DNA of 64,000 bases from Nitrospirota bacterium (lineage in GTDB: Bacteria; Nitrospirota; Thermodesulfovibrionia; Thermodesulfovibrionales; JdFR-88), in assembly GCA_021789555.1 (NCBI GenBank), contig JAJYJK010000009.1:5222-69221 (forward strand), read 5' to 3'. The position numbers were made by a program, and so were the translations under genes. The notes beneath the pieces were generated by a model that made no database searches, was not told where the DNA came from, and was given only the letters and a program-made list of their open reading frames with translations. Numbering within the stretch: position 1 is the stretch's first letter; each line of letters opens with the position of its first letter. Shown here piece after piece: positions 1 to 64,000 of the stretch.

Positions 1-467
1 CCGCTTTCCGGGGCGGTTGCGGTTATACCCGCCTTTTCGAGCAGGTTTAGATAATACATCGAGTGGTGCATGTTCCTGTCCTCCCCATGGCAGGCGACAG
101 GCTTGCTGAGGAGCCACCCCCGGGCATCCCTCGCGTATCCGATCCGGGTCGGGATGCCGGCAAGAAAACAAAGCAGCGCGGCGTCAAAGGCGTTTTGAAG
201 GAGTATCGCCTCGTCAAAATCCTTTTGCCTCAGGGCGAGGGCGAGCCTGAGTTTTCCGTTTATGCCCGCGAACTCCTCCCCGTAGAGCATAATCCGGTCT
301 ATGTTCGGGTCCTTCTCGAAAAGCCCGGAGACCCAGGGTTTCACCAGAAGCGTGATTGCCGCCTCCGGCATCGCCCTTCTTATGGCCCTTATGGCGGGCA
401 TCGTCATAACGGCGTCCCCTACCCAGTTAACGCCCCGTATCAAAACCGAAAAACCCCCGGAACCCAT
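1..467 (-). CDS. Glycosyltransferase family 9 (ADP-heptose:LPS heptosyltransferase-like), N-terminal ~155 aa; 3' end outside window
   Basis: Reverse-strand translation from ATG at 467..465 gives MGSGGFSVLIRGVNWVGDAVMTMPAIRAIRRAMPEAAITLLVKPW...AGIPTRIGYARDARGWLL. This is the typical GT9 N-terminal pattern. The frame is open to position 1; it is absent from the ORF track because there is no stop in the window. Confidence 0.6.
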   Translation of the reverse strand, partial: MGSGGFSVLIRGVNWVGDAVMTMPAIRAIRRAMPEAAITLLVKPWVSGLFEKDPNIDRIMLYGEEFAGINGKLRLALALRQKDFDEAILLQNAFDAALLCFLAGIPTRIGYARDARGWLLSKPVACHGEDRNMHHSMYYLNLLEKAGITATAPES

Positions 468-508
468 CTGATTAGTTTAACTCATATACGGCGGCAAGGG
501 GCAAGGCC

Positions 509-844
509 TTACTCCACCGCCACCACCACCGCCATCACCACCAGCCTCTCCCCCTTTGATGCCTTGAAACCGTGCTCGACCATCGGGTCGCAGAGGATCG
601 CCGTTTCCTTATCGGCCTCTATCTGCCTGTCGCCCACCGTGAAGACGCCGCTTCCTTCCACCGCGTACATCAGCAGCCTCATGGGCGCCTTGTGCGGGGC
701 CAGTTCCTGCCCCGGCTCCAGGCACATAAGCGCAACCCTCATCTCCGGGGTCTCCGCGAGCATTTCCCTCGATATCCTGTCCGGATAGAATTTCTTGAGC
801 CTTTTCAAATCAAGCACCTGAACGGCCGACTTTGCCTGCTTCAT
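509..844 (-). CDS. Cupin domain protein
   Basis: 111-aa ORF. The stretch LEPGQELAPHKAPMRLLMYAVEGSGVFTVGD fits the cupin G-x5-H-x-H...G motif region. Confidence 0.65.
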   Translation of the reverse strand: MKQAKSAVQVLDLKRLKKFYPDRISREMLAETPEMRVALMCLEPGQELAPHKAPMRLLMYAVEGSGVFTVGDRQIEADKETAILCDPMVEHGFKASKGERLVVMAVVVAVE

Positions 845-1051
845 GGATTTTTAATTTTCCTCCTTCAGTGTCTTCATGGGTCCTGGTGTTTTCATGAGCG
901 CCGGCTTTCCCAAATTCTATCACCCCGGCCCTGTCTAAATACTATATAACGGTCCGGTGACCTGCCCATGACGCGGATCATAAAAAAGGCCGGACAATGC
1001 CTGAAAGGGCCGAACATGCGGTGTACACTCATAATTTAGTATGATGTCCCC

Positions 1052-1088
1052 CGAATTGCGAATTGAAGGTGCGAATTGTCTCGAATTG
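1052..1088. repeat. Four direct copies of CGAATTG within 37 nt
   Basis: CGAATTG occurs at 1052, 1059, 1072 and 1082, in the spacer between the CPBP gene stop and the cupin gene promoter region. Confidence 0.7.
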
Positions 1089-1096
1089 TCCGGGAA

Positions 1097-1816
1097 TCAA
1101 AACTGCTTAAGCAACGGTATAAGCACAATGCCGATAAAATCCTGAAGGAAGTGCATTACGATAGGAGCAATCAGGCTCTTCCGCCATTGGTAAACGAGAG
1201 CAAAAACAGCTCCCATGGCGCCAATGGTAACAACGCTGGCTGTTCCTTCATAGCCGTGCCCGAGGGAAAAGATCACCGCCGAAAGCAATACCGCGGCGGC
1301 GGGGCTTGATGTTATGGCCTTGATGCGCAGCATGAGATATCCACGGAAAATGGTCTCCTCTGCTACGGCGACTACAACGACCATAAAAAAGGCCATCAGA
1401 AATTCCGCCGGGCCTTTTTCGCTTATTAATGCGGGCAGCGGGGTCGACGGGGCTGAGAGGCCCGCTCTATGCAGCAGGTTTTCAAGCACAGAGGAAGCAA
1501 AGAGCAAAGGAATAAACAGCCCAATGCCTATGCTTGTTTCTTTCCAGATACCTCGCGCCGTCCAGCCAATCGCCATGACAGGCTCCCTATCGCGCCAGAT
1601 AAAAAAGAGAATCAGGCTTACCAGGGAAAGGTCGCGCAGAACGGTTGCAATTGATATGAGCATGAAGCTCAGGCTTCCTTGTCTGACCGCGAAAAATGAA
1701 AAAACCAGAGAAGGTAAAATAAGGAAAAGAAAAACACAAAGTTCTACACACCGCTCCCTGCGATTTAAGTACCGGGGCCATTCACCGCTCACACGAGTGT
1801 GTAAATCTTCCGCCAT
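1097..1816 (-). CDS. CPBP family intramembrane metalloprotease (CAAX protease/Abi)
   Basis: Polytopic membrane ORF with EETIFRGYL, FSLGHGY and HFLQDF motifs typical of CPBP/Abi proteases. Confidence 0.8.
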   Translation of the reverse strand: MAEDLHTRVSGEWPRYLNRRERCVELCVFLFLILPSLVFSFFAVRQGSLSFMLISIATVLRDLSLVSLILFFIWRDREPVMAIGWTARGIWKETSIGIGLFIPLLFASSVLENLLHRAGLSAPSTPLPALISEKGPAEFLMAFFMVVVVAVAEETIFRGYLMLRIKAITSSPAAAVLLSAVIFSLGHGYEGTASVVTIGAMGAVFALVYQWRKSLIAPIVMHFLQDFIGIVLIPLLKQF

Positions 1817-1907
1817 GCGATAGCCACGCTTCTTTTATTTCCCTGGAGCGAAAGGGCGCTCGCCTCCTGGAATACAGTCAAAGCCAACTCCTCCGCAGCT
1901 GCTATTA

Positions 1908-2528
1908 TCATCGCACCTCTTCACCCTCGTTTCCTCCCTCATCACCTTCGCCGATCCCCCCGTCCCCGAAACCATCGCCGTAAAATTCATCCCCGGAAGG
2001 GCCTCCATAGTAAAACGGAGAGTACCCGCCGTAATAATAAGGCGGATAGTAGGCTGGATACCAGGCCCTTGCTCTTTTCCAGAGATGGATATCTTTAATC
2101 ATCACCACCGGATAAGTGTAAGACTGTTTACCCTTCAGGCTTACTATTTCCCTCTCGCCGGCAACCTCGCCGGCCAGCGTGACCTTTCTTCCCCTGCGAT
2201 ACACCAAAGAGTCAAGATAAGATGAGCTTATCGCAATAAACCGTCCCCGGGCATAATCGCTGCCCTTAGGTTTTTCCCTGGATCCTAACGGCGTCTCAAG
2301 GATAAAAAGTTCGCTGCCATTTTTGAGATTGACGGTCCTGATAATCACTCCTCCCCAGATCACGATAGACCCTTTATAGGCCGCCGGGTCCTGAAAAACC
2401 AGGGGGAAGGTCACGTTGGGGGTGGCCTCTTGCCTGTAACGCTTCGATATAGGGGCGGCACACGAGGATATGAAAATTAATATATACATACCAAAAAACA
2501 GGTATCCAAAAAATTTATAACGTATCAT
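1908..2528 (-). CDS. Slp-family outer-membrane lipoprotein with Tyr/Gly/Pro-rich and acidic C-terminal tail
   Basis: Lipobox-like FISSC. The Slp-like core reads YKGSIVIWGGVIIRTVNLKNGSELFILETPL...GRFIA. The C-terminal tail is AWYPAYYPPYYYGGYSPFYYGG followed by GDGFGDGGIGEGDEGGNEGEE. Confidence 0.6.
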   Translation of the reverse strand: MIRYKFFGYLFFGMYILIFISSCAAPISKRYRQEATPNVTFPLVFQDPAAYKGSIVIWGGVIIRTVNLKNGSELFILETPLGSREKPKGSDYARGRFIAISSSYLDSLVYRRGRKVTLAGEVAGEREIVSLKGKQSYTYPVVMIKDIHLWKRARAWYPAYYPPYYYGGYSPFYYGGPSGDEFYGDGFGDGGIGEGDEGGNEGEEVR

Positions 2529-2829
2529 TTTTCGCCTTTTTTTTCTCAGGGGATGGACTCCCTTTTTTTGTTATCACACGCAATTTCCACTTGAACATAT
2601 CCGGGAAGAGATAAAAAAACAGGCACTGCTTTTTATCCGACGATCCTCCTGCTTATGAATTATCATGGCGGATGCCTTCTGTCAATCCCATATCGCCGCA
2701 TTGAACCCGATTTTGAATTCCGAATTCCGGGGACGCCTCCGCGGCCCATCCCATTTAATAAACGCCTTTCTTCCCCGCGCTCCCCTTGACAAGCCGCCGC
2801 AATTAGGGCAGTCTTTCTGAGGGGCAAAA

Positions 2830-4053
2830 ATGGAGGCATCGGGGAAACGCAGAACACAGAAGGGCTCCGCCTACAGGCTCATCGTCTCCATGGGGATGGT
2901 AAGCCTGTTTGGCGACGTCACCTATGAGGGGGCAAGGAGCATCACGGGCCCGTACCTTGCCGTGCTTGGCGGCGGGGCCGCCATCGTCGGCCTCGTATCC
3001 GGCCTCGGAGATTTTCTGGGTTATGCCCTGCGCCTGGCCTCCGGGTATATAGCCGACCGCACGAAGGCATACTGGCCGCTCACTTTCGCCGGTTACGCCC
3101 TCATATTCTCCATCCCGGTCATGGCCTTTGCCGGCAACTGGAAAACCGCCGCCCTGCTCATTGTGCTCGAACGGCTCGGCAAGGCCATAAGGACCCCCGC
3201 CAGGGACACCATACTTTCGCACGCCGCAAAAGAGGTGGGGCGTGGATGGGGGTTCGGACTCCATGAGCTCTTCGATCAGATCGGGGCGGTGCTTGGTCCT
3301 CTGATCTTCACCACTGTCTTTATTTTCCGGGGCAATTACCGCCAGGGATTTGGCATCCTCTGGATACCGGCCGCCCTTTCAATGCTGTTTCTGGTCCGGG
3401 CCGCGATAAAGACGCCCGCCCCCGAAAAACTGGAGCCCGGCGGGGCGGAGACAGGCGGGCGGGGGGATAATATCCTGAAGGAAGAAGAGTTGAAGAAACT
3501 GCCGCGCCTGTTCTGGTCTTACGCGCTCTTTACATTCTTCAGCGTGGCCGGGATAATGCATTTCCAGCTGGTTGCGTTTCATTTGAAAGTGCACCGTTTG
3601 GCCCCTGACGTGCTCATACCGGTGCTCTACATAATCGAGATGGCCGTGGACGGAGGCGCGGCGCTCGTAATGGGAAGGGCCTATGACAGCGTGGGCATGA
3701 GGTTCCTCGTAATCGCCCCGGTCCTGTCCCTGCCCGTGGCCTGGCTTTCGCTTTCAGGCGGGTTCGGCCTCGCGGTGGCGGGCATTGCCTTCCTGGGTGT
3801 GGTCATAGGGATACACGAGACCATCATGCGGGCCGCGATCGCCGACCTGACGGCCACCGCCAGACGCGGTGTCGCCTACGGCATCTTCAACACCATCTAC
3901 GGGCTCGCGTATCTGGTGGGCGGAGTGACGATGGGCCTGCTCTATGAGAAGGTCTCGATTACGGGCGTGGTCGCATTTTCCGCCGCCATGGAGGCCCTGG
4001 CCATAGCGGCATTCGTCCTGACCGGCTTTTCGCGCATGAAGACGGCGGCGTAG
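2830..4053 (+). CDS. MFS transporter
   Basis: 407 aa with about 12 predicted TM segments and a central charged loop; general MFS architecture (GDFLGYALRLASGYIADR). Confidence 0.75.
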   Translation: MEASGKRRTQKGSAYRLIVSMGMVSLFGDVTYEGARSITGPYLAVLGGGAAIVGLVSGLGDFLGYALRLASGYIADRTKAYWPLTFAGYALIFSIPVMAFAGNWKTAALLIVLERLGKAIRTPARDTILSHAAKEVGRGWGFGLHELFDQIGAVLGPLIFTTVFIFRGNYRQGFGILWIPAALSMLFLVRAAIKTPAPEKLEPGGAETGGRGDNILKEEELKKLPRLFWSYALFTFFSVAGIMHFQLVAFHLKVHRLAPDVLIPVLYIIEMAVDGGAALVMGRAYDSVGMRFLVIAPVLSLPVAWLSLSGGFGLAVAGIAFLGVVIGIHETIMRAAIADLTATARRGVAYGIFNTIYGLAYLVGGVTMGLLYEKVSITGVVAFSAAMEALAIAAFVLTGFSRMKTAA

Positions 4054-4115
4054 GCGCCCGCGCCCAGTCAAACCTGCCGCCACTTAATTCCGGGTCCCGC
4101 TCTCCGGCCTCCGGA

Positions 4116-4178
4116 TTAGCAGGGGTGCACGCACACGGAGCCGACCACTTTCGGCTTTGCATATTTTACCTTCTTCAT
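4116..4178 (-). CDS. Unannotated 20-aa ORF MKKVKYAKPKVVGSVCVHPC (candidate precursor/metal-binding peptide)
   Basis: ATG at 4178 preceded by GGGAAAGGAGGCGGACAG; TAA at 4118..4116. Near-identical paralog at 6019..6081. Confidence 0.45.
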   Translation of the reverse strand: MKKVKYAKPKVVGSVCVHPC

Positions 4179-4228
4179 CTGTCCGCCTCCTTTCCCATAA
4201 AGATGTTGTACCCGTCTTGCCCCTTTCA

Positions 4229-5050
4229 TCAATATCCCGGCACGGTCACATTCACGCCCGTTACCGATGTGTTTACGGTCACGGGGCAGTTGTAATAGAA
4301 ATAGCTGCCGCAGGCCTCGCATCCCACACCCGTCTGGCATGTGGGGTAGCCGCCGGGATAGCTGGTGTTTGAGAAATTCAGGTTCGGGCTGGCATAGACA
4401 TAATAGGTGCCGGCGGCGGGAATCGATATGTTGTAGTTGCCGCTGGAGTCGGTGAAGGCCGGATATTTTGCGCTGCCGCACTCGTTGAAGGAATGGGCGT
4501 ATCCCCAGTTGCCCGATTCGCATGGCGCGGTCGCCGCCTTGACCGGCCATCCGGGCAAAATTTTGCCCGAGGCCCCTTTGACCTGCCCCGAAATTAAGAT
4601 CGATTGCACGGAAGAATTGTATGGGACGGCGTACACGGTGCCAAGGTTAACGACAGTGTTTAAGTTGAAGTATATGGAACCCTGATTTGTCCAGGTATAA
4701 TCTGTCGGGCTGGGTGCGCCTAAAAGGCCCCCTCCCTGCGGTTTCCTGATCCGGACATAATACGATTGATAAGCATTAATGTTGCTGACCGTGATATTGC
4801 CATTCGCATCGCTGGCCGGGGACTGCCTGCCGCCGGGCCATCCCGGATAACTAAAATATTTGTCCATGGGGAGAGACCCTTGCGTTGTCCGCAAATATAC
4901 ATATGCGCCTTGAAGCGGGTGGGCAACACCGTTTGAATCCCTGTACATGACGGTCACGATGAGCGTATTGCCGCCCTCCGCCACAGGGACGAAAAGCACA
5001 CCCGTTATCGAAATCATTATGAAAAACATAAGCCATTTTTTCACGGACAT
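4229..5050 (-). CDS. Secreted protein with two carboxypeptidase-regulatory-like (prealbumin-fold) repeats and Cys-rich C-terminus
   Basis: Internal ATG at 5050 preceded by AAAGGAGGGAG. Signal peptide MSVKKWLMFFIMISITGVLFVPVAEG. Repeated SDANGNITV / TDSSGNYNISIPAAGTYYVYA motifs. C-terminal CQTGVGCEACGSYFYYNCP. Paralog of 5159..5968. Confidence 0.7.
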   Translation of the reverse strand: MSVKKWLMFFIMISITGVLFVPVAEGGNTLIVTVMYRDSNGVAHPLQGAYVYLRTTQGSLPMDKYFSYPGWPGGRQSPASDANGNITVSNINAYQSYYVRIRKPQGGGLLGAPSPTDYTWTNQGSIYFNLNTVVNLGTVYAVPYNSSVQSILISGQVKGASGKILPGWPVKAATAPCESGNWGYAHSFNECGSAKYPAFTDSSGNYNISIPAAGTYYVYASPNLNFSNTSYPGGYPTCQTGVGCEACGSYFYYNCPVTVNTSVTGVNVTVPGY

Positions 5051-5110
5051 CGCCTCTCCCTCCTTTGGTGATTTCGGACCTGGCATATCCCGCAAGTCTT
5101 TGCCTGCCCG

Positions 5111-5133
5111 CGCCTGCTTGCACCCTTCTTCAT
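5111..5133 (-). pseudogene. Decayed third copy of the 20-aa peptide gene (internal deletion, SD lost)
   Basis: ATGAAGAAGG is joined directly to GTGCAAGCAGG. The flanks align with those of the intact peptide genes (see finding). Confidence 0.35.
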
Positions 5134-5158
5134 TCGCGTTTCCCATCCCGTGCCCCTA

Positions 5159-5968
5159 TCAGAAAGTAATATTCACGCCGGTCATTGAATTATTGACCGT
5201 TGTCGGGCAGTTGTAGTAGCTGCAAGAGCAGGGGGAACCGATGGCCACACAGACGTAAGCACTGCAGGTGCTGGCCTCCCTGGCCGAGTAAGTATCATAG
5301 AAGCCCGGGGCGGCGGCATAGAAATAGTATGTCCCGGCGGATGGAAGTTTTATCGTGTAGTTGCCGTTTGCGTCGGTAGGGGCCAGGGCAGGAACGGCCC
5401 CTGCCCGCGGCCCTGCGCCGTTGGGACACCAAATAGCGCTCACCTCGGCATGCACATACCATCCCGAAAGCGGCTGACCCACGCTGTTTTTGACCTGCCC
5501 TGAGACCGTAATTGGCGCTGGAGCGGGACCGAATACCGCGGCATACTGGGTGCCAAGACTGACGGTGGAATTTGTGGTGACGGTTATCGCGCCGGTGATA
5601 TGCAGGCTGTAATCCCCCGTGTTGGGCGGGCCGTATGCCTGCGCCCGGGTGGGCGTTGCCGTAAGCGGCGCCCTGCGCGTGATGCGGACCTTGTAAGCGC
5701 CCTCCGGAACGCTCACCGAGATATTGCCGTTTGCATCCGAGGGCCCGAGGACATATTGCGCTTTTCTGAAATATTTTTCCTTGATCGGGAAACCCTGCGG
5801 GTAAACATGGAGATATACATAAGCATGGTCAAGCGGATGGGTTATATTATTAGCGTCCTTGTAAAGGAATGTTGCCGTGAGCGTGCCGTTTGCCTCTGCC
5901 ATACCCGCAAAAAGCGCGGCCCAAAACGCAAAGACCAAAAAAAACGAAACCCATTTTTTCAAAGGCAT
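5159..5968 (-). CDS. Secreted protein with two carboxypeptidase-regulatory-like repeats and Cys-rich C-terminus (paralog)
   Basis: ATG at 5968 preceded by AAAGGAGGGGAAGG. Signal peptide MPLKKWVSFFLVFAFWAALFAGMAEA. SDANGNISVSVPEGAYKVRI and TDANGNYTIKLPSAGTYYFYA motifs. C-terminal CSAYVCVAIGSPCSCSYYNCP. Confidence 0.7.
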   Translation of the reverse strand: MPLKKWVSFFLVFAFWAALFAGMAEANGTLTATFLYKDANNITHPLDHAYVYLHVYPQGFPIKEKYFRKAQYVLGPSDANGNISVSVPEGAYKVRITRRAPLTATPTRAQAYGPPNTGDYSLHITGAITVTTNSTVSLGTQYAAVFGPAPAPITVSGQVKNSVGQPLSGWYVHAEVSAIWCPNGAGPRAGAVPALAPTDANGNYTIKLPSAGTYYFYAAAPGFYDTYSAREASTCSAYVCVAIGSPCSCSYYNCPTTVNNSMTGVNITF

Positions 5969-6018
5969 CACCTTCCCCTCCTTTGGTGATCCTGGAGTCT
6001 TTTTCCTTGTCCCCTGCC

Positions 6019-6081
6019 CTAGCAGGGGTGCACGCACACGACGCCGACCACTCTCGGCCTTGCGTATTTCATCCTCTTCAT
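6019..6081 (-). CDS. Unannotated 20-aa ORF MKRMKYARPRVVGVVCVHPC (paralog of 4116..4178)
   Basis: ATG at 6081 preceded by GTGAAAGGAGGAGATAGCGG; TAG at 6021..6019. Lies about 50 nt upstream of the 5159..5968 start. Confidence 0.45.
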   Translation of the reverse strand: MKRMKYARPRVVGVVCVHPC

Positions 6082-6241
6082 CCGCTATCTCCTCCTTTCA
6101 CATGGAAAATTTCATGACATCAAAAGCACGCCTTATTCATTTCCTCATATCCATATATCCATTCTCATAAACAAACAATTTCCATGCCAAGCCTATAAAA
6201 ATCGATTGCCCTGATACCCCGGATATCAAGGACCGTGAAAT

Positions 6242-6270
6242 ATCATAATAAAATATCCCTTTAATTTCAA
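6242..6270 (-). promoter_or_regulatory. Candidate sigma70 promoter (TTGAAA-N17-TATGAT) for the peptide/secreted-protein operon
   Basis: Minus strand reads TTGAAAttaaagggatattttatTATGAT. The -35 element is at 6270..6265 and the -10 element at 6247..6242, about 150 nt upstream of the first peptide ORF. Confidence 0.4.
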
Positions 6271-6278
6271 GTGGTTAT

Positions 6279-6313
6279 ATAAACCTTCGGATTTAAAAAT
6301 TCCGAAGGTTTAT
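6279..6313. promoter_or_regulatory. Perfect 13-bp inverted repeat ATAAACCTTCGGA-N9-TCCGAAGGTTTAT abutting the candidate -35
   Basis: Arms at 6279..6291 and 6301..6313 are exact reverse complements. No U-tract on either side, so this looks like an operator or activator site rather than a terminator. Confidence 0.5.
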
Positions 6314-6409
6314 TAATCGGATATTTTTTGGGTGAAATACCACGCACATATTTTTTGAAGCCGGGTATTTAACACAGGGGCAAAGGACATTATACACATG
6401 GAAGAAAAC

Positions 6410-6437
6410 AAAAAAGCCGGAAGTTCCCGGCTTTTTT
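6410..6437. terminator. Rho-independent (bidirectional) terminator after 6471..6761
   Basis: AAAAAAGCCGGaagttCCCGGCTTTTTT: a GC stem flanked by A and T runs. Confidence 0.6.
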
Positions 6438-6470
6438 GCATACGCTAGCAGAAGAAGATCGGGGCTTTTT

Positions 6471-6761
6471 TCAGCAGCCCTCTATCATCCTCCTGGGCGC
6501 TGCCATCGGTTTTACACCCGTGACCATGCCGTTTGTGACGGTTATCTCGGCCTTGCCGGGCTTCACGCTCTTGATATTCAGGACATGGGCGGCCTTCAGG
6601 GTCTGGTCCTTCGTGGAGCCCGCGGGGCAGAACGTGATTGAACCGGTGCTGATGTTTACAGCCTTGATTGTGCCGGACATGGTTTTGGTCGCGGCAGCCG
6701 CTACGGCTACGAGAGAAAGCGCAAACACGATGCACACAACAATCGTCAAAGTCTTCTTCAT
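6471..6761 (-). CDS. Small secreted protein, OB/CusF-like pattern, C-terminal Cys
   Basis: Signal peptide MKKTLTIVVCIVFALSLVAVAAAA. Mature part GTIKAVNISTGSITFCPAG...KPGKAEITVTNGMVTGV resembles small periplasmic beta-barrel binders. Ends in MIEGC. Confidence 0.55.
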   Translation of the reverse strand: MKKTLTIVVCIVFALSLVAVAAAATKTMSGTIKAVNISTGSITFCPAGSTKDQTLKAAHVLNIKSVKPGKAEITVTNGMVTGVKPMAAPRRMIEGC

Positions 6762-6903
6762 CTCATCCTCCTTTTTTTAGGTTTTAATGAACATGAATTT
6801 CTGGACACTAATTTATCATATTTCCATAATTTTTTAAACCCCTGATTTACAGCTATTTTTCAAGGAGTTTCACCTTATGACAAAGGGCGCCTTCAAGAAA
6901 ATC

Positions 6904-6936
6904 AAAAAAAGCGGGGCCGGAATTTTCCGGCCCCGC
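6904..6936 (-). terminator. Rho-independent terminator of glnA
   Basis: Minus strand reads GCGGGGCCGGaaaattCCGGCCCCGC followed by TTTTTTT, 30 nt after the glnA stop. Confidence 0.65.
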
Positions 6937-6966
6937 TTCCGCTTGGGTGAAAAATGAAAAAACGGC

Positions 6967-8379
6967 CTATATGTCGTAGTAGAGGAAGAACTCGTAAGGA
7001 TGGGGCCTCAGCCTCAGGGCATCCACCTCGTTTGCCCTCTTGTATTCCATCCAGGTCGAAAGCGCGTCCTCGGTGAAGACGCCCCCTTTGAGAAGGAATT
7101 TATGGTCCTTCTCCAGGTTGTCGAGCGCCTTGTCCAGCGAGCCCGGCATCTGGGGAATCTTTGCCAGCTCCGCGGCCGGAAGCTCGTAGATGTCCTTGTC
7201 GAGCGATGCGCCGGGTTCTATCTTGTTTTCCATGCCGTCCAGCCCGGCCATGAGCATCGCGGAAAATGCAAGATAGGGGTTGCAGGAGGGGTCCGGGAAC
7301 CTCACCTCCGCCCTCTTTGCCTTGGGCGACTCGGAATACATGGGGATCCTTACCGCGGCCGACCTGTTTCTTGCCGAGTAGGCCAGGTTCACAGGGGCCT
7401 CGAAGCCGGGCACCAGCCTCTTGTAGGAGTTCGTGGTGGGGTTGGTGAGGGCCGCCAGTGCCTGGGCATGTTTCAGGATGCCGCCTATGTAATACAGGGC
7501 CATCTTGCTCAGCCCAGCGTATTCCTTGCCCGCAAACAGGGGCTTGCCGCCCTTCCAGAGGCTCTGGTGGACGTGCATGCCGGAGCCGTTATCTCCGAAG
7601 AGCGGCTTGGGCATGAAGGTGGCAGTCTTCCCGTTCCTGACCGCCACGTTTTTAATTATGTATTTGAAGAGCATGAGATTGTCGGCCATGTTCAGAAGCG
7701 GAGAGAACCGCATGTCGATCTCGGCCTGCCCGGCGGTTGCGACCTCGTGGTGCTCGGCCTCCACCTGGATGCCGCATTGCTGCATCATGGCGACCATCTC
7801 TGCCCTGAGGTCTTCCTGGCTATCGGTCGGCGGGACCGGGAAATACCCCTCCTTGTGCCTCGGCTTATAGCCAAGGTTGGGGTTCTCGTCCCTGCCGGAA
7901 TTCCAGATGCCTTCCTTCGAATCGAGGAAGTAATATCCGCTGTGCGCGTTCTGATCGAAGCTGATATCGTCGAAGATGAAAAACTCCGCCTCGGGGCCGA
8001 AATAGGCGGTATCGGCAACGCCCGTGGATTTAAGATATTCCTCGGCCTTTTTGGCCACGTACCTGGGGTCCCTGGTATAGGGCTCCTTCGTCACAGGGTC
8101 GATGATGTTGCAGATCATGCTCAGTGTCGTGTATTTCCTGAAGGGGTCCAGTATGGCCGTTGCCGGGTCCGGCACCACCAGCATGTCGGAGGCGTTTATC
8201 GCCTGCCATCCCCTTATCGAGGACCCGTCAAAACCCAGGCCGTCCACAAAGGTCTTCTCGTCGATTTCGCCCACGGGCACCGCAAAATGCTGCCATATGC
8301 CGGGAAAATCGATGAATTTCAGGTCGACCATCGCGACCTTGTTTTTTTTCGCAAACTCCAGTACTTCCTTTGGGGTCAT
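6967..8379 (-). CDS. glnA: Glutamine synthetase type I
   Basis: [32 protein letters not shown]...; [15 protein letters not shown]; [16 protein letters not shown]. Start chosen at ATG 8379 with a GGAGGAAG SD. Confidence 0.95.
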
Positions 8380-8595
8380 ATCTTCCTCCAGATTGGTTTT
8401 ATATGCCAGGCTTAAAAGTGCCCGTTTTAAATGCGATTGCAATCGGCAATAGGTTGCCGACAAGGTAGTATAGAAAAAGATTTCTCAAGGTGTCAAGCGG
8501 AAAAAAATGCCGAAAAATACAAAAAAAGACACCTGCTGCGGATTCCGGCCCGTGAGGGGAAAGGCCGCCATTCGCCCGGCGGCATTGCCCGTTTT

Positions 8596-9639
8596 TTACT
8601 CGTACCTGACCCGGCCCGCGCCCTTCACAGTCCCGCCCATGATAGAGGACTCATAGCCGGCCCTCTTCAGGACAGAGACCGCCTTTTGCGCGTGGGCGGC
8701 TTCGGTGACGACCACAAACCCTATGCCCATATTAAACGCCTTTTTCATCTCGAAGTCCGGAACTGCGCCCGCCTCGCGGATCATGCCGAAGATTGCAGGG
8801 GCCCTCCACGATCCCTCATCGACAAGGGCGTCTATGCGCCTGGGCAGTATCCGGTTGAGGTTGCCCGGTATGCCGCCGCCCGTTATGTGCGCCATCCCCT
8901 TCACGGCCACCCGGTTTTTCCGCAGGGCCTGAAACGCCTTGACATATATCCTGGTCGGCTCGAGCAGCTCCGCGCCCAGGGACCGCCCGGCCAGGACGCG
9001 CGGCCTCGAGGCAAGCCTATAGCGGCCGGCCTCCAGAAGCGCCTTCCTGGCAAGCGAATAGCCGTTTGAGTGCAGCCCCGAGGAGGCAAGCCCGATCAGG
9101 GCGTCGCCAGGCCGGATGGAAGAGCCGTCTATTATTGCGTCTTTTTCGACCACGCCGACGGCAAAACCCGCCAGGTCGTACTCCCCCTCCCCGTAGAACT
9201 CCGGCATCTCGGCCGTCTCGCCGCCCACGAGGGCGCAGCCGGCCTCCTCGCATCCCCTTGCAATGCCCCCGATAACCCGGGCCGCCTTCCTTGCGGCAAG
9301 CCTCCCCGTTGCGAAATAATCCAGGAAAAAAAGGGGCTCGGCCCCGCAGGTGAGGATGTCGTTTACGCACATCGCCACAAGGTCGATGCCCACCGTGTCG
9401 TGCCTGCCGGTCATGAAGGCTATCTTCAGCTTCGTGCCCACGCCGTCCGTGCCGCTTACGAGGACGGGGCGCCTGTATCTTGCCGCGTCCAGCTCGAAGA
9501 GCGCGCCGAAAAGACCGATCCCCTGCAGGACCCCCTTTCTTTTTGTCCTGCCGGCCAGGGGGGCTATCAGCTCCACAAGCCTCTCGCCTTCCCTTATATC
9601 GACGCCCGCTTTTTTATATGTCAGACCCATGATATTCAA
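8596..9639 (-). CDS. purM: Phosphoribosylformylglycinamidine cyclo-ligase (AIR synthetase)
   Basis: [10 protein letters not shown]..., [28 protein letters not shown]. Confidence 0.95.
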
Positions 9640-9672
9640 TTAAAGATAAAAAAAGGCTATTCACCCTCTCCT

Positions 9673-9698
9673 AATCCTCTCCCTTAAGGGAGAGGATT
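9673..9698. repeat. Perfect 26-nt palindrome AATCCTCTCCC-TTAA-GGGAGAGGATT in purM/surE divergent spacer
   Basis: 11-bp arms are exact reverse complements with a 4-nt loop. Confidence 0.6.
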
Positions 9699-9740
9699 TC
9701 ACTAAAACCTCTTGGAAATCCATTAATGATACAATTAATC

Positions 9741-10520
9741 ATGAAAAAAATAATACTCGTCACAAACGACGACGGCATACATTCGCCGGGCATCGGGGCC
9801 CTGATGAGGGCGATGGAGGCCATCGGGGACGCCTACATGGTGGCTCCGGACAGGGAACGCTCGGCGGTAAGCCACGCCCTTACGCTCCACAGGCCCCTCA
9901 AGGTGGAAAAACTGGGGGCCAACGTGTGGAGCGTAAACGGCACGCCCACGGACTGTGTCGCCCTGGGGATAGAAAAACTCCTCCCCGGAAAGCCGGACCT
10001 CATAGTATCGGGCATCAACAGGGGGGGCAACCTGGGGGACGACATCACGTATTCCGGGACCGTCTCGGCCGCAATCGAGGGGACGATCTTCGGGATATCG
10101 TCCCTCGCTTTCTCCCTTGTGATCGCAGAGCCTCCCGGCGCAAGACCCGATTACGGCGCGGCCGGGCACATGGCCCTGCGGGTCGCCCGGTTCGCGCTTG
10201 AAAACGGGCTGCCCTATGATACCCTGCTCAATGTGAACATCCCCAACGCCCCCGAAGAGGAAATAAAAGGGGTCAGGTTCACCAGGCAGTCCAAACGGGT
10301 CTATCACGGGGCCATACACGAGACCAAATCCCCCTGGGGCGAGGTGCACTACTGGATCGGGGGCGGCAGGCCCTTCTGGGAGCGCGGAGACGATACGGAT
10401 ATGGACGCCGTAATGGATGGGTATGTGTCGATTACGCCGATACATCTAGATTTCACAAACGCCGGCGCGATAGATTGGCTCAGGAAGAAATGGAACGGGG
10501 ACGGATTTCCAATTGGATGA
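9741..10520 (+). CDS. surE: 5'/3'-nucleotidase SurE
   Basis: MKKIILVTNDDGIHSPGI..., GINRGGNLGDDITYSGTVSAA. Confidence 0.95.
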   Translation: MKKIILVTNDDGIHSPGIGALMRAMEAIGDAYMVAPDRERSAVSHALTLHRPLKVEKLGANVWSVNGTPTDCVALGIEKLLPGKPDLIVSGINRGGNLGDDITYSGTVSAAIEGTIFGISSLAFSLVIAEPPGARPDYGAAGHMALRVARFALENGLPYDTLLNVNIPNAPEEEIKGVRFTRQSKRVYHGAIHETKSPWGEVHYWIGGGRPFWERGDDTDMDAVMDGYVSITPIHLDFTNAGAIDWLRKKWNGDGFPIG

Positions 10521-11166
10521 CTTCCTGGAGCCGCGCCGCAGGATGGTCGAATCCCAGCTCGTAGCGCGGGGCATAACAGATGAAAGGGTGCTTGCGGCCA
10601 TGGGAAAAGTCCCGAGGCACCGCTTCACGGCCCCGGGGTACAGCGACATGGCCTACAGCGATATGGCCCTGCCCTCATCGGAGGAACAGACGGTCTCGCA
10701 GCCCTACATGGTGGCGATAATGACCGAACTGCTGGCGCTCAAAGGGGACGAGAGGGTCCTCGAGGTAGGCACGGGCTCGGGTTACCAGACCGCGGTCCTC
10801 GCCGAACTGGCCGGGGAGGTCTATACAATCGAATACCGTCCGAATTTGGCCGCCGAGGCGAAGCGGAGACTTGAGGGGCTTGGCTACGGCAACATCAGGT
10901 TCATGACCGGGGACGGCTCCAGGGGATGGCCGGAGCAAGCCCCATACCATGGCATCCTGGTGACCGCCGGCGCCCCCGACGTCCCGCCTCCGCTTGTGGA
11001 ACAGCTCGATGAGGGCGGCGTCATAGTCATCCCCGTGGGGCAGAGGCAATCCCAGAGACTGCTTAAAATAGGAAAGCGGGGCGGGCGGCTCATCCGGGAG
11101 TATCATATCTTCTGTGTCTTCGTCCCCCTTTTGGGAGATTACGGCTGGCCGGACGCGCAAAAGTGA
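10513..11166 (+). CDS. pcm: Protein-L-isoaspartate O-methyltransferase
   Basis: RHRF...QTVSQPYMVA...VLEVGTGSGYQTAVLA. Overlaps the surE stop, matching the classic surE-pcm pair. Confidence 0.9.
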   Translation: MDDFLEPRRRMVESQLVARGITDERVLAAMGKVPRHRFTAPGYSDMAYSDMALPSSEEQTVSQPYMVAIMTELLALKGDERVLEVGTGSGYQTAVLAELAGEVYTIEYRPNLAAEAKRRLEGLGYGNIRFMTGDGSRGWPEQAPYHGILVTAGAPDVPPPLVEQLDEGGVIVIPVGQRQSQRLLKIGKRGGRLIREYHIFCVFVPLLGDYGWPDAQK

Positions 11167-11294
11167 AAGGCCCTGCCCCCCGTTTGACAACCCCCGTTTT
11201 TTCATATAGCATTGCCTTGAGAGAAGGTGTATCGAAAAAAGCGGCTTTGTTTTTATTTACGTGATGTTTGCTCATCACGGCAGGGAGGCGCCAG

Positions 11295-11483
11295 ATGACA
11301 ACTATCGTAGTCGACGAGGAGGAGAAAGGGATTCTCAGGCACGCGCTGGAGATATACCTTTCAGACTTAAGGGAAGAGATTTACAAGACCGAAAGCCACG
11401 AGACGAAGCCCCCGCTTAAGAGGGAGGAGATAGTAATCAAGGAGCTATTGAAAAAGATCGAAGCCGTCAAGGCAGGTGTGTAA
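11295..11483 (+). CDS. Hypothetical small acidic protein (62 aa)
   Basis: ATG at 11295 preceded by GGGAGG. Helical-looking sequence with no recognised family. Confidence 0.35.
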   Translation: MTTIVVDEEEKGILRHALEIYLSDLREEIYKTESHETKPPLKREEIVIKELLKKIEAVKAGV

Positions 11484-11493
11484 AAGCCGGGCT

Positions 11494-12276
11494 TCAGGGA
11501 TTTGAAAGCTGCATCCTCGAGACGGAAGACGCCCTTCCGTCTTTTTCATTGATCTCCATGAGGAGGGCGGACATGAGAGCCCTGCCCGCGGGGATTTCAA
11601 ACCTCGTGGGCATCTGCGTGAGGAATTTTTCCACTATCTGCTCCTTTTTTACGCCGATGACCGATTCGGCGGGCCCCGTCATCCCGACGTCCGTGATATA
11701 TGCGGTGCCTCCGGGCAGTATCTTCTCATCGGCGGTCTGGACATGGGTATGCGTGCCTATGACCGCGCTGACCTTGCCGTCCAGGAAATACCCCAGGGCG
11801 GTCTTCTCGGAGGTCGCCTCGGCATGGAAATCCACGATTATATTGTTCGTGCGCTGCCTGATGCGTTTTGTCTCGTCAAGGGCGGTGCGGAAAGGGCAGT
11901 CTATGGCCGGCATGAATACGCGTCCCTGAAGATTCATGACGGCCAGGGCCCCCGCCCCGGGCACCTCCGCCACGACGCTTCCAAAACCCGGGACGCCGGG
12001 CGGAAAATTCATCGGCCTTAAAAGCCTGTCTTCTTTCGTGAGATAGGGGATCACCTCTTTTTTGTCCCAGATGTGGTTGCCGCTCGTGATGATGTTTATG
12101 CCGGTGGCGAAGAGCTCTGAGGCGGCGGACTCCGTTATGCCGAAACCGCCGGCGGCGTTCTCGCCGTTGGCGATGACGAAATCGACTTTATATCTCTCGA
12201 TTATCCTGGGCAGCAGGACCTTCACCGCGACCCGGCCCGGCCTGCCCACGATGTCTCCGATGAAAAGGACTTTCAC
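11494..12276 (-). CDS. ymdB: YmdB-like metallophosphoesterase (2',3'-cyclic-nucleotide phosphodiesterase family)
   Basis: MKVLFIGDIVGRPGR..., ANGENAAGGFGIT, DFHAEATSEK, GTHTHVQTAD. Immediately downstream of rny, as in many genomes. Confidence 0.85.
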   Translation of the reverse strand: MKVLFIGDIVGRPGRVAVKVLLPRIIERYKVDFVIANGENAAGGFGITESAASELFATGINIITSGNHIWDKKEVIPYLTKEDRLLRPMNFPPGVPGFGSVVAEVPGAGALAVMNLQGRVFMPAIDCPFRTALDETKRIRQRTNNIIVDFHAEATSEKTALGYFLDGKVSAVIGTHTHVQTADEKILPGGTAYITDVGMTGPAESVIGVKKEQIVEKFLTQMPTRFEIPAGRALMSALLMEINEKDGRASSVSRMQLSNP

Positions 12277-12294
12277 GGTCTCGCCGGGCCGAAA

Positions 12295-13842
12295 CTATTT
12301 GGCGTAGTCAACGAACCGGTTTTCCCGTATAACGGTCACTTTTATCTGGCCGGGATAAGTCATCTCGGCCTCTATCCGTTTGGCGAGGTCCTTCGAGAGC
12401 ATCCAGGACGCCTCGTCCGTCACCTCTTCGGGCTTCACAATTATGCGGACCTCGCGGCCGGCCTGGATGGCATAGCACTTTTCCACGCCCTTGTAAGACA
12501 TGGCCAGGTCTTCGAGCTTCGCCAGTCTCTTCAGGTAATTCTCGATGCTCTCGCTCCTGACCCCGGGCCTTGCAGCCGAGATGGCGTCCGCGGCGGCAAC
12601 GAGCGCCGCCTCCACGGTCTTCACCTCGCCATCGTGATGGGTGAGGATCGCGTCCACTACCGCCTGGGGCTCACCGTATTTCCTGGCCAGGTTTGCGCCT
12701 ATTTCAGGGTGCGGGCCCTCGACCTCATGGTCTACGGCCTTGCCCAGGTCGTGCAGCAGTCCCGCTCTCTTGGCGAGTTTCACGTCGACGCCCAGCTCGG
12801 AGGCCATGATGCCCGCGAAGTACGCCACCTCCCTGGAGTGCTGGAGCACGTTCTGACCGTACGATGTCCTGTACCTGAGCCTTCCTATGAGTTTTATCAC
12901 CTCCGGGTTCATGCCGGAGAGCCCAAGCTCGAAGACCGCCTTTTCCCCCTCCTCCCGGATGGTGTTTTCCACTTCCTTTCTGGCCCGCTCGACTATCTCC
13001 TCTATCCTCGCTGGATGGATGCGGCCGTCGGCGATGAGCCTCTCCAGGGCCAGCCTGGCGACCTCCCTCCTGACGGGGTTGAACGTGGAGAGGGTTATGA
13101 GCTCCGGCGTGTCATCGACAATCAGGTCGACCCCGGTTGCCGCCTCTAGGGCGCGGATGTTCCTGCCCTCGCGTCCGATTATCCTGCCCTTCATGTCGTC
13201 GCTGGGCAGGCTGACCGCCGAGACGGTCGCATCGGCCACGTATTCGCCGGAGTACCGCTGGACGGCAAGACCGATTATCTCCTTGGCCTTCTTCTCGGCG
13301 CCCTCGCGCGCCTCTTCCTCTATCTGCTTTGCGAGCTTCGCGGACTCAAAGCGCGCCTCTTCCTCCACCCTTCTTAAAAGCTCGGCCCTCGCCTCCTCGG
13401 CGCTGAGCCCCGCCAGCCGCTCCAAAAAGCCCTTCTGCTGGCCTATCACCTCATCAAGCTGTTTTTCCTTGCCCTGAAGCCCCCGCTCCCTGGAGGAGAA
13501 GTCCTTCTCCTTGCGGGAAAACTCACGCTCCCTGTGCTCCAGATGGTCCAGCTTTTTTTCGAGGGTCTCTTCCCTGCCCCTCAGCCTCTTCTCCTGGTGC
13601 AGCAGCTCCCCCTTTTTTTCCTTGAACTCCTTCTCCGCTTCGGTGCGCGCCTGATAAAGTATGCCCTTGGCCTCGTACGAGGCGTCCTTTTTTATCCTTT
13701 CAGCAGTGCTTTTGGCTTCAGCGGCGATGGCTTCGGCTTCACGCCTCAGATTCTCCCATTTGTTCCTGAGCGTGAATCTGTAAACAAGACCGATCGCAAC
13801 GCCCACAGCCGCAGAGATAACGATGTAGAGCGCCTGGTTCAT
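12295..13842 (-). CDS. rny: Ribonuclease Y
   Basis: N-terminal TM segment plus coiled coil, a KH motif ([15 protein letters not shown]) and an HD domain ([13 protein letters not shown]...LLHDLGK). Confidence 0.95.
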
Positions 13843-14031
13843 CTGAACTCCCTCCTCTCCTTTATATATATAAGGAGCCGGACGAAGTCTATGGGACGGT
13901 TTTCTGCTTCTTCAGCTCAGGCCCGAAGGCCCGGGGATATATCCGAAGGGGATCTATATTTTGCCTTAAAATTCAAATTGTTTCTACCGTTCCCCTTTAT
14001 GCTGAAGGTGGTCTCACCAGAGCCATAGAAT

Positions 14032-14212
14032 AAAACCCACCCTGCCGTGCAAGCGAAAGCGTTAGATCCACTTTTCCCAAGTGGGCGCCCCAAGGAGGAC
14101 ATTAGGCTTTCTTCAACGAGGAAGACATGCACACCGTACCCCCTTATCCAGCTCCCTAAAGATCTAACTTGGTGGATTAACATCATCCCTTGTCACGAGC
14201 AGGGCAGGCTCT
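14032..14212 (-). ncRNA. Candidate ~181-nt structured sRNA (6S-like architecture)
   Basis: The 5' end AGAGCCUGCCCUGC pairs over 14 bp with the 3' end GCAGGGUGGGUUUU; the 4 G-U wobbles are valid only on the minus strand. There is a second helix GUUAGAUC/GAUCUAAC and a large asymmetric internal loop. An extended -10 (TGcTATAAA, 14245..14237) and a TTGCTA -35 lie upstream. No credible ORF. Confidence 0.35.
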
Positions 14213-14334
14213 AATTTTGTCCAACCCCTATATCCTTTTATAGCAGAAAATAAGGTTTTTTAGCAATCAAAAATGTATCGGTGTCCCGGTTGGCGGCATT
14301 GTTTTTAATTGCTTGTTTATGTTAATTTTTCTAA

Positions 14335-14904
14335 ATGGTCAAAAATGATCGCTGGATAAAGGAAATGGCGCTCAAGGGCATGATAGAGCCCTTCGCGGAC
14401 AGGATGCTCGTGAAGACCGGGATTTCCTTCGGTCTCGGCTCCTACGGCTACGACATGAGGCTGTCGGAGGATTTCAAGCTCTTGAAAACTGTAAGCGACG
14501 GGTCCGGCGGGGGGCATCCGCTCATCCTGGACCCTAAAAATTGCGGCCCTGCCGATTTTGAGTCCGTAAAAAGTGAAAGCTGCGTCATCCCCGCCGGTTC
14601 TTTCGTCCTTGGCCGTTCGCTCGAATATTTCAGGCTGCCCAGGGACATAATCGTCTTAAGCACAGGGAAATCCACTTATGCCAGGTGCGGGGTAATAGTG
14701 AACGTCACCCCGCTTGAGCCCGAGTGGCAGGGACACGTGACCATCTGCATCGCCAACACCGGGCCTTTGCCGGTGAAAATCTACGCGAGAGAGGGGATAT
14801 CCCAGCTCGTCTTTCTTGGCGCCGGGGAGGTCTGCCAGGTCTCCTACGCGGACAAGGCTGGAAAGTACCAGGCCCAAAAAGAGATCACTCACTCAAGGAC
14901 ATAG
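14335..14904 (+). CDS. dcd: dCTP deaminase
   Basis: DRWIKEMA...GMIEPF..., GSYGYDMRL, and the overall Dcd length and pattern. Confidence 0.9.
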   Translation: MVKNDRWIKEMALKGMIEPFADRMLVKTGISFGLGSYGYDMRLSEDFKLLKTVSDGSGGGHPLILDPKNCGPADFESVKSESCVIPAGSFVLGRSLEYFRLPRDIIVLSTGKSTYARCGVIVNVTPLEPEWQGHVTICIANTGPLPVKIYAREGISQLVFLGAGEVCQVSYADKAGKYQAQKEITHSRT

Positions 14905-14934
14905 GATGCCCGCTAACGGCAGGTCCATCATTGC

Positions 14935-16536
14935 TTGCCCGGGTGTCAGGTGGCGCACCGGCCGGTCGGCATGATCAGGGAAAGGGTTTCGCTCACCAAA
15001 GCAGAGTTCCTGGAGGAGCTCAAAAGGGACGCGGGGGCGGTGCCCCCTCTTTATTTACAAATCCCCTATGCCAGCCCTCATGAACTCTATCCCGCGTTTT
15101 CCGGACGGGGCAGCATCCTTTTTGAAAGCGTAAAAGGCCCGGAGACCATAGCGAGGCATTCCTTCATAACCTTCGAACCCTACGCCTGCCTGCTGGTAAA
15201 AGACGGGCTTATGGAGATTGAATGGGGCGGAAAACGCGCCATATCCTCGAAAAAAGACCCGCTCCGGAGGTTTTCGGAGATCGTGGGCGCCTACAGGCAA
15301 AAACCCGCGCCCGGGCTGCCGCCGTTTCAGGGAGGGGCGGCCGGGCTCTTCTGCTACGATTTCGCCAGATACCTTGAGGCATTCCCGGATGAAAGTTTTT
15401 GCCCCCCCGATGAGCTAGGCCTGCCGGAGGCCTGTTTTTTCATGGCCGACCGCATGCTTGCCTTCGACCATGTGCAAAGAGAGGCGTGGGGTGTGGTCTG
15501 CCCGGGGGCCAGACGTCCCGCCTTTGCCTTCGGTTACGCGGACCAGGCGGGCCAGTCCGCGGACTGGCCCGCGGAGTACGATGAGGCCCTGGAGGCTCTG
15601 GAGCGCATCTTCGAACGGGCGACCGGGGCGAGGCCGGAGGGCGCCGCCGGCCCCCTCATCGGAGGCGAAATAGACATCGAGCACGAGATGACTGAAAGGC
15701 AGTACACAGAGATGGTCGGCAGGGCAAAGGAATATATCGCGGCTGGCGATATATTCCAGGCGAACCTTTCGCTGCGGGTGCGAGCGCGGATCGGGCAGGC
15801 GGACCCATGGGGCGTATACTGCCTGCTGAGGGGCATAAACCCCTCCCCCTTCGCCGCCTTCATGGATTTCGGGGATTTTCACATTGCCGGCTCCTCTCCG
15901 GAAAGGCTGGTAAAGCTGGAAGGCGGCGTGGTCGAGACCAGGCCGATAGCCGGCACAAGGCCGCGGGGCAAAGACGCGCAGGAGGACCTCGCCCTCCGGG
16001 CCGAGCTGCTCCTTAACGAGAAGGAGAAGGCCGAGCACATAATGCTCATCGACCTTGAAAGAAACGACATTGGCAGAGTGGCCAGATACGGCAGCGTCGA
16101 GGTGAACGAGTTCATGACGACGGAGGATTATTCGCACGTCATGCACATCGTCTCCAACGTCAGGGGGAGGCTTGCCGACGGCAAGGGGATGTTCGATTGC
16201 CTGAGGGCCACCTTCCCGGGCGGCACGATAACGGGCGTGCCCAAGGTGCGGTGCATGGAGATAATAAACGAGCTTGAGCCGGCGAGGCGGGGGCCCTACA
16301 CGGGCTCTGCCGGATATTTCGGTTTCTCCGGCGCAATGGACATGAATATAATAATAAGGACGTTTCTTATCAAGGAGGGCACGGCGTATGTCCAGGCGGG
16401 GGCGGGCATAGTGGCCGACTCCGTCGCCGGCAGGGAATACAGGGAGAGCCTGAAGAAAGCGGAGGCCCTGCTGCTGGCGCTCAAACTGGCCGGCCAGAAG
16501 AGAAACGGGCGGAAAACGGGCCGCGCTCGCCAATGA
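14935..16536 (+). CDS. Chorismate-utilising enzyme, anthranilate/aminodeoxychorismate synthase component I family
   Basis: SPERLV, RPIAGTRPRG, EKAEHIMLIDLERND, GTITGVPK, RGPYTGSAGY. Start uncertain (14935 or 14971). No amidotransferase partner adjacent. Confidence 0.8.
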   Translation: MPGCQVAHRPVGMIRERVSLTKAEFLEELKRDAGAVPPLYLQIPYASPHELYPAFSGRGSILFESVKGPETIARHSFITFEPYACLLVKDGLMEIEWGGKRAISSKKDPLRRFSEIVGAYRQKPAPGLPPFQGGAAGLFCYDFARYLEAFPDESFCPPDELGLPEACFFMADRMLAFDHVQREAWGVVCPGARRPAFAFGYADQAGQSADWPAEYDEALEALERIFERATGARPEGAAGPLIGGEIDIEHEMTERQYTEMVGRAKEYIAAGDIFQANLSLRVRARIGQADPWGVYCLLRGINPSPFAAFMDFGDFHIAGSSPERLVKLEGGVVETRPIAGTRPRGKDAQEDLALRAELLLNEKEKAEHIMLIDLERNDIGRVARYGSVEVNEFMTTEDYSHVMHIVSNVRGRLADGKGMFDCLRATFPGGTITGVPKVRCMEIINELEPARRGPYTGSAGYFGFSGAMDMNIIIRTFLIKEGTAYVQAGAGIVADSVAGREYRESLKKAEALLLALKLAGQKRNGRKTGRARQ

Positions 16537-16563
16537 ACGGGTCATTTTGGATATAATAAACCG

Positions 16564-17487
16564 ATGAAAAGGGCCTTTCTTGCAGGTCTGCTGCTGGTAT
16601 TGCTGTTTTCGTTGCCGCCCGGCGCGGCCTGGGCCGGCAGCACGGTCGGGGTGATACTGACGCGGGGGACCCCCTCATACGAAATCTCTTATGACGCCCT
16701 TGTAAAATATGTTTCCGGCAGGAAAGATGTGAAATTCATCCTCCAGAGGCCCTACCCGGACCCCGTATCCTGGAGCAACTCGGCAAGGAAACTGATGGCC
16801 GTGGACGTAAGCGCGATAGTCACCTACGGCGCATCGGCGACCTTCGCGGCGCTGAAGGAAAACCCCGGAGTGCCGGTGATATTCGTCGGCCTCACAAAGA
16901 CGACGGCCGCAAGGGTAAAGGGGAAAAACGTGGCCGGGGTATACAGTTCGCTCCCCCTTGCCAGCCTCCTTAGATATCTCAAGGAGATACAGGCGACCAG
17001 GGTCCTCGGGGTCCTCTACGACAGCAGGGAAGCGGACTCGGCCCATGAGACGGCGGAAATCACCAAGGTCTCGAAAGAGTATGGGATAAGCCCGGTAAAG
17101 TTAAACCTCGTCAAGGCCGGCGGGGTCGCCGCCCTGCTTGCAAACGCCAGGATAGACGCCCTTTACGTGACCGAGTGCGCGACGGCCGGCACCGCTTACC
17201 AGTCGATCCTTGGCGCCATGTGGGACAGGAAGATCCCCGTTGCCTCGCTTATAGACGACAGCCGGAAGCCGGCGCAGGCCCTGATAACGCTCGCGCCCGA
17301 CCCCGTGGAGCAGGGGCAGCTGGCGGGGCAGCTTCTGCTTGAAGCCCTTGAGAGGTCCTCGGCGAGCGGCCTCGGGAGAGTTGAAAGCGGGCGTTTCTCG
17401 CTCATCTACAACTACAGGCAGTCCGTGGTGATGGGCCTCAGGATCTCTCTTGGCCTGGTCACCGAGGCGACCCGGGTGATTTACTGA
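16564..17487 (+). CDS. Periplasmic ABC-type substrate-binding-like protein (PF04392-like)
   Basis: Signal peptide. Pattern IVTYGASATFAALKENPGVPVIFVGLT...NVAGVYSSLP...RVLGVLYDSREADS resembles the ABC_sub_bind family. Confidence 0.55.
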   Translation: MKRAFLAGLLLVLLFSLPPGAAWAGSTVGVILTRGTPSYEISYDALVKYVSGRKDVKFILQRPYPDPVSWSNSARKLMAVDVSAIVTYGASATFAALKENPGVPVIFVGLTKTTAARVKGKNVAGVYSSLPLASLLRYLKEIQATRVLGVLYDSREADSAHETAEITKVSKEYGISPVKLNLVKAGGVAALLANARIDALYVTECATAGTAYQSILGAMWDRKIPVASLIDDSRKPAQALITLAPDPVEQGQLAGQLLLEALERSSASGLGRVESGRFSLIYNYRQSVVMGLRISLGLVTEATRVIY

Positions 17488-18368
17488 TGGCAAGAAAAGT
17501 CGTCCTGGCGATTATGCTTGTGCTGTCGGCCGCATCGTTCGCGCGGGCGCAGGAAAAGGCAAAGCTCCTCATAGGGCTCGTACCCGAGGAAAACATATTC
17601 CGCATGATAGAAAAACACCTCCCCCTTGCGGACTACATAGAAAAGAGGACCGGCATAAAAATCCAGTTCACGATACTCTCCCGCTACGGGGACATCATCG
17701 ACCGGTTCACGACGAGGAATATGGACGGGGCATTCTTCGGCGCCTTTACCGGCCTGCTGGCCAACCGAAAGCTCGGGGTGCAGCCCCTGGTCCGGCCCGT
17801 CGGCCCCGACGGCCTGGTATCGGCGCAGAGCATCGTCTTTGTGCGTAAAGACAGCGGGATAAGGACATTCGCCCAGATGAGGGGCAAGCGGGCCGTCTTC
17901 GTCGACAAGGCCACGGCCACCGGTTTCATCTACCTGCTCTACCGCCTGAAACAGATCGGGGTGACCGATTACAGCAGGTTTTTCCGCCAGTACTACTTCA
18001 CCGGCAACCATGAGGAGTCCATATACGCCGTCCTGGACGGCAGGGCGGACGTCGGGGTCGTCAAGAGCCGCTTCTTCGACAAGCTGTCGCTCAGGGACCC
18101 CCTGATCTCCGAGAGGCTCCTCGTCCTGGCGAAGTCAAACAAACTGCCAGACATCATCCTCTGCCTGAGAAGCGACATCCCCGCGGCAATACGAAACGAG
18201 CTCAAACGCACCCTTATCAACATGAAGAACGACCCGGAGGGGGCCAGGGTGCTCAGGACCCTGGGATATTCGGGGTTCGAGGAGGCAAAACCTGCCGATT
18301 TCGCCCCGGCCGCCGAACTCACGAGGGAGGCGGGCATAAACATAATGACGTATCAGTACACGAGATGA
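17487..18368 (+). CDS. PhnD-like phosphate/phosphonate-type periplasmic binding protein
   Basis: Signal peptide. LLIGLVPEENIFRMIEKHLPLADYIEKRTGIKIQFTILSRYGDIIDRF...DGAFFGAF. Confidence 0.65.
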   Translation: MARKVVLAIMLVLSAASFARAQEKAKLLIGLVPEENIFRMIEKHLPLADYIEKRTGIKIQFTILSRYGDIIDRFTTRNMDGAFFGAFTGLLANRKLGVQPLVRPVGPDGLVSAQSIVFVRKDSGIRTFAQMRGKRAVFVDKATATGFIYLLYRLKQIGVTDYSRFFRQYYFTGNHEESIYAVLDGRADVGVVKSRFFDKLSLRDPLISERLLVLAKSNKLPDIILCLRSDIPAAIRNELKRTLINMKNDPEGARVLRTLGYSGFEEAKPADFAPAAELTREAGINIMTYQYTR

Positions 18369-20428
18369 AAAAAAGGCTCATATATTCGCTCTTCCTTCTC
18401 TTTACGCTCTTCACGCTCGGCGCCACGCTCACCATCCTCTACATATACCGGACCACGTCCAACCTGCGCACCATCATAGCGCTGCACCGGGTGGAGATAA
18501 TAAGGCAGAACCTGGTCATCAACGCCCAAACCGTCCAGAGCCATCTCTACACCATAGGGACTGTTTTCGGCCCGGACGTCGACCAGGTAGTCAATAGCGT
18601 GCTAAACCTGGACAACTCCGTCCACTCCTGCCTGGGCTGCCACCATACGCCGCAGATGACGGTCCGCCTGCAGGAGATGAACAGGCTCGTGGAAGACTAC
18701 AAAGAGGCCCTGAGCTATCTCATAACCACGTCGGCGAACCCGGACCGCGTCGAAAGGCTGAGGACCGCCGCCATCGGGATAGGCAACGTCTTTTTGAACA
18801 AGTCCCAGGAGATGGCGCTCATCGCAAACGAGCGGCTCAATGAGCAGACCGTGAAGGCCATGCAGCAGATAAACAACTCGAGGTCCATCCTCCTTGTGAC
18901 GCTCATGCTCTCGTTCTGCATAGCGCTGGTAATCGCCGTCACGATGACCAGGCAGATAACCGGGCCGATAAACGAGCTTGTGGACGCGACAAGGCGCATA
19001 AAGGCGGGCAACCTGGGCTATATCACGCCTTACAAGAGCAGGGGGGAGTTCGGCGAGCTGATAAATTCATTCAATGACATGAGCCTTACGCTCAAGGAGT
19101 CGAACGAAAAAATCCTGCGCTACCTCCATAACCTCTCGAACCTCTACAGCATTACCATAACGTTCCACAGCGTCACTTCAATGACCGACATCTTCAAGGA
19201 GCTGTCGGCCGGCATCGAGGAGCTTACGGGGGCCCGCCAAAGCGGCATACTGCTCATGGACGAAAAAGGGGAGTTCTTCCGGCACATGTACCCGGCCTCC
19301 GGCATCCCGCGGGAGGCTGCGGACTCCATAAAGATCGAAGCGTCCTTCATGGACAGCCTTTACCACTCCTGCATGAGAAGGGCGCTTATACTCAACAGGG
19401 ACATCCAGAGGTCGCCCACCGCCCAGGCGGACGGGCGGCTCGGGGTGAAAAATATCATGTTCATATGGGTCAGGAACAAGGGCGAGCTGATAGGGGCCAT
19501 CAGGGCGGCCAACAAAAAGACGGGGGATTTCACGGAGGAAGACGCGAGCCTGCTGGCCATCCTCGGCAACAACTTCAGTGTCGCGCTTGAAAACGCGAGG
19601 CTCTGGGAGAGCCTGAAACTCCAGATGAAGGAGCTGAAGGACACGCAGGAGCAGCTCGTCCAGGCCGCCAAGTTCGCCGCCATCGGCGAGCTCGCCTCAA
19701 ACGTGGCCCACGAGATAAACAACCCCCTTACGAGCATCCTGGGCTACGCGGAGCTGATAAGGGAAGAGACGGACATGGACATCATGCAGCGGGACCTGGA
19801 CATCATAGAGAAAGAGTCCCTGAGGGCAAGGGACATTGTAAACCACCTCCTGGAGTTCTCCAGGAAAAGGCCGCTGAAGATAGGGCCGACCGACATAAAT
19901 GCGCTGCTGAAGAACGTCATGGAGCTTATCAGCTTCCAGATAAAGGACACCCTGATAAAGATCGTCGCCGATTTCGGCGATATCCCGCCCATAAAGGGCG
20001 ACCCCGACCAGCTCAAGCAGGTCTTCCTGAACCTGGTCAACAACGCCATCTTCGCGATGGAGAAATCCGGCGCCCTGGGCATCAAGACTTACGTGAAAGG
20101 CAATTTCGCATGCGTCCGGATATCGGACACCGGCAAGGGCATCCCAGCCGAGGTGATGGAGCGCATATTCGAACCCTTCTTCACGACGAAGAGCGAGAAG
20201 GGCACCGGGCTTGGTCTTTCGATAAGCTACAAGATAGTGCAGAGCCACAGGGGGAATTTCGAGGTGGAAAGCGCCCCCGGCAAGGGCAGTTCGTTTACGG
20301 TGAAGCTGCCCCTCGGGGACAAACCGCCGGGGGAGAGACGCCCCGCGGAGGACAAATCCGTGGCGGCAAAGGGGGTAGCGGACTCCGTCGCCGATCCCCC
20401 CGCGAAAACACCCACCCTGGAGAACTGA
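18365..20428 (+). CDS. Sensor histidine kinase (TM-HAMP-GAF-HisKA-HATPase)
   Basis: H-box [18 protein letters not shown]-box [12 protein letters not shown]-boxes DTGKGI and GTGLGLS. Start overlaps the upstream gene stop. Confidence 0.9.
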
Positions 20429-20535
20429 TACGGAAAGAAATGTTTTGGAGAGCGGCCTTCCCGCCCGGGCGGAGATGACGGACGCCGCCCGGCGATGATA
20501 TCTCGAGGCAGCCTCCGGCGGCAGCAGCGCCGGGG

Positions 20536-21555
20536 CTAGGCCATCTCTATGAGCTTTTCGGCTATCTGGACGGCGTTCAGGGCCGCGCCCTTCCTTAAAT
20601 TGTCCGAGACCAGCCAGAGGTTGAGGCCGTTTTCAATCGACTCGTCTTCCCTGATCCTGCCCACGAAAGTCTCGTCCTTTCCGGCCGAGTATATGGGCAG
20701 CGGATAGATGTTCTTCTCCGGCGCGTCATAGACGATAACGCCCGGCGCAACCGAAAGCACCGCCCTGGCCTCGACGGCCGACAGCTTCTTTTCGGTCTCG
20801 ATGTTGACGCTCTCGGAATGGCCCCTGAAGACCGGCACCCGCACGGTGGTCGCCGTGATCCTGATGCTCGCGTCCCCCATGATCTTCCTTGTCTCGTTGA
20901 CCATCTTCATCTCTTCCCTGGTGTAGCCGTTTTCAAGGAACTTGTCTATATGGGGCAGCACGTTGAACGCAATCTGGTGCGGATAGACCTTGCAGGAGAC
21001 ATCCTGGAAGCTAAGCAGGGCCCGCGTCTGCTCAAGCAGCTCATCCATCGCCTTCCTGCCGGTCCCCGAAACCGCCTGGTAGGTGCTGACGACGACCCTT
21101 TTTATCCTTGCCGCGTCATGGATGGGTTTCAGGACCACCACCATCTGGATGGTCGAGCAGTTGGGGTTGGCTATTATCCCCTTGTGCCATTTGAGATCCT
21201 GCGGGTTCACCTCCGGCACCACGAGGGGCACTTCCGGGTCCATGCGCCACTGGCTTGAGTTGTCCACGACGACGCAGCCGCTTCCGGCGGCGACGGGCGC
21301 CCATCTTGCGGACCTCTCCGCGCCCGCGGAAAAAAGCGCTATGTCCAGGCCCTTGAAGGAGTCCTCCTTGAGCGTTTCGACGACGACATCGCCGCCCAGG
21401 AAGGAATGACTCTTACCCTCCGAGCGCTCGGAGGCGAAAAGCCGAAGGCTCCGGACGGGGAATTTCCTCTCCTCGAGGACCTCTATCATTTCGTTTCCCA
21501 CGGCGCCGGTCGCACCGACCACCGCCACATTGTATTTATCTTTCCTTTTAAGCAT
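20536..21555 (-). CDS. asd: Aspartate-semialdehyde dehydrogenase
   Basis: VAVVGATGAVG, IANPNCSTIQMV, VSTYQAVSGTG. Confidence 0.95.
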   Translation of the reverse strand: MLKRKDKYNVAVVGATGAVGNEMIEVLEERKFPVRSLRLFASERSEGKSHSFLGGDVVVETLKEDSFKGLDIALFSAGAERSARWAPVAAGSGCVVVDNSSQWRMDPEVPLVVPEVNPQDLKWHKGIIANPNCSTIQMVVVLKPIHDAARIKRVVVSTYQAVSGTGRKAMDELLEQTRALLSFQDVSCKVYPHQIAFNVLPHIDKFLENGYTREEMKMVNETRKIMGDASIRITATTVRVPVFRGHSESVNIETEKKLSAVEARAVLSVAPGVIVYDAPEKNIYPLPIYSAGKDETFVGRIREDESIENGLNLWLVSDNLRKGAALNAVQIAEKLIEMA

Positions 21556-21644
21556 GCCCGTTTCAAACGCTCCTTGAATATGGATTTCAGATAAAGACCA
21601 GGCCCAAATTAATATTAGCCTAATTGGAGGGGTACAGGCAAGAA

Positions 21645-21669
21645 ACAGGGCGGGGAAACCCCGCCCTGT
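21645..21669. terminator. GC-rich hairpin terminator between hybrid kinase gene and asd
   Basis: ACAGGGCGGGGaaaCCCCGCCCTGT with T-rich flanks on both strands. Confidence 0.5.
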
Positions 21670-21713
21670 CTTTGTTTTTATCCGGGGGCGCGTGGGCGCA
21701 GCCCCCCATATTT

Positions 21714-23696
21714 CTACCCTTTGACCACCTTGCCCAGCACGCGGCAGAGCTCCGCTATCAGGTAGGGCTTGGCCAGGACGTCCTTGAAACCGTATTCGCT
21801 GAACCTGGACATCACCGGGTCATTGTAATAGCCCGACGAGGCGACCGCCCTGACCCTGGGGTCGATCTCCAGGAGCTTGCGGACGGCCTCCTTGCCCCCG
21901 GTGCCGCCCGAGACGATGAGGTCCAGGATCACGGCGTCATACGGGTTTCCCGAACTCATGGCGGCCGTGTACATCTCGACCGCCCTGTCCCCATCGCTTG
22001 CCAGCTCGACGCTATATCCGCACTGCTCCAGCATGCGGGCGATGACCACCCGGATGCCCTCCTCGTCGTCCATGAGCAATATCTTCCCCCTGCCGTAGAC
22101 GGCGCCTCCCTTATCATCCTCCTGCCCCGCCTGTTTCCGGTCGACCCGGCCCGTGGAGAATGCCGGCAGGTAAACGTTAAAGACCGTGACCTCATCGCCC
22201 TTCGATTCGGCGAATATCTGGCCGCCGTGCTTTTTCACTATCGAATAGGAGATGGCGAGCCCCAGGCCGGCATTCTTCCGGCCGGCGTTGAAGAACGGGT
22301 CGAACATCCTGTGCATGTGCTCCGAGGGTATCTGTCCGCCCCGGTCCTCGAAGGAGACCCTTATGTAATCGCCCTTCGAAAGGGGAATCAGCTCCGCCTC
22401 CGAAAGATGCACGTTGGCGGCGCTCACCTTTATAACGCCTCCTTCCGGCATCCCCTGCTGCGCGTTTATCAGGAGGTTGTTTATGACCTGGCTTATCTGG
22501 CCCTCATCGCAGTGCACCGGCCAGAGGTCCTCGGGGACCGAAATCTCGAATTTCAGCCCCTCGGCCGCGGTCAGCGACACCGCGTCCCTTATGATGTCGC
22601 CCACCGAAACGGCCTTCCTGCCGGCCTCCCCGGTCTTCGAGAACGTCAGGAGCTGGTTGGCCAGGTGCCTGCCCTTCAGGGAGGCCTTTTCCGCCTCATC
22701 GAGGATGTCCCTCATCTCGCCCGCGACGGGATAGAGTTTCGAGAGGGAGATATTGCCTATTATCATGGTGAGTATGTTATTGAACTCATGGGCTATGCCG
22801 CTCGCAAGCGCGCCCAGGGACTCGAGCCGCTGGGTCTTCTGAAGCTCCGCCTCCATCAGTTTCCGCTCGGTCACGTCCCTGACGTTCGTCACCACGCCCA
22901 TGACCTGGCCGGTCTTGGAATCGATGAGCGGCACACTGTGGACCTCCATCCAGCCGTCGGTCCTGTCGCCCAGGCGGTCGAACTTCATGGTCCTCAGCGA
23001 GGGCTGGCCCGACTCGAACACGGCGGCCACGGAGCAGTCGGCGCAGGGCTCGCCGCCGCCGTGGAAGACCTTGTAACACTTCTTGCCCGCCAGCGGGGCC
23101 TCCCACTTGTAAAGCTGGTCCATCATCCTGTTTGGGCGCAGGATTGTAAAATCCCTGTCGAGGATGTATATCCCGTACTGGAAGCTTTCAAATACGTTTG
23201 TGAGGAACTCCTCTTTGGCCTTTATCGTGTCTTCGTACTGTTTGCGCTGCGTTATGTCGCGCGCGACCCCGAGCACGGAGCATACCGCGCCGTGCTTGTC
23301 CCTTACGGGGATGAGGCGCGTGTCAAGCGAGATGCGCCTGCCGAAAAGAGAGATGGTTTCCTCGACGCTGTCGGGCTCGCCGGTCTGGAAGACCCGCTCA
23401 AGACGCTGCCCCGGGAACGCGAAAACACGGGGCGGAAAGACCTGCTCCACCGGCTGGCCTGTCAAGTCCTCGGCCGATTTGCCGAAAAACCCCGAGGCGT
23501 AGTCGTTGACGAATTTCAGGCGCCGGTCCTCCCCCACGATAAAGACTATGTCCAGGGAGAGTTCGGCAAGGATGCGGTAATGGTTTTCCCTCTCCAGGAG
23601 GGACTCGATAATCTTTTTCAGCCTGGCCTCGGACTCCTCGAGCCTGGCCAGCTTCTCCTCATGCGCCGCTTCATCCAGAAATCTATCTTCGTTCAT
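21714..23696 (-). CDS. PAS-domain hybrid sensor histidine kinase with C-terminal receiver
   Basis: Multiple PAS repeats. H-box LASGIAHEFNNILT, HATPase motifs (NAGLGLAISY) and a receiver domain (KILLMDDEEGIR...DAVILDL). Start at MNEDRF. Confidence 0.9.
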   Translation of the reverse strand: MNEDRFLDEAAHEEKLARLEESEARLKKIIESLLERENHYRILAELSLDIVFIVGEDRRLKFVNDYASGFFGKSAEDLTGQPVEQVFPPRVFAFPGQRLERVFQTGEPDSVEETISLFGRRISLDTRLIPVRDKHGAVCSVLGVARDITQRKQYEDTIKAKEEFLTNVFESFQYGIYILDRDFTILRPNRMMDQLYKWEAPLAGKKCYKVFHGGGEPCADCSVAAVFESGQPSLRTMKFDRLGDRTDGWMEVHSVPLIDSKTGQVMGVVTNVRDVTERKLMEAELQKTQRLESLGALASGIAHEFNNILTMIIGNISLSKLYPVAGEMRDILDEAEKASLKGRHLANQLLTFSKTGEAGRKAVSVGDIIRDAVSLTAAEGLKFEISVPEDLWPVHCDEGQISQVINNLLINAQQGMPEGGVIKVSAANVHLSEAELIPLSKGDYIRVSFEDRGGQIPSEHMHRMFDPFFNAGRKNAGLGLAISYSIVKKHGGQIFAESKGDEVTVFNVYLPAFSTGRVDRKQAGQEDDKGGAVYGRGKILLMDDEEGIRVVIARMLEQCGYSVELASDGDRAVEMYTAAMSSGNPYDAVILDLIVSGGTGGKEAVRKLLEIDPRVRAVASSGYYNDPVMSRFSEYGFKDVLAKPYLIAELCRVLGKVVKG

Positions 23697-23805
23697 CAAG
23701 GTTATCTTCGACCAAAAAACGACACCCGCCGGCGCGCAAAACCATAATGGCAAACACCTATCGCCGATATAATACTTATTCGGCCTTTTGGAAGAAAGAC
23801 TTTAG

Positions 23806-25050
23806 CTAAAGCAGCTCTCCCGCCTTCTCGGCGAGGGCGCTTCTGGCGCTCCTTGCCAGGTTCAGGTAGCAAAAGAACTCCTCGTTTATGAACCTGGCCG
23901 TCAGGAAGGCCAGTCCGTTGCTGCAGGAATCCAGGTAAGGGGTGTCGATCTGGTCCAGGTCCCCGGTGAAGACCACCTTTGTGCCTTCTCCGGCCCTGGT
24001 CAAAATGGTCTTCACGTCCAGGGGCCTGAGATTCTGGGCCTCGTCGATTATCATGTAGCGCCGGGGGAGGCTCCTGCCCCTGATATATGTGAGGGGCTCT
24101 ATATGGACCGCGTCCGATTCAACCAGGTAATTGGAGCTTTTGTACCTGGGGATATGCCTTTCGTCCTTTCTCTCCTGCGGGGTGCCCACGATGACGTCCA
24201 GGTTGTCGAAGATGGGCTGCATCCATGGACGGAGTTTTTCCTCGACATCGCCCGGCAGGTATCCTAAATCCTGCCCCATCGGCACAACGGGCCTGGCCAC
24301 CAGCACCTGTTCGTAGCGGCCCTTTTCCTTCTCATGCAGCCCGGCGGCCAGGGAGAGAAGCGTCTTGCCCGTGCCGGCGCGCCCCGCCAGCGCCACCACC
24401 TGCACATCATCGGCCGTAAGGGCGTCTATCGCGCATTCCTGGTCGGGGTTTTTGGGCATTATCCCGGAGACCGCCCTCTGCCTCTTTATAGGCATCTGGC
24501 TGGCCTTCCCCCAGAGCCTGAAAATCCTGTCGCCCGAGCTCTGGTATCTCACCGACAGAAGCATCTGCGCCTTCGGGTCGCCCTCCTTAAGGACCGTCCC
24601 GAATTCCTTTGCGGCCGTGGTCTTGTCATGCTTGTAATCCTGGGCCTCCACCCCCTGCGCCTCCGATTTTATCCTCACCGCCGTGTCCTTGGACACGACG
24701 ACCACGGGCGCCCCGGCCTGCCCCTTCATGTCGACGGCGGTCTTTATTATCCTGTCGTCCCCGGAGAGCTGCCTGCCGGAATGCGTTTGACCGTCACCCA
24801 GCACGACCCTCAGGGAGCCGCCGCCCGAAAACGTTATGCCCTCGGCCAGGTTTCCCCCGTTGTCCCTCAGGCCGTCAATTGCCCTAAGCGCCTGCCTCGA
24901 GGACCGTGCGACGGCGCCGTGTCCGCGCTTCAGGCCGTCAAGCTCCTCTATCACCGTTATGGGGATTATGAGGTGGTTGTCCTGGAATTTTTCCAGGGCC
25001 TCCGGGTCATGGACGAGCACGCTGGTGTCGATTACGTATATCTTCTGCAT
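23806..25050 (-). CDS. PIN-domain/PhoH-like ATPase (YlaK type)
   Basis: N-terminal PIN domain (MQKIYVIDTSVLVHDP). Walker A GRAGTGKT. PhoH C-terminal region (IIDEAQNL). Confidence 0.85.
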   Translation of the reverse strand: MQKIYVIDTSVLVHDPEALEKFQDNHLIIPITVIEELDGLKRGHGAVARSSRQALRAIDGLRDNGGNLAEGITFSGGGSLRVVLGDGQTHSGRQLSGDDRIIKTAVDMKGQAGAPVVVVSKDTAVRIKSEAQGVEAQDYKHDKTTAAKEFGTVLKEGDPKAQMLLSVRYQSSGDRIFRLWGKASQMPIKRQRAVSGIMPKNPDQECAIDALTADDVQVVALAGRAGTGKTLLSLAAGLHEKEKGRYEQVLVARPVVPMGQDLGYLPGDVEEKLRPWMQPIFDNLDVIVGTPQERKDERHIPRYKSSNYLVESDAVHIEPLTYIRGRSLPRRYMIIDEAQNLRPLDVKTILTRAGEGTKVVFTGDLDQIDTPYLDSCSNGLAFLTARFINEEFFCYLNLARSARSALAEKAGELL

Positions 25051-25064
25051 GAAATGGGTCCCCC

Positions 25065-26633
25065 CTATCGCTCTTGTTTGAGGAGCTTGTACTCTATGCT
25101 GTCCACGAGGGCCTGGTAGGAGGCCTCTATGATGTTTTCGGAGACCCCGACCGTGCCCCATTTCTCCCTGCCGTCGCCGGACTCTATAAGGACCCGCACA
25201 TTGGCCGCAGTCCCCTTGCCCGCCGCCAGCACCCGGACCTTGTAGTCGAGGAGCCTTACGGCCCTCAGTTCCGGGTAGAATTTCTCCAGCGCCTTCCTGA
25301 GCGCGTTATCGAGGGCGTTAACGGGGCCGTCCCCGGTGGCGGCCGTGTGTACGATGTTGCCGCCGACCTTGAGCATTATGGTGGCCTCGTTTATCGGCAC
25401 TTCCCCTTCCTTTCGTTTCTCGACGATGACCCTAAACCCCATCAGGTCGAAAAACCTCCTGTGCAGCCCCAGGGCCTTCTTCATCAGAAGCTCGAAGGAC
25501 GCCTCGGCCGCCTCGAACTGATAGCCCTGGTTTTCGAGGTCCTTCAGTTCGCGCACTATATCGGCAACGAGCGGGGAGCGCTCGTTCATGGCTATATTGA
25601 ACTCCTTCGCCTTTTTGAGGATGCTGCTTTTGCCCGCGAGGTCCGAGACGAGGACGCGCCTGCGGTTGCCCACAAGCTCCGGCCTTATGTGCTCATACGT
25701 CTGAGGCTGCTTCATCACGGCGCTGACGTGTATGCCCGCCTTGTGGGCGAAGGCGCTGTCGCCCACGAAGGGCTGGTGCCTGAAATGTCGAAGGTTGGCA
25801 AGCTCCGTGACGAAGCGCGATATCTCCCTTAATCTTTCAAGCCCCTCCCCGGCGACGCACTCCACCCCCATCTTCAGCTCCAGGTCCGGTATCACGGAGC
25901 AGAGGTTTGCGTTTCCGCAGCGCTCACCGTAGCCGTTTATGGTGCCGTGGACCTGCACAGCCCCGAGCCCGACGGCGATCAGGGAGTTGGCCACGGCGCA
26001 CTCCGAATCGTTATGGGCGTGGATGCCAAACGGTGTTTTGAGGCGTTTTTTGACTTCCCTTATCGTCTGCGCCAGGGCATCCGGGAGCGTCCCGCCGTTG
26101 GTGTCGCAAAGGACAAGGCAGTCCGCGCCGCCCTCATGCGCGGCATCCAGGCATTTTAGCGCGTACTCCGGGTTTGCCTTAAAACCGTCAAAGAAATGCT
26201 CGGCGTCGAAAAAGACCTTCTCGACATGGGATTTCAGGAAGGCGACGGAGTCCCGTATAATGTCCAGGTTCTCTTCGAGCGGTATGCGGAAGGCCTCGGT
26301 CACGTGGAAATCCCAGGTCTTGCCGAAGATCGTGACCGCGCCCGCCCCGGCCTGCACCAGGTGCCTGAGGTTCTGGTCGTCGGCGGCCTTGTGCCTGGGC
26401 CTGTGCGTGCTGCCGAAGGCAACTACCTTCGCCCGCTTCAGCCCGAGGTCCTTCACCTTCTGGAAGTATTCCGAATCCCGGGGGTTGCTGGCCGGCCAGC
26501 CGCCCTCGATGTAATCGATCCCCAGCTCGTCCAGTTTCTCCGTTATCCTGAGCTTGTCATCGACGGAAAAGGAGATGTCCTCGGCCTGGGAGCCGTCCCT
26601 GAGCGTGGTGTCATAGATGTACACGCGCTTCAT
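25065..26633 (-). CDS. cimA: Citramalate synthase (LeuA-related, long form)
   Basis: [30 protein letters not shown]...[16 protein letters not shown]; HAHND; about 520 aa with a C-terminal regulatory domain. This is the CimA/TIGR00977-like pattern. Confidence 0.75.
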
Positions 26634-26759
26634 ACTGAAATAATTTAACACATCCGGGCCGGTGAATTCCCTGCATCGGCCTTGACCAAACCTGCGCCGC
26701 TATGGTATTTTTTATGGCTCGCAAGAAAAATTTTTAGAAAATTCCGGAGGTCTTTTCCG

Positions 26760-27910
26760 ATGCTCAAGCGTTATCTGCTGGCCCCGGGACCGACGCCCGT
26801 CCCGCCGGAGGTCCTTTTACGGATGGCCATGCCAATCATACATCACAGGGCGCCGGATTTCGTCCCGGTATTCGAGTCGGCCAAAAACCGGCTCAAATGG
26901 CTCTTCCAGACCAACAACGACGTCCTTATCCTTACCTCGAGCGGCACCGGGGCGATGACCGCGAGCGTGGACAATTTCCTGTCGCCAGGCGACCACGTGC
27001 TCGTAGTCAACGGGGGAAAGTTCGGCGAGCGGTGGACAAAGATCTGCAAGGCCTACGGCCTTCTGGCAGAGGAGATAATGGTCCCATGGGGGCGCTCCGT
27101 CAAGCCGGCGGATGTGGCCGGCGCGCTCGAAAGGGACCCGGCAGTCAAGGCCGTCTTCATGCAGGCGGTCGAGACCTCCACGGGCGTCTACCACGATGTG
27201 GAGGCCGTGGGGGCCGTGATAAAAGACAGGAAGGACGTGCTCTTCGCGGTGGATGCGATAAGCGCCCTCGTCGCCCACGACCTCAAGAGCGACGCCTGGG
27301 GTGTGGACCTGATGATAGGCGGCTCCCAGAAAGGGCTCATGCTTCCGCCGGGGCTTGCCTTCCTGGGCGTCTCCGAAAAGGCATGGCGGATGTCGGAGGG
27401 CTCAAAGGCGCCCCGTTTCTATTTCAACCTGAAGAAGGAGAGAGAGGCGCTTAAAAAGAACCAGACCAACTATACCCCCGCCGTCTCGCTCATCATAGGG
27501 CTGGAGGCGGCCCTGGAGATGCTCGAACAAGAGGGGCTCCAGGCCGTCTTCGCAAGGCACGCCAGGCTGGCCCTCGCGATGAGGGAGGCGGTCAGGGCCA
27601 TGGGGCTCGAGACCTTCCCGGAGGAGTCCCCGAGCAATTCGGTGACGGCCATAAAGGCCCCGGAGGGGACCGACGGGCAGGAGATTTACAAGAACCTCAG
27701 GGAAAGATACGGTGTCACGGCGGCCGGGGGGCAGGACAAACTCAAGGGCAAGGTCTTCCGCATCGCGCACCTGGGCTATGCCGGGACCTTCGACGTCATC
27801 ACCGCCGTCTCCGCAATCGAGATGACACTGAAGGGCCTGGGCCATGACGTCAGGCTTGGAAGCGGGGTGGGCGCCGCCGAAGAGATACTTCTGGAAAAAA
27901 GGACTCCGTA

Positions 27911-27911
<1 letters not shown>
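26760..27911 (+). CDS. Class V aminotransferase (serine-glyoxylate/phosphoserine aminotransferase type)
   Basis: MLKRYLLAPGPTPVPPEVL...HHRAPDF; GSQKGLMLPPGL (PLP lysine). Directly upstream of serA. Confidence 0.8.
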
Positions 27912-30777
<2,866 letters not shown>

Positions 30778-30781
30778 GGCC

Positions 30782-31495
30782 GTGACCTTCTGGAGATCGG
30801 CGGCAGACCTGCTGCTGAGGGGTTTCTTCCCGTCGCGCTGCCCGGCCTGCGGCCTGCCCTCCGACGACCCGGCGAGCCTGCCGTTTTGCGCGGCTTGCTG
30901 GCGGGGGATTTCACTTTCACTCTATGAGGGGCCGGCCTGCGCCATCTGCGGCGAGCCGCTCCCCTCGGAGCACGCCATTCACTGCGGCCCCTGCCTTGAA
31001 GACAGACCCGCGTATACGAAGGCCTTCACGTTCGGGCTCTTCGAGGGCGCACTTAAAGAAGCGATCCATAATTACAAGTTCGCCCCTGCCAGGAGGCTCT
31101 CCGCACCGCTGGCCGGGATGCTGTTAGCGAGGGGGCTGCCGCCCGTCCACGCGGTGACGGCCGTGCCGCTGTCAAAAAAAAGGCTGCTTGAACGCGGGTT
31201 CAACCAGAGCATGCTCATTGGCAGGCATATCGCCAAAAGCTCCGGGGCCGAACTCCTTCCACATGCGCTCAGGAAGGTGAAGGAGACCCCGCCCCAGGCC
31301 GGACTAAACAGGAAGGAGCGCGCGCGCAACCTGCGCGGGGCGTTCCGGGCGAATGACCGCTTCGACGATATGACGATATTGCTCATTGACGACGTGATTA
31401 CAACCGGCGCCACCGTGAGGGAATGCTCGAAGACGCTCGTCAAGGCCGGGGCAAAAGAGGTCTTCGTGGCCGCCATCGCGCGGACGAAAAAATGA
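30782..31495 (+). CDS. ComF family phosphoribosyltransferase-like protein
   Basis: N-terminal CxxC pairs and a C-terminal PRTase motif ILLIDDVITTGAT. Confidence 0.75.
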   Translation: MTFWRSAADLLLRGFFPSRCPACGLPSDDPASLPFCAACWRGISLSLYEGPACAICGEPLPSEHAIHCGPCLEDRPAYTKAFTFGLFEGALKEAIHNYKFAPARRLSAPLAGMLLARGLPPVHAVTAVPLSKKRLLERGFNQSMLIGRHIAKSSGAELLPHALRKVKETPPQAGLNRKERARNLRGAFRANDRFDDMTILLIDDVITTGATVRECSKTLVKAGAKEVFVAAIARTKK

Positions 31496-31648
31496 AAAAA
31501 GTTTACTTTGCGCCGTATACCGCATCTTCTTTTGTCACTCCATCCCGGAATTTTATTTCATTAAGGATAGAATCGGGCGCGTACGAAAAAATAAATAAAA
31601 AAATAAATGAGGTTTACATTTTTCCCATAAATAAATTATCTTTTTAGG

Positions 31649-32305
31649 ATGATTGATTTACACACCCACACTGTCTTGAGCGACGGGGAGTTGCTGCCTT
31701 TCGAACTCGTAAGGCGGGCCGTCGCCGCCGGCTACAAGGCAATCGGCATCACGGACCACGTGGACGCATCCAACATGGACCTGGTCATCCCAAGGATCGT
31801 AAAGGCCGCGAAAAAACTGAGGGGCCTTGTGCCCATTGAAATCATTCCGGGGGCCGAGATAACGCACGCCCCTCCGGAGCTTATAAAGGACATGGTAAAA
31901 GGGGCCAGGGAGCTTGGCGCGTGCCTTGTGATAGTGCATGGCGAAACACTTGCCGAGCCTGTGCTGGAGGGCACAAACCGGGCGGCCATTGAAGCCGGCG
32001 CCGACATACTGGCCCATCCGGGGCTCATTAGCATCGAGGACATCCTCTATGCCAATGAAAAGTCCGTTGCGCTGGAGATAACCTCAAGGAAAGGCCACTC
32101 GATCTCGAACGGCCACGTCGCCCAGACGGCCGTGAAATTCGGCGCCCAGATGGTCATCAACACGGATTCCCACAGTCCGGAAGACCTCATAACCAGGGCC
32201 GGGGCGGAAAGGATACTGATGGGGGCGGGGATCGGGAAGGAGCGCATCTCACTGGTATTCGAGACATCCAAAAACATCATTGAAAAGGCACTGAGGAGGA
32301 TCTGA
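31649..32305 (+). CDS. PHP-domain (histidinol-phosphatase-like) protein
   Basis: MIDLHTHTVLSDG...ITDHVD...HGE...DSH metal-ligand pattern. Confidence 0.7.
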   Translation: MIDLHTHTVLSDGELLPFELVRRAVAAGYKAIGITDHVDASNMDLVIPRIVKAAKKLRGLVPIEIIPGAEITHAPPELIKDMVKGARELGACLVIVHGETLAEPVLEGTNRAAIEAGADILAHPGLISIEDILYANEKSVALEITSRKGHSISNGHVAQTAVKFGAQMVINTDSHSPEDLITRAGAERILMGAGIGKERISLVFETSKNIIEKALRRI

Positions 32306-33045
32306 TGCCCAGACCCATAAAAAAAAGGCCCCAGAAAAAAGCGAAGACCGAAGAGATACCCGTTTACAGCGACCTCAAGCAGACTATCGCGAAGCGCCAG
32401 AAGGCCGTGCTCGTGGGCGTCGTTGCGACCGCCATCGCCCTCGCCCTGGCGGCGGGCATATATTTCCACCACACAGGCGCGGTAAACAGGGCCAACAACT
32501 ATAACGCCAAGGGGTACGCCCTCTTCTACGGGCTCTCCCCGGAGACGCAGCCCGCTTCAAGCCAGCTCAGGTATCAGCAGGCGCTCTCCTGGTTTGAAAA
32601 GGCATACGACGTCAGGGAGTCCGCATACTCCCTCTACTATATCGGGGCCTCCCAGTACGAGCTTGGCCAGTATGCCCAGGCCGTACAAACGCTTTCCCGC
32701 ATTTACAGCCGGTATCCCGATGACGCGCAGTTCGTGCCTCTCTCCCTTTACAAGCTCGCAATGACCGAGTTCAAACTCGGCAAAAACGACGACGCGCTGA
32801 AATACCTGAGGATGATGGAAAACTCCCAGTTCGATTCCCTCAAGGACATGGCCTATTACGAAGACGCAAGGCTCCTGGAGTCCATGGGGGAAGAGGACGA
32901 GGCCAGGCAGAAATTCGCCGAGCTGATCCAGAAGTTCCCGCAATCGACTTATGCCATGGATATCAGGGCCCAGGAAGCCGCCCAGAAGGGCGCGCCGCAA
33001 AAGGGCGCCGCGCAGGGGCCGCGGAAACCGTCTCCCGGCAAATAG
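32305..33045 (+). CDS. Membrane-anchored tetratricopeptide-repeat protein
   Basis: Basic N-terminus, one TM segment, then TPR-like repeats (YYIGASQYELGQYAQAV...). Confidence 0.55.
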   Translation: MPRPIKKRPQKKAKTEEIPVYSDLKQTIAKRQKAVLVGVVATAIALALAAGIYFHHTGAVNRANNYNAKGYALFYGLSPETQPASSQLRYQQALSWFEKAYDVRESAYSLYYIGASQYELGQYAQAVQTLSRIYSRYPDDAQFVPLSLYKLAMTEFKLGKNDDALKYLRMMENSQFDSLKDMAYYEDARLLESMGEEDEARQKFAELIQKFPQSTYAMDIRAQEAAQKGAPQKGAAQGPRKPSPGK

Positions 33046-33062
33046 GATTACGGCGTTTCCGC

Positions 33063-33086
33063 TTAAGAGGAAAAAGCCTCTTTTGA
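33063..33086 (+). terminator. Rho-independent terminator after TPR gene
   Basis: AAGAGGaaaaagCCTCTTTTG. Confidence 0.5.
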
Positions 33087-33194
33087 AGTTTGAACGGGTA
33101 ATCCAACCTTTCAAAGTTTCCGGGGGAGGCGGGCAGGATTTTCTGCAATTAATGGGCCGGTAAAAAAGTACCCACATCAATTTCAAGAGAGCCG
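33077..33194. repeat. Intergenic hairpin-forming repeat element, copy A (long form)
   Basis: About 85% identical over its aligned parts to 61652..61732. Terminal arms CTCTTTTGAAGTT / AATTTCAAGAGAG pair over 13 bp. Confidence 0.55.
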
Positions 33195-33248
33195 GAAAAA
33201 AGGCGGCTGGGGGGCGGCTGGGGTCAAGTCAAGGGCGGGCGGGGCCTG

Positions 33249-34319
33249 TTATCTGCTTGCGACTATATAGGAGGAGCGGTATTCCCCGCTTGGGGGAAGC
33301 AGTATCTTCTGTCCGGACCTGATCCTTTGCCGCCTGGTCTTGAAATTGTTCAGCTCCTCGATAACGGACACCGGGAGCCTAAACCTCCTTGCGATTCGGG
33401 AGAGCGTATCCCGCCGCCGGGCGACATATGATCTAAGCGGGAGTCTCTCCGCCGGGGTCAGCTTGCTCAGGTTTTCGAGGAAGACCATGAGGGTGTTTTT
33501 AGGGACCCTCAGGATATAGCTCTTGACGTCAAGAGGCGTGCACCACCTTGTGATCTCGGGGTTCAAGGCCCTGATCTCCCCGACGCCGACCCCCGCGCAC
33601 CTGGCCGCCACTTCGAGGTCCAGGGGCTGCCAGAGCACGACCTCGTCATAGGAGAAATCGCCTTCGTAGACTATATTGGCGAAGCCGTGGCCTTCGGGGT
33701 CGAGGGCTATGGTCCTTGCCGCCAGGAATTTCGGGACATATTGCTTGGTCTCGTTCCTGAGCCCTCTGGTCTGGCAGAGTTCCCAGTAGCTGTCCTCGCC
33801 CACCTTTTCGACTGCGCGTTTGACGGCCCCCTCACCGGCGTTGTAGGCCGCCATGGCCAGCCCCCAGGAGCCGAACATGTTGTGCAGGTCCCTCAGATAC
33901 ATGGCCGCCGCCATCGTGGATTTTATGGGGTCTCGCCTCTCGTCTATCCACCAGTTAATCTTGAGGCCGTACCTCTTTGCCGTGGCGGAGACGAACTGCC
34001 AGGGGCCGACCGCCCTGGCCCTCGAGTACGCATACGGGTTGAAGCCGCTCTCTATCATCGACAAAAACACGATGTCCTTGGGGATATCGTTTTCAGAGAG
34101 GATGTGCTCCATCACCGAGACGTATCTGTTTGAACGGGCAAGCCAGAGGGAGAAAGGCTTTTTGAGGTCGTCCGTAAAGACGTTCAGATATTTCGCCACC
34201 GCCTTTTCCGCGAGGGGACTGTCCTCGAGGGCGGATATGAAGCCGTTGTCGTCCGCAGCCCATGCGGCGCGGGCGAAGATAAAAGTGACCAGCATCACAA
34301 CAAGCAAACACCTTCTCAT
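33249..34319 (-). CDS. Lytic transglycosylase (SLT domain) with C-terminal LysM
   Basis: Signal peptide MRRCLLVVMLVTFIFARAAWA. MIESGFNPYAYSRARAVGPWQF. LysM-like YVARRRDTLSRIARRF. Confidence 0.8.
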   Translation of the reverse strand: MRRCLLVVMLVTFIFARAAWAADDNGFISALEDSPLAEKAVAKYLNVFTDDLKKPFSLWLARSNRYVSVMEHILSENDIPKDIVFLSMIESGFNPYAYSRARAVGPWQFVSATAKRYGLKINWWIDERRDPIKSTMAAAMYLRDLHNMFGSWGLAMAAYNAGEGAVKRAVEKVGEDSYWELCQTRGLRNETKQYVPKFLAARTIALDPEGHGFANIVYEGDFSYDEVVLWQPLDLEVAARCAGVGVGEIRALNPEITRWCTPLDVKSYILRVPKNTLMVFLENLSKLTPAERLPLRSYVARRRDTLSRIARRFRLPVSVIEELNNFKTRRQRIRSGQKILLPPSGEYRSSYIVASR

Positions 34320-34480
34320 CGCGTCCCTTCCGGCCCCCCCTTTGCGGCCGCCTTTATTTTCTATCGCATGCAGGCGCCGGTTGTCAAGCAATTTCTGCCG
34401 TAATGTCAATTTCCGCCGTTATGTTTACAGGGAAGCGCCCGCAGGGTTATACTACAAGCTTAAAAAAGGAAGGGAGACCC

Positions 34481-36745
34481 ATGGCCGTCAATCTAAAACT
34501 GAAACCGAGGCCCGTTGTCTTGGCGTGCCTGTCTCTGCTGCTCCTGTTTACGGCCCTGGGCAGCGCCCGCGCGGCGGAACCCACGGTAATCGGCATCGAG
34601 ATAAGGGGATTAAAGAGGATAGAGGAAGGCGTGGTGCGGAGGCTGATATCCCAGCAGGTGGGAGAACCGCTGTCGCCGCAGAAGATAACCACCGATATCA
34701 AGCACCTCTACCAGACGGGCTACTTCGAGGACGTGAAGGTCGAAGGGGAGCCCTTCGAGGGCGGCCTGAAACTCATTTATGTCGTGAGGGAAAAACCGAC
34801 CATCCGGAAGATCGATTTCTACGGCAACAAGGAAGTCAAGACCGAGGACATCCAGAAACAGATAAAGATATCGCCGGGCTCGGTCGCCGACACGGTGCTC
34901 ATAAACGACAACGCGTCCAAGATCACGGCCTATTATGAATCCGAGGGCTACAGCCTCACCCGGGTGGTGCCGGTCGTCAGGACCACGGCCGCAAACCAGG
35001 CGGTCCTCACCTACGTGATAAACGAGGGGCCGAGGATAAAGATAAAAGAGATAAGGTTCACCGGCAACAAGGCCCTGAAAAGCGGCGAGATACGCGCCGC
35101 GATGAAGAGCAAGCCCCGCCGCTTCTTCTCCTTCCTCTTCAAGAGCGGCTATTACAAGAAAGACGACCTCCTGGCGGACAGTGAACGCATCAAGGACCTC
35201 TACTTCGACCACGGCTACATACAGGCCGTGGCCCAGGACCCGAAGACCACCCTGACCCCCGACAAGAAATGGGCGATAATAACCTACGCGATACAGGAGG
35301 GCGAGCAGTTCAGGGTCTCGAAGACAAGCTTCGCGGGCAACAAGATAGTCGGCACTGAGGAGCTCCGGCAGCTGCTCGCGACAAAGGTGGGCGAGCCCGT
35401 AAGCAGAAAGCTCGTGCGGCAGGACGTCATAGACCTCACTGACAGGTACTCCGAACACGGATACGCCCTGGCGGTCATCAACCCGGAGCTCATTCCGGAT
35501 GCGAAAAAAAAGACGGTCGCCATCATATACCGCATATCCGAGGGGGACATCTACCACATCGGCAGGATCGAGATATCCGGCAACCAGAAGACGAGGGACT
35601 GGGTCATAAGGAGGGAGGTCCTCCTCAATGAAGGCGACATCTTCAACAGCAAACTGCTCCGGAAAAGCTATGAGAGGATAAACAACCTGAACTTCTTCGA
35701 CAGCGTCACGATGGACCCCCAGCCCGTGCCTCCCAAAAAGGAGGTCAACGTGGACATAAACGTCAAGGAAAGGCCGACGGGCTTTCTCAGCGTCGGCGGC
35801 GGGTACAGCTCCGTCAACAAGATAATCGGCATGGTCGACATCACGCAGGGCAACCTGGGCGGCAGGGGACAGGCTATCACATTGAAGGGCGAACTGGGCG
35901 GGCTCTCCAGCTATTACGAGTTTTCGTTCAAGGAGCCGTGGCTCTTCGGCCGCCGGCTGTCGCTCACCACTTCCATCTACAAGCAGCGCCAGGACTACCT
36001 GGACTACAACAGGGAGGCCACCGGGGGCGAGATAGGCCTGAGCAAGCCCATATCCGAGAACACATGGATAAGCGCGGACTACAGGCTGGAGGACGCAACG
36101 ATAACGAACATACTCTCCGACGCCTCCCCCATAATACAGGACCAGGCCGGCACAAGGCTCACAAGCAGCATCACGCCGGGGATCGTCAGGGACACGAGGG
36201 ACAACTACCTGGACCCGCACACGGGCTCCAGAAACAGCCTCTATGTCACCTTCGCGGGCATAGGCGGGGACAATAAATTCCTGAAGGTGGTGGCCGAGTC
36301 CGGGTGGTTCCTGCCGGTCACGAGGACGACCACGGTCTCGCTCCACGGGGTCCTGGGATACGGCACGGGGCTCCTCGGCCAGGAACTGCCCCTCTACGAG
36401 AGGTTTTATGTCGGCGGTATATATACCGTAAGAGGGCTTGCCTTCGGCGAGGGCGGCCCGCTGGACATTAACGGGCAGCCCATCGGCGGCAAGAACGAGG
36501 TGATCGGCAATTTCGATTACATCTACCCCCTCGTAAGCGCCATAAAGCTGAAGGGCGATGTATTCTTCGACACCGGCACGGCTTACGATTCGCTCGTGCC
36601 CAGGGATTTCAGGTACACGTCCGGCCTCGGCATAAGATGGATCTCGCCGCTGGGCCCCATAAGGCTGGAGTGGGGCTATAACCTGAATAAGAAACCGGGA
36701 GAGCAGACCAGCAGGTTCGAGTTTGCCTTCGGGACGTTCTTTTAG
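34481..36745 (+). CDS. bamA: Outer membrane protein assembly factor BamA
   Basis: Signal peptide, five POTRA-like repeats, and a C-terminal barrel ending in RFEFAFGTFF. Start at ATG 34481 with a GGAAGGGAG SD. Confidence 0.95.
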   Translation: MAVNLKLKPRPVVLACLSLLLLFTALGSARAAEPTVIGIEIRGLKRIEEGVVRRLISQQVGEPLSPQKITTDIKHLYQTGYFEDVKVEGEPFEGGLKLIYVVREKPTIRKIDFYGNKEVKTEDIQKQIKISPGSVADTVLINDNASKITAYYESEGYSLTRVVPVVRTTAANQAVLTYVINEGPRIKIKEIRFTGNKALKSGEIRAAMKSKPRRFFSFLFKSGYYKKDDLLADSERIKDLYFDHGYIQAVAQDPKTTLTPDKKWAIITYAIQEGEQFRVSKTSFAGNKIVGTEELRQLLATKVGEPVSRKLVRQDVIDLTDRYSEHGYALAVINPELIPDAKKKTVAIIYRISEGDIYHIGRIEISGNQKTRDWVIRREVLLNEGDIFNSKLLRKSYERINNLNFFDSVTMDPQPVPPKKEVNVDINVKERPTGFLSVGGGYSSVNKIIGMVDITQGNLGGRGQAITLKGELGGLSSYYEFSFKEPWLFGRRLSLTTSIYKQRQDYLDYNREATGGEIGLSKPISENTWISADYRLEDATITNILSDASPIIQDQAGTRLTSSITPGIVRDTRDNYLDPHTGSRNSLYVTFAGIGGDNKFLKVVAESGWFLPVTRTTTVSLHGVLGYGTGLLGQELPLYERFYVGGIYTVRGLAFGEGGPLDINGQPIGGKNEVIGNFDYIYPLVSAIKLKGDVFFDTGTAYDSLVPRDFRYTSGLGIRWISPLGPIRLEWGYNLNKKPGEQTSRFEFAFGTFF

Positions 36746-36849
36746 TTTAGAAAAAAAGCGGGTTTTTAGTTTAAATATAGACGGGTTTTTAGTTTAAAGA
36801 CCGGCCCGAGCGGGCCTTGAAAATCCCGAAGAGGGTAAAAGGAGGAACA

Positions 36850-37416
36850 ATGAAAAAGATAATCCTGATGACGGCGGCATTCCTGATGCTGGCTGCGGCA
36901 ACGGCTTTCGGGGCCCAGGCAGGCGGCCAGGGCGCAGGCGTGAAGATAGGTTATGTGGACCTTCAGAGGGCCCTGAACGAGTGCAACGCGGGCAAGGCCG
37001 CGAAGGCCGATCTCCAGGGCATGATGAAACAACTGCAGTCCACCATAGACCAGAAGGTCAGCGAAACGGAGAAACTGAAGGCCGAACTCGAAAAACAGGC
37101 CCTGGTGCTCTCGCCGGAGGCCAGGAAGCAGAAACAAGACGCCATCGAAAAGCTCACCAAGGAGACCCAGGCCCTCATCAGCAACTCCAACTCCGAGATG
37201 CAGAAGAAGCAGCGGCTGAAGGAAATCGCCATCCTCAAGAAAATAAAGGCCGTCATAGATGACATCGGCACGAAGGGGGACTATCTCGTCATACTGCCGG
37301 CCGACGTCATCCTCTATTCCAGAAACGGGATAGAGGTCACGGACGAGGTCATAAGCCGCGTGAACCAGATGGGCTCAAAGTCCGCCCCCAGGGCGCCGGC
37401 AAAAAGCGGCAAGTAA
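36850..37416 (+). CDS. skp: OmpH/Skp periplasmic chaperone
   Basis: Signal peptide plus a coiled-coil region, KIGYVDLQRAL. Sits between bamA and lpxD. Confidence 0.85.
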   Translation: MKKIILMTAAFLMLAAATAFGAQAGGQGAGVKIGYVDLQRALNECNAGKAAKADLQGMMKQLQSTIDQKVSETEKLKAELEKQALVLSPEARKQKQDAIEKLTKETQALISNSNSEMQKKQRLKEIAILKKIKAVIDDIGTKGDYLVILPADVILYSRNGIEVTDEVISRVNQMGSKSAPRAPAKSGK

Positions 37417-37436
37417 GGCCGAAGGCCCCACAAGGG

Positions 37437-38471
37437 ATGAAGCTGTCGGAGATAGCGGGTCTTCTGGGCGGCGCGCTGCATGGAGACCCGGAGACGGAGA
37501 TAACCGGGGTGGGCGGGATTGATGATGCGGGCCCCGGGGACATCACTTTTCTGCTGAAGGCCTCGCTGCTGCCGATGGCCGATAAATCGCAGGCGGCCTG
37601 CGTGCTTGTAAGCAAGGAGATGGAAGGCCTGCGGAAAAACCAGCTCGTGGTGCCGGACCCGCAGCTCGCCTTCATCCGGCTCCTGGGACATTTTTATCCG
37701 CCCGCCCGCAGACCGGCGGGCATCAGCCCCGGGGCCACCGTCTCGAGGGGGGCCGGGATAGATTCGGCCGCGGCGGTCCTGCCGCTGGTCTTTATCGATG
37801 AAGAAGCCAGGGTAGGCGCCGGAAGCGTTCTCTATCCGGGCGTCTTCGTGGGCAGGAACTCCGAGATCGGCCGTGACTGCACGCTTTACCCGAATGTGAC
37901 GGTGCGCGAGGGCGTGACTATTGGCGACAGGGTCACAATCCACGCAGGCAGCGTAATCGGGGCCGACGGCTTCGGCTACGTGATGCGCGAGGGCAAGCAC
38001 ATAAAAATACCGCAGGTGGGCGGGGTCGTCATAGAGGACGACGTGGAGATAGGGGCCTGCGCCACGATAGACCGCGCCACCACCGGCAATACCTTCATCG
38101 GCAGAGGCGCAAAGATTGACAACCTTGTGCAGATAGCGCATAACGTGAGGATCGGGCCCGGCTCGATAATCGTGGCCCAGGCCGGGATAGCGGGAAGCTC
38201 CGTGCTCGGCCGCTATGTGGTCATAGCCGGGCAGGCGGGCATCGCCGATCACGTGAGCATCGCCGAGGGGGCCATAGTCGGGGCCAATTCCGGCGTAATG
38301 CCGGGCACGAGGCTCGAAAAGGGCGCCTATGCGGGCTCACCCGTGCTCCCCCACAGGCAGTGGCTGAGGGCGATGGCGCTGACGGCCAGGCTGCCGGAGC
38401 TTGAAAAAAGGCTCCAGGCGCTCGAAAGGAGGTTTTCAAAAGAAGAGGATGATGAACGTCAAAGAGATTGA
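37437..38471 (+). CDS. lpxD: UDP-3-O-acylglucosamine N-acyltransferase
   Basis: Hexapeptide repeats; GFGY...KIPQVGGVVIEDDVEIGA. Confidence 0.95.
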   Translation: MKLSEIAGLLGGALHGDPETEITGVGGIDDAGPGDITFLLKASLLPMADKSQAACVLVSKEMEGLRKNQLVVPDPQLAFIRLLGHFYPPARRPAGISPGATVSRGAGIDSAAAVLPLVFIDEEARVGAGSVLYPGVFVGRNSEIGRDCTLYPNVTVREGVTIGDRVTIHAGSVIGADGFGYVMREGKHIKIPQVGGVVIEDDVEIGACATIDRATTGNTFIGRGAKIDNLVQIAHNVRIGPGSIIVAQAGIAGSSVLGRYVVIAGQAGIADHVSIAEGAIVGANSGVMPGTRLEKGAYAGSPVLPHRQWLRAMALTARLPELEKRLQALERRFSKEEDDERQRD

Positions 38472-38880
38472 ATCCATTCTGCCCCACAGGTTCCCCTTCC
38501 TGCTCGTGGACCGGATAATAGAGATGGTCCCCGGAGAGAAGGCCGTGGGGGTGAAAAACGCAACCATCAACGAGCACTTCTTCTGCGGCCATTTCCCCGG
38601 AAACCCCATAATGCCCGGCGTGCTGATAGTGGAGGCCCTGGCGCAGACGGCCGGCGTGCTCGCCTTCAAATCCGGCATGCAGGGCAAGGCGGTATACTTC
38701 ATGAGCATCGAGAAGGTGAAATTCAGGAAACCGGTCATCCCGGGGGACCAGGTGCGCCTGGAGGTCAAAGTGCTCCAGCAGAGGGGGAAGGTCTGGAAAT
38801 TCGCGGGGCAGGCGGTCGTCGACGGCAAGGTCGCGTCCGAGGCGGAGTTCACGGCAATGATGAGCGACGGGGAGATCTGA
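38449..38880 (+). CDS. fabZ: 3-hydroxyacyl-ACP dehydratase FabZ
   Basis: ILPHRFPFLLVDRI, NEHFFCGHFPGNPIMPGVLIVEA. Confidence 0.95.
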   Translation: MMNVKEIESILPHRFPFLLVDRIIEMVPGEKAVGVKNATINEHFFCGHFPGNPIMPGVLIVEALAQTAGVLAFKSGMQGKAVYFMSIEKVKFRKPVIPGDQVRLEVKVLQQRGKVWKFAGQAVVDGKVASEAEFTAMMSDGEI

Positions 38881-38886
38881 AAAAAA

Positions 38887-39684
38887 ATGAAAATCCACCC
38901 TACTGCCATCGTCCATGAGAAGGCCACAATTTCCAGAGACGCCTCGATTGGCCCCTATTGCGTGATCGGGGAGGGGGTCAGGATATCCCAGGGGGTCAAA
39001 CTGTTCAACAACGTCGTAGTGGAGGGCGACACCGAGATAGGGCCCGGTTCCGTCATATATCCGTTTGCGTACATCGGGGGGCCGCCGCAGGACCTGAAAT
39101 ATGACGGCGAAAAGACAGGCGTCAGGGTCGGCCGGGGCAATACGATAAGGGAATACGTGACCATCCACAGGGGTTCGGTCGGGGGCGACGGCTTCACGAC
39201 CATCGGCGACAACAATTTCATAATGGCTTACGCCCATATAGCCCACGACTGCCGGATAGGAAGCAGCGTGATAATGGCCAACGCCGTCACCATCGGCGGC
39301 CATGTGGAGGTGCAGGACAACGCCAACCTGGGCGGCGTCATCGCCGTCCACCAGTTCACGCGCATAGGCGCGTATTCGATGACCGGCGGGTTCAGCGGCA
39401 TAGGGCAGGACATCCCTCCCTACACCATCGCCTCGGGCCCCAGGGCGAAGCTCTACGGCCTGAACCTCCTCGGCTTGAAGCGGTACGGCTTTTCAAAGGA
39501 GACCATCGAAGACCTCTCGAAGGCGTATAAAATACTCTTCAGGAGCAAGCAGACGCTGAAAGAGGCGATAAAGAAGGCCCAGGAAGAGCTCCCCTGCACG
39601 CCGGAGCTCGAGCGCCTCCTTGAATTCGTGAAAACATCCAAACGCGGCGTCTGCAGGCCGACAACCGCAAAGATCCCGTTTTAA
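38887..39684 (+). CDS. lpxA: Acyl-ACP:UDP-GlcNAc O-acyltransferase
   Basis: MKIHPTAIV..., hexapeptide repeats, GLNLLGLKRYGF. Confidence 0.95.
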   Translation: MKIHPTAIVHEKATISRDASIGPYCVIGEGVRISQGVKLFNNVVVEGDTEIGPGSVIYPFAYIGGPPQDLKYDGEKTGVRVGRGNTIREYVTIHRGSVGGDGFTTIGDNNFIMAYAHIAHDCRIGSSVIMANAVTIGGHVEVQDNANLGGVIAVHQFTRIGAYSMTGGFSGIGQDIPPYTIASGPRAKLYGLNLLGLKRYGFSKETIEDLSKAYKILFRSKQTLKEAIKKAQEELPCTPELERLLEFVKTSKRGVCRPTTAKIPF

Positions 39685-39689
39685 CGCAA

Positions 39690-40505
39690 GTGAAGACCAT
39701 AGGGCTTATAGCGGGAATGGGGAAACTGCCCCGCGTCATCGCAAGGGACGCCAGGGAGCGCGGATACCGCGTGGTGGCCGTGATGCTCGAGCCCGTGGCC
39801 GACGACGAGAAGCTTGAAGGCGCGGTGGACATCCTGGAGAGGATAAATGTCGGGAAGCTGGGAAGGATATTCGAGGCGCTCAAAAAAAACGGCGTGACCG
39901 AGGCGGTGATGGCGGGCAAGGTCCCGAAGGAGCTTGTCTATAAAAGCCGCGTGACCCCGGACTTAAGGGCGATGAGGCTCTTGTGGTCCCTGAAGGACAG
40001 AAGCGACGACACCGTCCTTCTGGCCCTCACGCGCGAGTTGGAAAAAGAGGGCATAAGGCTACTGGACACCACCACGTTTTGCGGCGATATCCTCGTTGCC
40101 GCGGGCGCGCTGACGAGGAAGGAGCCGACAAAATCCCAATGGAAGGACATCGAATTCGGCTTCCGGATGTCGAAGGAGCTGGGCAGGCTGGACATCGGGC
40201 AGACGGTCGTCGTAAAGGACCTTGCCGTAATGGCGGTGGAGGCGATTGAAGGCACGGACAAGGCCATAAAAAGGGGCGGAAGACTTGCAAACGGCGGCGC
40301 GGTGGTTGTGAAGACCGCGAAGCCCAGGCAGGACATGCGCTTCGACGTCCCCGTGGCCGGCCTGAGCACGATACACGCGATGATCGAGGCGGAGGCCTCC
40401 GTGCTCGCCCTCGAGGCCGGAAAGACCATCCTCCTCGACGGGCAAAAAGTAAAGGCCGAGGCCGCCGAGGCGGGCATCGCCATCGTCGGTTGCAGTTTCA
40501 AGTAA
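39690..40505 (+). CDS. lpxI: UDP-2,3-diacylglucosamine diphosphatase LpxI (DUF1009)
   Basis: GLIAGMGKLP..., DIGQTVVVKDLAVMAVEAIEGTD. GTG start. Position after lpxA. Confidence 0.75.
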   Translation: MKTIGLIAGMGKLPRVIARDARERGYRVVAVMLEPVADDEKLEGAVDILERINVGKLGRIFEALKKNGVTEAVMAGKVPKELVYKSRVTPDLRAMRLLWSLKDRSDDTVLLALTRELEKEGIRLLDTTTFCGDILVAAGALTRKEPTKSQWKDIEFGFRMSKELGRLDIGQTVVVKDLAVMAVEAIEGTDKAIKRGGRLANGGAVVVKTAKPRQDMRFDVPVAGLSTIHAMIEAEASVLALEAGKTILLDGQKVKAEAAEAGIAIVGCSFK

Positions 40506-40594
40506 GAAAACCCGGACCCTCCCCTTCAAAAAACCCGCAGGATGTGCTATATGTAATTTGATTGCTTCAGAAATCACCTTGCAAGGAGGAAGAT

Positions 40595-40870
40595 ATGCCA
40601 GCAAAAAAAGCCGACGCAAAAAAAACAACGGGCGCTGCGAAGCCTGGAAAGACGGCCGCAAAACCTTCGGCGAAAAAGGTGAAGGCGCCTTCGAAGACCA
40701 GAAAGCCCGCCGCGAAGACGGCAAAAAGGACCGCCCCCGGGAAAGCGGCCGCCGCAAAGACCCCGCGCTACGGCTGCGAGGTCTGCGGCCTTGTTGTCAG
40801 TGTCGATGAATGGGGGGAGATGAACATCGTGAACCTGGTCTGCTGCGGAGAGCAGATGCAGCCGGAATAA
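40595..40870 (+). CDS. Lys/Ala/Pro-rich (histone H1-like) tail fused to a desulforedoxin-type Fe(Cys)4 domain
   Basis: ATG 40595 with an AAGGAGG SD. The N-terminal ~55 aa read AKKADAKKTTGAAKPGKTAAKPSAKKVKAP.... The C-terminus YGCEVCGLVVSVDEWG...LVCCGEQM matches the desulforedoxin motif Y-x-C-E-x-C-G-x-V-V...L-V-C-C-G-E-x-M. Confidence 0.7.
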   Translation: MPAKKADAKKTTGAAKPGKTAAKPSAKKVKAPSKTRKPAAKTAKRTAPGKAAAAKTPRYGCEVCGLVVSVDEWGEMNIVNLVCCGEQMQPE

Positions 40871-41046
40871 AGAGGCCGGACCCCTTTGACTGTAAGCTGC
40901 TTTCCGAATTTTTCATGGGAGAGCAGAGAGCGATGTAACCGGCGTAGTGACCGGCATGAAGAGGCGGCCTTGACTGAGGGCGCCCCGGCGCAACTCTTGT
41001 CTTCCCGGATCGGTCCGGCTCCGCAGCCGCACGCGGCGGGCCGCCC

Positions 41047-42390
41047 TCAGAACGGCAGCACCACGTCGTGGATGAGCTTCCTTTTCGCCGGCTCCCTGTC
41101 GCTGATCTCGATGCCCGAGAGGAAGACCTCCTCGGCCATTGCAAGGGTTGCGGCCTCGTTCGTGTAGAAGGTAGCAAACGGTTCTTCCGCGCGCACGGCG
41201 TCGCCCGGTTTCTTGCCGATGACGATGCCGGCGGCAGGGTCTATCACGTCATCCATCTTCGCCCTCCCCGCCCCCAGCAGCATCGAGGCCTGGCCGACGG
41301 CAAAGGCGTCCATCCGCCTTATGTATCCGTTCCAGGGCGACAGCACCGGCTTTATGTGCATGGCCCTGGGAAGGAGGGCCGGATTGAAGGCCGCCTCCGG
41401 GTCTCCCTGCTGGGCGTCTATGAACTCGACGAATTTCTTGAAGGCGTCACCGTGCTCTATGTAGTCCCATGCCTCGTCCTTGTACCGCTTGAGGAGGTGC
41501 TCCCCCAGTCTCTGCGGGCGGGTCTCCTCGCTAACGCTGTCGGCAAGGTGGAGCATCCAGGCGGCAAGCGTCATCGTGACCTCCAGGAGGTCGGGCGCGA
41601 ACCTCCCCTTTAAAGCGGATATGCATTCCTTCACCTCGAGGGCGTTGCCCACCGTGCGCCCAAGCGGGGCGTCCATATCGGTAATGACGGCGACGGTCTT
41701 GATGCCGGCCTGGTTGCCGATGCCGACCATGAGGCGCGCAAGCTGCCGCGCCTCATCCATGCCGCGCATAAAACCCCCGGAGCCGGTCTTTACGTCCAGG
41801 ACAAGGGCGTCCAGCCCCTCGGAGAGCTTTTTGCTCATTATGCTTGCCGCGATAAGGGGGGTTGACTCCACGGTGGCAGTCGCGTCCCGCAGGGCGTAGA
41901 GCCTCCTGTCGGCGGGGCCTATCTCATCCGTCTGCCCGCAGATTGAAAAACCCACGTTTTTCACGGTCTCCAGGACCTCCCAGGGCGCGATTTCGGTCCT
42001 GAGCCCCGGGATGGATGCCAGCTTGTCGATTGTCCCGCCAGTGTGTCCAAGGCCCCTGCCCGCTATCGAGGGCATCTTCAGCCCCATTGCGGCCATAAGC
42101 GGGGCCAGTATCAGGTTGGTCTTGTCTCCCACGCCGCCCGTGGAATGCTTGTCTATCTTTATGCCCTGTATGCCGCCAAGCTCCAGGGCCCGGCCGGAGG
42201 CAGCCATCGCCTTTGTAAGCGCGATGGTCTCTTCCTCGCTCATGCCCCTGTTATACACGGACATCAGGAACGCGGACATCTGATAATCAGGCACGGCGCC
42301 CCTGAGGTGCCCTCCCACCAGAAAGGAAATCTCCTCGCCGGAGAGCGCCCCGCCGTCGCGTTTTTTTCTTATCAGGTCCACCGCCCTCAT
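41047..42390 (-). CDS. Thymidine/pyrimidine-nucleoside phosphorylase
   Basis: IRKKRDG..LS..EI, DKHSTGGVGDKT, and the overall family pattern. Confidence 0.9.
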   Translation of the reverse strand: MRAVDLIRKKRDGGALSGEEISFLVGGHLRGAVPDYQMSAFLMSVYNRGMSEEETIALTKAMAASGRALELGGIQGIKIDKHSTGGVGDKTNLILAPLMAAMGLKMPSIAGRGLGHTGGTIDKLASIPGLRTEIAPWEVLETVKNVGFSICGQTDEIGPADRRLYALRDATATVESTPLIAASIMSKKLSEGLDALVLDVKTGSGGFMRGMDEARQLARLMVGIGNQAGIKTVAVITDMDAPLGRTVGNALEVKECISALKGRFAPDLLEVTMTLAAWMLHLADSVSEETRPQRLGEHLLKRYKDEAWDYIEHGDAFKKFVEFIDAQQGDPEAAFNPALLPRAMHIKPVLSPWNGYIRRMDAFAVGQASMLLGAGRAKMDDVIDPAAGIVIGKKPGDAVRAEEPFATFYTNEAATLAMAEEVFLSGIEISDREPAKRKLIHDVVLPF

Positions 42391-42640
42391 GGGATAACTA
42401 GTTTAGATTAAAAAAGACAAAGGCGTCAATTTCCCCCCTTCAATAGCTGCCCTCCCCTTTTCGGGTCCTGGGCGGTTTCCGGCGCAAATCTGTTAGAATA
42501 TTGGCGATATGCCAGGGCCGGGTCTCCATCGTCTCGCAGGGTCGGCCCGGCGCGCCGCGCCGGGAGAGGCGCGCTTTTGCCCGCGCGGCCCTGAAGGCCC
42601 CCGCCGCTTCCGGTCCTTTTAGGGGAGTCTTAAAACAGCC

Positions 42641-43669
42641 ATGAAAAGACAGCTCGCTTTTTTTATCACGGTCTCCCTGGGGCTCATTGCGCTCTACGTG
42701 CTCATTGAGTTTTCGACGCCGGCAAGCCCCTCCAGAGGGGCCGAGGAAGTGCATATCGCCCAGGGCATGACGTTCAGGCAGGCGGCCGCCTTCCTGAAAC
42801 AAAAGGGCTATATAACCGACACCAGGCTCTTTGTCCTTGCGGCCAGGCTCACGGGGGCCGACAGGCGGCTGAAACCGGGTTTCTATGTCCTGAACGGCTC
42901 GATGAGCCCGTGGACAATCTTCGAACTGCTTAAAAACGGCAAGCTGCTCCAAAACGAGGTGACCATAGTGGAGGGCGACAGCCTCCTTGAGATAAGACAA
43001 AAACTCGCGGACAAGCGGATAATGAGCGCGGCGGACTTCGACCGCCTGGCCACGGACCGCGACTTCCTCGCCAAGCTGAACATCGATGCGCCCTCCCTGG
43101 AGGGCTACCTCTTTCCCGACACCTATATGTTCCCGAAGGGCGAGACCCCGGAGCACGTCTTTCAGACGATGGTGGAACGCCTGATGCAGGAATACGGCGG
43201 CCGGCTCAGGGCGAGGACCCAGGCGATGGGCCTCAACTTGAACACGGTCCTCACACTGGCCTCCATCGTGGAGAAAGAGGCGGTGCAGGACAGCGAACGA
43301 CCGATAATCGCCGCGGTCTTTTACAACAGGCTCAAAAAGTCGATGCCGCTCCAGGCCGACCCCACGGCCGTTTATGGGGTGAAACCCTTTTGCGAGGGCG
43401 TGACGAGCGCGGATCTTAAAAGCTGCACCAAATATAATACTTACAGGATAAAGGGCCTGCCGCCAGGGCCCATCGACAGCCCGGGGCTGAAATCCATAAA
43501 GGCGGTCCTTTATCCGGCAAAGGTGGACTACCTCTATTTCGTCTCCAACTATGACGGCACGCACACCTTCTCGGAGACCTATGACGAGCACAAGGAGGCC
43601 ATACTCCACGCGAGGGCTGAGTTGAAGGGAAAGGAAGATGAAGAAGCGAAGGACAACCAGACTCATTAG
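42641..43669 (+). CDS. mltG: Endolytic murein transglycosylase MltG (YceG-like)
   Basis: N-terminal TM segment, LASIVEKEA, YNTYRIKGLPPGPI. Confidence 0.9.
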   Translation: MKRQLAFFITVSLGLIALYVLIEFSTPASPSRGAEEVHIAQGMTFRQAAAFLKQKGYITDTRLFVLAARLTGADRRLKPGFYVLNGSMSPWTIFELLKNGKLLQNEVTIVEGDSLLEIRQKLADKRIMSAADFDRLATDRDFLAKLNIDAPSLEGYLFPDTYMFPKGETPEHVFQTMVERLMQEYGGRLRARTQAMGLNLNTVLTLASIVEKEAVQDSERPIIAAVFYNRLKKSMPLQADPTAVYGVKPFCEGVTSADLKSCTKYNTYRIKGLPPGPIDSPGLKSIKAVLYPAKVDYLYFVSNYDGTHTFSETYDEHKEAILHARAELKGKEDEEAKDNQTH

Positions 43670-44693
43670 GATAGGCGGCGTGCCGGTGGGCGGCGGCAGC
43701 CCGGTTTCCATACAGTCCATGACAAAGACGGACACCAGGGACTCTCAGGCCACCCTCAGGCAGATAAGGGCGCTGAAGAGGGCCGGCTGCGACATAATCC
43801 GTGTGGCTGTGCCCGACATGGAGGCGGCCATGGCTTTAGGGCCGATTAAAAAGGCGTCCCCCATACCCGTCATCGCCGACATACACTTTGACTGGCGCCT
43901 GGCGCTTGAGGCCCTGAGGCAGGGCGTCGACGGCCTGAGGATAAACCCCGGCAATATAGGGGCCGACTGGAAGCTCAAGGAGGTGGTGCTCGCGCTGAAG
44001 GACAGGGCGATACCCGTCCGCGTGGGGGTAAACGCGGGCTCGCTCGAAAAAGGCATCCTGGCCAGATACGGACACCCATGCGCCCCCGCGCTCGTCGAAA
44101 GCGCATTGAGGCAGACCGCCCTGCTGGAGAAATTCGGCCACGACCTGATAAAGGTCTCCCTGAAGGCCTCCAATGTCCCCACTACGGTGGACGCGTACAG
44201 GATGTTCTCGGAGAAGTCCGATTATCCCCTGCACATAGGGATCTCGGAGGCGGGCCCCCCCGCCGTGGGGGTCGTCAAGAGCGCCGTCGGCCTGGGCGTG
44301 CTCCTCTGGGAAGGAATCGGAGACACGATGCGCGTCTCGCTTACGGGAAACCCCGTGCAGGAAGTCCGAACGGCCAGGCAGATACTCCAGGGCCTGGCGA
44401 TGGCGAAAGGGCCGGAGATAATATCCTGCCCGACCTGCGGCCGCACGACGATAGATATCCGGAGGCTTGCCAGCCAGGTGGAAAAAAGGCTGCGCGGGAT
44501 TCAAAAACCGGTAAAGGTCGCGGTCATGGGATGCGTGGTGAACGGGCCTGGAGAGGCCAGCGAGGCCGACTTCGGGGTGACCGGATCGAAAGGGGCCGGC
44601 ATGCTGTTTAAGAAGGGCAAGGTCTTGAAGACCGTAAGGGAAGAGGACCTCCTGGATGAGCTGATGAAGGAGATCGGCAAGTGGAGACCGTAA
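43638..44693 (+). CDS. ispG: 4-hydroxy-3-methylbut-2-en-1-yl diphosphate synthase
   Basis: IGGVPVGGGSPVSIQSMT, RINPGNIG, SCPTCGR, MGCVVNGPGE. Confidence 0.95.
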   Translation: MKKRRTTRLIRIGGVPVGGGSPVSIQSMTKTDTRDSQATLRQIRALKRAGCDIIRVAVPDMEAAMALGPIKKASPIPVIADIHFDWRLALEALRQGVDGLRINPGNIGADWKLKEVVLALKDRAIPVRVGVNAGSLEKGILARYGHPCAPALVESALRQTALLEKFGHDLIKVSLKASNVPTTVDAYRMFSEKSDYPLHIGISEAGPPAVGVVKSAVGLGVLLWEGIGDTMRVSLTGNPVQEVRTARQILQGLAMAKGPEIISCPTCGRTTIDIRRLASQVEKRLRGIQKPVKVAVMGCVVNGPGEASEADFGVTGSKGAGMLFKKGKVLKTVREEDLLDELMKEIGKWRP

Positions 44694-45541
44694 GGCTGCC
44701 CCGCGTGATGCAGGAGACGGCCCTGATGGGAAAAAGGGCCGGCAAGGCAATCGGGTTTGTCCCCACGATGGGCGCGCTCCATGAAGGCCACCTCTCCCTG
44801 GTGAAGGCCGCAAGGTCTGAAAACGACATTGTAGTGGCGAGCATCTTCGTAAACCCGGCCCAGTTTGCCGCGGGCGAGGATTTTGACCGTTACCCGAGGA
44901 CCGTAAGCGATGACCTGGAAAAACTTTCTTCCTCCGGTCTTGCCGATTTCGTGTTCCTGCCGGAGGCGCAAAACATCTATCCTCCCGGCTTTGCCACCCG
45001 CGTGGATGTGGCCGGGCTGTCGGAAAGGATGTGCGGCGCCTTCAGGCCCGGCCATTTTCAGGGGGTTGCCGCCATCGTGCTGAAACTCCTGAACATCGTC
45101 CAGCCTGCGAGGGCCTATTTCGGACAGAAGGACTATCAGCAGTCCGTCATAATAAAGAGGCTGGTGAAGGACCTGAACCTGCCGGTGGAAGTGGTTGTCT
45201 GCCCGACCATGAGGGAGCCTGACGGCCTGGCGATGAGCTCCAGGAACGCCTATCTTTCGCCCAGGCAGCGGAAGGCGGCCCCCGCGCTCTATCGCGCGCT
45301 CCAGGCGGCGGCCTCCGCCATGGCGGAGGGCCGGAGGGACGCCGGCGGGCTCCGGGCGCTCATGCGCCAGGCGCTCCGCGACGAGCCGCTCTTTTCGGCA
45401 GTGGACTACATATCCATCTTCGATGCCGAGACCCTTGAAGAGCTCGAAAATGCGGACAGAAACGTCGTGCTCCTTGCCGGCGCGGCCAGGATCGGCGCCA
45501 CGAGGCTCATAGACAACCTCCTCGTCAATAATTTAAAATAA
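44681..45541 (+). CDS. panC: Pantoate-beta-alanine ligase
   Basis: GFVPTMGALHEGHLSL, SIFVNPAQF, GHFQGVA, MSSRN. Confidence 0.95.
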   Translation: METVRLPRVMQETALMGKRAGKAIGFVPTMGALHEGHLSLVKAARSENDIVVASIFVNPAQFAAGEDFDRYPRTVSDDLEKLSSSGLADFVFLPEAQNIYPPGFATRVDVAGLSERMCGAFRPGHFQGVAAIVLKLLNIVQPARAYFGQKDYQQSVIIKRLVKDLNLPVEVVVCPTMREPDGLAMSSRNAYLSPRQRKAAPALYRALQAAASAMAEGRRDAGGLRALMRQALRDEPLFSAVDYISIFDAETLEELENADRNVVLLAGAARIGATRLIDNLLVNNLK

Positions 45542-45570
45542 TTACGTATCGTCACAGGCAGAAAGAAGGT

Positions 45571-45909
45571 TTGATGCTAAACAGGGTGCACATACAGATA
45601 CTGGACAACCCGACCAACTGGGTCCCCGGCGCGGATGGTTTCGGCGAGCAGGAGCAAAACCAGATGATCGCGGAAGAACTGAGAAACGATCTCAATTACA
45701 ACTACCCCACGGTGACAAGCGTGGAGTACATAGACCTCTTCAACGACGAGAGCGAGAGCTTTCGGGAGATAAGGGAGCTTCTGAACCAGGGGATTATTTC
45801 CGCCCCGGTCGTGCTGATAAACGGCGTGCCGAAGATACACGGGGGGATCCCCTCCATGCTCATCAAGACCGAGGTGGAGAAGATAATATCCTCCGGGCCG
45901 GTCCACTGA
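45571..45909 (+). CDS. Hypothetical protein, YuzD/thioredoxin-fold-like without CxxC
   Basis: 112 aa. The pattern ...VEYIDLFNDESESF...PVVLINGVPK... resembles small thioredoxin-fold proteins. Weak call. Confidence 0.35.
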   Translation: MMLNRVHIQILDNPTNWVPGADGFGEQEQNQMIAEELRNDLNYNYPTVTSVEYIDLFNDESESFREIRELLNQGIISAPVVLINGVPKIHGGIPSMLIKTEVEKIISSGPVH

Positions 45910-46049
45910 TTGAGAGTCTCCGCGCCGGCATAGCTGAGCCCCTTTGAACGCGGCACCGGGACCGGATATCGCGCGATCATCGTCCCCTGTCGGCTTTTCG
46001 TCTGGAATCCGCTATAGCGTGACAGGTTTGTTTTTCAGATAACACGGAC

Positions 46050-46535
46050 ATGGCAAAGAGGAAGAAACATACGGCAGGCGGCCTTCGCATCGTCTCCGTG
46101 ATCGAGGCGGCAAAGGGAATCCTGGTGCTGATTGCCGGTTTCGGCGTGCTCGCATTCATCCACAGCGATCTTCACTCCGTGGCCGAACAGCTCGTCCGGA
46201 ATTCCCATCTGAACCCCGCAAGCCATTATCCGCGAATTTTCATCGATGCCGTCACACGTTTGAATGACAGGCACCTCTGGATCATAGCCCTTTCGGCCCT
46301 GACCTACTCGGTCGTCCGCTTCATCGAGGCCATCGGGCTCTGGCACCAGATGGAGTGGGCCGAATGGTTCGGGGTGCTCACCGGCGGGATATACATCCCC
46401 GTCGAGGCCTTCGAGGTCATTGAAAAAAAGACATGGCCGGTAATCACCCTGCTTCTCGTCAATGCGGGCATCGTGCTGTATCTGGGCCGCGTGCTGTACC
46501 AATCAAGGAAAAGCGCCCGCCGCGCGAAAAAATGA
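46050..46535 (+). CDS. DUF2127-like membrane protein
   Basis: Four TM helices; YSVVRFIEAIGLWHQMEWAEWF. Confidence 0.6.
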   Translation: MAKRKKHTAGGLRIVSVIEAAKGILVLIAGFGVLAFIHSDLHSVAEQLVRNSHLNPASHYPRIFIDAVTRLNDRHLWIIALSALTYSVVRFIEAIGLWHQMEWAEWFGVLTGGIYIPVEAFEVIEKKTWPVITLLLVNAGIVLYLGRVLYQSRKSARRAKK

Positions 46536-46549
46536 CCGGGGCGGGAAGG

Positions 46550-46565
46550 CCCCCCCCCCCCCCCC
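46550..46565. repeat. Poly(C)16 homopolymer between convergent genes
   Basis: 16 consecutive C, flanked by GACCGGGG...GGTC. Confidence 0.9.
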
Positions 46566-46582
46566 GGTCACATCATGGACCT

Positions 46583-46777
46583 CTAGCCTTTTACGTCCTC
46601 GATGTCCTTCCTTATGTCCTGTTCGGACATGTCCTTCCCGTGGAACTGCTTCACGTGCTTTCTGGTTGCCTCTATAATCTCTTTTTCGTCATGGCTTCTG
46701 ATCATGAACCCGCATTCGGGCCCGCAGTCTATCTGCTTCAGATGATGTTTTTTTTCTTTCACATGATGTTCCGGCAT
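46583..46777 (-). CDS. DUF1059-like small metal-binding protein
   Basis: ATG at 46777 with a GGAGGTG SD. IDCGPECGFMIRSHDEKEIIEATRKHVKQFHG. Confidence 0.6.
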   Translation of the reverse strand: MPEHHVKEKKHHLKQIDCGPECGFMIRSHDEKEIIEATRKHVKQFHGKDMSEQDIRKDIEDVKG

Positions 46778-46835
46778 ATCCATCACCTCCTGGTTTAAAG
46801 CTAGCATAGCCGGGGGATAAGTCAAATACGGCATC

Positions 46836-48083
46836 CTACAATTTGGTTATCTTGACCCTCGAAATCTTCCTCTCCTCCATCTCGAGGACGAGGAAGCGCA
46901 GGTCCTGGTATCTGATCTGCTCGCCCACGTTCGGGAGCCTCCCGAAGAGCCCGAAGACGAAACCGCCAAGGGTATGGAACTCGGATTTTATCTCCACCCC
47001 GACAAGCTCTTTCACCTCGTCCAGGCCGGTCTGGCCGGAGACGATGAACGTCCTTTCGTCGATGATCTCCACCTCGCGCCCGGCCTCTATCTCCTCGAAC
47101 TCGTCCTGGAGGCCGCCGACGATCTCCTCCATGATGTCCTCAAAGGTGATGAGGCCGTCCGTGCCGCCGTACTCGTCTATGACTATCGCTATCTGGAATT
47201 TCTTCTTCTGCATCACGTCGAGGAGCTCGCTGAGCATCTTGTTTTCGGGGACGAAATATGGCTCCCTCATTATCTCCGTCACGGGCGTGTCCTCTTTCGC
47301 CCTGCCCTCGGCCATCTTTATCAGGATGTCCTTGACATAGAGGACCCCGGATATGTCGTCTATGTTCTCACCTATCACGGGGAAGCGCGAATACCCCTCT
47401 TCCTTCACAAGCTCCATCGCCGCGGCCACGCTGGCGGTGCTGGGGATCGAGACTATCTCCGTCCTTGGCACCATGACCTCGGAGACCATCATGTCGCCGA
47501 ACTCGAACACCCTGTGCAAAAGCTCCTTCTCTTCCTCCTCGAGCGTGCCCACCTCCTCGCCGATTGTTATGACGGCCTTTATCTCGTCCACGGTCAGGTA
47601 GGAGGGCAGCGGCTCGCGCCTTATGCCTATTGCGTGCAGGAACCGGCTGAAGAGCCAGACGAGGGGGGAGATGATCTTCATGTATATCTGGACCGGTCTT
47701 GCAAGAGACAGGGCGAACTGGTCGGCGTGGGACAGGGCCAGGGTCTTGGGCGTGAGCTCGCCGAATATGACGGTAAGGAGGGTCATTATGACAGTGGCGA
47801 CGATCACCCCCTTAGCGCCCATCAGTCTGACGGCCTCGAGGGTCCCAAGAGACGTTGCGAAGATGGTAAGCAGGTTGGCCGACACTATGACCGCGCTGAA
47901 GAGCCTGTCGGGCTGATCGAGGATCGTCTTGAGGATCCTGGCGCGCTTGTCGTTTTTCTCTATGAGGCCCCTGATCTTGTAACGGTTGGCGGAGATGAAG
48001 GACGCCTCGACGCTTGAGAGCGCGGCTATCGCCAGTATGGAGATGAGGATAAGGATTATGTCAAGTATACTGGGCGGTCCCAT
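46836..48083 (-). CDS. Hemolysin-family/CNNM transporter-associated protein (DUF21-CBS-CorC_HlyC)
   Basis: N-terminal 4-TM DUF21 domain, a CBS pair, and a C-terminal CorC/HlyC domain. Confidence 0.85.
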   Translation of the reverse strand: MGPPSILDIILILISILAIAALSSVEASFISANRYKIRGLIEKNDKRARILKTILDQPDRLFSAVIVSANLLTIFATSLGTLEAVRLMGAKGVIVATVIMTLLTVIFGELTPKTLALSHADQFALSLARPVQIYMKIISPLVWLFSRFLHAIGIRREPLPSYLTVDEIKAVITIGEEVGTLEEEEKELLHRVFEFGDMMVSEVMVPRTEIVSIPSTASVAAAMELVKEEGYSRFPVIGENIDDISGVLYVKDILIKMAEGRAKEDTPVTEIMREPYFVPENKMLSELLDVMQKKKFQIAIVIDEYGGTDGLITFEDIMEEIVGGLQDEFEEIEAGREVEIIDERTFIVSGQTGLDEVKELVGVEIKSEFHTLGGFVFGLFGRLPNVGEQIRYQDLRFLVLEMEERKISRVKITKL

Positions 48084-48102
48084 CTAGAGGAGTCCAAAGG
48101 TA

Positions 48103-49188
48103 TCAGAGGGCCTTCAATTTCTCCATGACGGCAAGAGCCACGCCGGTTGTCGAGGCGGCCGCCGGGTCCTCCGGCGAGGGCAGCATGTCGTAGGTGAGGT
48201 GCCTTCCCTCTTCTATCACGCCGGCAATCGCCCTGCGGAGCCTTCCGGCCGCATCGGTTTCTCCAAGGTGGTTTAGCATCATGACCCCTGATAGCATCAT
48301 AGCAAAGGGGTTCATCTTGTTCAATCCCTTATATTTAGGGGCGCTGCCGTGGGTAGGCTCGAATACCGCGCAACTGCTTCCGACATTTGCGCCCGGGGCA
48401 AGCCCCAACCCTCCTATGAGCCCCGCCGCAAGGTCGGAGACGATGTCCCCATAAAGATTGGGAAGAACGAGCACATCATAGAGTTGAGGCTTTTGGACAA
48501 GCTGCATGCACATATTGTCTATTATCCGGTCTTCAAAGGCCACATCGGGGTAGTCCGAGGCCACCCGTCTCGCCACCTCCAGGAAAAGCCCGTCAGAAAA
48601 CTTCATGATGTTTGCCTTGTGGACGGCGGTGACCTTCTTCCTGCCGTTTTCCCTGGCATACTCGAAGGCGTAACGGACGATGCGCTCGGCGCCGAAGACC
48701 GAGATGGGCTTTATGCTTATGCCCGAGTCCGTCCTGATTTGCTTGCCGGAGAGGCTTCGCACCGTTTCTATGAGGCGGGCGGCCTCCGGGGAGCCCTCCG
48801 AAAATTCTATCCCGGCGTAGAGGTCCTCGGTGTTTTCCCTTACGATGACCAGGTCGATGTCTTTATAAATGGACTTCGAACCCTTGAAACTCACACAGGG
48901 GCGCAGGCAGGCATAGAGGTCCAGCGCCTGCCTCAACTGGACGTTGATGCTCCTGAAACCCTTGCCGACGGGCGTGGTGACCGGGCCCTTTATGGCAACG
49001 CCGTTACGCCTGATGGATTCGATCACCCTGTCTGGAAGCGGGGTGCCCTCTTTTTCATAAACGGCCTCCCCGGCGTCCTGGAAATCCCATTCGAAACGCA
49101 CCCCGGTCGCTTCGAGCACCATGCGGGTCGCCTCGGATATCTCCGGCCCCACTCCGTCGCCCGGTATGAACGTGACCTTATGCATCAA
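48103..49188 (-). CDS. Isocitrate/homoisocitrate dehydrogenase family (NAD-IDH-like)
   Basis: VTFIPGDGVGPEI, HKANIMKFSDGLF, NLYGDIVSDLAAGL. Start is TTG 49188 or ATG 49185. Confidence 0.8.
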   Translation of the reverse strand: MMHKVTFIPGDGVGPEISEATRMVLEATGVRFEWDFQDAGEAVYEKEGTPLPDRVIESIRRNGVAIKGPVTTPVGKGFRSINVQLRQALDLYACLRPCVSFKGSKSIYKDIDLVIVRENTEDLYAGIEFSEGSPEAARLIETVRSLSGKQIRTDSGISIKPISVFGAERIVRYAFEYARENGRKKVTAVHKANIMKFSDGLFLEVARRVASDYPDVAFEDRIIDNMCMQLVQKPQLYDVLVLPNLYGDIVSDLAAGLIGGLGLAPGANVGSSCAVFEPTHGSAPKYKGLNKMNPFAMMLSGVMMLNHLGETDAAGRLRRAIAGVIEEGRHLTYDMLPSPEDPAAASTTGVALAVMEKLKAL

Positions 49189-49244
49189 GAAAACGTGACC
49201 TCCTCAAGAAAACGTGACTCCTCATCAAAAAAACCTGACCTCCT
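49186..49244. repeat. Three tandem 18-22-nt repeats, each carrying a Shine-Dalgarno (minus strand AGGAGGTCACGTTTTCTTG)
   Basis: Copies at 49186..49204, 49205..49222 and 49223..49244. A fourth partial copy AACGTGACCT lies inside the IDH start region at 49169..49178. Confidence 0.75.
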
Positions 49245-50492
49245 CTAAAGGGAGACCGTAAGGATTTTCCTTGCGATATCGGGGTGACTTGCCACGAACC
49301 GCAGTTCGTCGTCTGTAAGGGGTTTCTGCGTATGGAGATTTGCATACTGGACCAGCTCCAGGGTCTGTCTGGCCTCGGCATCGTCTTTAAAACTTATGCC
49401 CAGCTTGTCGTAAACGTATCTGAAACCCTTGACGCCGCCGTAGGCGCCGGTCGTAATCACGCGGCCGGTCTCCGTGATCATCGGCTCGCCCCTGCCCACG
49501 TCCTCGGGGTCGTAAAGCTCGTAGTTTCTCCTGTCCTTGAGCGCGCCGTCGGCATGGATGCCGGACTCATGCGCGAACGCGTTGGCCCCCACGCCGGGCT
49601 GGTTTATGGGTATCGGCAGGCCGAAGGCGTAAGAGGCGTAGCCCGCGATCTTCCATGCCTTGTTCAGATTGGTATGCTCGTCGAGGTGAGCCCTCTCCTT
49701 TAACGCCTGTGAAAATTTCAGCGCCAGCACCGTGGAGACCAGATCGCAGTTGCCGCAGCGCTCGCCGTAGCCGTTTATCGTGGTGTTTATGTAGGAGTCC
49801 ACGCCGCCGTCCACGGCGCCCTGCGCGCCCGCGACCGAGACGGCCTCGGCCATGCCGAGGTCGTTGTGGCAGTGCATCTCGATGTCCATCTTGCCCGCAA
49901 GCGCCAGGGTCTTTATCCGGTCGTAGATCGTAATGGGGTCATCGGCCCCCAATGTGTCGCAGTAGCGGAACCTGTCCGCCCCGGCCTCTTTGCCGGCATG
50001 AATGAACTCTATCAGCCTCTGGATATCGGTCCTCGAACCGTCCTCGGCGTTTACGCCGACCGTCTCGGCCCCGAGGGCCCTGGCCGCCCGCACCGATTTC
50101 TGGAGGGAATCGAGTATGTCGCTCCACTTCCTTCTGCCCTGGAACTTGCCCTGTATCATGATCTCGGAGGTGGAGATGGAGACGTTCAAGTGCTTCAAAT
50201 CGGGACAGTTCCTGAAGGTCAGCTCCACGTCCTCCGGGACCGCCCGGCACCAGCCCTCCAGGTGGAGCCTCTTTATGACGCCAAGCCTGGCAAGCTCCAG
50301 GTTGGCGTTGATATAAGCCACCTCGTGCTTCAGCGTCGGGAAGCCGACCTCGCTCTGGAAGACACCCATCTCGTCCAGATAGATATTCAGCATCGTCTTT
50401 GAGAGTTTTGGAAGCAGGATCCTCGATGTCTGGACCCCGTCCCGGTTCGTAACGTCCACCAGATAAACCCTGTGTTCGGCCATTTTCTCCAA
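49245..50492 (-). CDS. HMGL-like (isopropylmalate/homocitrate synthase family) enzyme; candidate Re-citrate synthase
   Basis: [34 protein letters not shown]. 415 aa with no LeuA regulatory domain. Co-oriented with and 56 nt upstream of the IDH-like gene. Confidence 0.7.
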   Translation of the reverse strand: MEKMAEHRVYLVDVTNRDGVQTSRILLPKLSKTMLNIYLDEMGVFQSEVGFPTLKHEVAYINANLELARLGVIKRLHLEGWCRAVPEDVELTFRNCPDLKHLNVSISTSEIMIQGKFQGRRKWSDILDSLQKSVRAARALGAETVGVNAEDGSRTDIQRLIEFIHAGKEAGADRFRYCDTLGADDPITIYDRIKTLALAGKMDIEMHCHNDLGMAEAVSVAGAQGAVDGGVDSYINTTINGYGERCGNCDLVSTVLALKFSQALKERAHLDEHTNLNKAWKIAGYASYAFGLPIPINQPGVGANAFAHESGIHADGALKDRRNYELYDPEDVGRGEPMITETGRVITTGAYGGVKGFRYVYDKLGISFKDDAEARQTLELVQYANLHTQKPLTDDELRFVASHPDIARKILTVSL

Positions 50493-50720
50493 TCTCCTGA
50501 AAAATAATTAAGCTTTATTATACACGTAAAGGCGCATCTCTTTTCAACATGCGATACAGGCAGAAGGCGAATGGGGGCATGGCTCGCATCATTCTTCTGC
50601 GCCACACGCTCCGTTCACTCATAACAGCACTGCCTCCGCGCTTGTATGGCGGCGGGGTTTTTGTTTTCGGGGTTTGGGGCGAAGCCCCGATTAAATAAAA
50701 AGGGCGGGCGGGATACCTAT

Positions 50721-52721
50721 ATGCTAAAATCGGTGATGGCCTTTTTCGACCTCGTCTTCCCCCTGAAACTAAAGCCGCTTACCTACGAGATGGAAGGGGC
50801 AAAAACGCTTCTGCCCGGCACGGTGGTGGAGGCGGAGCTTAAAAAGACGATAAGGCGCGCGCTTATCCTGGATGAAAATTTGCCGGGTGAAAACGTATCG
50901 GGCGAGGGCAGGGGGCAAGGGGCCGGAAAATTCCCGACAAAGACCATAAAATCGGTCCTGACCGATGGGCCGGCCATAAGCGCGCCCCTCCTTGGCCTCC
51001 TTAAATGGATGGCCGGGTATTACATGGTCCCGGAGGGACTGGCGCTGAAGGTGATGTTTGGAGGGGAGCTCTTCGAGAAGGGCAAGCCAAGGAAGGCAAA
51101 AAGGCCGGAGAGGGGCGGGACGCGCCCCGCCGGCGCGGAGGCCCCAGCCGCCCTTTTGACCGCGTCCGATGCAGTGGCCGCGCTGACCCGCATCAGGCAG
51201 GCGCAGGATTACCGCGCCTTCCTCCTGCACGCGCCAAACGGTCCCTTCGAAGGCGAGCTCGCCCTGGAGGCATCCAGGGACCAAAAAGGCGTTATCGTCA
51301 TCTGCCCCGAGCGTTCGAGGATGATGGAATACGAGCGCCGCATGAAGCCCGTCTTCGGAGGGCGGCTGTGCGTCCTTCACGGAGGGCTTACATCCGCGAA
51401 AAGAAGGTTTGCCTACGAAAAGATACTTGCGGGGGAAACTGACGTGGTGCTGGGCACCAGGGTCGCCGTCTTCGCCCCCCTGAAGAAGGTCTCCCTGATA
51501 ATACTCACCGGGGAGGAAGACCCGAATTACAAAAACCGGCAGGACGTGAGATACGGGACAAGGGAAGTGGCCGTAATGCGCGCCTGGCTTGAGAAGGCCC
51601 GCGTGCTTCTAAGCTCCATCTGCCCGTCGGCCGAATCCTACCTTAACGCCCTGCGCGGAAAATACGAATACCTGCGCTTCCCCGGAGAAAAGCCCGCCGT
51701 AAGGGTCCTCCTTGATTCAAAGAAAAAAAGCGGCAGCGGACTTCCCGCCGGGGGAGACATCATGGACAGGGCCATAACCGCCGCTTTTGCCGGGGCCCTG
51801 GAGAAAGGCAGAAACGCGCTGCTGGTGGCAAACAGGCCGGGGCATTCCGTGCCCCTCTGCGAGGACTGCGGCCACTTCGAGCGCTGCCCGTCCTGCGGCA
51901 CAGCTCTGGTTTTGCACAAGACCCTCAAGGCAAAAAAGGCCGGGGCCTCCGCCTCTCTCCTCTGCCACCACTGCGGGTTTGTCAAAGGCGCTCAGGAGAC
52001 ATGCGGCGTCTGCGGCGGCCACGGCCTGAAACCGCTTGGCGCGGGCATTGAAAGACTGAAGGAGGAGGCGGAAAGGCTCCTGACCGGCACGATGGGCATA
52101 AAAATTGTCGATCGGGGCAAGAAAACTGAAAAACCGGAAGACGCCCCGGAGGCCCTTTTGCCCCTTCTTTATCTCGGCACAAAGCGGGTCTCGAAAATTG
52201 CAGGGGAGGCGGGGGCGGCAAGGCCGAAAATTGCGGCGCTTATCTACCCGGAGTCTGCCTTCTTCAGGCCGGGTTTCAGGTCGAGGGAAAGGGTCTTTGC
52301 CGAGATAAACCACCTTGCCGACAGGCTTTCCGCAGACGGGAAGATCATCATCCAGACGAAGACGCCGGAACTCTTTCGGGCCATGAAGGAGCTTGATTAT
52401 GAGGGGTTCATGAAAGAGGAGCTTGAAGAAAGAAAGGCCCTGGGCTACCCGCCCTTTTCAAAAATCGCTCAAATAACCATTGAAGCGCCCACTAAACCAA
52501 TGCCCGCGCAAGCGCCCCCTCCGGTAAAGACCCGAAGCGGCGTGGAAATCCCCGACGCCCAGGTATTGGGGCCCATAGAGAAGACGGATGAAAAGGGGAA
52601 GAAATTTTTTTTGCTCCTCGTAAAGGCCCCCACGGCCCGGGCCCTCAAGGCGGCTGTCGGCGCCGCGCTAAGGACGATCGCCCCCGGGGCAAAGGTGACG
52701 GTCGATATCGACCCGGCGTAG
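50721..52721 (+). CDS. priA: Primosomal protein N' (PriA) homolog with degenerate helicase motifs
   Basis: PriA architecture including the Cys-rich region CEDCGHFERCPSCG...CHHCG...CGVCG. Walker A reads HAPNGPFEG and Walker B reads LTGEED (see finding). Confidence 0.8.
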   Translation: MLKSVMAFFDLVFPLKLKPLTYEMEGAKTLLPGTVVEAELKKTIRRALILDENLPGENVSGEGRGQGAGKFPTKTIKSVLTDGPAISAPLLGLLKWMAGYYMVPEGLALKVMFGGELFEKGKPRKAKRPERGGTRPAGAEAPAALLTASDAVAALTRIRQAQDYRAFLLHAPNGPFEGELALEASRDQKGVIVICPERSRMMEYERRMKPVFGGRLCVLHGGLTSAKRRFAYEKILAGETDVVLGTRVAVFAPLKKVSLIILTGEEDPNYKNRQDVRYGTREVAVMRAWLEKARVLLSSICPSAESYLNALRGKYEYLRFPGEKPAVRVLLDSKKKSGSGLPAGGDIMDRAITAAFAGALEKGRNALLVANRPGHSVPLCEDCGHFERCPSCGTALVLHKTLKAKKAGASASLLCHHCGFVKGAQETCGVCGGHGLKPLGAGIERLKEEAERLLTGTMGIKIVDRGKKTEKPEDAPEALLPLLYLGTKRVSKIAGEAGAARPKIAALIYPESAFFRPGFRSRERVFAEINHLADRLSADGKIIIQTKTPELFRAMKELDYEGFMKEELEERKALGYPPFSKIAQITIEAPTKPMPAQAPPPVKTRSGVEIPDAQVLGPIEKTDEKGKKFFLLLVKAPTARALKAAVGAALRTIAPGAKVTVDIDPA

Positions 52722-52772
52722 CCCCCGTTTGCCTTCTCCCTCACAATGCCCCATTAATCTATTCGCATTTCC

Positions 52773-52823
52773 GGGGGGCATTGGGGAGGGGGCAGGGGTG
52801 GGTTAAAGGGCGGGAGGGCGGGG
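52773..52823 (+). repeat. G-tract cluster (9 runs of G3-6) in the deaD leader/promoter region
   Basis: GGGGGGcattGGGGaGGGGGcaGGGGtGGGttaaaGGGcGGGaGGGcGGGG. Confidence 0.7.
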
Positions 52824-52937
52824 ATTCATGTTAAAATACAAAGCTGCCGATTTTGCGGGGCAAATGCCCGAACAAGCTTCCTGCCGCTAAAAGAAAGCAA
52901 GCAAAAATCGATTCCCGGTATAGAAGGAGAATTCCAA

Positions 52938-54527
52938 GTGTATAAGAATTTCCATGATTTCGATATCTCGGATAAAGTCCTTGTCTGCCTCTCCGAGATG
53001 GGCTTTGAGGAGCCCACGCCCATACAGAAAGCGGCCATCCCGCAGGCGCTCAAGGGAAAGGACATCATCGGCCAGGCCCAGACAGGCACAGGCAAGACGG
53101 CCGCCTTCGGCATTCCCCTGCTGGAACAGCGCCCCCCCGAACAAGGGCCGGGCGCCAGCAGATATCCTTACGCCCTCGTACTTACCCCCACGCGCGAACT
53201 CGCGGTGCAGGTATGTGAGGAGATGGGCAAGATTGGGGCCCGGACAGGGGTTTGCTGCCTGCCTGTCTACGGCGGCCAGTCCATAGAGCTGCAGATAAGG
53301 AGCCTGAAAAAGGGCGCAGGCATAGTGGTGGGGACCCCCGGCCGGATTCTTGATCATATCCGGAGGAAAACACTCGTCCTCAGGGAAATCAGGACCGTCG
53401 TCCTCGATGAGGCCGATGAGATGCTGAATATGGGTTTTATCGAAGATATCAAAAAGATTTTGGGTGAAATTCCCGAAGAGCGCCAGACCATGCTGTTTTC
53501 GGCCACCATGCCAGGGGAAATCCTGGCGATTGCGAAAAATTACATGAAAAAGCCCGTGCACGTCAGCGTCGATGCCGGCCAGATGGTAGTGGCCAGGATA
53601 AAGCAGGTCTTCTACGAGGTGCGCGATGAGGACAAGATAAAGGCGCTCACCCGTCTGCTGGATGTCGAGGGGCCTGCCCTGACGCTTGTCTTTTGCCACA
53701 CCAAAAAAGAGGTCGACGAGGTGGCGGGCAAGCTCCAGCAGATGGGATACCCGGCCGGTGCGATCCACGGGGATTTCACCCAGGGCCACAGGGACGAGAT
53801 GATGCGAAAATTCAAAAAAGGTGAGATCGACATACTGGTGGCCACGGACGTCGCGGCCCGCGGCCTGGACGTCCCCGATGTCTCTCATGTCATCAACTTC
53901 AGCATACCGCAGGACCCCGAAGGCTACATCCACCGGATCGGCAGGACAGGCAGGGCCGGCAAACCGGGAATTGCCATCACCCTGGTCACGCCCAGGCAGT
54001 ACCGCCAGCTGAGGCTCATCGAACAATCGGCAAAGACCCTCATCAGGAAAGAGAAACTCCCGGGCAAGGCCGAGGTCGAAAAGGCGCGGCAGGACGACCT
54101 GGCCGCCGGCATGGAGGAAATTATCGCCGGCGGCAAACATGCCGCCCTTTATCCGCTCGCGGATAGGCTCTCCGAAAAGCACTCTGCGCGGGACATCGCG
54201 GCCGCGGCCATGCATATGGTGCTTGGCGATGTGAATATCGAAGAGATTGAGGAGATCAGGAGCGGCTACGATGAGGGTAAAAAAGACCACATCCGCCTCT
54301 TTATGACCATAGGCAGGAAAGACCGGATCAAGGTCGAGGATATCGTCAGGTCCATCGCCGCCGAGGCGAACATCCCTGTCCGCAAGATAGGCAAGATCGC
54401 GCTCTACGAGACTTTCAGTTTCGTCGAAGTGCCCGCCGGCCTTGCCGACCGGGTCATTGGAGCAGTCAACGACAGCATCATAAAGGGGAGAAAGGTCAAG
54501 ATAGGCCCCGCCAGGAAAAAGGCGTGA
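52938..54527 (+). CDS. deaD: DEAD-box ATP-dependent RNA helicase with DbpA-type C-terminal RNA-binding domain
   Basis: PTPIQ, AQTGTGKT, DEAD, SAT, HGD, HRIGRTGRAG. GTG start with a GAAGGAG SD. Confidence 0.9.
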   Translation: MYKNFHDFDISDKVLVCLSEMGFEEPTPIQKAAIPQALKGKDIIGQAQTGTGKTAAFGIPLLEQRPPEQGPGASRYPYALVLTPTRELAVQVCEEMGKIGARTGVCCLPVYGGQSIELQIRSLKKGAGIVVGTPGRILDHIRRKTLVLREIRTVVLDEADEMLNMGFIEDIKKILGEIPEERQTMLFSATMPGEILAIAKNYMKKPVHVSVDAGQMVVARIKQVFYEVRDEDKIKALTRLLDVEGPALTLVFCHTKKEVDEVAGKLQQMGYPAGAIHGDFTQGHRDEMMRKFKKGEIDILVATDVAARGLDVPDVSHVINFSIPQDPEGYIHRIGRTGRAGKPGIAITLVTPRQYRQLRLIEQSAKTLIRKEKLPGKAEVEKARQDDLAAGMEEIIAGGKHAALYPLADRLSEKHSARDIAAAAMHMVLGDVNIEEIEEIRSGYDEGKKDHIRLFMTIGRKDRIKVEDIVRSIAAEANIPVRKIGKIALYETFSFVEVPAGLADRVIGAVNDSIIKGRKVKIGPARKKA

Positions 54528-54559
54528 AATGACCCCCGGGCCAGGATTACCGTCCTGGA

Positions 54560-55513
54560 TTAAATTATACTGACGGCCTCGGCGGCAAGGATTTTTCTCG
54601 CCTCCACGACGTCCCCGGCGATGGCCGCCTTCAGGGCATCGGGGGATGGGAATTTCTCCTCGTTCCTGATCCTCTTTATGAAATATATCCTGAGGTTCGC
54701 CCCGAGGATATCGCCGCTGAAATCCATTATGTAGACCTCGGATGTGAGCTTGCCCCCGTTGAAGGTCGGGTTTGTCCCGATGTTCAGGACGCCGTCCAGG
54801 ACTTTGCCGTTCAATCTCGCCCTCACCGCATATACCCCTTCTTTTGGAATCAGCTCATGCGGGGAGAAGATATTGGCGGTCGGAAAACCCAGCAACCTTG
54901 CGCCCCGGCCCGCGCCTTTTTCGACGGTCCCCTCTATCATATAAGCCCTGCCCAGGAGCCGGGAGGCATCCAGGACGCGGCCCCTCTCAAGGAGCCCCCG
55001 TATCCGGCTGCTGCTGACGACCTGCCCGCCGGCGCGCACATTACGCACCACGGTGAGCTTGAAACCGTATCTCGCCGCCCTCCTCCTGAGAAGGGCGGTC
55101 GTGCCCTTTTTGGCCCTGCCGAAGGCGTAATCGTGGCCCACTATTACCCAGGCCGGGCGGAGTTTGTCCACGAGGACGCGCCTTATGAAGTCGTCCGCCT
55201 CAAGGCACGCGAACCCCCTGTTGAAGTTTATGAGCAGGAGATGCTCAATCCCCATAAGGCCCATTATTCGAGCCTTCTCCTCGGTCGGGGTCATGAGGCT
55301 CGGGGCCCTCTCCGGCGCGAGCACCTTCACCGGATGGGGGTCGAAGCTCATCGCCATGGATACGCCGCCTATCGATTTTGCCGCCTCGACCACCCTGCCC
55401 ATTATCTTCTGGTGGCCTATATGCAGTCCGTCAAAATTCCCGATGGTGAGGACCAGGTTGGGATATGCGCCCCGCCCGGACCCGAGCCCCTCCAGCCCCC
55501 TGATGATCTCTAT
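54560..55513 (-). CDS. ribF: Bifunctional riboflavin kinase/FAD synthetase; conserved N-terminus lacks a canonical start codon
   Basis: The first ATG/GTG/TTG is at 55402, but the frame stays open upstream. That upstream stretch encodes EIIRGLEGLGSGRGAYPNLVLTIGNFDGLHIGHQKI, the essential nucleotidyltransferase motif. A proposed ATA (55513) start overlaps the coaE TAG. Confidence 0.8.
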   Translation of the reverse strand: MEIIRGLEGLGSGRGAYPNLVLTIGNFDGLHIGHQKIMGRVVEAAKSIGGVSMAMSFDPHPVKVLAPERAPSLMTPTEEKARIMGLMGIEHLLLINFNRGFACLEADDFIRRVLVDKLRPAWVIVGHDYAFGRAKKGTTALLRRRAARYGFKLTVVRNVRAGGQVVSSSRIRGLLERGRVLDASRLLGRAYMIEGTVEKGAGRGARLLGFPTANIFSPHELIPKEGVYAVRARLNGKVLDGVLNIGTNPTFNGGKLTSEVYIMDFSGDILGANLRIYFIKRIRNEEKFPSPDALKAAIAGDVVEARKILAAEAVSII

Positions 55514-56100
55514 TTCCTGCCCCCTTTGCCCGCAAGATCCTCGTATATGCGCCTGGCCTGTCTGGCGGTCTCTTCGATGTCCCCCTGGTTATTGATCACG
55601 TAATCGGCCCTCTTTATCTTCTGGGCAATCGCCATCTGGACGGCAAGCCTCTGTCTTGCGCTTTCGCGGGACACCCCGCCTTCTTCGAGGCGCGCCAAGG
55701 CGGTCTGCTCATCCGCATATACCGCGATCACCTTGTCGAAGGCGCCCTCGTAGCCCTTCTCATAAAGAAGGGGCACCTCAACGAAGGCGACCTCGGCGCC
55801 TGATTTCGAAAGCGCCTCCTCTATCCTCCCTATGGCCATGGGATGGATGATGCCTTCCACCGCCGCTCTCGCCGCCCCGTCGGTGAAGATGAGACCGGCG
55901 AGCTTATTCTTCGAAAGTCCATCGCCTTCAAATACCCCGTCCCCGGCGGCCTTCCTTATCCTTTCAAGCACGTCCCCGTCTTCAAGGAGTTCAGCCACTA
56001 TACGGTCGGCGTCGATGCAAAGGGCCCCCAACCGCTTGAATATCGCCAGCACCGTGCTCTTGCCGCTCCCGTAATTGCCGGTCAAGGCCACTTTTACCAC
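55510..56100 (-). CDS. coaE: Dephospho-CoA kinase
   Basis: VALTGNYGSGKSTV and the overall CoaE length. Confidence 0.9.
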   Translation of the reverse strand: MVKVALTGNYGSGKSTVLAIFKRLGALCIDADRIVAELLEDGDVLERIRKAAGDGVFEGDGLSKNKLAGLIFTDGAARAAVEGIIHPMAIGRIEEALSKSGAEVAFVEVPLLYEKGYEGAFDKVIAVYADEQTALARLEEGGVSRESARQRLAVQMAIAQKIKRADYVINNQGDIEETARQARRIYEDLAGKGGRK

Positions 56101-56283
56101 AGGATATTATACACCAAGCGCCCGGCCCCCCATGACGTGTCCATCGATATTGATGCTGGCTGGAGGAGGCGGGAGCAGCAATCAGGGGCAAGCGGGTGGG
56201 ATTGAAAATTGGCCGTCTATACTTTAATCTTAAAGGTAAGAAGAAAGATAAAATACAACCCGAATTCTTTAAAGGAGACCGTT

Positions 56284-57540
56284 ATGGATATAAAAGAGTT
56301 CGTGACGGCAAAGGCCAGGGACGCGCGCGCGGGGGCAAGAGACCTCCTGAAAGCCGGCTCCGACAGGAAAAACGTCCTCCTGGTGAAGATGGCCGACGCC
56401 CTCCTGGAGCACGCGGGCACCCTGATGGAGGAAAACGCGAAGGACGTCGAATACGCCCGGGGCAAGGGGCTCTCAAAGGCGCTCGTGGACAGGCTCACCC
56501 TGGATGAAAAGCGGATAAAGGAGATGGCATGCGGCTTGAGGGAGGTTGCCGCCCTGCCCGACCCCGTGGGAGAGATACTGCATATGAGGCAGAGGCCAAA
56601 CGGCATGCAAGTGGGCAGGATGCGGGTCCCCATCGGCGTCATCGGCATAATCTACGAGGCGCGGCCGAATGTCACCGCGGACGCCACCGCCCTCTGCCTG
56701 AAGGCTGGAAACGCGGTCGTCCTCCGGGGGGGCTCGGAGGCGATAAATTCAAACCGCGCCATAGTTGGCATCCTCCGGGACGAGGCGAGGAAGGAAGGCC
56801 TCCACGAGGGGATTATAAACTTCATAGACATCCCGGAGCGACAGGCCGTAATGGAGATGCTGAAGCTGGAGGACATGATCGACCTCATCATCCCGAGGGG
56901 CGGAGAGGGGCTCATACGGACGGTGACTGAAAACTCCCGCATCCCGGTCCTGAAACACTACAAGGGGGTCTGCCACGTCTTCGTGGACAGGGACGCGGAC
57001 CTGATAATGGCCGAGGAGATCTGCCTGAACGCGAAGGTCCAGCGCCCCGGCACCTGCAACGCGATGGAGACGATGCTTGTGGACGAGCCCATCGCAGAGG
57101 GATTCCTGCCAAAGGTGCTGAAATCGCTCGAGGACAAGGGTGTGGCCCTGAAAGGCGACCAGAGGACGCGCGAGATATACCCCGGAATCGACGAGGCGGG
57201 CAAGGAGGACTATTACAAGGAATACCTGGACCTCATACTGAATGTGCGCGTCGTAGGCGGCATCGACGAGGCGATGGAGCACATAGCCACGTACGGCTCC
57301 GCCCATACCGACACGATAGTGACGATGAACTACGAAAAGGCGATGAGGTTCTTACGAGAGGTCGACTCCTCGGCGGTGATGGTAAACGCATCCACCAGGC
57401 TCAATGACGGCGGGCAGTTCGGGCTCGGGGCCGAGATCGGCATATCGACGGACAAGATCCACGCGCGCGGGCCGATGGGCCTGGAGGAGCTGACCTGCGC
57501 CAAGTTCATCGTCTTTGGGAGCGGCCAGCTAAGACAGTGA
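56284..57540 (+). CDS. proA: Glutamate-5-semialdehyde dehydrogenase
   Basis: ATG 56284 with an AAAGGAG SD. PIGVIGIIYEARPNVT, GTCNAMETMLV, STRLNDGGQFGLGAE. Confidence 0.95.
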   Translation: MDIKEFVTAKARDARAGARDLLKAGSDRKNVLLVKMADALLEHAGTLMEENAKDVEYARGKGLSKALVDRLTLDEKRIKEMACGLREVAALPDPVGEILHMRQRPNGMQVGRMRVPIGVIGIIYEARPNVTADATALCLKAGNAVVLRGGSEAINSNRAIVGILRDEARKEGLHEGIINFIDIPERQAVMEMLKLEDMIDLIIPRGGEGLIRTVTENSRIPVLKHYKGVCHVFVDRDADLIMAEEICLNAKVQRPGTCNAMETMLVDEPIAEGFLPKVLKSLEDKGVALKGDQRTREIYPGIDEAGKEDYYKEYLDLILNVRVVGGIDEAMEHIATYGSAHTDTIVTMNYEKAMRFLREVDSSAVMVNASTRLNDGGQFGLGAEIGISTDKIHARGPMGLEELTCAKFIVFGSGQLRQ

Positions 57541-57554
57541 AAGAAAAACGGGCG

Positions 57555-58307
57555 ATGAAGAAGACCACACTGGGCGAACGCGAGCTGAAACGCTACAACA
57601 GGCAGATGCTCATGGAGGGCTGGGGTGAGGAGACCCAGAAGAAGCTGAAGGACTCCACCGTCTTCATAGCCGGCGCCGGAGGGCTCGGCTCTCCGGTGGC
57701 CATCTACCTGGCCGTGGCGGGCATCGGACATCTGAGGATATGCGACTTCGACTCCCCGGACTGGTCTAACCTCAACCGGCAGGTGCTCCACAACCACTCC
57801 AGGATAGGCGTAAACAAGGCCGTCTCCGGCAAGATGACCCTCGACGAGCTGAACCCCGACATAAGCGTCACGGCGTTTGCCGAAAAGATAACCGCGGACA
57901 GCGTGGAGGCGCTCGTGGGCGAGGCGGACATAATCCTCGACTGCATGGACAATTTCCCGACCAGATACATCCTTAACGAATGCGCCATGCGGAAATCCAT
58001 CCCGCTTGTCTTCGGCAGCATCCGGGGGATGGAGGGGCGGATGAGTTTTATAAAAACCCCGGATACCCCTTGTTTGAAGTGCATATACCCCGAGGCCCCG
58101 CCCCCTGAAATCTTTCCGGTCGTCGGCGCAACACCGGGGGTCATCGGCTCCCTGCAGGTGATCGAGACCCTGAAATACCTGACCGGCATCGGCGAGACCC
58201 ACAAGGGCAAGCTCCTCGTCTGGGACGGCTACAATACGCAGTTCAAAAGCTACAGGACTTTCAAGGAACCTGAATGCCCCTGCTGCGGCAATCACAAGTC
58301 CGCCTGA
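57555..58307 (+). CDS. ThiF/MoeB/HesA-family E1-like adenylyltransferase
   Basis: RYNRQ..., FIAGAGGLGSPVAIYLAVAGIG, CxxC pairs (CLKC, CPCC). An alternative GTG start at 57537 overlaps the proA stop. Confidence 0.8.
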   Translation: MKKTTLGERELKRYNRQMLMEGWGEETQKKLKDSTVFIAGAGGLGSPVAIYLAVAGIGHLRICDFDSPDWSNLNRQVLHNHSRIGVNKAVSGKMTLDELNPDISVTAFAEKITADSVEALVGEADIILDCMDNFPTRYILNECAMRKSIPLVFGSIRGMEGRMSFIKTPDTPCLKCIYPEAPPPEIFPVVGATPGVIGSLQVIETLKYLTGIGETHKGKLLVWDGYNTQFKSYRTFKEPECPCCGNHKSA

Positions 58308-58326
58308 GAGCCCCTTTTATTGCCAT

Positions 58327-59757
58327 ATGAACCTCGACGATAAGGTAAAAAAACTCGAATCCATCGACAAGGCCCACATCTGGCATCCCTTCACGCAGAT
58401 GAGGGAATGGGCGGAGGGCGCGCCCCTTATAATCACCGAGGGAAGAGACTGCTTCATAAAAGACATCCGGGGCGGATGGTATCTTGACGGCGTCTCGTCC
58501 CTCTGGGTGAACATCTTCGGCCACAGGAAAAAAGAGATCGACGAGGCCATCGCCCGGCAATTGGAAAAGGCCGCCCATACGACCCTCCTGGGGCTTGCAA
58601 GCGAGGCCTCGATAGAGCTGGCGGGAAGGCTTGCCGGGCTCATGGAAAAGAGTTTTGCCCCGGCTGCGAAAGACAGGCAGTTGACAAGGATATTTTACTC
58701 CGACAACGGGTCGACCGCGGTCGAGGTCGCGCTTAAAATGGCGTTTCAATACTGGCAACAAAAAGATGAAAAAAGCAAACGGCTCTTCGTCTCGCTTGAA
58801 AACGGATATCACGGGGACACATTGGGGGCCGTTAGCGTCGGGGGGGTGGACATATTCCATTCCGCCTTCAAGCCCCTGCTCTTTGAGACCATCAAGGCGC
58901 CTTCGCCCTATTGTTACAGGTGCGCCCTTGGGCTCAATTATTCAATTAATGAATCCAAAAGCGGGCCGGATTGCTCCCTGGCCTGCGCCGACGCGGTGGA
59001 GGAGATATTAAAAACCCGCCGCGATGAGATAGCCGGCTTCATAATGGAGCCGCTCGTGCAGGCCGCGGGCGGGATGATAATCCATCCGCCCGGCTATTTG
59101 AGCAAGGTAAAAGGGCTTTGCGAGAAATACGGCGTGCTCTTCATTGCCGACGAAGTGGCGACCGGGTTTGGCAGGACGGGCAGGATGTTCGCCTGCGAGC
59201 ATGAAGGCGTGACGCCCGATATAATATGCCTCTCGAAGGGGATTACGGGCGGCTATCTGCCCCTTGCCGCCACGGTCACGAACGATGAAGTCTATGGGGC
59301 TTTCCTTGGCGGCTACGAAGAGCTAAAAACCTTTTTCCACGGGCACTCCTATACCGGAAACCCCCTGGCCTGCGCCGCCGCGTCCGCGGCGCTTGAAATC
59401 TTCGAGAGGGAAAAGGTCCTGGCGGACCTGCCGGAAAAGATGGGACTGATCGCCGCGGGACTGAAAGAGCTGGAAACAAACACAGGGGCCGGGGGGCCCG
59501 GGATAGGCGAGGCGAAAAACCTCGGGCTCATGGGGCGGATCGAACTGGTGAAGGACAGGGAAAGCCGGCGGCCTTATGCCTGGCAGGAGCGGACCGGCTG
59601 GAAGGTGGCGCGGAGGGCCCTCGAACGGGGCCTCTTCATCCGCCCCCTGGGCAGCGTGATAGTCATCATGCCGCCGCTTGCCATAAGCCTTGAAAACCTG
59701 AAACGTATGATCGATGTCATCCGTGAGAGCATAGAGGACGTCCTCGGCCGGGCGTGA
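58327..59757 (+). CDS. bioA: Adenosylmethionine-8-amino-7-oxononanoate aminotransferase
   Basis: IWHPFTQM, class III aminotransferase, ADEVATGFGRTG, SKGITGGYLPL. Confidence 0.85.
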   Translation: MNLDDKVKKLESIDKAHIWHPFTQMREWAEGAPLIITEGRDCFIKDIRGGWYLDGVSSLWVNIFGHRKKEIDEAIARQLEKAAHTTLLGLASEASIELAGRLAGLMEKSFAPAAKDRQLTRIFYSDNGSTAVEVALKMAFQYWQQKDEKSKRLFVSLENGYHGDTLGAVSVGGVDIFHSAFKPLLFETIKAPSPYCYRCALGLNYSINESKSGPDCSLACADAVEEILKTRRDEIAGFIMEPLVQAAGGMIIHPPGYLSKVKGLCEKYGVLFIADEVATGFGRTGRMFACEHEGVTPDIICLSKGITGGYLPLAATVTNDEVYGAFLGGYEELKTFFHGHSYTGNPLACAAASAALEIFEREKVLADLPEKMGLIAAGLKELETNTGAGGPGIGEAKNLGLMGRIELVKDRESRRPYAWQERTGWKVARRALERGLFIRPLGSVIVIMPPLAISLENLKRMIDVIRESIEDVLGRA

Positions 59758-59881
59758 CCGGTCCTGGAGTCGGCGATTTTTTGTTTTTTGCCTGGGCAAT
59801 TTACCTTATTTTTTGCTATCGTATTAACTGCATAGGGGCAGCGGGGCAACAGGGCAGCGAATACTTCCAAAGGAGGCATGC

Positions 59882-61216
59882 ATGAAACGTTTTAGCGACG
59901 TTGTGGAAGCAAATGGCGCTGTAAAACTCAAAGACAGGGCCGCATTCATTGAAAACCTGGACAGCTTCCTTTACGCGGCGGTCTTCGAGCCCGATGCCGC
60001 GCGGAAGACGGCGCTCCTGACGGCGATAAAGGAGGCCGCGAAGCAGGAGGGCGTCCTCCCGTGCTCCATCCACGATTTCTATATGGCGATGGGCGGCGAT
60101 TATGCCGGCATCACCGTGCCCGCGATAAACGTAAGAGGGCTCACATATGACGTGTCGAGGGCGATATTCAGAAAGGCCCTGGAGCACAGGGTGGGCGCCT
60201 TCATATTCGAGATAGCCCGCTCGGAGATAGGCTACACGAAACAAAGGCCGCTCGAGTACTCCACCGTGGTGTTGGCCGCCGCCCTGAAGGAAGGCTATAA
60301 GGGGCCCGTGTTCATACAGGGGGACCACTTCCAGTTCTCGCTCAAAAACTATCAAAAAGGCAAAGAGGCCGAGACCGAATACATAAGGGGGCTCGTGAAA
60401 GAGGCCATAGACGCGGAATTTTACAACATAGACATAGACGCCTCCACCCTGGTGGACCTCTCGAAGCCGGCCGTCAGCGAACAGCAGAGGCCGAATTTCG
60501 AGCATACCGCGATGCTGGCCGGTTTCATACGTGAGAACGAACCCAAGGGGATAACGGTCTCAATCGGCGGGGAGATAGGGGAGATCGGAGGCAAAAACAG
60601 CACGCCGGATGAGCTTTCGGCCTATCTGGAGGGTTTTAACGCAAGCTTCAAAGGGGAAAAGGGTCTCAGCAAGCTAAGCGTCCAGACGGGCACCTCGCAT
60701 GGGGGCGTAGTGCTGCCCGACGGGACCCTTGCCAAGGTGAAAATAGATTTTGACACCCTGAAGGTGCTCTCCGATATGGCAAGGAAAAAATACGGCCTGG
60801 GGGGCTGCGTCCAGCACGGGGCCTCCACATTGCCCGAAGAGGCCTTCGATATGTTCCCGAAAACCGGCACGGTCGAGGTCCATCTGGCCACCGGCTTTCA
60901 GAATATCATCTACGATAGCTCGCACCTGCCAGATGAATTCAGGCGGGAGGCCTACCAGTTCATCAAGACCGAGTACGCAGGCGAAAAGAAGGAGAGCGAG
61001 ACGGAAGACCAGTTCATCTACAAGACCAGGAAGAAGGGTTTCGGGCCGCTCAAGCAGAAGTGGTGGGACCTGCCGGCCGCAACCAGGGGCGAAATCATGA
61101 AGGAGATCGAGCAGAAATTCGAGCTGCTCTTTGAAAAGCTGAAGGTCAAAGACACAAGGGCCCTCGTCGACAGGCACATAAAACCCCTGCCCGTCAAAAA
61201 AGAAGTTTACCTCTAG
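59882..61216 (+). CDS. fba: Class II fructose-bisphosphate aldolase (long form)
   Basis: VPAINVRG, IQGDHF, SIGGEIGEIGG, QHGAST. Confidence 0.8.
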   Translation: MKRFSDVVEANGAVKLKDRAAFIENLDSFLYAAVFEPDAARKTALLTAIKEAAKQEGVLPCSIHDFYMAMGGDYAGITVPAINVRGLTYDVSRAIFRKALEHRVGAFIFEIARSEIGYTKQRPLEYSTVVLAAALKEGYKGPVFIQGDHFQFSLKNYQKGKEAETEYIRGLVKEAIDAEFYNIDIDASTLVDLSKPAVSEQQRPNFEHTAMLAGFIRENEPKGITVSIGGEIGEIGGKNSTPDELSAYLEGFNASFKGEKGLSKLSVQTGTSHGGVVLPDGTLAKVKIDFDTLKVLSDMARKKYGLGGCVQHGASTLPEEAFDMFPKTGTVEVHLATGFQNIIYDSSHLPDEFRREAYQFIKTEYAGEKKESETEDQFIYKTRKKGFGPLKQKWWDLPAATRGEIMKEIEQKFELLFEKLKVKDTRALVDRHIKPLPVKKEVYL

Positions 61217-61238
61217 AGCCTCCGTATCTCCAGGCTGG

Positions 61239-61268
61239 CAAACGGCCCCTCCGAAGAGGGGCCGTTTG
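61239..61268. terminator. Bidirectional hairpin terminator between fba and 61293..61628
   Basis: CAAACGGCCCCTccgaagAGGGGCCGTTTG. Confidence 0.6.
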
Positions 61269-61292
61269 GGTTATTTCACTTTTCTTATCAAT

Positions 61293-61628
61293 CTATTCGT
61301 TACAGATTATCTTTGACGGTATTATATTTATCTCATAAACTCCCCCGCAATCAACGGTCCCGCTGACAGTAAAACGCGAGAGTTTTTTACATGAGGACGG
61401 AGGTTTTCCTTGCCCTTTAATGTTGACGCCCACGAAATCACCTTCACCGCAAGTCAGGTTGGTCGATAAAGAGTAATGGTTGTCATCCGTCAATGTTGTT
61501 CCTATTATGGTCCCCTTAAGCGTGACGGACTGGCCGCAATGACAACTGTTGTCCGCATTTGCGATATAAGGACAAGACACAAACAGGACTGCAAAAAAAA
61601 CAAAAAACGCCACACGATTCATAAACAC
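61293..61628 (-). CDS. Small secreted Cys-rich hypothetical protein in a low-GC islet
   Basis: Signal peptide MFMNRVAFFVFFAVLFVSCPYIANA. 8 Cys. Local GC is visibly about 40% against about 60% in the flanks. Confidence 0.5.
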   Translation of the reverse strand: MFMNRVAFFVFFAVLFVSCPYIANADNSCHCGQSVTLKGTIIGTTLTDDNHYSLSTNLTCGEGDFVGVNIKGQGKPPSSCKKLSRFTVSGTVDCGGVYEINIIPSKIICNE

Positions 61629-61651
61629 CCCCTTTGGATTAATTATATAGC

Positions 61652-61732
61652 ATCTCTTGAAATTTGAAATGTGTAATCCAACCTTGTTTCCGGGGGCGGT
61701 AAAAAAGTACTCACATGAATTTCAAAAGGGCC
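61652..61732. repeat. Intergenic hairpin-forming repeat element, copy B (short form)
   Basis: Aligns with 33077..33194, with two internal deletions (6 and ~31 nt). Confidence 0.55.
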
Positions 61733-61819
61733 ATTATTATGACTATTGCCCTACCCTCTGCCAAGGGGCGGGGCGGAATTTCGGGCCGTTGCGCAGGGGC
61801 GCCGAGCGTCATCCGCTGC

Positions 61820-63115
61820 CTATCCAAGCACAACTACGGTGTAGCCGCCGAAGACCGCGCCGCCCTGCGTCCCGGTGACGCGATAAATGTGCGCGCTGCC
61901 TTTGCCGGGGGCGCCGTCAGTCGCGTGAAAGCCGACCTGTTGCCCATCGCCGTATACGGCGTGTCTTTCGGCTATCAAACCCGCGCCGGCTGCGTCAGGA
62001 ACATTCGCCAGATCGGGTAACGGGGTCCCCATGGCGGTAGGCGCAGTCAGCCCGACTGTGCCTGTGGCTGCGGCCGTCTGCGGCAATGCATTCCGGTCCA
62101 TCGTCACAAGATGGAGCCACGGCATGGCCCCCGTTTCGACCCGCTCGACCCCTACCTGCGCCGCGCCTCCGAAGAGAGGTCCGACCGCAATCGGCAGTGT
62201 CGGCATTTGCATAGCCTCCTGGGCCGACATCACATGGATATTGCGCTGGCCGACGTGACGGTTTCGTGAGGCGTCCCAGGCAGGTCCGGACAACGGATCA
62301 AGTACGGATTGGCTGACCCGGACTACCAGACACTCGTGCCCGCCGTTGAGAAACTGCGCGCGCCAACTGATCGGACATTTGACCAGCTTGTGGCTGCCGA
62401 TATTGCCTCGGCCGTTCAAGTCAACCCAGGTCGCGCCGATTAAATTCGCCTTATCGCCGCTAAAACCCAGTGAAGGATTGAACCAGTAGAACTCGACCAG
62501 CGTGTCGGGGCATGGCGCCTGTCCCAGATTCCAGACATGGGCATAAATCGTGTTGTCGCGGCCTGCTTCGGCGACTCCCCCGAGATCAGAGGGCACAGCC
62601 GGGGCATGGGAAGGGTCTACGCCCGGCAGGACAAGGATGTCGGGACTCTCCCAAAACACCCCCGTCAAAGGCCTGGCGCCGGTATCGCCGGCGTTCGCAC
62701 GCAGGAACAGCAGCGGAAGAAAGAGCCGGCTGCGGGCGCCCGGCCACACATTCGGCGCCCGCGTGGCGGTGGAGATCAACCCTGAAATTCCCGTTATGCC
62801 GACATTCAGGCTCCCATCGCTTGCGCCCGTGACGTGGTTGGGGCGGCCGGCTGTCCCGCTTTCTCCAGCCGGCGTCCCGCCATCATGCTTTCCCCCGGGA
62901 CAGCAGCAATGCACGTCGATATTAATCACCATGCCCTGGGGATCGAGGCGCTCATGGTGATAACGCCTGCGATGCCGGCGATGGGTCTCGTCCTCGCCGC
63001 CGATGCCTTGCTCGATGGCGTCTTCGACCCGGTCCGCGGCCTTCTCGACGCCATCGACTATGCGGCGAACAAATCTACCGATATTACCGCCCGTTTTTTT
63101 GTAATGGTCGCTCAA
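61820..63115 (-). CDS. Hypothetical protein (431 aa) with His/Arg-rich segment, CCC motif and a CARDB-like beta-sandwich pattern
   Basis: TTG start 63115 with a GAAGGAGG SD, overlapping the upstream stop (TTGA). HRRHRRRYHHERL...DVHCCCPGG. FWESPDILV...YAHVWNLG...VEFYW...GGHECLVVRV. Confidence 0.6.
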   Translation of the reverse strand: MSDHYKKTGGNIGRFVRRIVDGVEKAADRVEDAIEQGIGGEDETHRRHRRRYHHERLDPQGMVINIDVHCCCPGGKHDGGTPAGESGTAGRPNHVTGASDGSLNVGITGISGLISTATRAPNVWPGARSRLFLPLLFLRANAGDTGARPLTGVFWESPDILVLPGVDPSHAPAVPSDLGGVAEAGRDNTIYAHVWNLGQAPCPDTLVEFYWFNPSLGFSGDKANLIGATWVDLNGRGNIGSHKLVKCPISWRAQFLNGGHECLVVRVSQSVLDPLSGPAWDASRNRHVGQRNIHVMSAQEAMQMPTLPIAVGPLFGGAAQVGVERVETGAMPWLHLVTMDRNALPQTAAATGTVGLTAPTAMGTPLPDLANVPDAAGAGLIAERHAVYGDGQQVGFHATDGAPGKGSAHIYRVTGTQGGAVFGGYTVVVLG

Positions 63116-64000
63116 TTGGGACCTCCTTCAGGACCAGTCCCCGTGTCGCCGGAACGTCCCGGATAACGCAATTTCAGAGAAGGCAGGTATTCAGGGCCGG
63201 GTTCCTGCCCGGCCGGCGCCGGACCGGCCGGCTGCCACTTCGGGGCGCCCGCGCCCTCAGGCCACACCAGCGGGGCGGAATATTGTTGTCCGCGCGGATT
63301 TTTTTCCAGGCCATCACCCCGTATCCAGTCCCAGCACAAATAGCCAAACCCGCGGTCCCCGTCGAGATTGAAATTTGCGGAGTACTTCTGATTGTTCGCG
63401 ATTTGGCCCAGGAGATAGGCCGAATACAGGATCGGACCGCCCAGCGGGTTCGTGCCGGATAACAGTCCGCTTTTATCCGTCTGAGGGTAGCCCTTCGTGA
63501 AAGGCTGGTGCCCGATATATTCCGTATTGAGACTATCGGTCTTCCCGGGAGAAGAGGACTGCTCGTAAAGAGACCTCCTGCGGCTATCTGCGGGCAGCGC
63601 GTCGACACTAAGGAGCGTCGGCGGCATCGTCCCCAGGGGATATGGCCCGGAAATCGTCAGGGGTGTCTCGATACGGTTGCCGGCCTTCGCGGGGTCGGAA
63701 CTGTCGGTCCGGTCAGGGAAACCCCATGGACGGCGGAACTCCACCACATATTGACGGGGGTCCCCGACACTATTGGGCGATATGGACTGGACCTGTTTTA
63801 CGAGCCATGCCTGATAAGCCGCGATGTCGTCGAGGCCGGTCGCGCGTACAGGCAACCAGGGATAATCCGCGCTCTTTGGATTGCGAAGGGTGTCGGCGGT
63901 CAGCGCGGGGTCGTGATCGAGATTGCCCAGCACATCCCATGCCGCGGCAAGTGCGGCTGCGAACTGGCCGTCTACGGTGTGCCCGAGCGTGATGACCTCC
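63112..64000 (-). CDS. Hypothetical protein, C-terminal >=296 aa; 5' end outside window
   Basis: The frame is open from 63999 to TGA at 63114..63112 (...EVITLGHTVDGQFAAALAAAWDVLGNLDHDP...). No family recognised. Pro/Gly-rich C-terminus. Confidence 0.55.
   Translation of the reverse strand, partial: EVITLGHTVDGQFAAALAAAWDVLGNLDHDPALTADTLRNPKSADYPWLPVRATGLDDIAAYQAWLVKQVQSISPNSVGDPRQYVVEFRRPWGFPDRTDSSDPAKAGNRIETPLTISGPYPLGTMPPTLLSVDALPADSRRRSLYEQSSSPGKTDSLNTEYIGHQPFTKGYPQTDKSGLLSGTNPLGGPILYSAYLLGQIANNQKYSANFNLDGDRGFGYLCWDWIRGDGLEKNPRGQQYSAPLVWPEGAGAPKWQPAGPAPAGQEPGPEYLPSLKLRYPGRSGDTGTGPEGGPN

What the first reader, a model, noticed from the sequence alone, without database searches (positions are those of the whole stretch)
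4116..6081. Two near-identical unannotated 20-aa ORFs ending in VCVHPC bracket a secreted-protein tandem (candidate RiPP-like or metal-binding peptides)
Seen in sequence:
- Minus strand 4178->4116 encodes MKKVKYAKPKVVGSVCVHPC*. Minus strand 6081->6019 encodes MKRMKYARPRVVGVVCVHPC*.
- Both have GAAAGGAGG 8-9 nt upstream of the ATG.
- 7 of 21 codons differ: three Lys->Arg, Val->Met, Ser->Val, one synonymous Tyr, and the stop. The six codons VCVHPC are nucleotide-identical.

Resemblance to known precursors:
- The layout is a short basic leader K-Y-A-K/R-P-K/R-V-V-G followed by a Cys-x-His-Pro-Cys C-terminus.
- The leader resembles the K-[WY]-x-K-P-x-[VIL] leader of PqqA-type radical-SAM substrates.
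- The basic-leader-plus-Cys-core design resembles methanobactin MbnA.

What is missing: no radical SAM/SPASM, PqqD/RRE, DUF692/MNIO, YcaO or LanM-like gene occurs anywhere in this window. If these are precursors, the maturase is unlinked or the chemistry is different. A C-terminal C-x-H-P-C could also simply be a soft-metal ligand set.

Alternative explanation: a conserved RNA element, since GCCGA-N6-UCGGC and the GUGCAC palindrome lie inside both ORFs.
Basis: partly seen in the sequence, partly recalled or inferred. Interest (0 to 1): 0.75.

Follow-up and report, generated by a model that had tools for sequence, protein, structure and literature searches.

The report
Unannotated 20-residue peptide gene family
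The two tiny ORFs are real, translated-looking members of an unannotated 18-20-residue peptide family (…KY-x-x-P-K/R-V-V-G-S-x-x-V-H-P-C-stop) that sits beside secreted cell-surface-type proteins in several bacterial lineages, and in one relative lies in the same gene cluster as an orphan radical-SAM peptide-modifying system, so it may be that system's missing substrate.

Summary
Both ORFs exist as described, and they are the only two copies in the window.

They belong to a family of at least 29 distinct copies. The copies come from Nitrospiraceae MAGs, Geobacter-like contigs and one phage-like contig. All are intact, and all have a Shine-Dalgarno site.

Selection acts on the peptide, not on an RNA:
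- Variable sites fall mostly at third codon positions, and pN/pS is 0.21.
- Flanks are at random identity.

Across the family only Tyr6, Val17, Pro19, Cys20 and the stop are invariant, with His18 nearly so. Cys16 is replaced by T, S, I, V or A outside, and once inside, the Nitrospirota group. C-x-H-P-C is therefore not the family's defining motif.

Almost every copy lies next to a gene for a secreted two-beta-sandwich protein. No maturase is in the window.

In one Geobacter-like contig, two copies lie in a same-strand cluster. The nearer copy is 5.7 kb upstream of a complete GeoRSP cassette (PqqD chaperone, rSAM/SPASM and SPASM-only proteins, all above NCBIfam cut-offs).

Best reading (about 0.45): a PqqA-like precursor whose C-terminal VHPC is modified. 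Main rivals: a cis-acting leader peptide, or an unmodified small peptide.

The parts
6019..6081 (-). pepA: 20-codon ORF plus stop, MKRMKYARPRVVGVVCVHPC*. It is the first gene of the operon.
   Evidence: It belongs to a 29-copy family under purifying selection at the protein level.
6091..6099 (-). Shine-Dalgarno GAAAGGAGG of pepA, 9 nt before the ATG
   Evidence: A GGAGG-type site lies 7-10 nt upstream in all 22 Nitrospirota-type copies examined. The rest of the upstream flank is at random identity.
6011..6028 (-). 7-bp hairpin CCCCUGC-UAGG-GCAGGGG, with the pepA stop codon in its loop
   Evidence: 'GGCAGG' directly follows the stop in 7 of the 22 copies. Its meaning is unknown.
6242..6270 (-). 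Promoter-like site TTGAAA-17-TATGAT, about 160 nt upstream of pepA
   Evidence: This is a consensus match only; the number of such sites in the region is not above the shuffled expectation.
5159..5968 (-). Secreted protein 1 (269 aa): Sec-type signal peptide plus two beta-sandwich domains of the CarboxypepD_reg type
   Evidence: Pfam PF13620, 37.8 bits against a cut-off of 32.3. AlphaFold model pLDDT 85.5. The best PDB matches are pilin, adhesin and S-layer beta-sandwich tandems, with TM about 0.25. 49 close homologues were found, and more than 200 by profile search.
4229..5050 (-). Secreted protein 2 (273 aa), a paralogue of protein 1 with no peptide ORF of its own upstream
   Evidence: (P0036)
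4116..4178 (-). pepB: 20-codon ORF plus stop, MKKVKYAKPKVVGSVCVHPC*. It is the last gene of the operon, and no family gene lies downstream.
   Evidence: The next gene is a convergent MFS gene at 2830-4053.
4186..4194 (-). Shine-Dalgarno GAAAGGAGG of pepB, 7 nt before the ATG

Best explanation
The two ORFs are genes for a ribosomally made precursor peptide.

**Proposed layout (inferred).**
- The basic N-terminal part (M-K-K-x-K/R-Y-x-x-P-K/R-V/I-V/I-G-S) acts as a short leader. A PqqD-type peptide chaperone binds it, as PqqD binds PqqA.
- The invariant C-terminal V-H-P-C, always followed directly by the stop codon, is the part that is modified.

**Proposed maturase (inferred).** A radical SAM/SPASM enzyme of the GeoRSP type carries out the modification. 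It is encoded elsewhere in this genome, but in the same cluster in a Geobacter-like relative.

**Proposed chemistry (speculative).** The named relatives of that enzyme include AhbD, annotated in NCBIfam as 'heme b synthase'. They also include the mycofactocin maturase MftC, which decarboxylates a C-terminal residue. A reaction on the free C-terminal cysteine, such as oxidative decarboxylation and/or a cross-link to Val17 or His18, is therefore the most economical guess.

**Proposed role of the product (inferred).** It works together with the secreted beta-sandwich and NosD-like proteins whose genes it accompanies almost one-to-one. It could be a ligand, prosthetic group or partner, and co-transcription would give matched supply.

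**What is shown.**
- The peptide genes are real and under protein-level selection.
- They are linked to the secreted family.
- They co-localise with GeoRSP in one lineage.

**What is not shown.** Binding by PqqD, the chemistry, export, and the link of the product to the secreted proteins are all inferred.
For: **1. Protein-level selection.**
- In the 22 Nitrospirota-type copies, variable sites in codons 6-20 number 6, 5 and 14 at codon positions 1, 2 and 3. pN/pS is 0.21.
- Identity is 0.80 inside the ORF against 0.26-0.31 in the flanks.
- V-H-P-C-stop is kept through all synonymous codons in loci of 33-59% GC.

**2. Stand-alone copies argue for a product that acts in trans.**
- pepB ends its operon against a convergent gene.
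- L006 5135-5194 is followed by a terminator-like hairpin and unrelated genes.
- A phage-like contig carries MKKYMKPKVVGSSSVHPC* with its own SD. It lies between a helicase gene and a strong hairpin followed by a promoter-like site.

**3. Cluster context in L043 (14,981 nt, all genes on one strand).**
- It holds two peptide copies, at 3281-3343 and 6880-6942.
- It also holds an operon: OpuAC-like, ResB-like, permease, cupin, PqqD, rSAM/SPASM and SPASM-only genes.
- The last three score 151.7, 553 and 322 bits against TIGR04302, TIGR04303 and TIGR04304. The curated cut-offs are 100, 400 and 300.
- No NCBIfam model matches the peptide, so no precursor of this sequence family is curated for that system.

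**4. A shared module ties the peptide arrays to the GeoRSP operon.** Homologues of the NosD-like, 243-aa CarboxypepD_reg and OpuAC-like genes of L043 flank the Nitrospirota arrays. They are 32-45% identical and appear in L001 and L014.

**5. A stable stem-loop usually follows the ORF.**
- Mean z is -1.64 over 28 copies, and 10 copies have z < -2.
- Several hairpins carry U-tracts.
- From my own knowledge, this is the usual layout of RiPP precursor genes such as pqqA, nisA and mccA.

**6. Enzyme relatives.** After GeoRSP itself, the best NCBIfam hits of the L043 rSAM are NirJ2, AhbD, the uncharacterised rSAM/SPASM family TIGR04053, MftC, NirJ and, lower down, PqqE (E 4.5e-55 to 1.7e-41).
Against: **The GeoRSP link is thin.**
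- It rests on one fully resolved contig, L043.
- Two shorter contigs have compatible gene order but are cut off before the cassette (L042, L048).
- No PqqD or rSAM/SPASM gene lies in the 64-kb window.
- None lies in the 20-kb loci L001, L003 and L030, nor in the Geobacter sp. locus L034.
- None lies in the 8-kb pieces of MAG WY3.bin132. That check used tblastn with the L043 proteins and a CxxxCxxC scan.
- Having looked at about a dozen neighbourhoods, one chance co-location with an rSAM/PqqD cassette is not negligible.
- I could not test whether the Nitrospiraceae genomes encode GeoRSP at all.

**Other difficulties.**
- A 13-residue leader is short.
- The whole peptide, not only the core, is nearly invariant. 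About 15 near-identical copies occur per genome, which is unusual for RiPP precursors.
- The peptide has no export signal, yet its constant partners are Sec-exported proteins.
- The near-obligate position just upstream of a family gene is equally what a cis-acting leader peptide would show.
Confidence: 0.45

Rival explanations
1. The ORF is a cis-acting regulatory leader peptide (uORF). The nascent chain, whose last ~15 residues are conserved and which ends in H-P-C-stop, slows or arrests the ribosome at termination. The stalled ribosome then modulates the hairpin or terminator that follows. That in turn sets read-through or translation of the downstream secreted-protein gene, in the manner of TnaC or pyrBI-type attenuation.
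For: - At least 19 of 23 Nitrospirota-type copies lie 47 to about 500 nt upstream, on the same strand, of a family gene. The Geobacter-type copies do the same.
- Conservation rises towards the C-terminus and includes the stop codon, while the N-terminus varies in length.
- Strong hairpins, some with U-tracts, lie 11-24 nt after the stop.
- In L006 7091 the terminator-like hairpin leaves no room for a separate promoter before the next gene, so that gene must be read through.
- Each paralogue having its own copy fits control in cis.
Against: - Intact copies exist with no gene to regulate: window pepB, L006 5135, and the phage copy, which is followed by a hairpin and then a promoter-like site.
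- The spacing to the hairpin and to the next gene is not conserved (47 to >400 nt), and the intergenic sequence is at random identity.
- No alternative antiterminator pairing is evident.
- Some family genes, including whole lineages (L031, L052), have no uORF.
- This reading does not explain the PqqD chaperone system in the L043 cluster.
Confidence: 0.22
2. The ORF encodes an unmodified small cytoplasmic peptide that acts in trans. It could be a thiol/imidazole metal- or sulfur-handling peptide, or a basic arginine-rich regulator. It would be expressed together with the secreted proteins and need no maturase.
For: - The ORF has a strong SD, is compact, and has stand-alone copies.
- The C-terminal His and Cys plus a free carboxylate could bind soft metals.
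- The arrays in L001 and L003 abut nikR-cbiMNQO.
- The L043 cluster holds a permease with partial similarity to the SO_0444 Cu/Zn efflux family. It scores 102 bits, below the cut-off of 300.
- The secreted proteins give weak DUF4198 (NikK-like) hits.
- No maturase is linked in most loci.
Against: - Cys16 is not conserved, and one copy has His18Gln. The ligand set therefore shrinks to one His and one Cys.
- The metal-related neighbours are convergent or weakly matched, and they are absent from the window.
- A cytoplasmic peptite has no obvious route to act with Sec-exported partners.
- The absolute requirement that Cys be the last residue is not explained.
Confidence: 0.2
3. The conserved element is an RNA or DNA motif (the hairpin GCCGA-N6-UCGGC, the palindrome GUGCAC), and the reading frame is incidental.
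For: Both motifs are present in the two window copies. Three of the five hairpin pairs are paired in nearly all copies.
Against: - Those three pairs are fixed by the AGG, CCN and GGN codons. The other two pairs form in 14/29 and 11/29 copies.
- Overall pairing is 74.5%, against 72.4% in shuffles, and 85 of 500 shuffles do as well.
- GTGCAC becomes GTGCAT, GTTCAT, GTACAT or GTCCAC through synonymous changes.
- There is no frameshift or internal stop in 29 copies. pN/pS is 0.21 over the 22 Nitrospirota-type copies.
- Rfam gives no match near either ORF; only three sub-threshold chance matches lie elsewhere in 3800-6600.
Confidence: 0.02

Closest known systems
PqqA / PqqD / PqqE (pyrroloquinoline quinone biosynthesis)
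   Same: - The precursor is very short (PqqA is about 23 aa, from my own knowledge).
- It has an aromatic-x-basic-Pro-x-hydrophobic stretch followed by Gly.
- A PqqD-family chaperone and an rSAM/SPASM enzyme lie in the cluster of a relative.
- A stem-loop follows the precursor gene.
   Different: - There is no match to the PqqA models in Pfam or NCBIfam at E <= 10.
- There is no Glu-x3-Tyr core.
- No pqqB or pqqC gene was seen.
- The conserved core is the C-terminal VHPC.
- Up to about 15 copies occur per genome, each beside a secreted-protein gene.
GeoRSP system (NCBIfam TIGR04302 PqqD-family chaperone, TIGR04303 rSAM/SPASM, TIGR04304 SPASM-only protein)
   Same: All three proteins are present above their curated cut-offs in contig L043. 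They lie on the same strand, and the PqqD gene starts 5.7 kb downstream of the nearer peptide copy. The system is named as a peptide-chaperone system.
   Different: - Co-location is seen in one contig only.
- It is not seen in the window or in any Nitrospirota locus examined.
- No NCBIfam model matches this peptide. No paper in the searched library mentions GeoRSP or these accessions.
- That its substrate is unknown is my recollection, not a tool result.
Mycofactocin MftA / MftB / MftC
   Same: - It uses a short precursor whose extreme C-terminus is the site of chemistry, so the stop codon position is fixed (from my own knowledge).
- It has an RRE chaperone plus an rSAM/SPASM enzyme.
- MftC is among the better NCBIfam hits of the L043 rSAM (E 5.5e-50, 170.5 bits, below its cut-off of 265).
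   Different: - The C-terminus is VHPC, not GVY.
- No mftD, mftE or mftF genes were seen.
- The rSAM is assigned to GeoRSP, not to the mycofactocin family.
QhpC / QhpD (small cross-linked subunit of quinohemoprotein amine dehydrogenase)
   Same: From my own knowledge: a small Cys-containing polypeptide without a Sec signal is modified in the cytoplasm by an rSAM/SPASM enzyme. It then functions with periplasmic partner proteins. This is a precedent for how a cytoplasmic peptide could serve exported proteins.
   Different: - QhpC is much longer and carries several thioether cross-links.
- It has a dedicated exporter/peptidase.
- No sequence relationship was found or tested here.
TnaC-type ribosome-arrest leader peptides
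   Same: The ORF is about 20 codons long with conserved residues near the C-terminus, including Pro close to the stop. It lies just upstream of the gene it would control.
   Different: - Stand-alone copies exist.
- The spacing to the next gene is not conserved.
- There is no evidence of stalling.
- No sequence similarity was tested or claimed.
Methanobactin precursor MbnA
   Same: It is a short peptide with a basic N-terminal part and Cys residues near the C-terminus.
   Different: - No MbnB (DUF692/MNIO) or MbnC gene was seen in the window or in the loci with precomputed Pfam lists.
- The second Cys (Cys16) is not conserved across the family.

Membership tests
PqqA (PF08042 / TIGR02107) | Match to the family HMM | tested here: not met
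   Pfam and NCBIfam scans of both window peptides, and NCBIfam scans of six relatives, at E <= 10: no hit. HMMER's filters are weak on 20-residue queries.
PqqA (PF08042 / TIGR02107) | Conserved Glu and Tyr (E-x3-Y) that are cross-linked to form PQQ | tested here: not met
   No Glu occurs in any Nitrospirota-type copy. The only Tyr is in the leader-like part, at position 6.
PqqA (PF08042 / TIGR02107) | Adjacent pqqB, pqqC, pqqD and pqqE genes | tested here: not met
   None is in the window. L043 has PqqD- and PqqE-like genes, but they are assigned to GeoRSP, and no PqqB or PqqC is present.
RRE-dependent radical SAM/SPASM RiPP precursor (generic) | Short ribosomal ORF under protein-level selection with a conserved recognition part and core | tested here: met
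   29 intact copies, pN/pS 0.21 over the 22 Nitrospirota-type copies, and invariant Y6, V17, P19, C20 and stop.
RRE-dependent radical SAM/SPASM RiPP precursor (generic) | Co-located PqqD/RRE and rSAM/SPASM genes | tested here: inconclusive
   Met in L043. Not met in the window or in L001, L003, L030, L034, L037 and L052. Not met in the WY3.bin132 pieces.
RRE-dependent radical SAM/SPASM RiPP precursor (generic) | Peptide is bound by the chaperone and chemically modified | not testable with these tools
   This needs biochemistry. Structure prediction of a PqqD-peptide complex was not possible under the tool's input limits.
GeoRSP system (TIGR04302-04304) | All three proteins score above the curated equivalog cut-offs | tested here: met
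   In L043 only: 151.7 bits (cut-off 100), 553 (cut-off 400) and 322 (cut-off 300).
GeoRSP system (TIGR04302-04304) | System is present in the genome that holds the window | not testable with these tools
   It is not in the 64-kb window.
Methanobactin-type (MbnA) | MbnB (DUF692/MNIO) and MbnC partners, and modifiable Cys conserved in the core | tested here: not met
   No DUF692 is in the window or in the precomputed Pfam lists of the related loci. Cys16 is replaced in 7 of 29 copies.
Ribosome-arrest / attenuation leader peptide | Always lies upstream of the controlled gene, with a conserved alternative RNA structure | tested here: inconclusive
   It lies upstream of a family gene in most copies. 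However, there are stand-alone copies. The hairpins that follow are frequent but not conserved in sequence or spacing.
Structured cis-regulatory RNA | Base pairs kept by covariation, with a reading frame that is dispensable | tested here: not met

The most novel reading that the evidence does not exclude
The peptide is the precursor of a new peptide-derived prosthetic group or ligand, in the sense of PQQ, mycofactocin or the cross-linked QhpC subunit.

- The orphan GeoRSP rSAM/SPASM-PqqD system would make it from the C-terminal Val-His-Pro-Cys.
- It would be supplied one-for-one to a family of secreted beta-sandwich and NosD-like surface proteins.
- That supply would explain why each such gene carries its own precursor gene, and why a phage has picked one up.
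Probability: 0.15. Interest if true: 0.88.

Novelty: new variant of a known kind. Interest (0 to 1): 0.62.

Why it matters
If the link holds, it assigns a candidate substrate to a curated radical SAM/SPASM-PqqD system (GeoRSP). No NCBIfam model matches this peptide, and the searched library holds no literature on the system. That would make the system's chemistry directly testable with a 20-residue synthetic or co-expressed peptide.

The finding also shows a blind spot of gene callers. A 63-nt gene occurs in about 15 copies per genome and is conserved across phyla. It is missing from every protein collection queried, except where an accidental upstream start lengthened it.

The near one-to-one pairing of a tiny cytoplasmic peptide gene with genes for Sec-exported surface-type proteins has no obvious precedent that I know of. 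It calls for an explanation whichever mechanism is right.

Tried and rejected
**Readings rejected**
- RNA-element reading: pair counts and codon statistics reject it, and Rfam gives nothing.
- C-x-H-P-C metal site, or a methanobactin-like core: rejected as a family feature once copies lacking Cys16 and a His18Gln copy were found.
- Lipoprotein-type or Sec signal reading of the peptide: considered and rejected from the sequence. The hydrophobic stretch is only about 5 residues, and Val precedes the Cys.
- CAAX-type processing by the nearby Rce1-like protease (window 1097-1816): rejected. The Cys is terminal, and that gene is absent from the other loci.
- Link between the phage peptide and the neighbouring phage rSAM gene: three related phage contigs have the rSAM homologue without the peptide. 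I treat the adjacency as coincidental.

**Searches that found nothing or were limited**
- Searches for the peptides themselves found nothing. Ten exact 20-mers are not in the protein collection. tblastn against GenBank phages and PLSDB plasmids gave no match. Literature strings gave nothing relevant.
- Literature on GeoRSP or TIGR04302-04304: nothing in the library.
- GeoRSP rSAM against plasmids: only distant (<35% identity) rSAM proteins.

**Limitation of the two large scans.** The genome and metagenome DNA scans used patterns that required Cys16, because they were designed before the second subfamily was known. They therefore under-report the family. The apparent restriction to two Nitrospirae species applies only to the Cys16 subfamily.


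Full report
**1. The observation**

On the minus strand, 6081->6019 reads MKRMKYARPRVVGVVCVHPC* and 4178->4116 reads MKKVKYAKPKVVGSVCVHPC*. GAAAGGAGG lies 9 and 7 nt before the two ATGs.

A probe of the shared 3' end finds only these two sites in 64 kb. Shuffles expect 0.01.

The order on the minus strand is:
- a promoter-like site (6270-6242)
- pepA
- secreted protein 1 (5968-5159)
- secreted protein 2 (5050-4229)
- pepB
- a convergent MFS transporter gene (2830-4053)

By the names of >=90%-identical proteins, the window comes from a 'Nitrospiraceae bacterium' MAG.

**2. It is a gene family**

Protein 1 has 49 close homologues, all from Nitrospiraceae MAGs. I fetched the DNA around several of them and scanned collections with degenerate DNA patterns. 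This gave 23 distinct Nitrospirota-type copies.
- They are all 19-20 codons long and all intact.
- They typically occur 4-7 per array.
- At least 15 copies lie on four contigs of MAG WY3.bin132.

A profile of the secreted family reaches Geobacter, Desulfobulbaceae and Desulfuromonadaceae MAGs. Upstream of those genes lies a second subfamily, MKKAKYVAPKVVGSA[T/S/I/V]VHPC*. A more divergent member is (M)EKVRYLTSKIVDSSAVHPC*. Five of these were in the protein collection only because an accidental upstream start made them longer than 40 residues.

A scan of IMG/VR with a family-wide pattern gave one hit, with about 0.02 expected by chance by my estimate. It is MKKYMKPKVVGSSSVHPC*, on a 78-kb phage-like contig.

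In all there are 29 distinct DNA copies.

**3. Peptide, not RNA**

- In codons 6-20 of the 22 Nitrospirota-type copies analysed, variable sites number 6, 5 and 14 at codon positions 1, 2 and 3. pS is 0.48 and pN is 0.10 (ratio 0.21).
- Pairwise identity is 0.80 in the ORF. It falls to 0.26-0.31 in the flanks, apart from the Shine-Dalgarno site.
- The C-terminal V-H-P-C-stop is written with GTG/GTT/GTA/GTC, CAC/CAT, CCC/CCT/CCG/CCA, TGC/TGT and all three stop codons. The loci range from 33 to 59% GC.
The two free pairs form in 14/29 and 11/29 copies. Overall pairing is 74.5%, against 72.4% in shuffles.
- Rfam has no match near either ORF; the only hits in 3800-6600 are three sub-threshold ones elsewhere.

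**4. What is conserved**

Across the 24 peptides of alignment A2, the invariant residues are Met1, Tyr6, Val17, Pro19 and Cys20, followed by the stop. Lys3, Pro9, Gly13, Cys16 and His18 are nearly invariant.

With all 29 copies, Cys16 is replaced in 7. It is T, S, I, V or A in the Geobacter type, S in the phage copy, and S in one Nitrospirota-type copy, L027 62-124. One copy has His18Gln (L030). C-x-H-P-C is therefore a lineage feature. The family signature is KY-x-x-P-K/R-V/I-V/I-G-S-x-x-V-H-P-C-stop.

**5. Constant neighbours**

At least 19 of the 23 Nitrospirota-type copies lie 47 to about 500 nt upstream of a paralogue of protein 1 or 2, on the same strand. The Geobacter-type copies do the same. 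One L043 copy instead precedes a NosD-like beta-helix gene.

Other positions also occur:
- The peptide can be first in an operon (window pepA, L030).
- It can lie between family genes.
- It can be last in an operon. Window pepB and L006 5135-5194 are last, and the latter is followed by a terminator-like hairpin, unrelated genes and an IS3-type transposase.

Some family genes, and whole lineages, have no peptide (L031, L052). L036 seems to hold a decayed copy.

The secreted protein has a Sec-type signal peptide and two beta-sandwich domains.
- Pfam: CarboxypepD_reg.
- AlphaFold: pLDDT 85.5.
- PDB: the nearest structures are Gram-positive pilins, SdrD B domains, adhesins and SlaB, at low TM of about 0.25.

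It therefore looks like a surface or structural protein, not an enzyme. Longer paralogues add NHL propellers.

**6. No maturase in the window**

Pfam was run on 55 of the 56 ORFs of 80 aa or more that I called. It shows housekeeping genes only, such as glnA, an AIR-synthase-related gene, surE, pcm, RNase Y, leuA and serA. There is no Radical_SAM, SPASM, PqqD, YcaO, DUF692 or LanM-type domain. None of the 56 ORFs has a CxxxCxxC motif.

**7. The lead**

Contig L043 (14,981 nt, from a Geobacter-like sediment or groundwater organism) has every gene on one strand. In order:
- NosD-like protein (722 aa)
- a 264-aa distant family member
- peptide (3281-3343)
- NosD-like protein (828 aa)
- CarboxypepD_reg protein (243 aa)
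- peptide (6880-6942)
- family protein (265 aa)
- a 140-aa protein
- a 307-nt AT-rich gap
- a tightly packed operon

The operon holds, in order, an OpuAC-like protein, a ResB-like protein, a 613-aa permease, a cupin, PqqD, rSAM/SPASM and a SPASM-only protein.

The last three match the NCBIfam equivalogs of the 'GeoRSP system':
- TIGR04302: 151.7 bits (cut-off 100)
- TIGR04303: 553 bits (cut-off 400)
- TIGR04304: 322 bits (cut-off 300)

After GeoRSP itself, the best hits of the rSAM are NirJ2, AhbD, TIGR04053 and MftC, with PqqE further down.

Homologues of the NosD-like, 243-aa and OpuAC-like genes flank the Nitrospirota arrays too (L001, L014; 32-45% identity). The peptide arrays therefore belong to a larger conserved module, and in L043 part of that module is fused to the GeoRSP operon.

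No NCBIfam model matches any of the peptides. The paper library has nothing on GeoRSP. That the system's substrate is unknown is my recollection of the TIGRFAMs entry, not a tool result.

**8. Weighing the mechanisms**

For a precursor that acts in trans:
- There are stand-alone intact copies, including one in a phage. That copy is followed by a 17-bp hairpin and then a promoter-like site.
- A peptide-chaperone/rSAM system lies in the cluster of a relative.
- The leader is PqqA-like in layout: aromatic-x-basic-Pro-x-hydrophobic, then Gly.
- Cys is always the last residue. This is natural if the free C-terminus is the substrate, as for MftA (my own knowledge).
- A stable stem-loop frequently follows the ORF. 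Mean z is -1.64, and 10 of 28 copies have z < -2.

Against it:
- GeoRSP is linked in one contig out of about a dozen neighbourhoods examined.
- I could not check whether it is present in the Nitrospiraceae genomes.
- The peptide is nearly invariant over its whole length.
- The topology problem (cytoplasmic peptide, exported partners) is unsolved.

The main rival is a cis-acting arrest or attenuation leader peptide. It explains the position and the conserved C-terminus and stop. It does not explain the stand-alone copies, the unconserved spacing or the chaperone system.

I give 0.45 to the rSAM-substrate reading, 0.22 to the leader peptide and 0.20 to an unmodified trans-acting peptide. About 0.02 goes to an RNA element, and the rest to something not considered.

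**9. Known families**

The peptide works like PqqA or MftA but is not a member of either. It has no HMM match and no E/Y or GVY core. It is not MbnA-like, because there is no MNIO partner and Cys16 is not conserved. The proposal that fits best is 'precursor of the GeoRSP system', which is a hypothesis and not a membership.

**10. Limits**

- The two large DNA scans required Cys16, so they say nothing about how widespread the second subfamily is.
- pN/pS was computed on paralogues that may undergo gene conversion.

Noticed in passing
L053 6695-6751 (-), the same site as about 9597-9653 (+) in L055; contig IMGVR_UViG_3300002231_000542: A phage-like contig with RNR, helicase, primase-like and tail-fibre-like genes (33-36% GC) carries an 18-residue family member, MKKYMKPKVVGSSSVHPC*. 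It has its own SD and a strong hairpin after it. A 66-aa Cys-rich ORF and a weak Radical_SAM gene (CIRKCKFC motif) follow. Related phage contigs with that rSAM lack the peptide.
   Followed up: partly
L001 10925-14521 and L003 10867-14403: The largest Nitrospirota arrays end convergent to a nikR-cbiM-(cbiN-like)-cbiQ-cbiO nickel/cobalt uptake operon. A YeeE-like Sulf_transp gene precedes the arrays.
   Followed up: no
L003 19807-20870: The start of a large gene with a Cas12b/C2c1 RuvC-like domain lies about 9 kb from the peptide array.
   Followed up: no
window 509-844 (-): A 111-aa cupin (Pfam Cupin_2) is 28.7% identical (tblastn E 2e-9) to the cupin that directly precedes the GeoRSP PqqD gene in L043. 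Here glycosyltransferase genes follow it (seen in L033), not PqqD. This is probably coincidence.
   Followed up: partly
L036 about 5780-5800 (+): Upstream of a Desulfobulbaceae family gene there is an in-frame ...VATVHPG... with the Cys codon changed and no stop. It looks like a decayed copy of the peptide gene.
   Followed up: no
L027 62-124 and 1127-1189 (+): A short JGI contig repeats the window's layout, with peptide, family gene, peptide. One copy has Ser16 (MKKMKYARPRVVGSVSVHPC), and the other has Thr15.
   Followed up: partly
window 16564-20425 (+); also L001 1862-2770 and L036 7593-11400: A Phosphonate-bd-type periplasmic binding protein gene recurs near family genes. In the window and in L036 it lies next to a histidine kinase gene, and in L036 also next to a sigma-54 response regulator gene. 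This could be a regulator of the system.
   Followed up: no
window 1097-1816 (-): An Rce1-like CPBP intramembrane protease gene lies 2.3 kb beyond pepB. The family is often tied to bacteriocin immunity or processing. It is not found near the arrays of other genomes.
   Followed up: partly
window 21624-23747, 24334-25119, 37314-39351, 42440-44813: Several long ORFs that I called have no Pfam hit and odd composition. They may be shadow frames opposite real genes, so the gene map of these stretches is unresolved.
   Followed up: no
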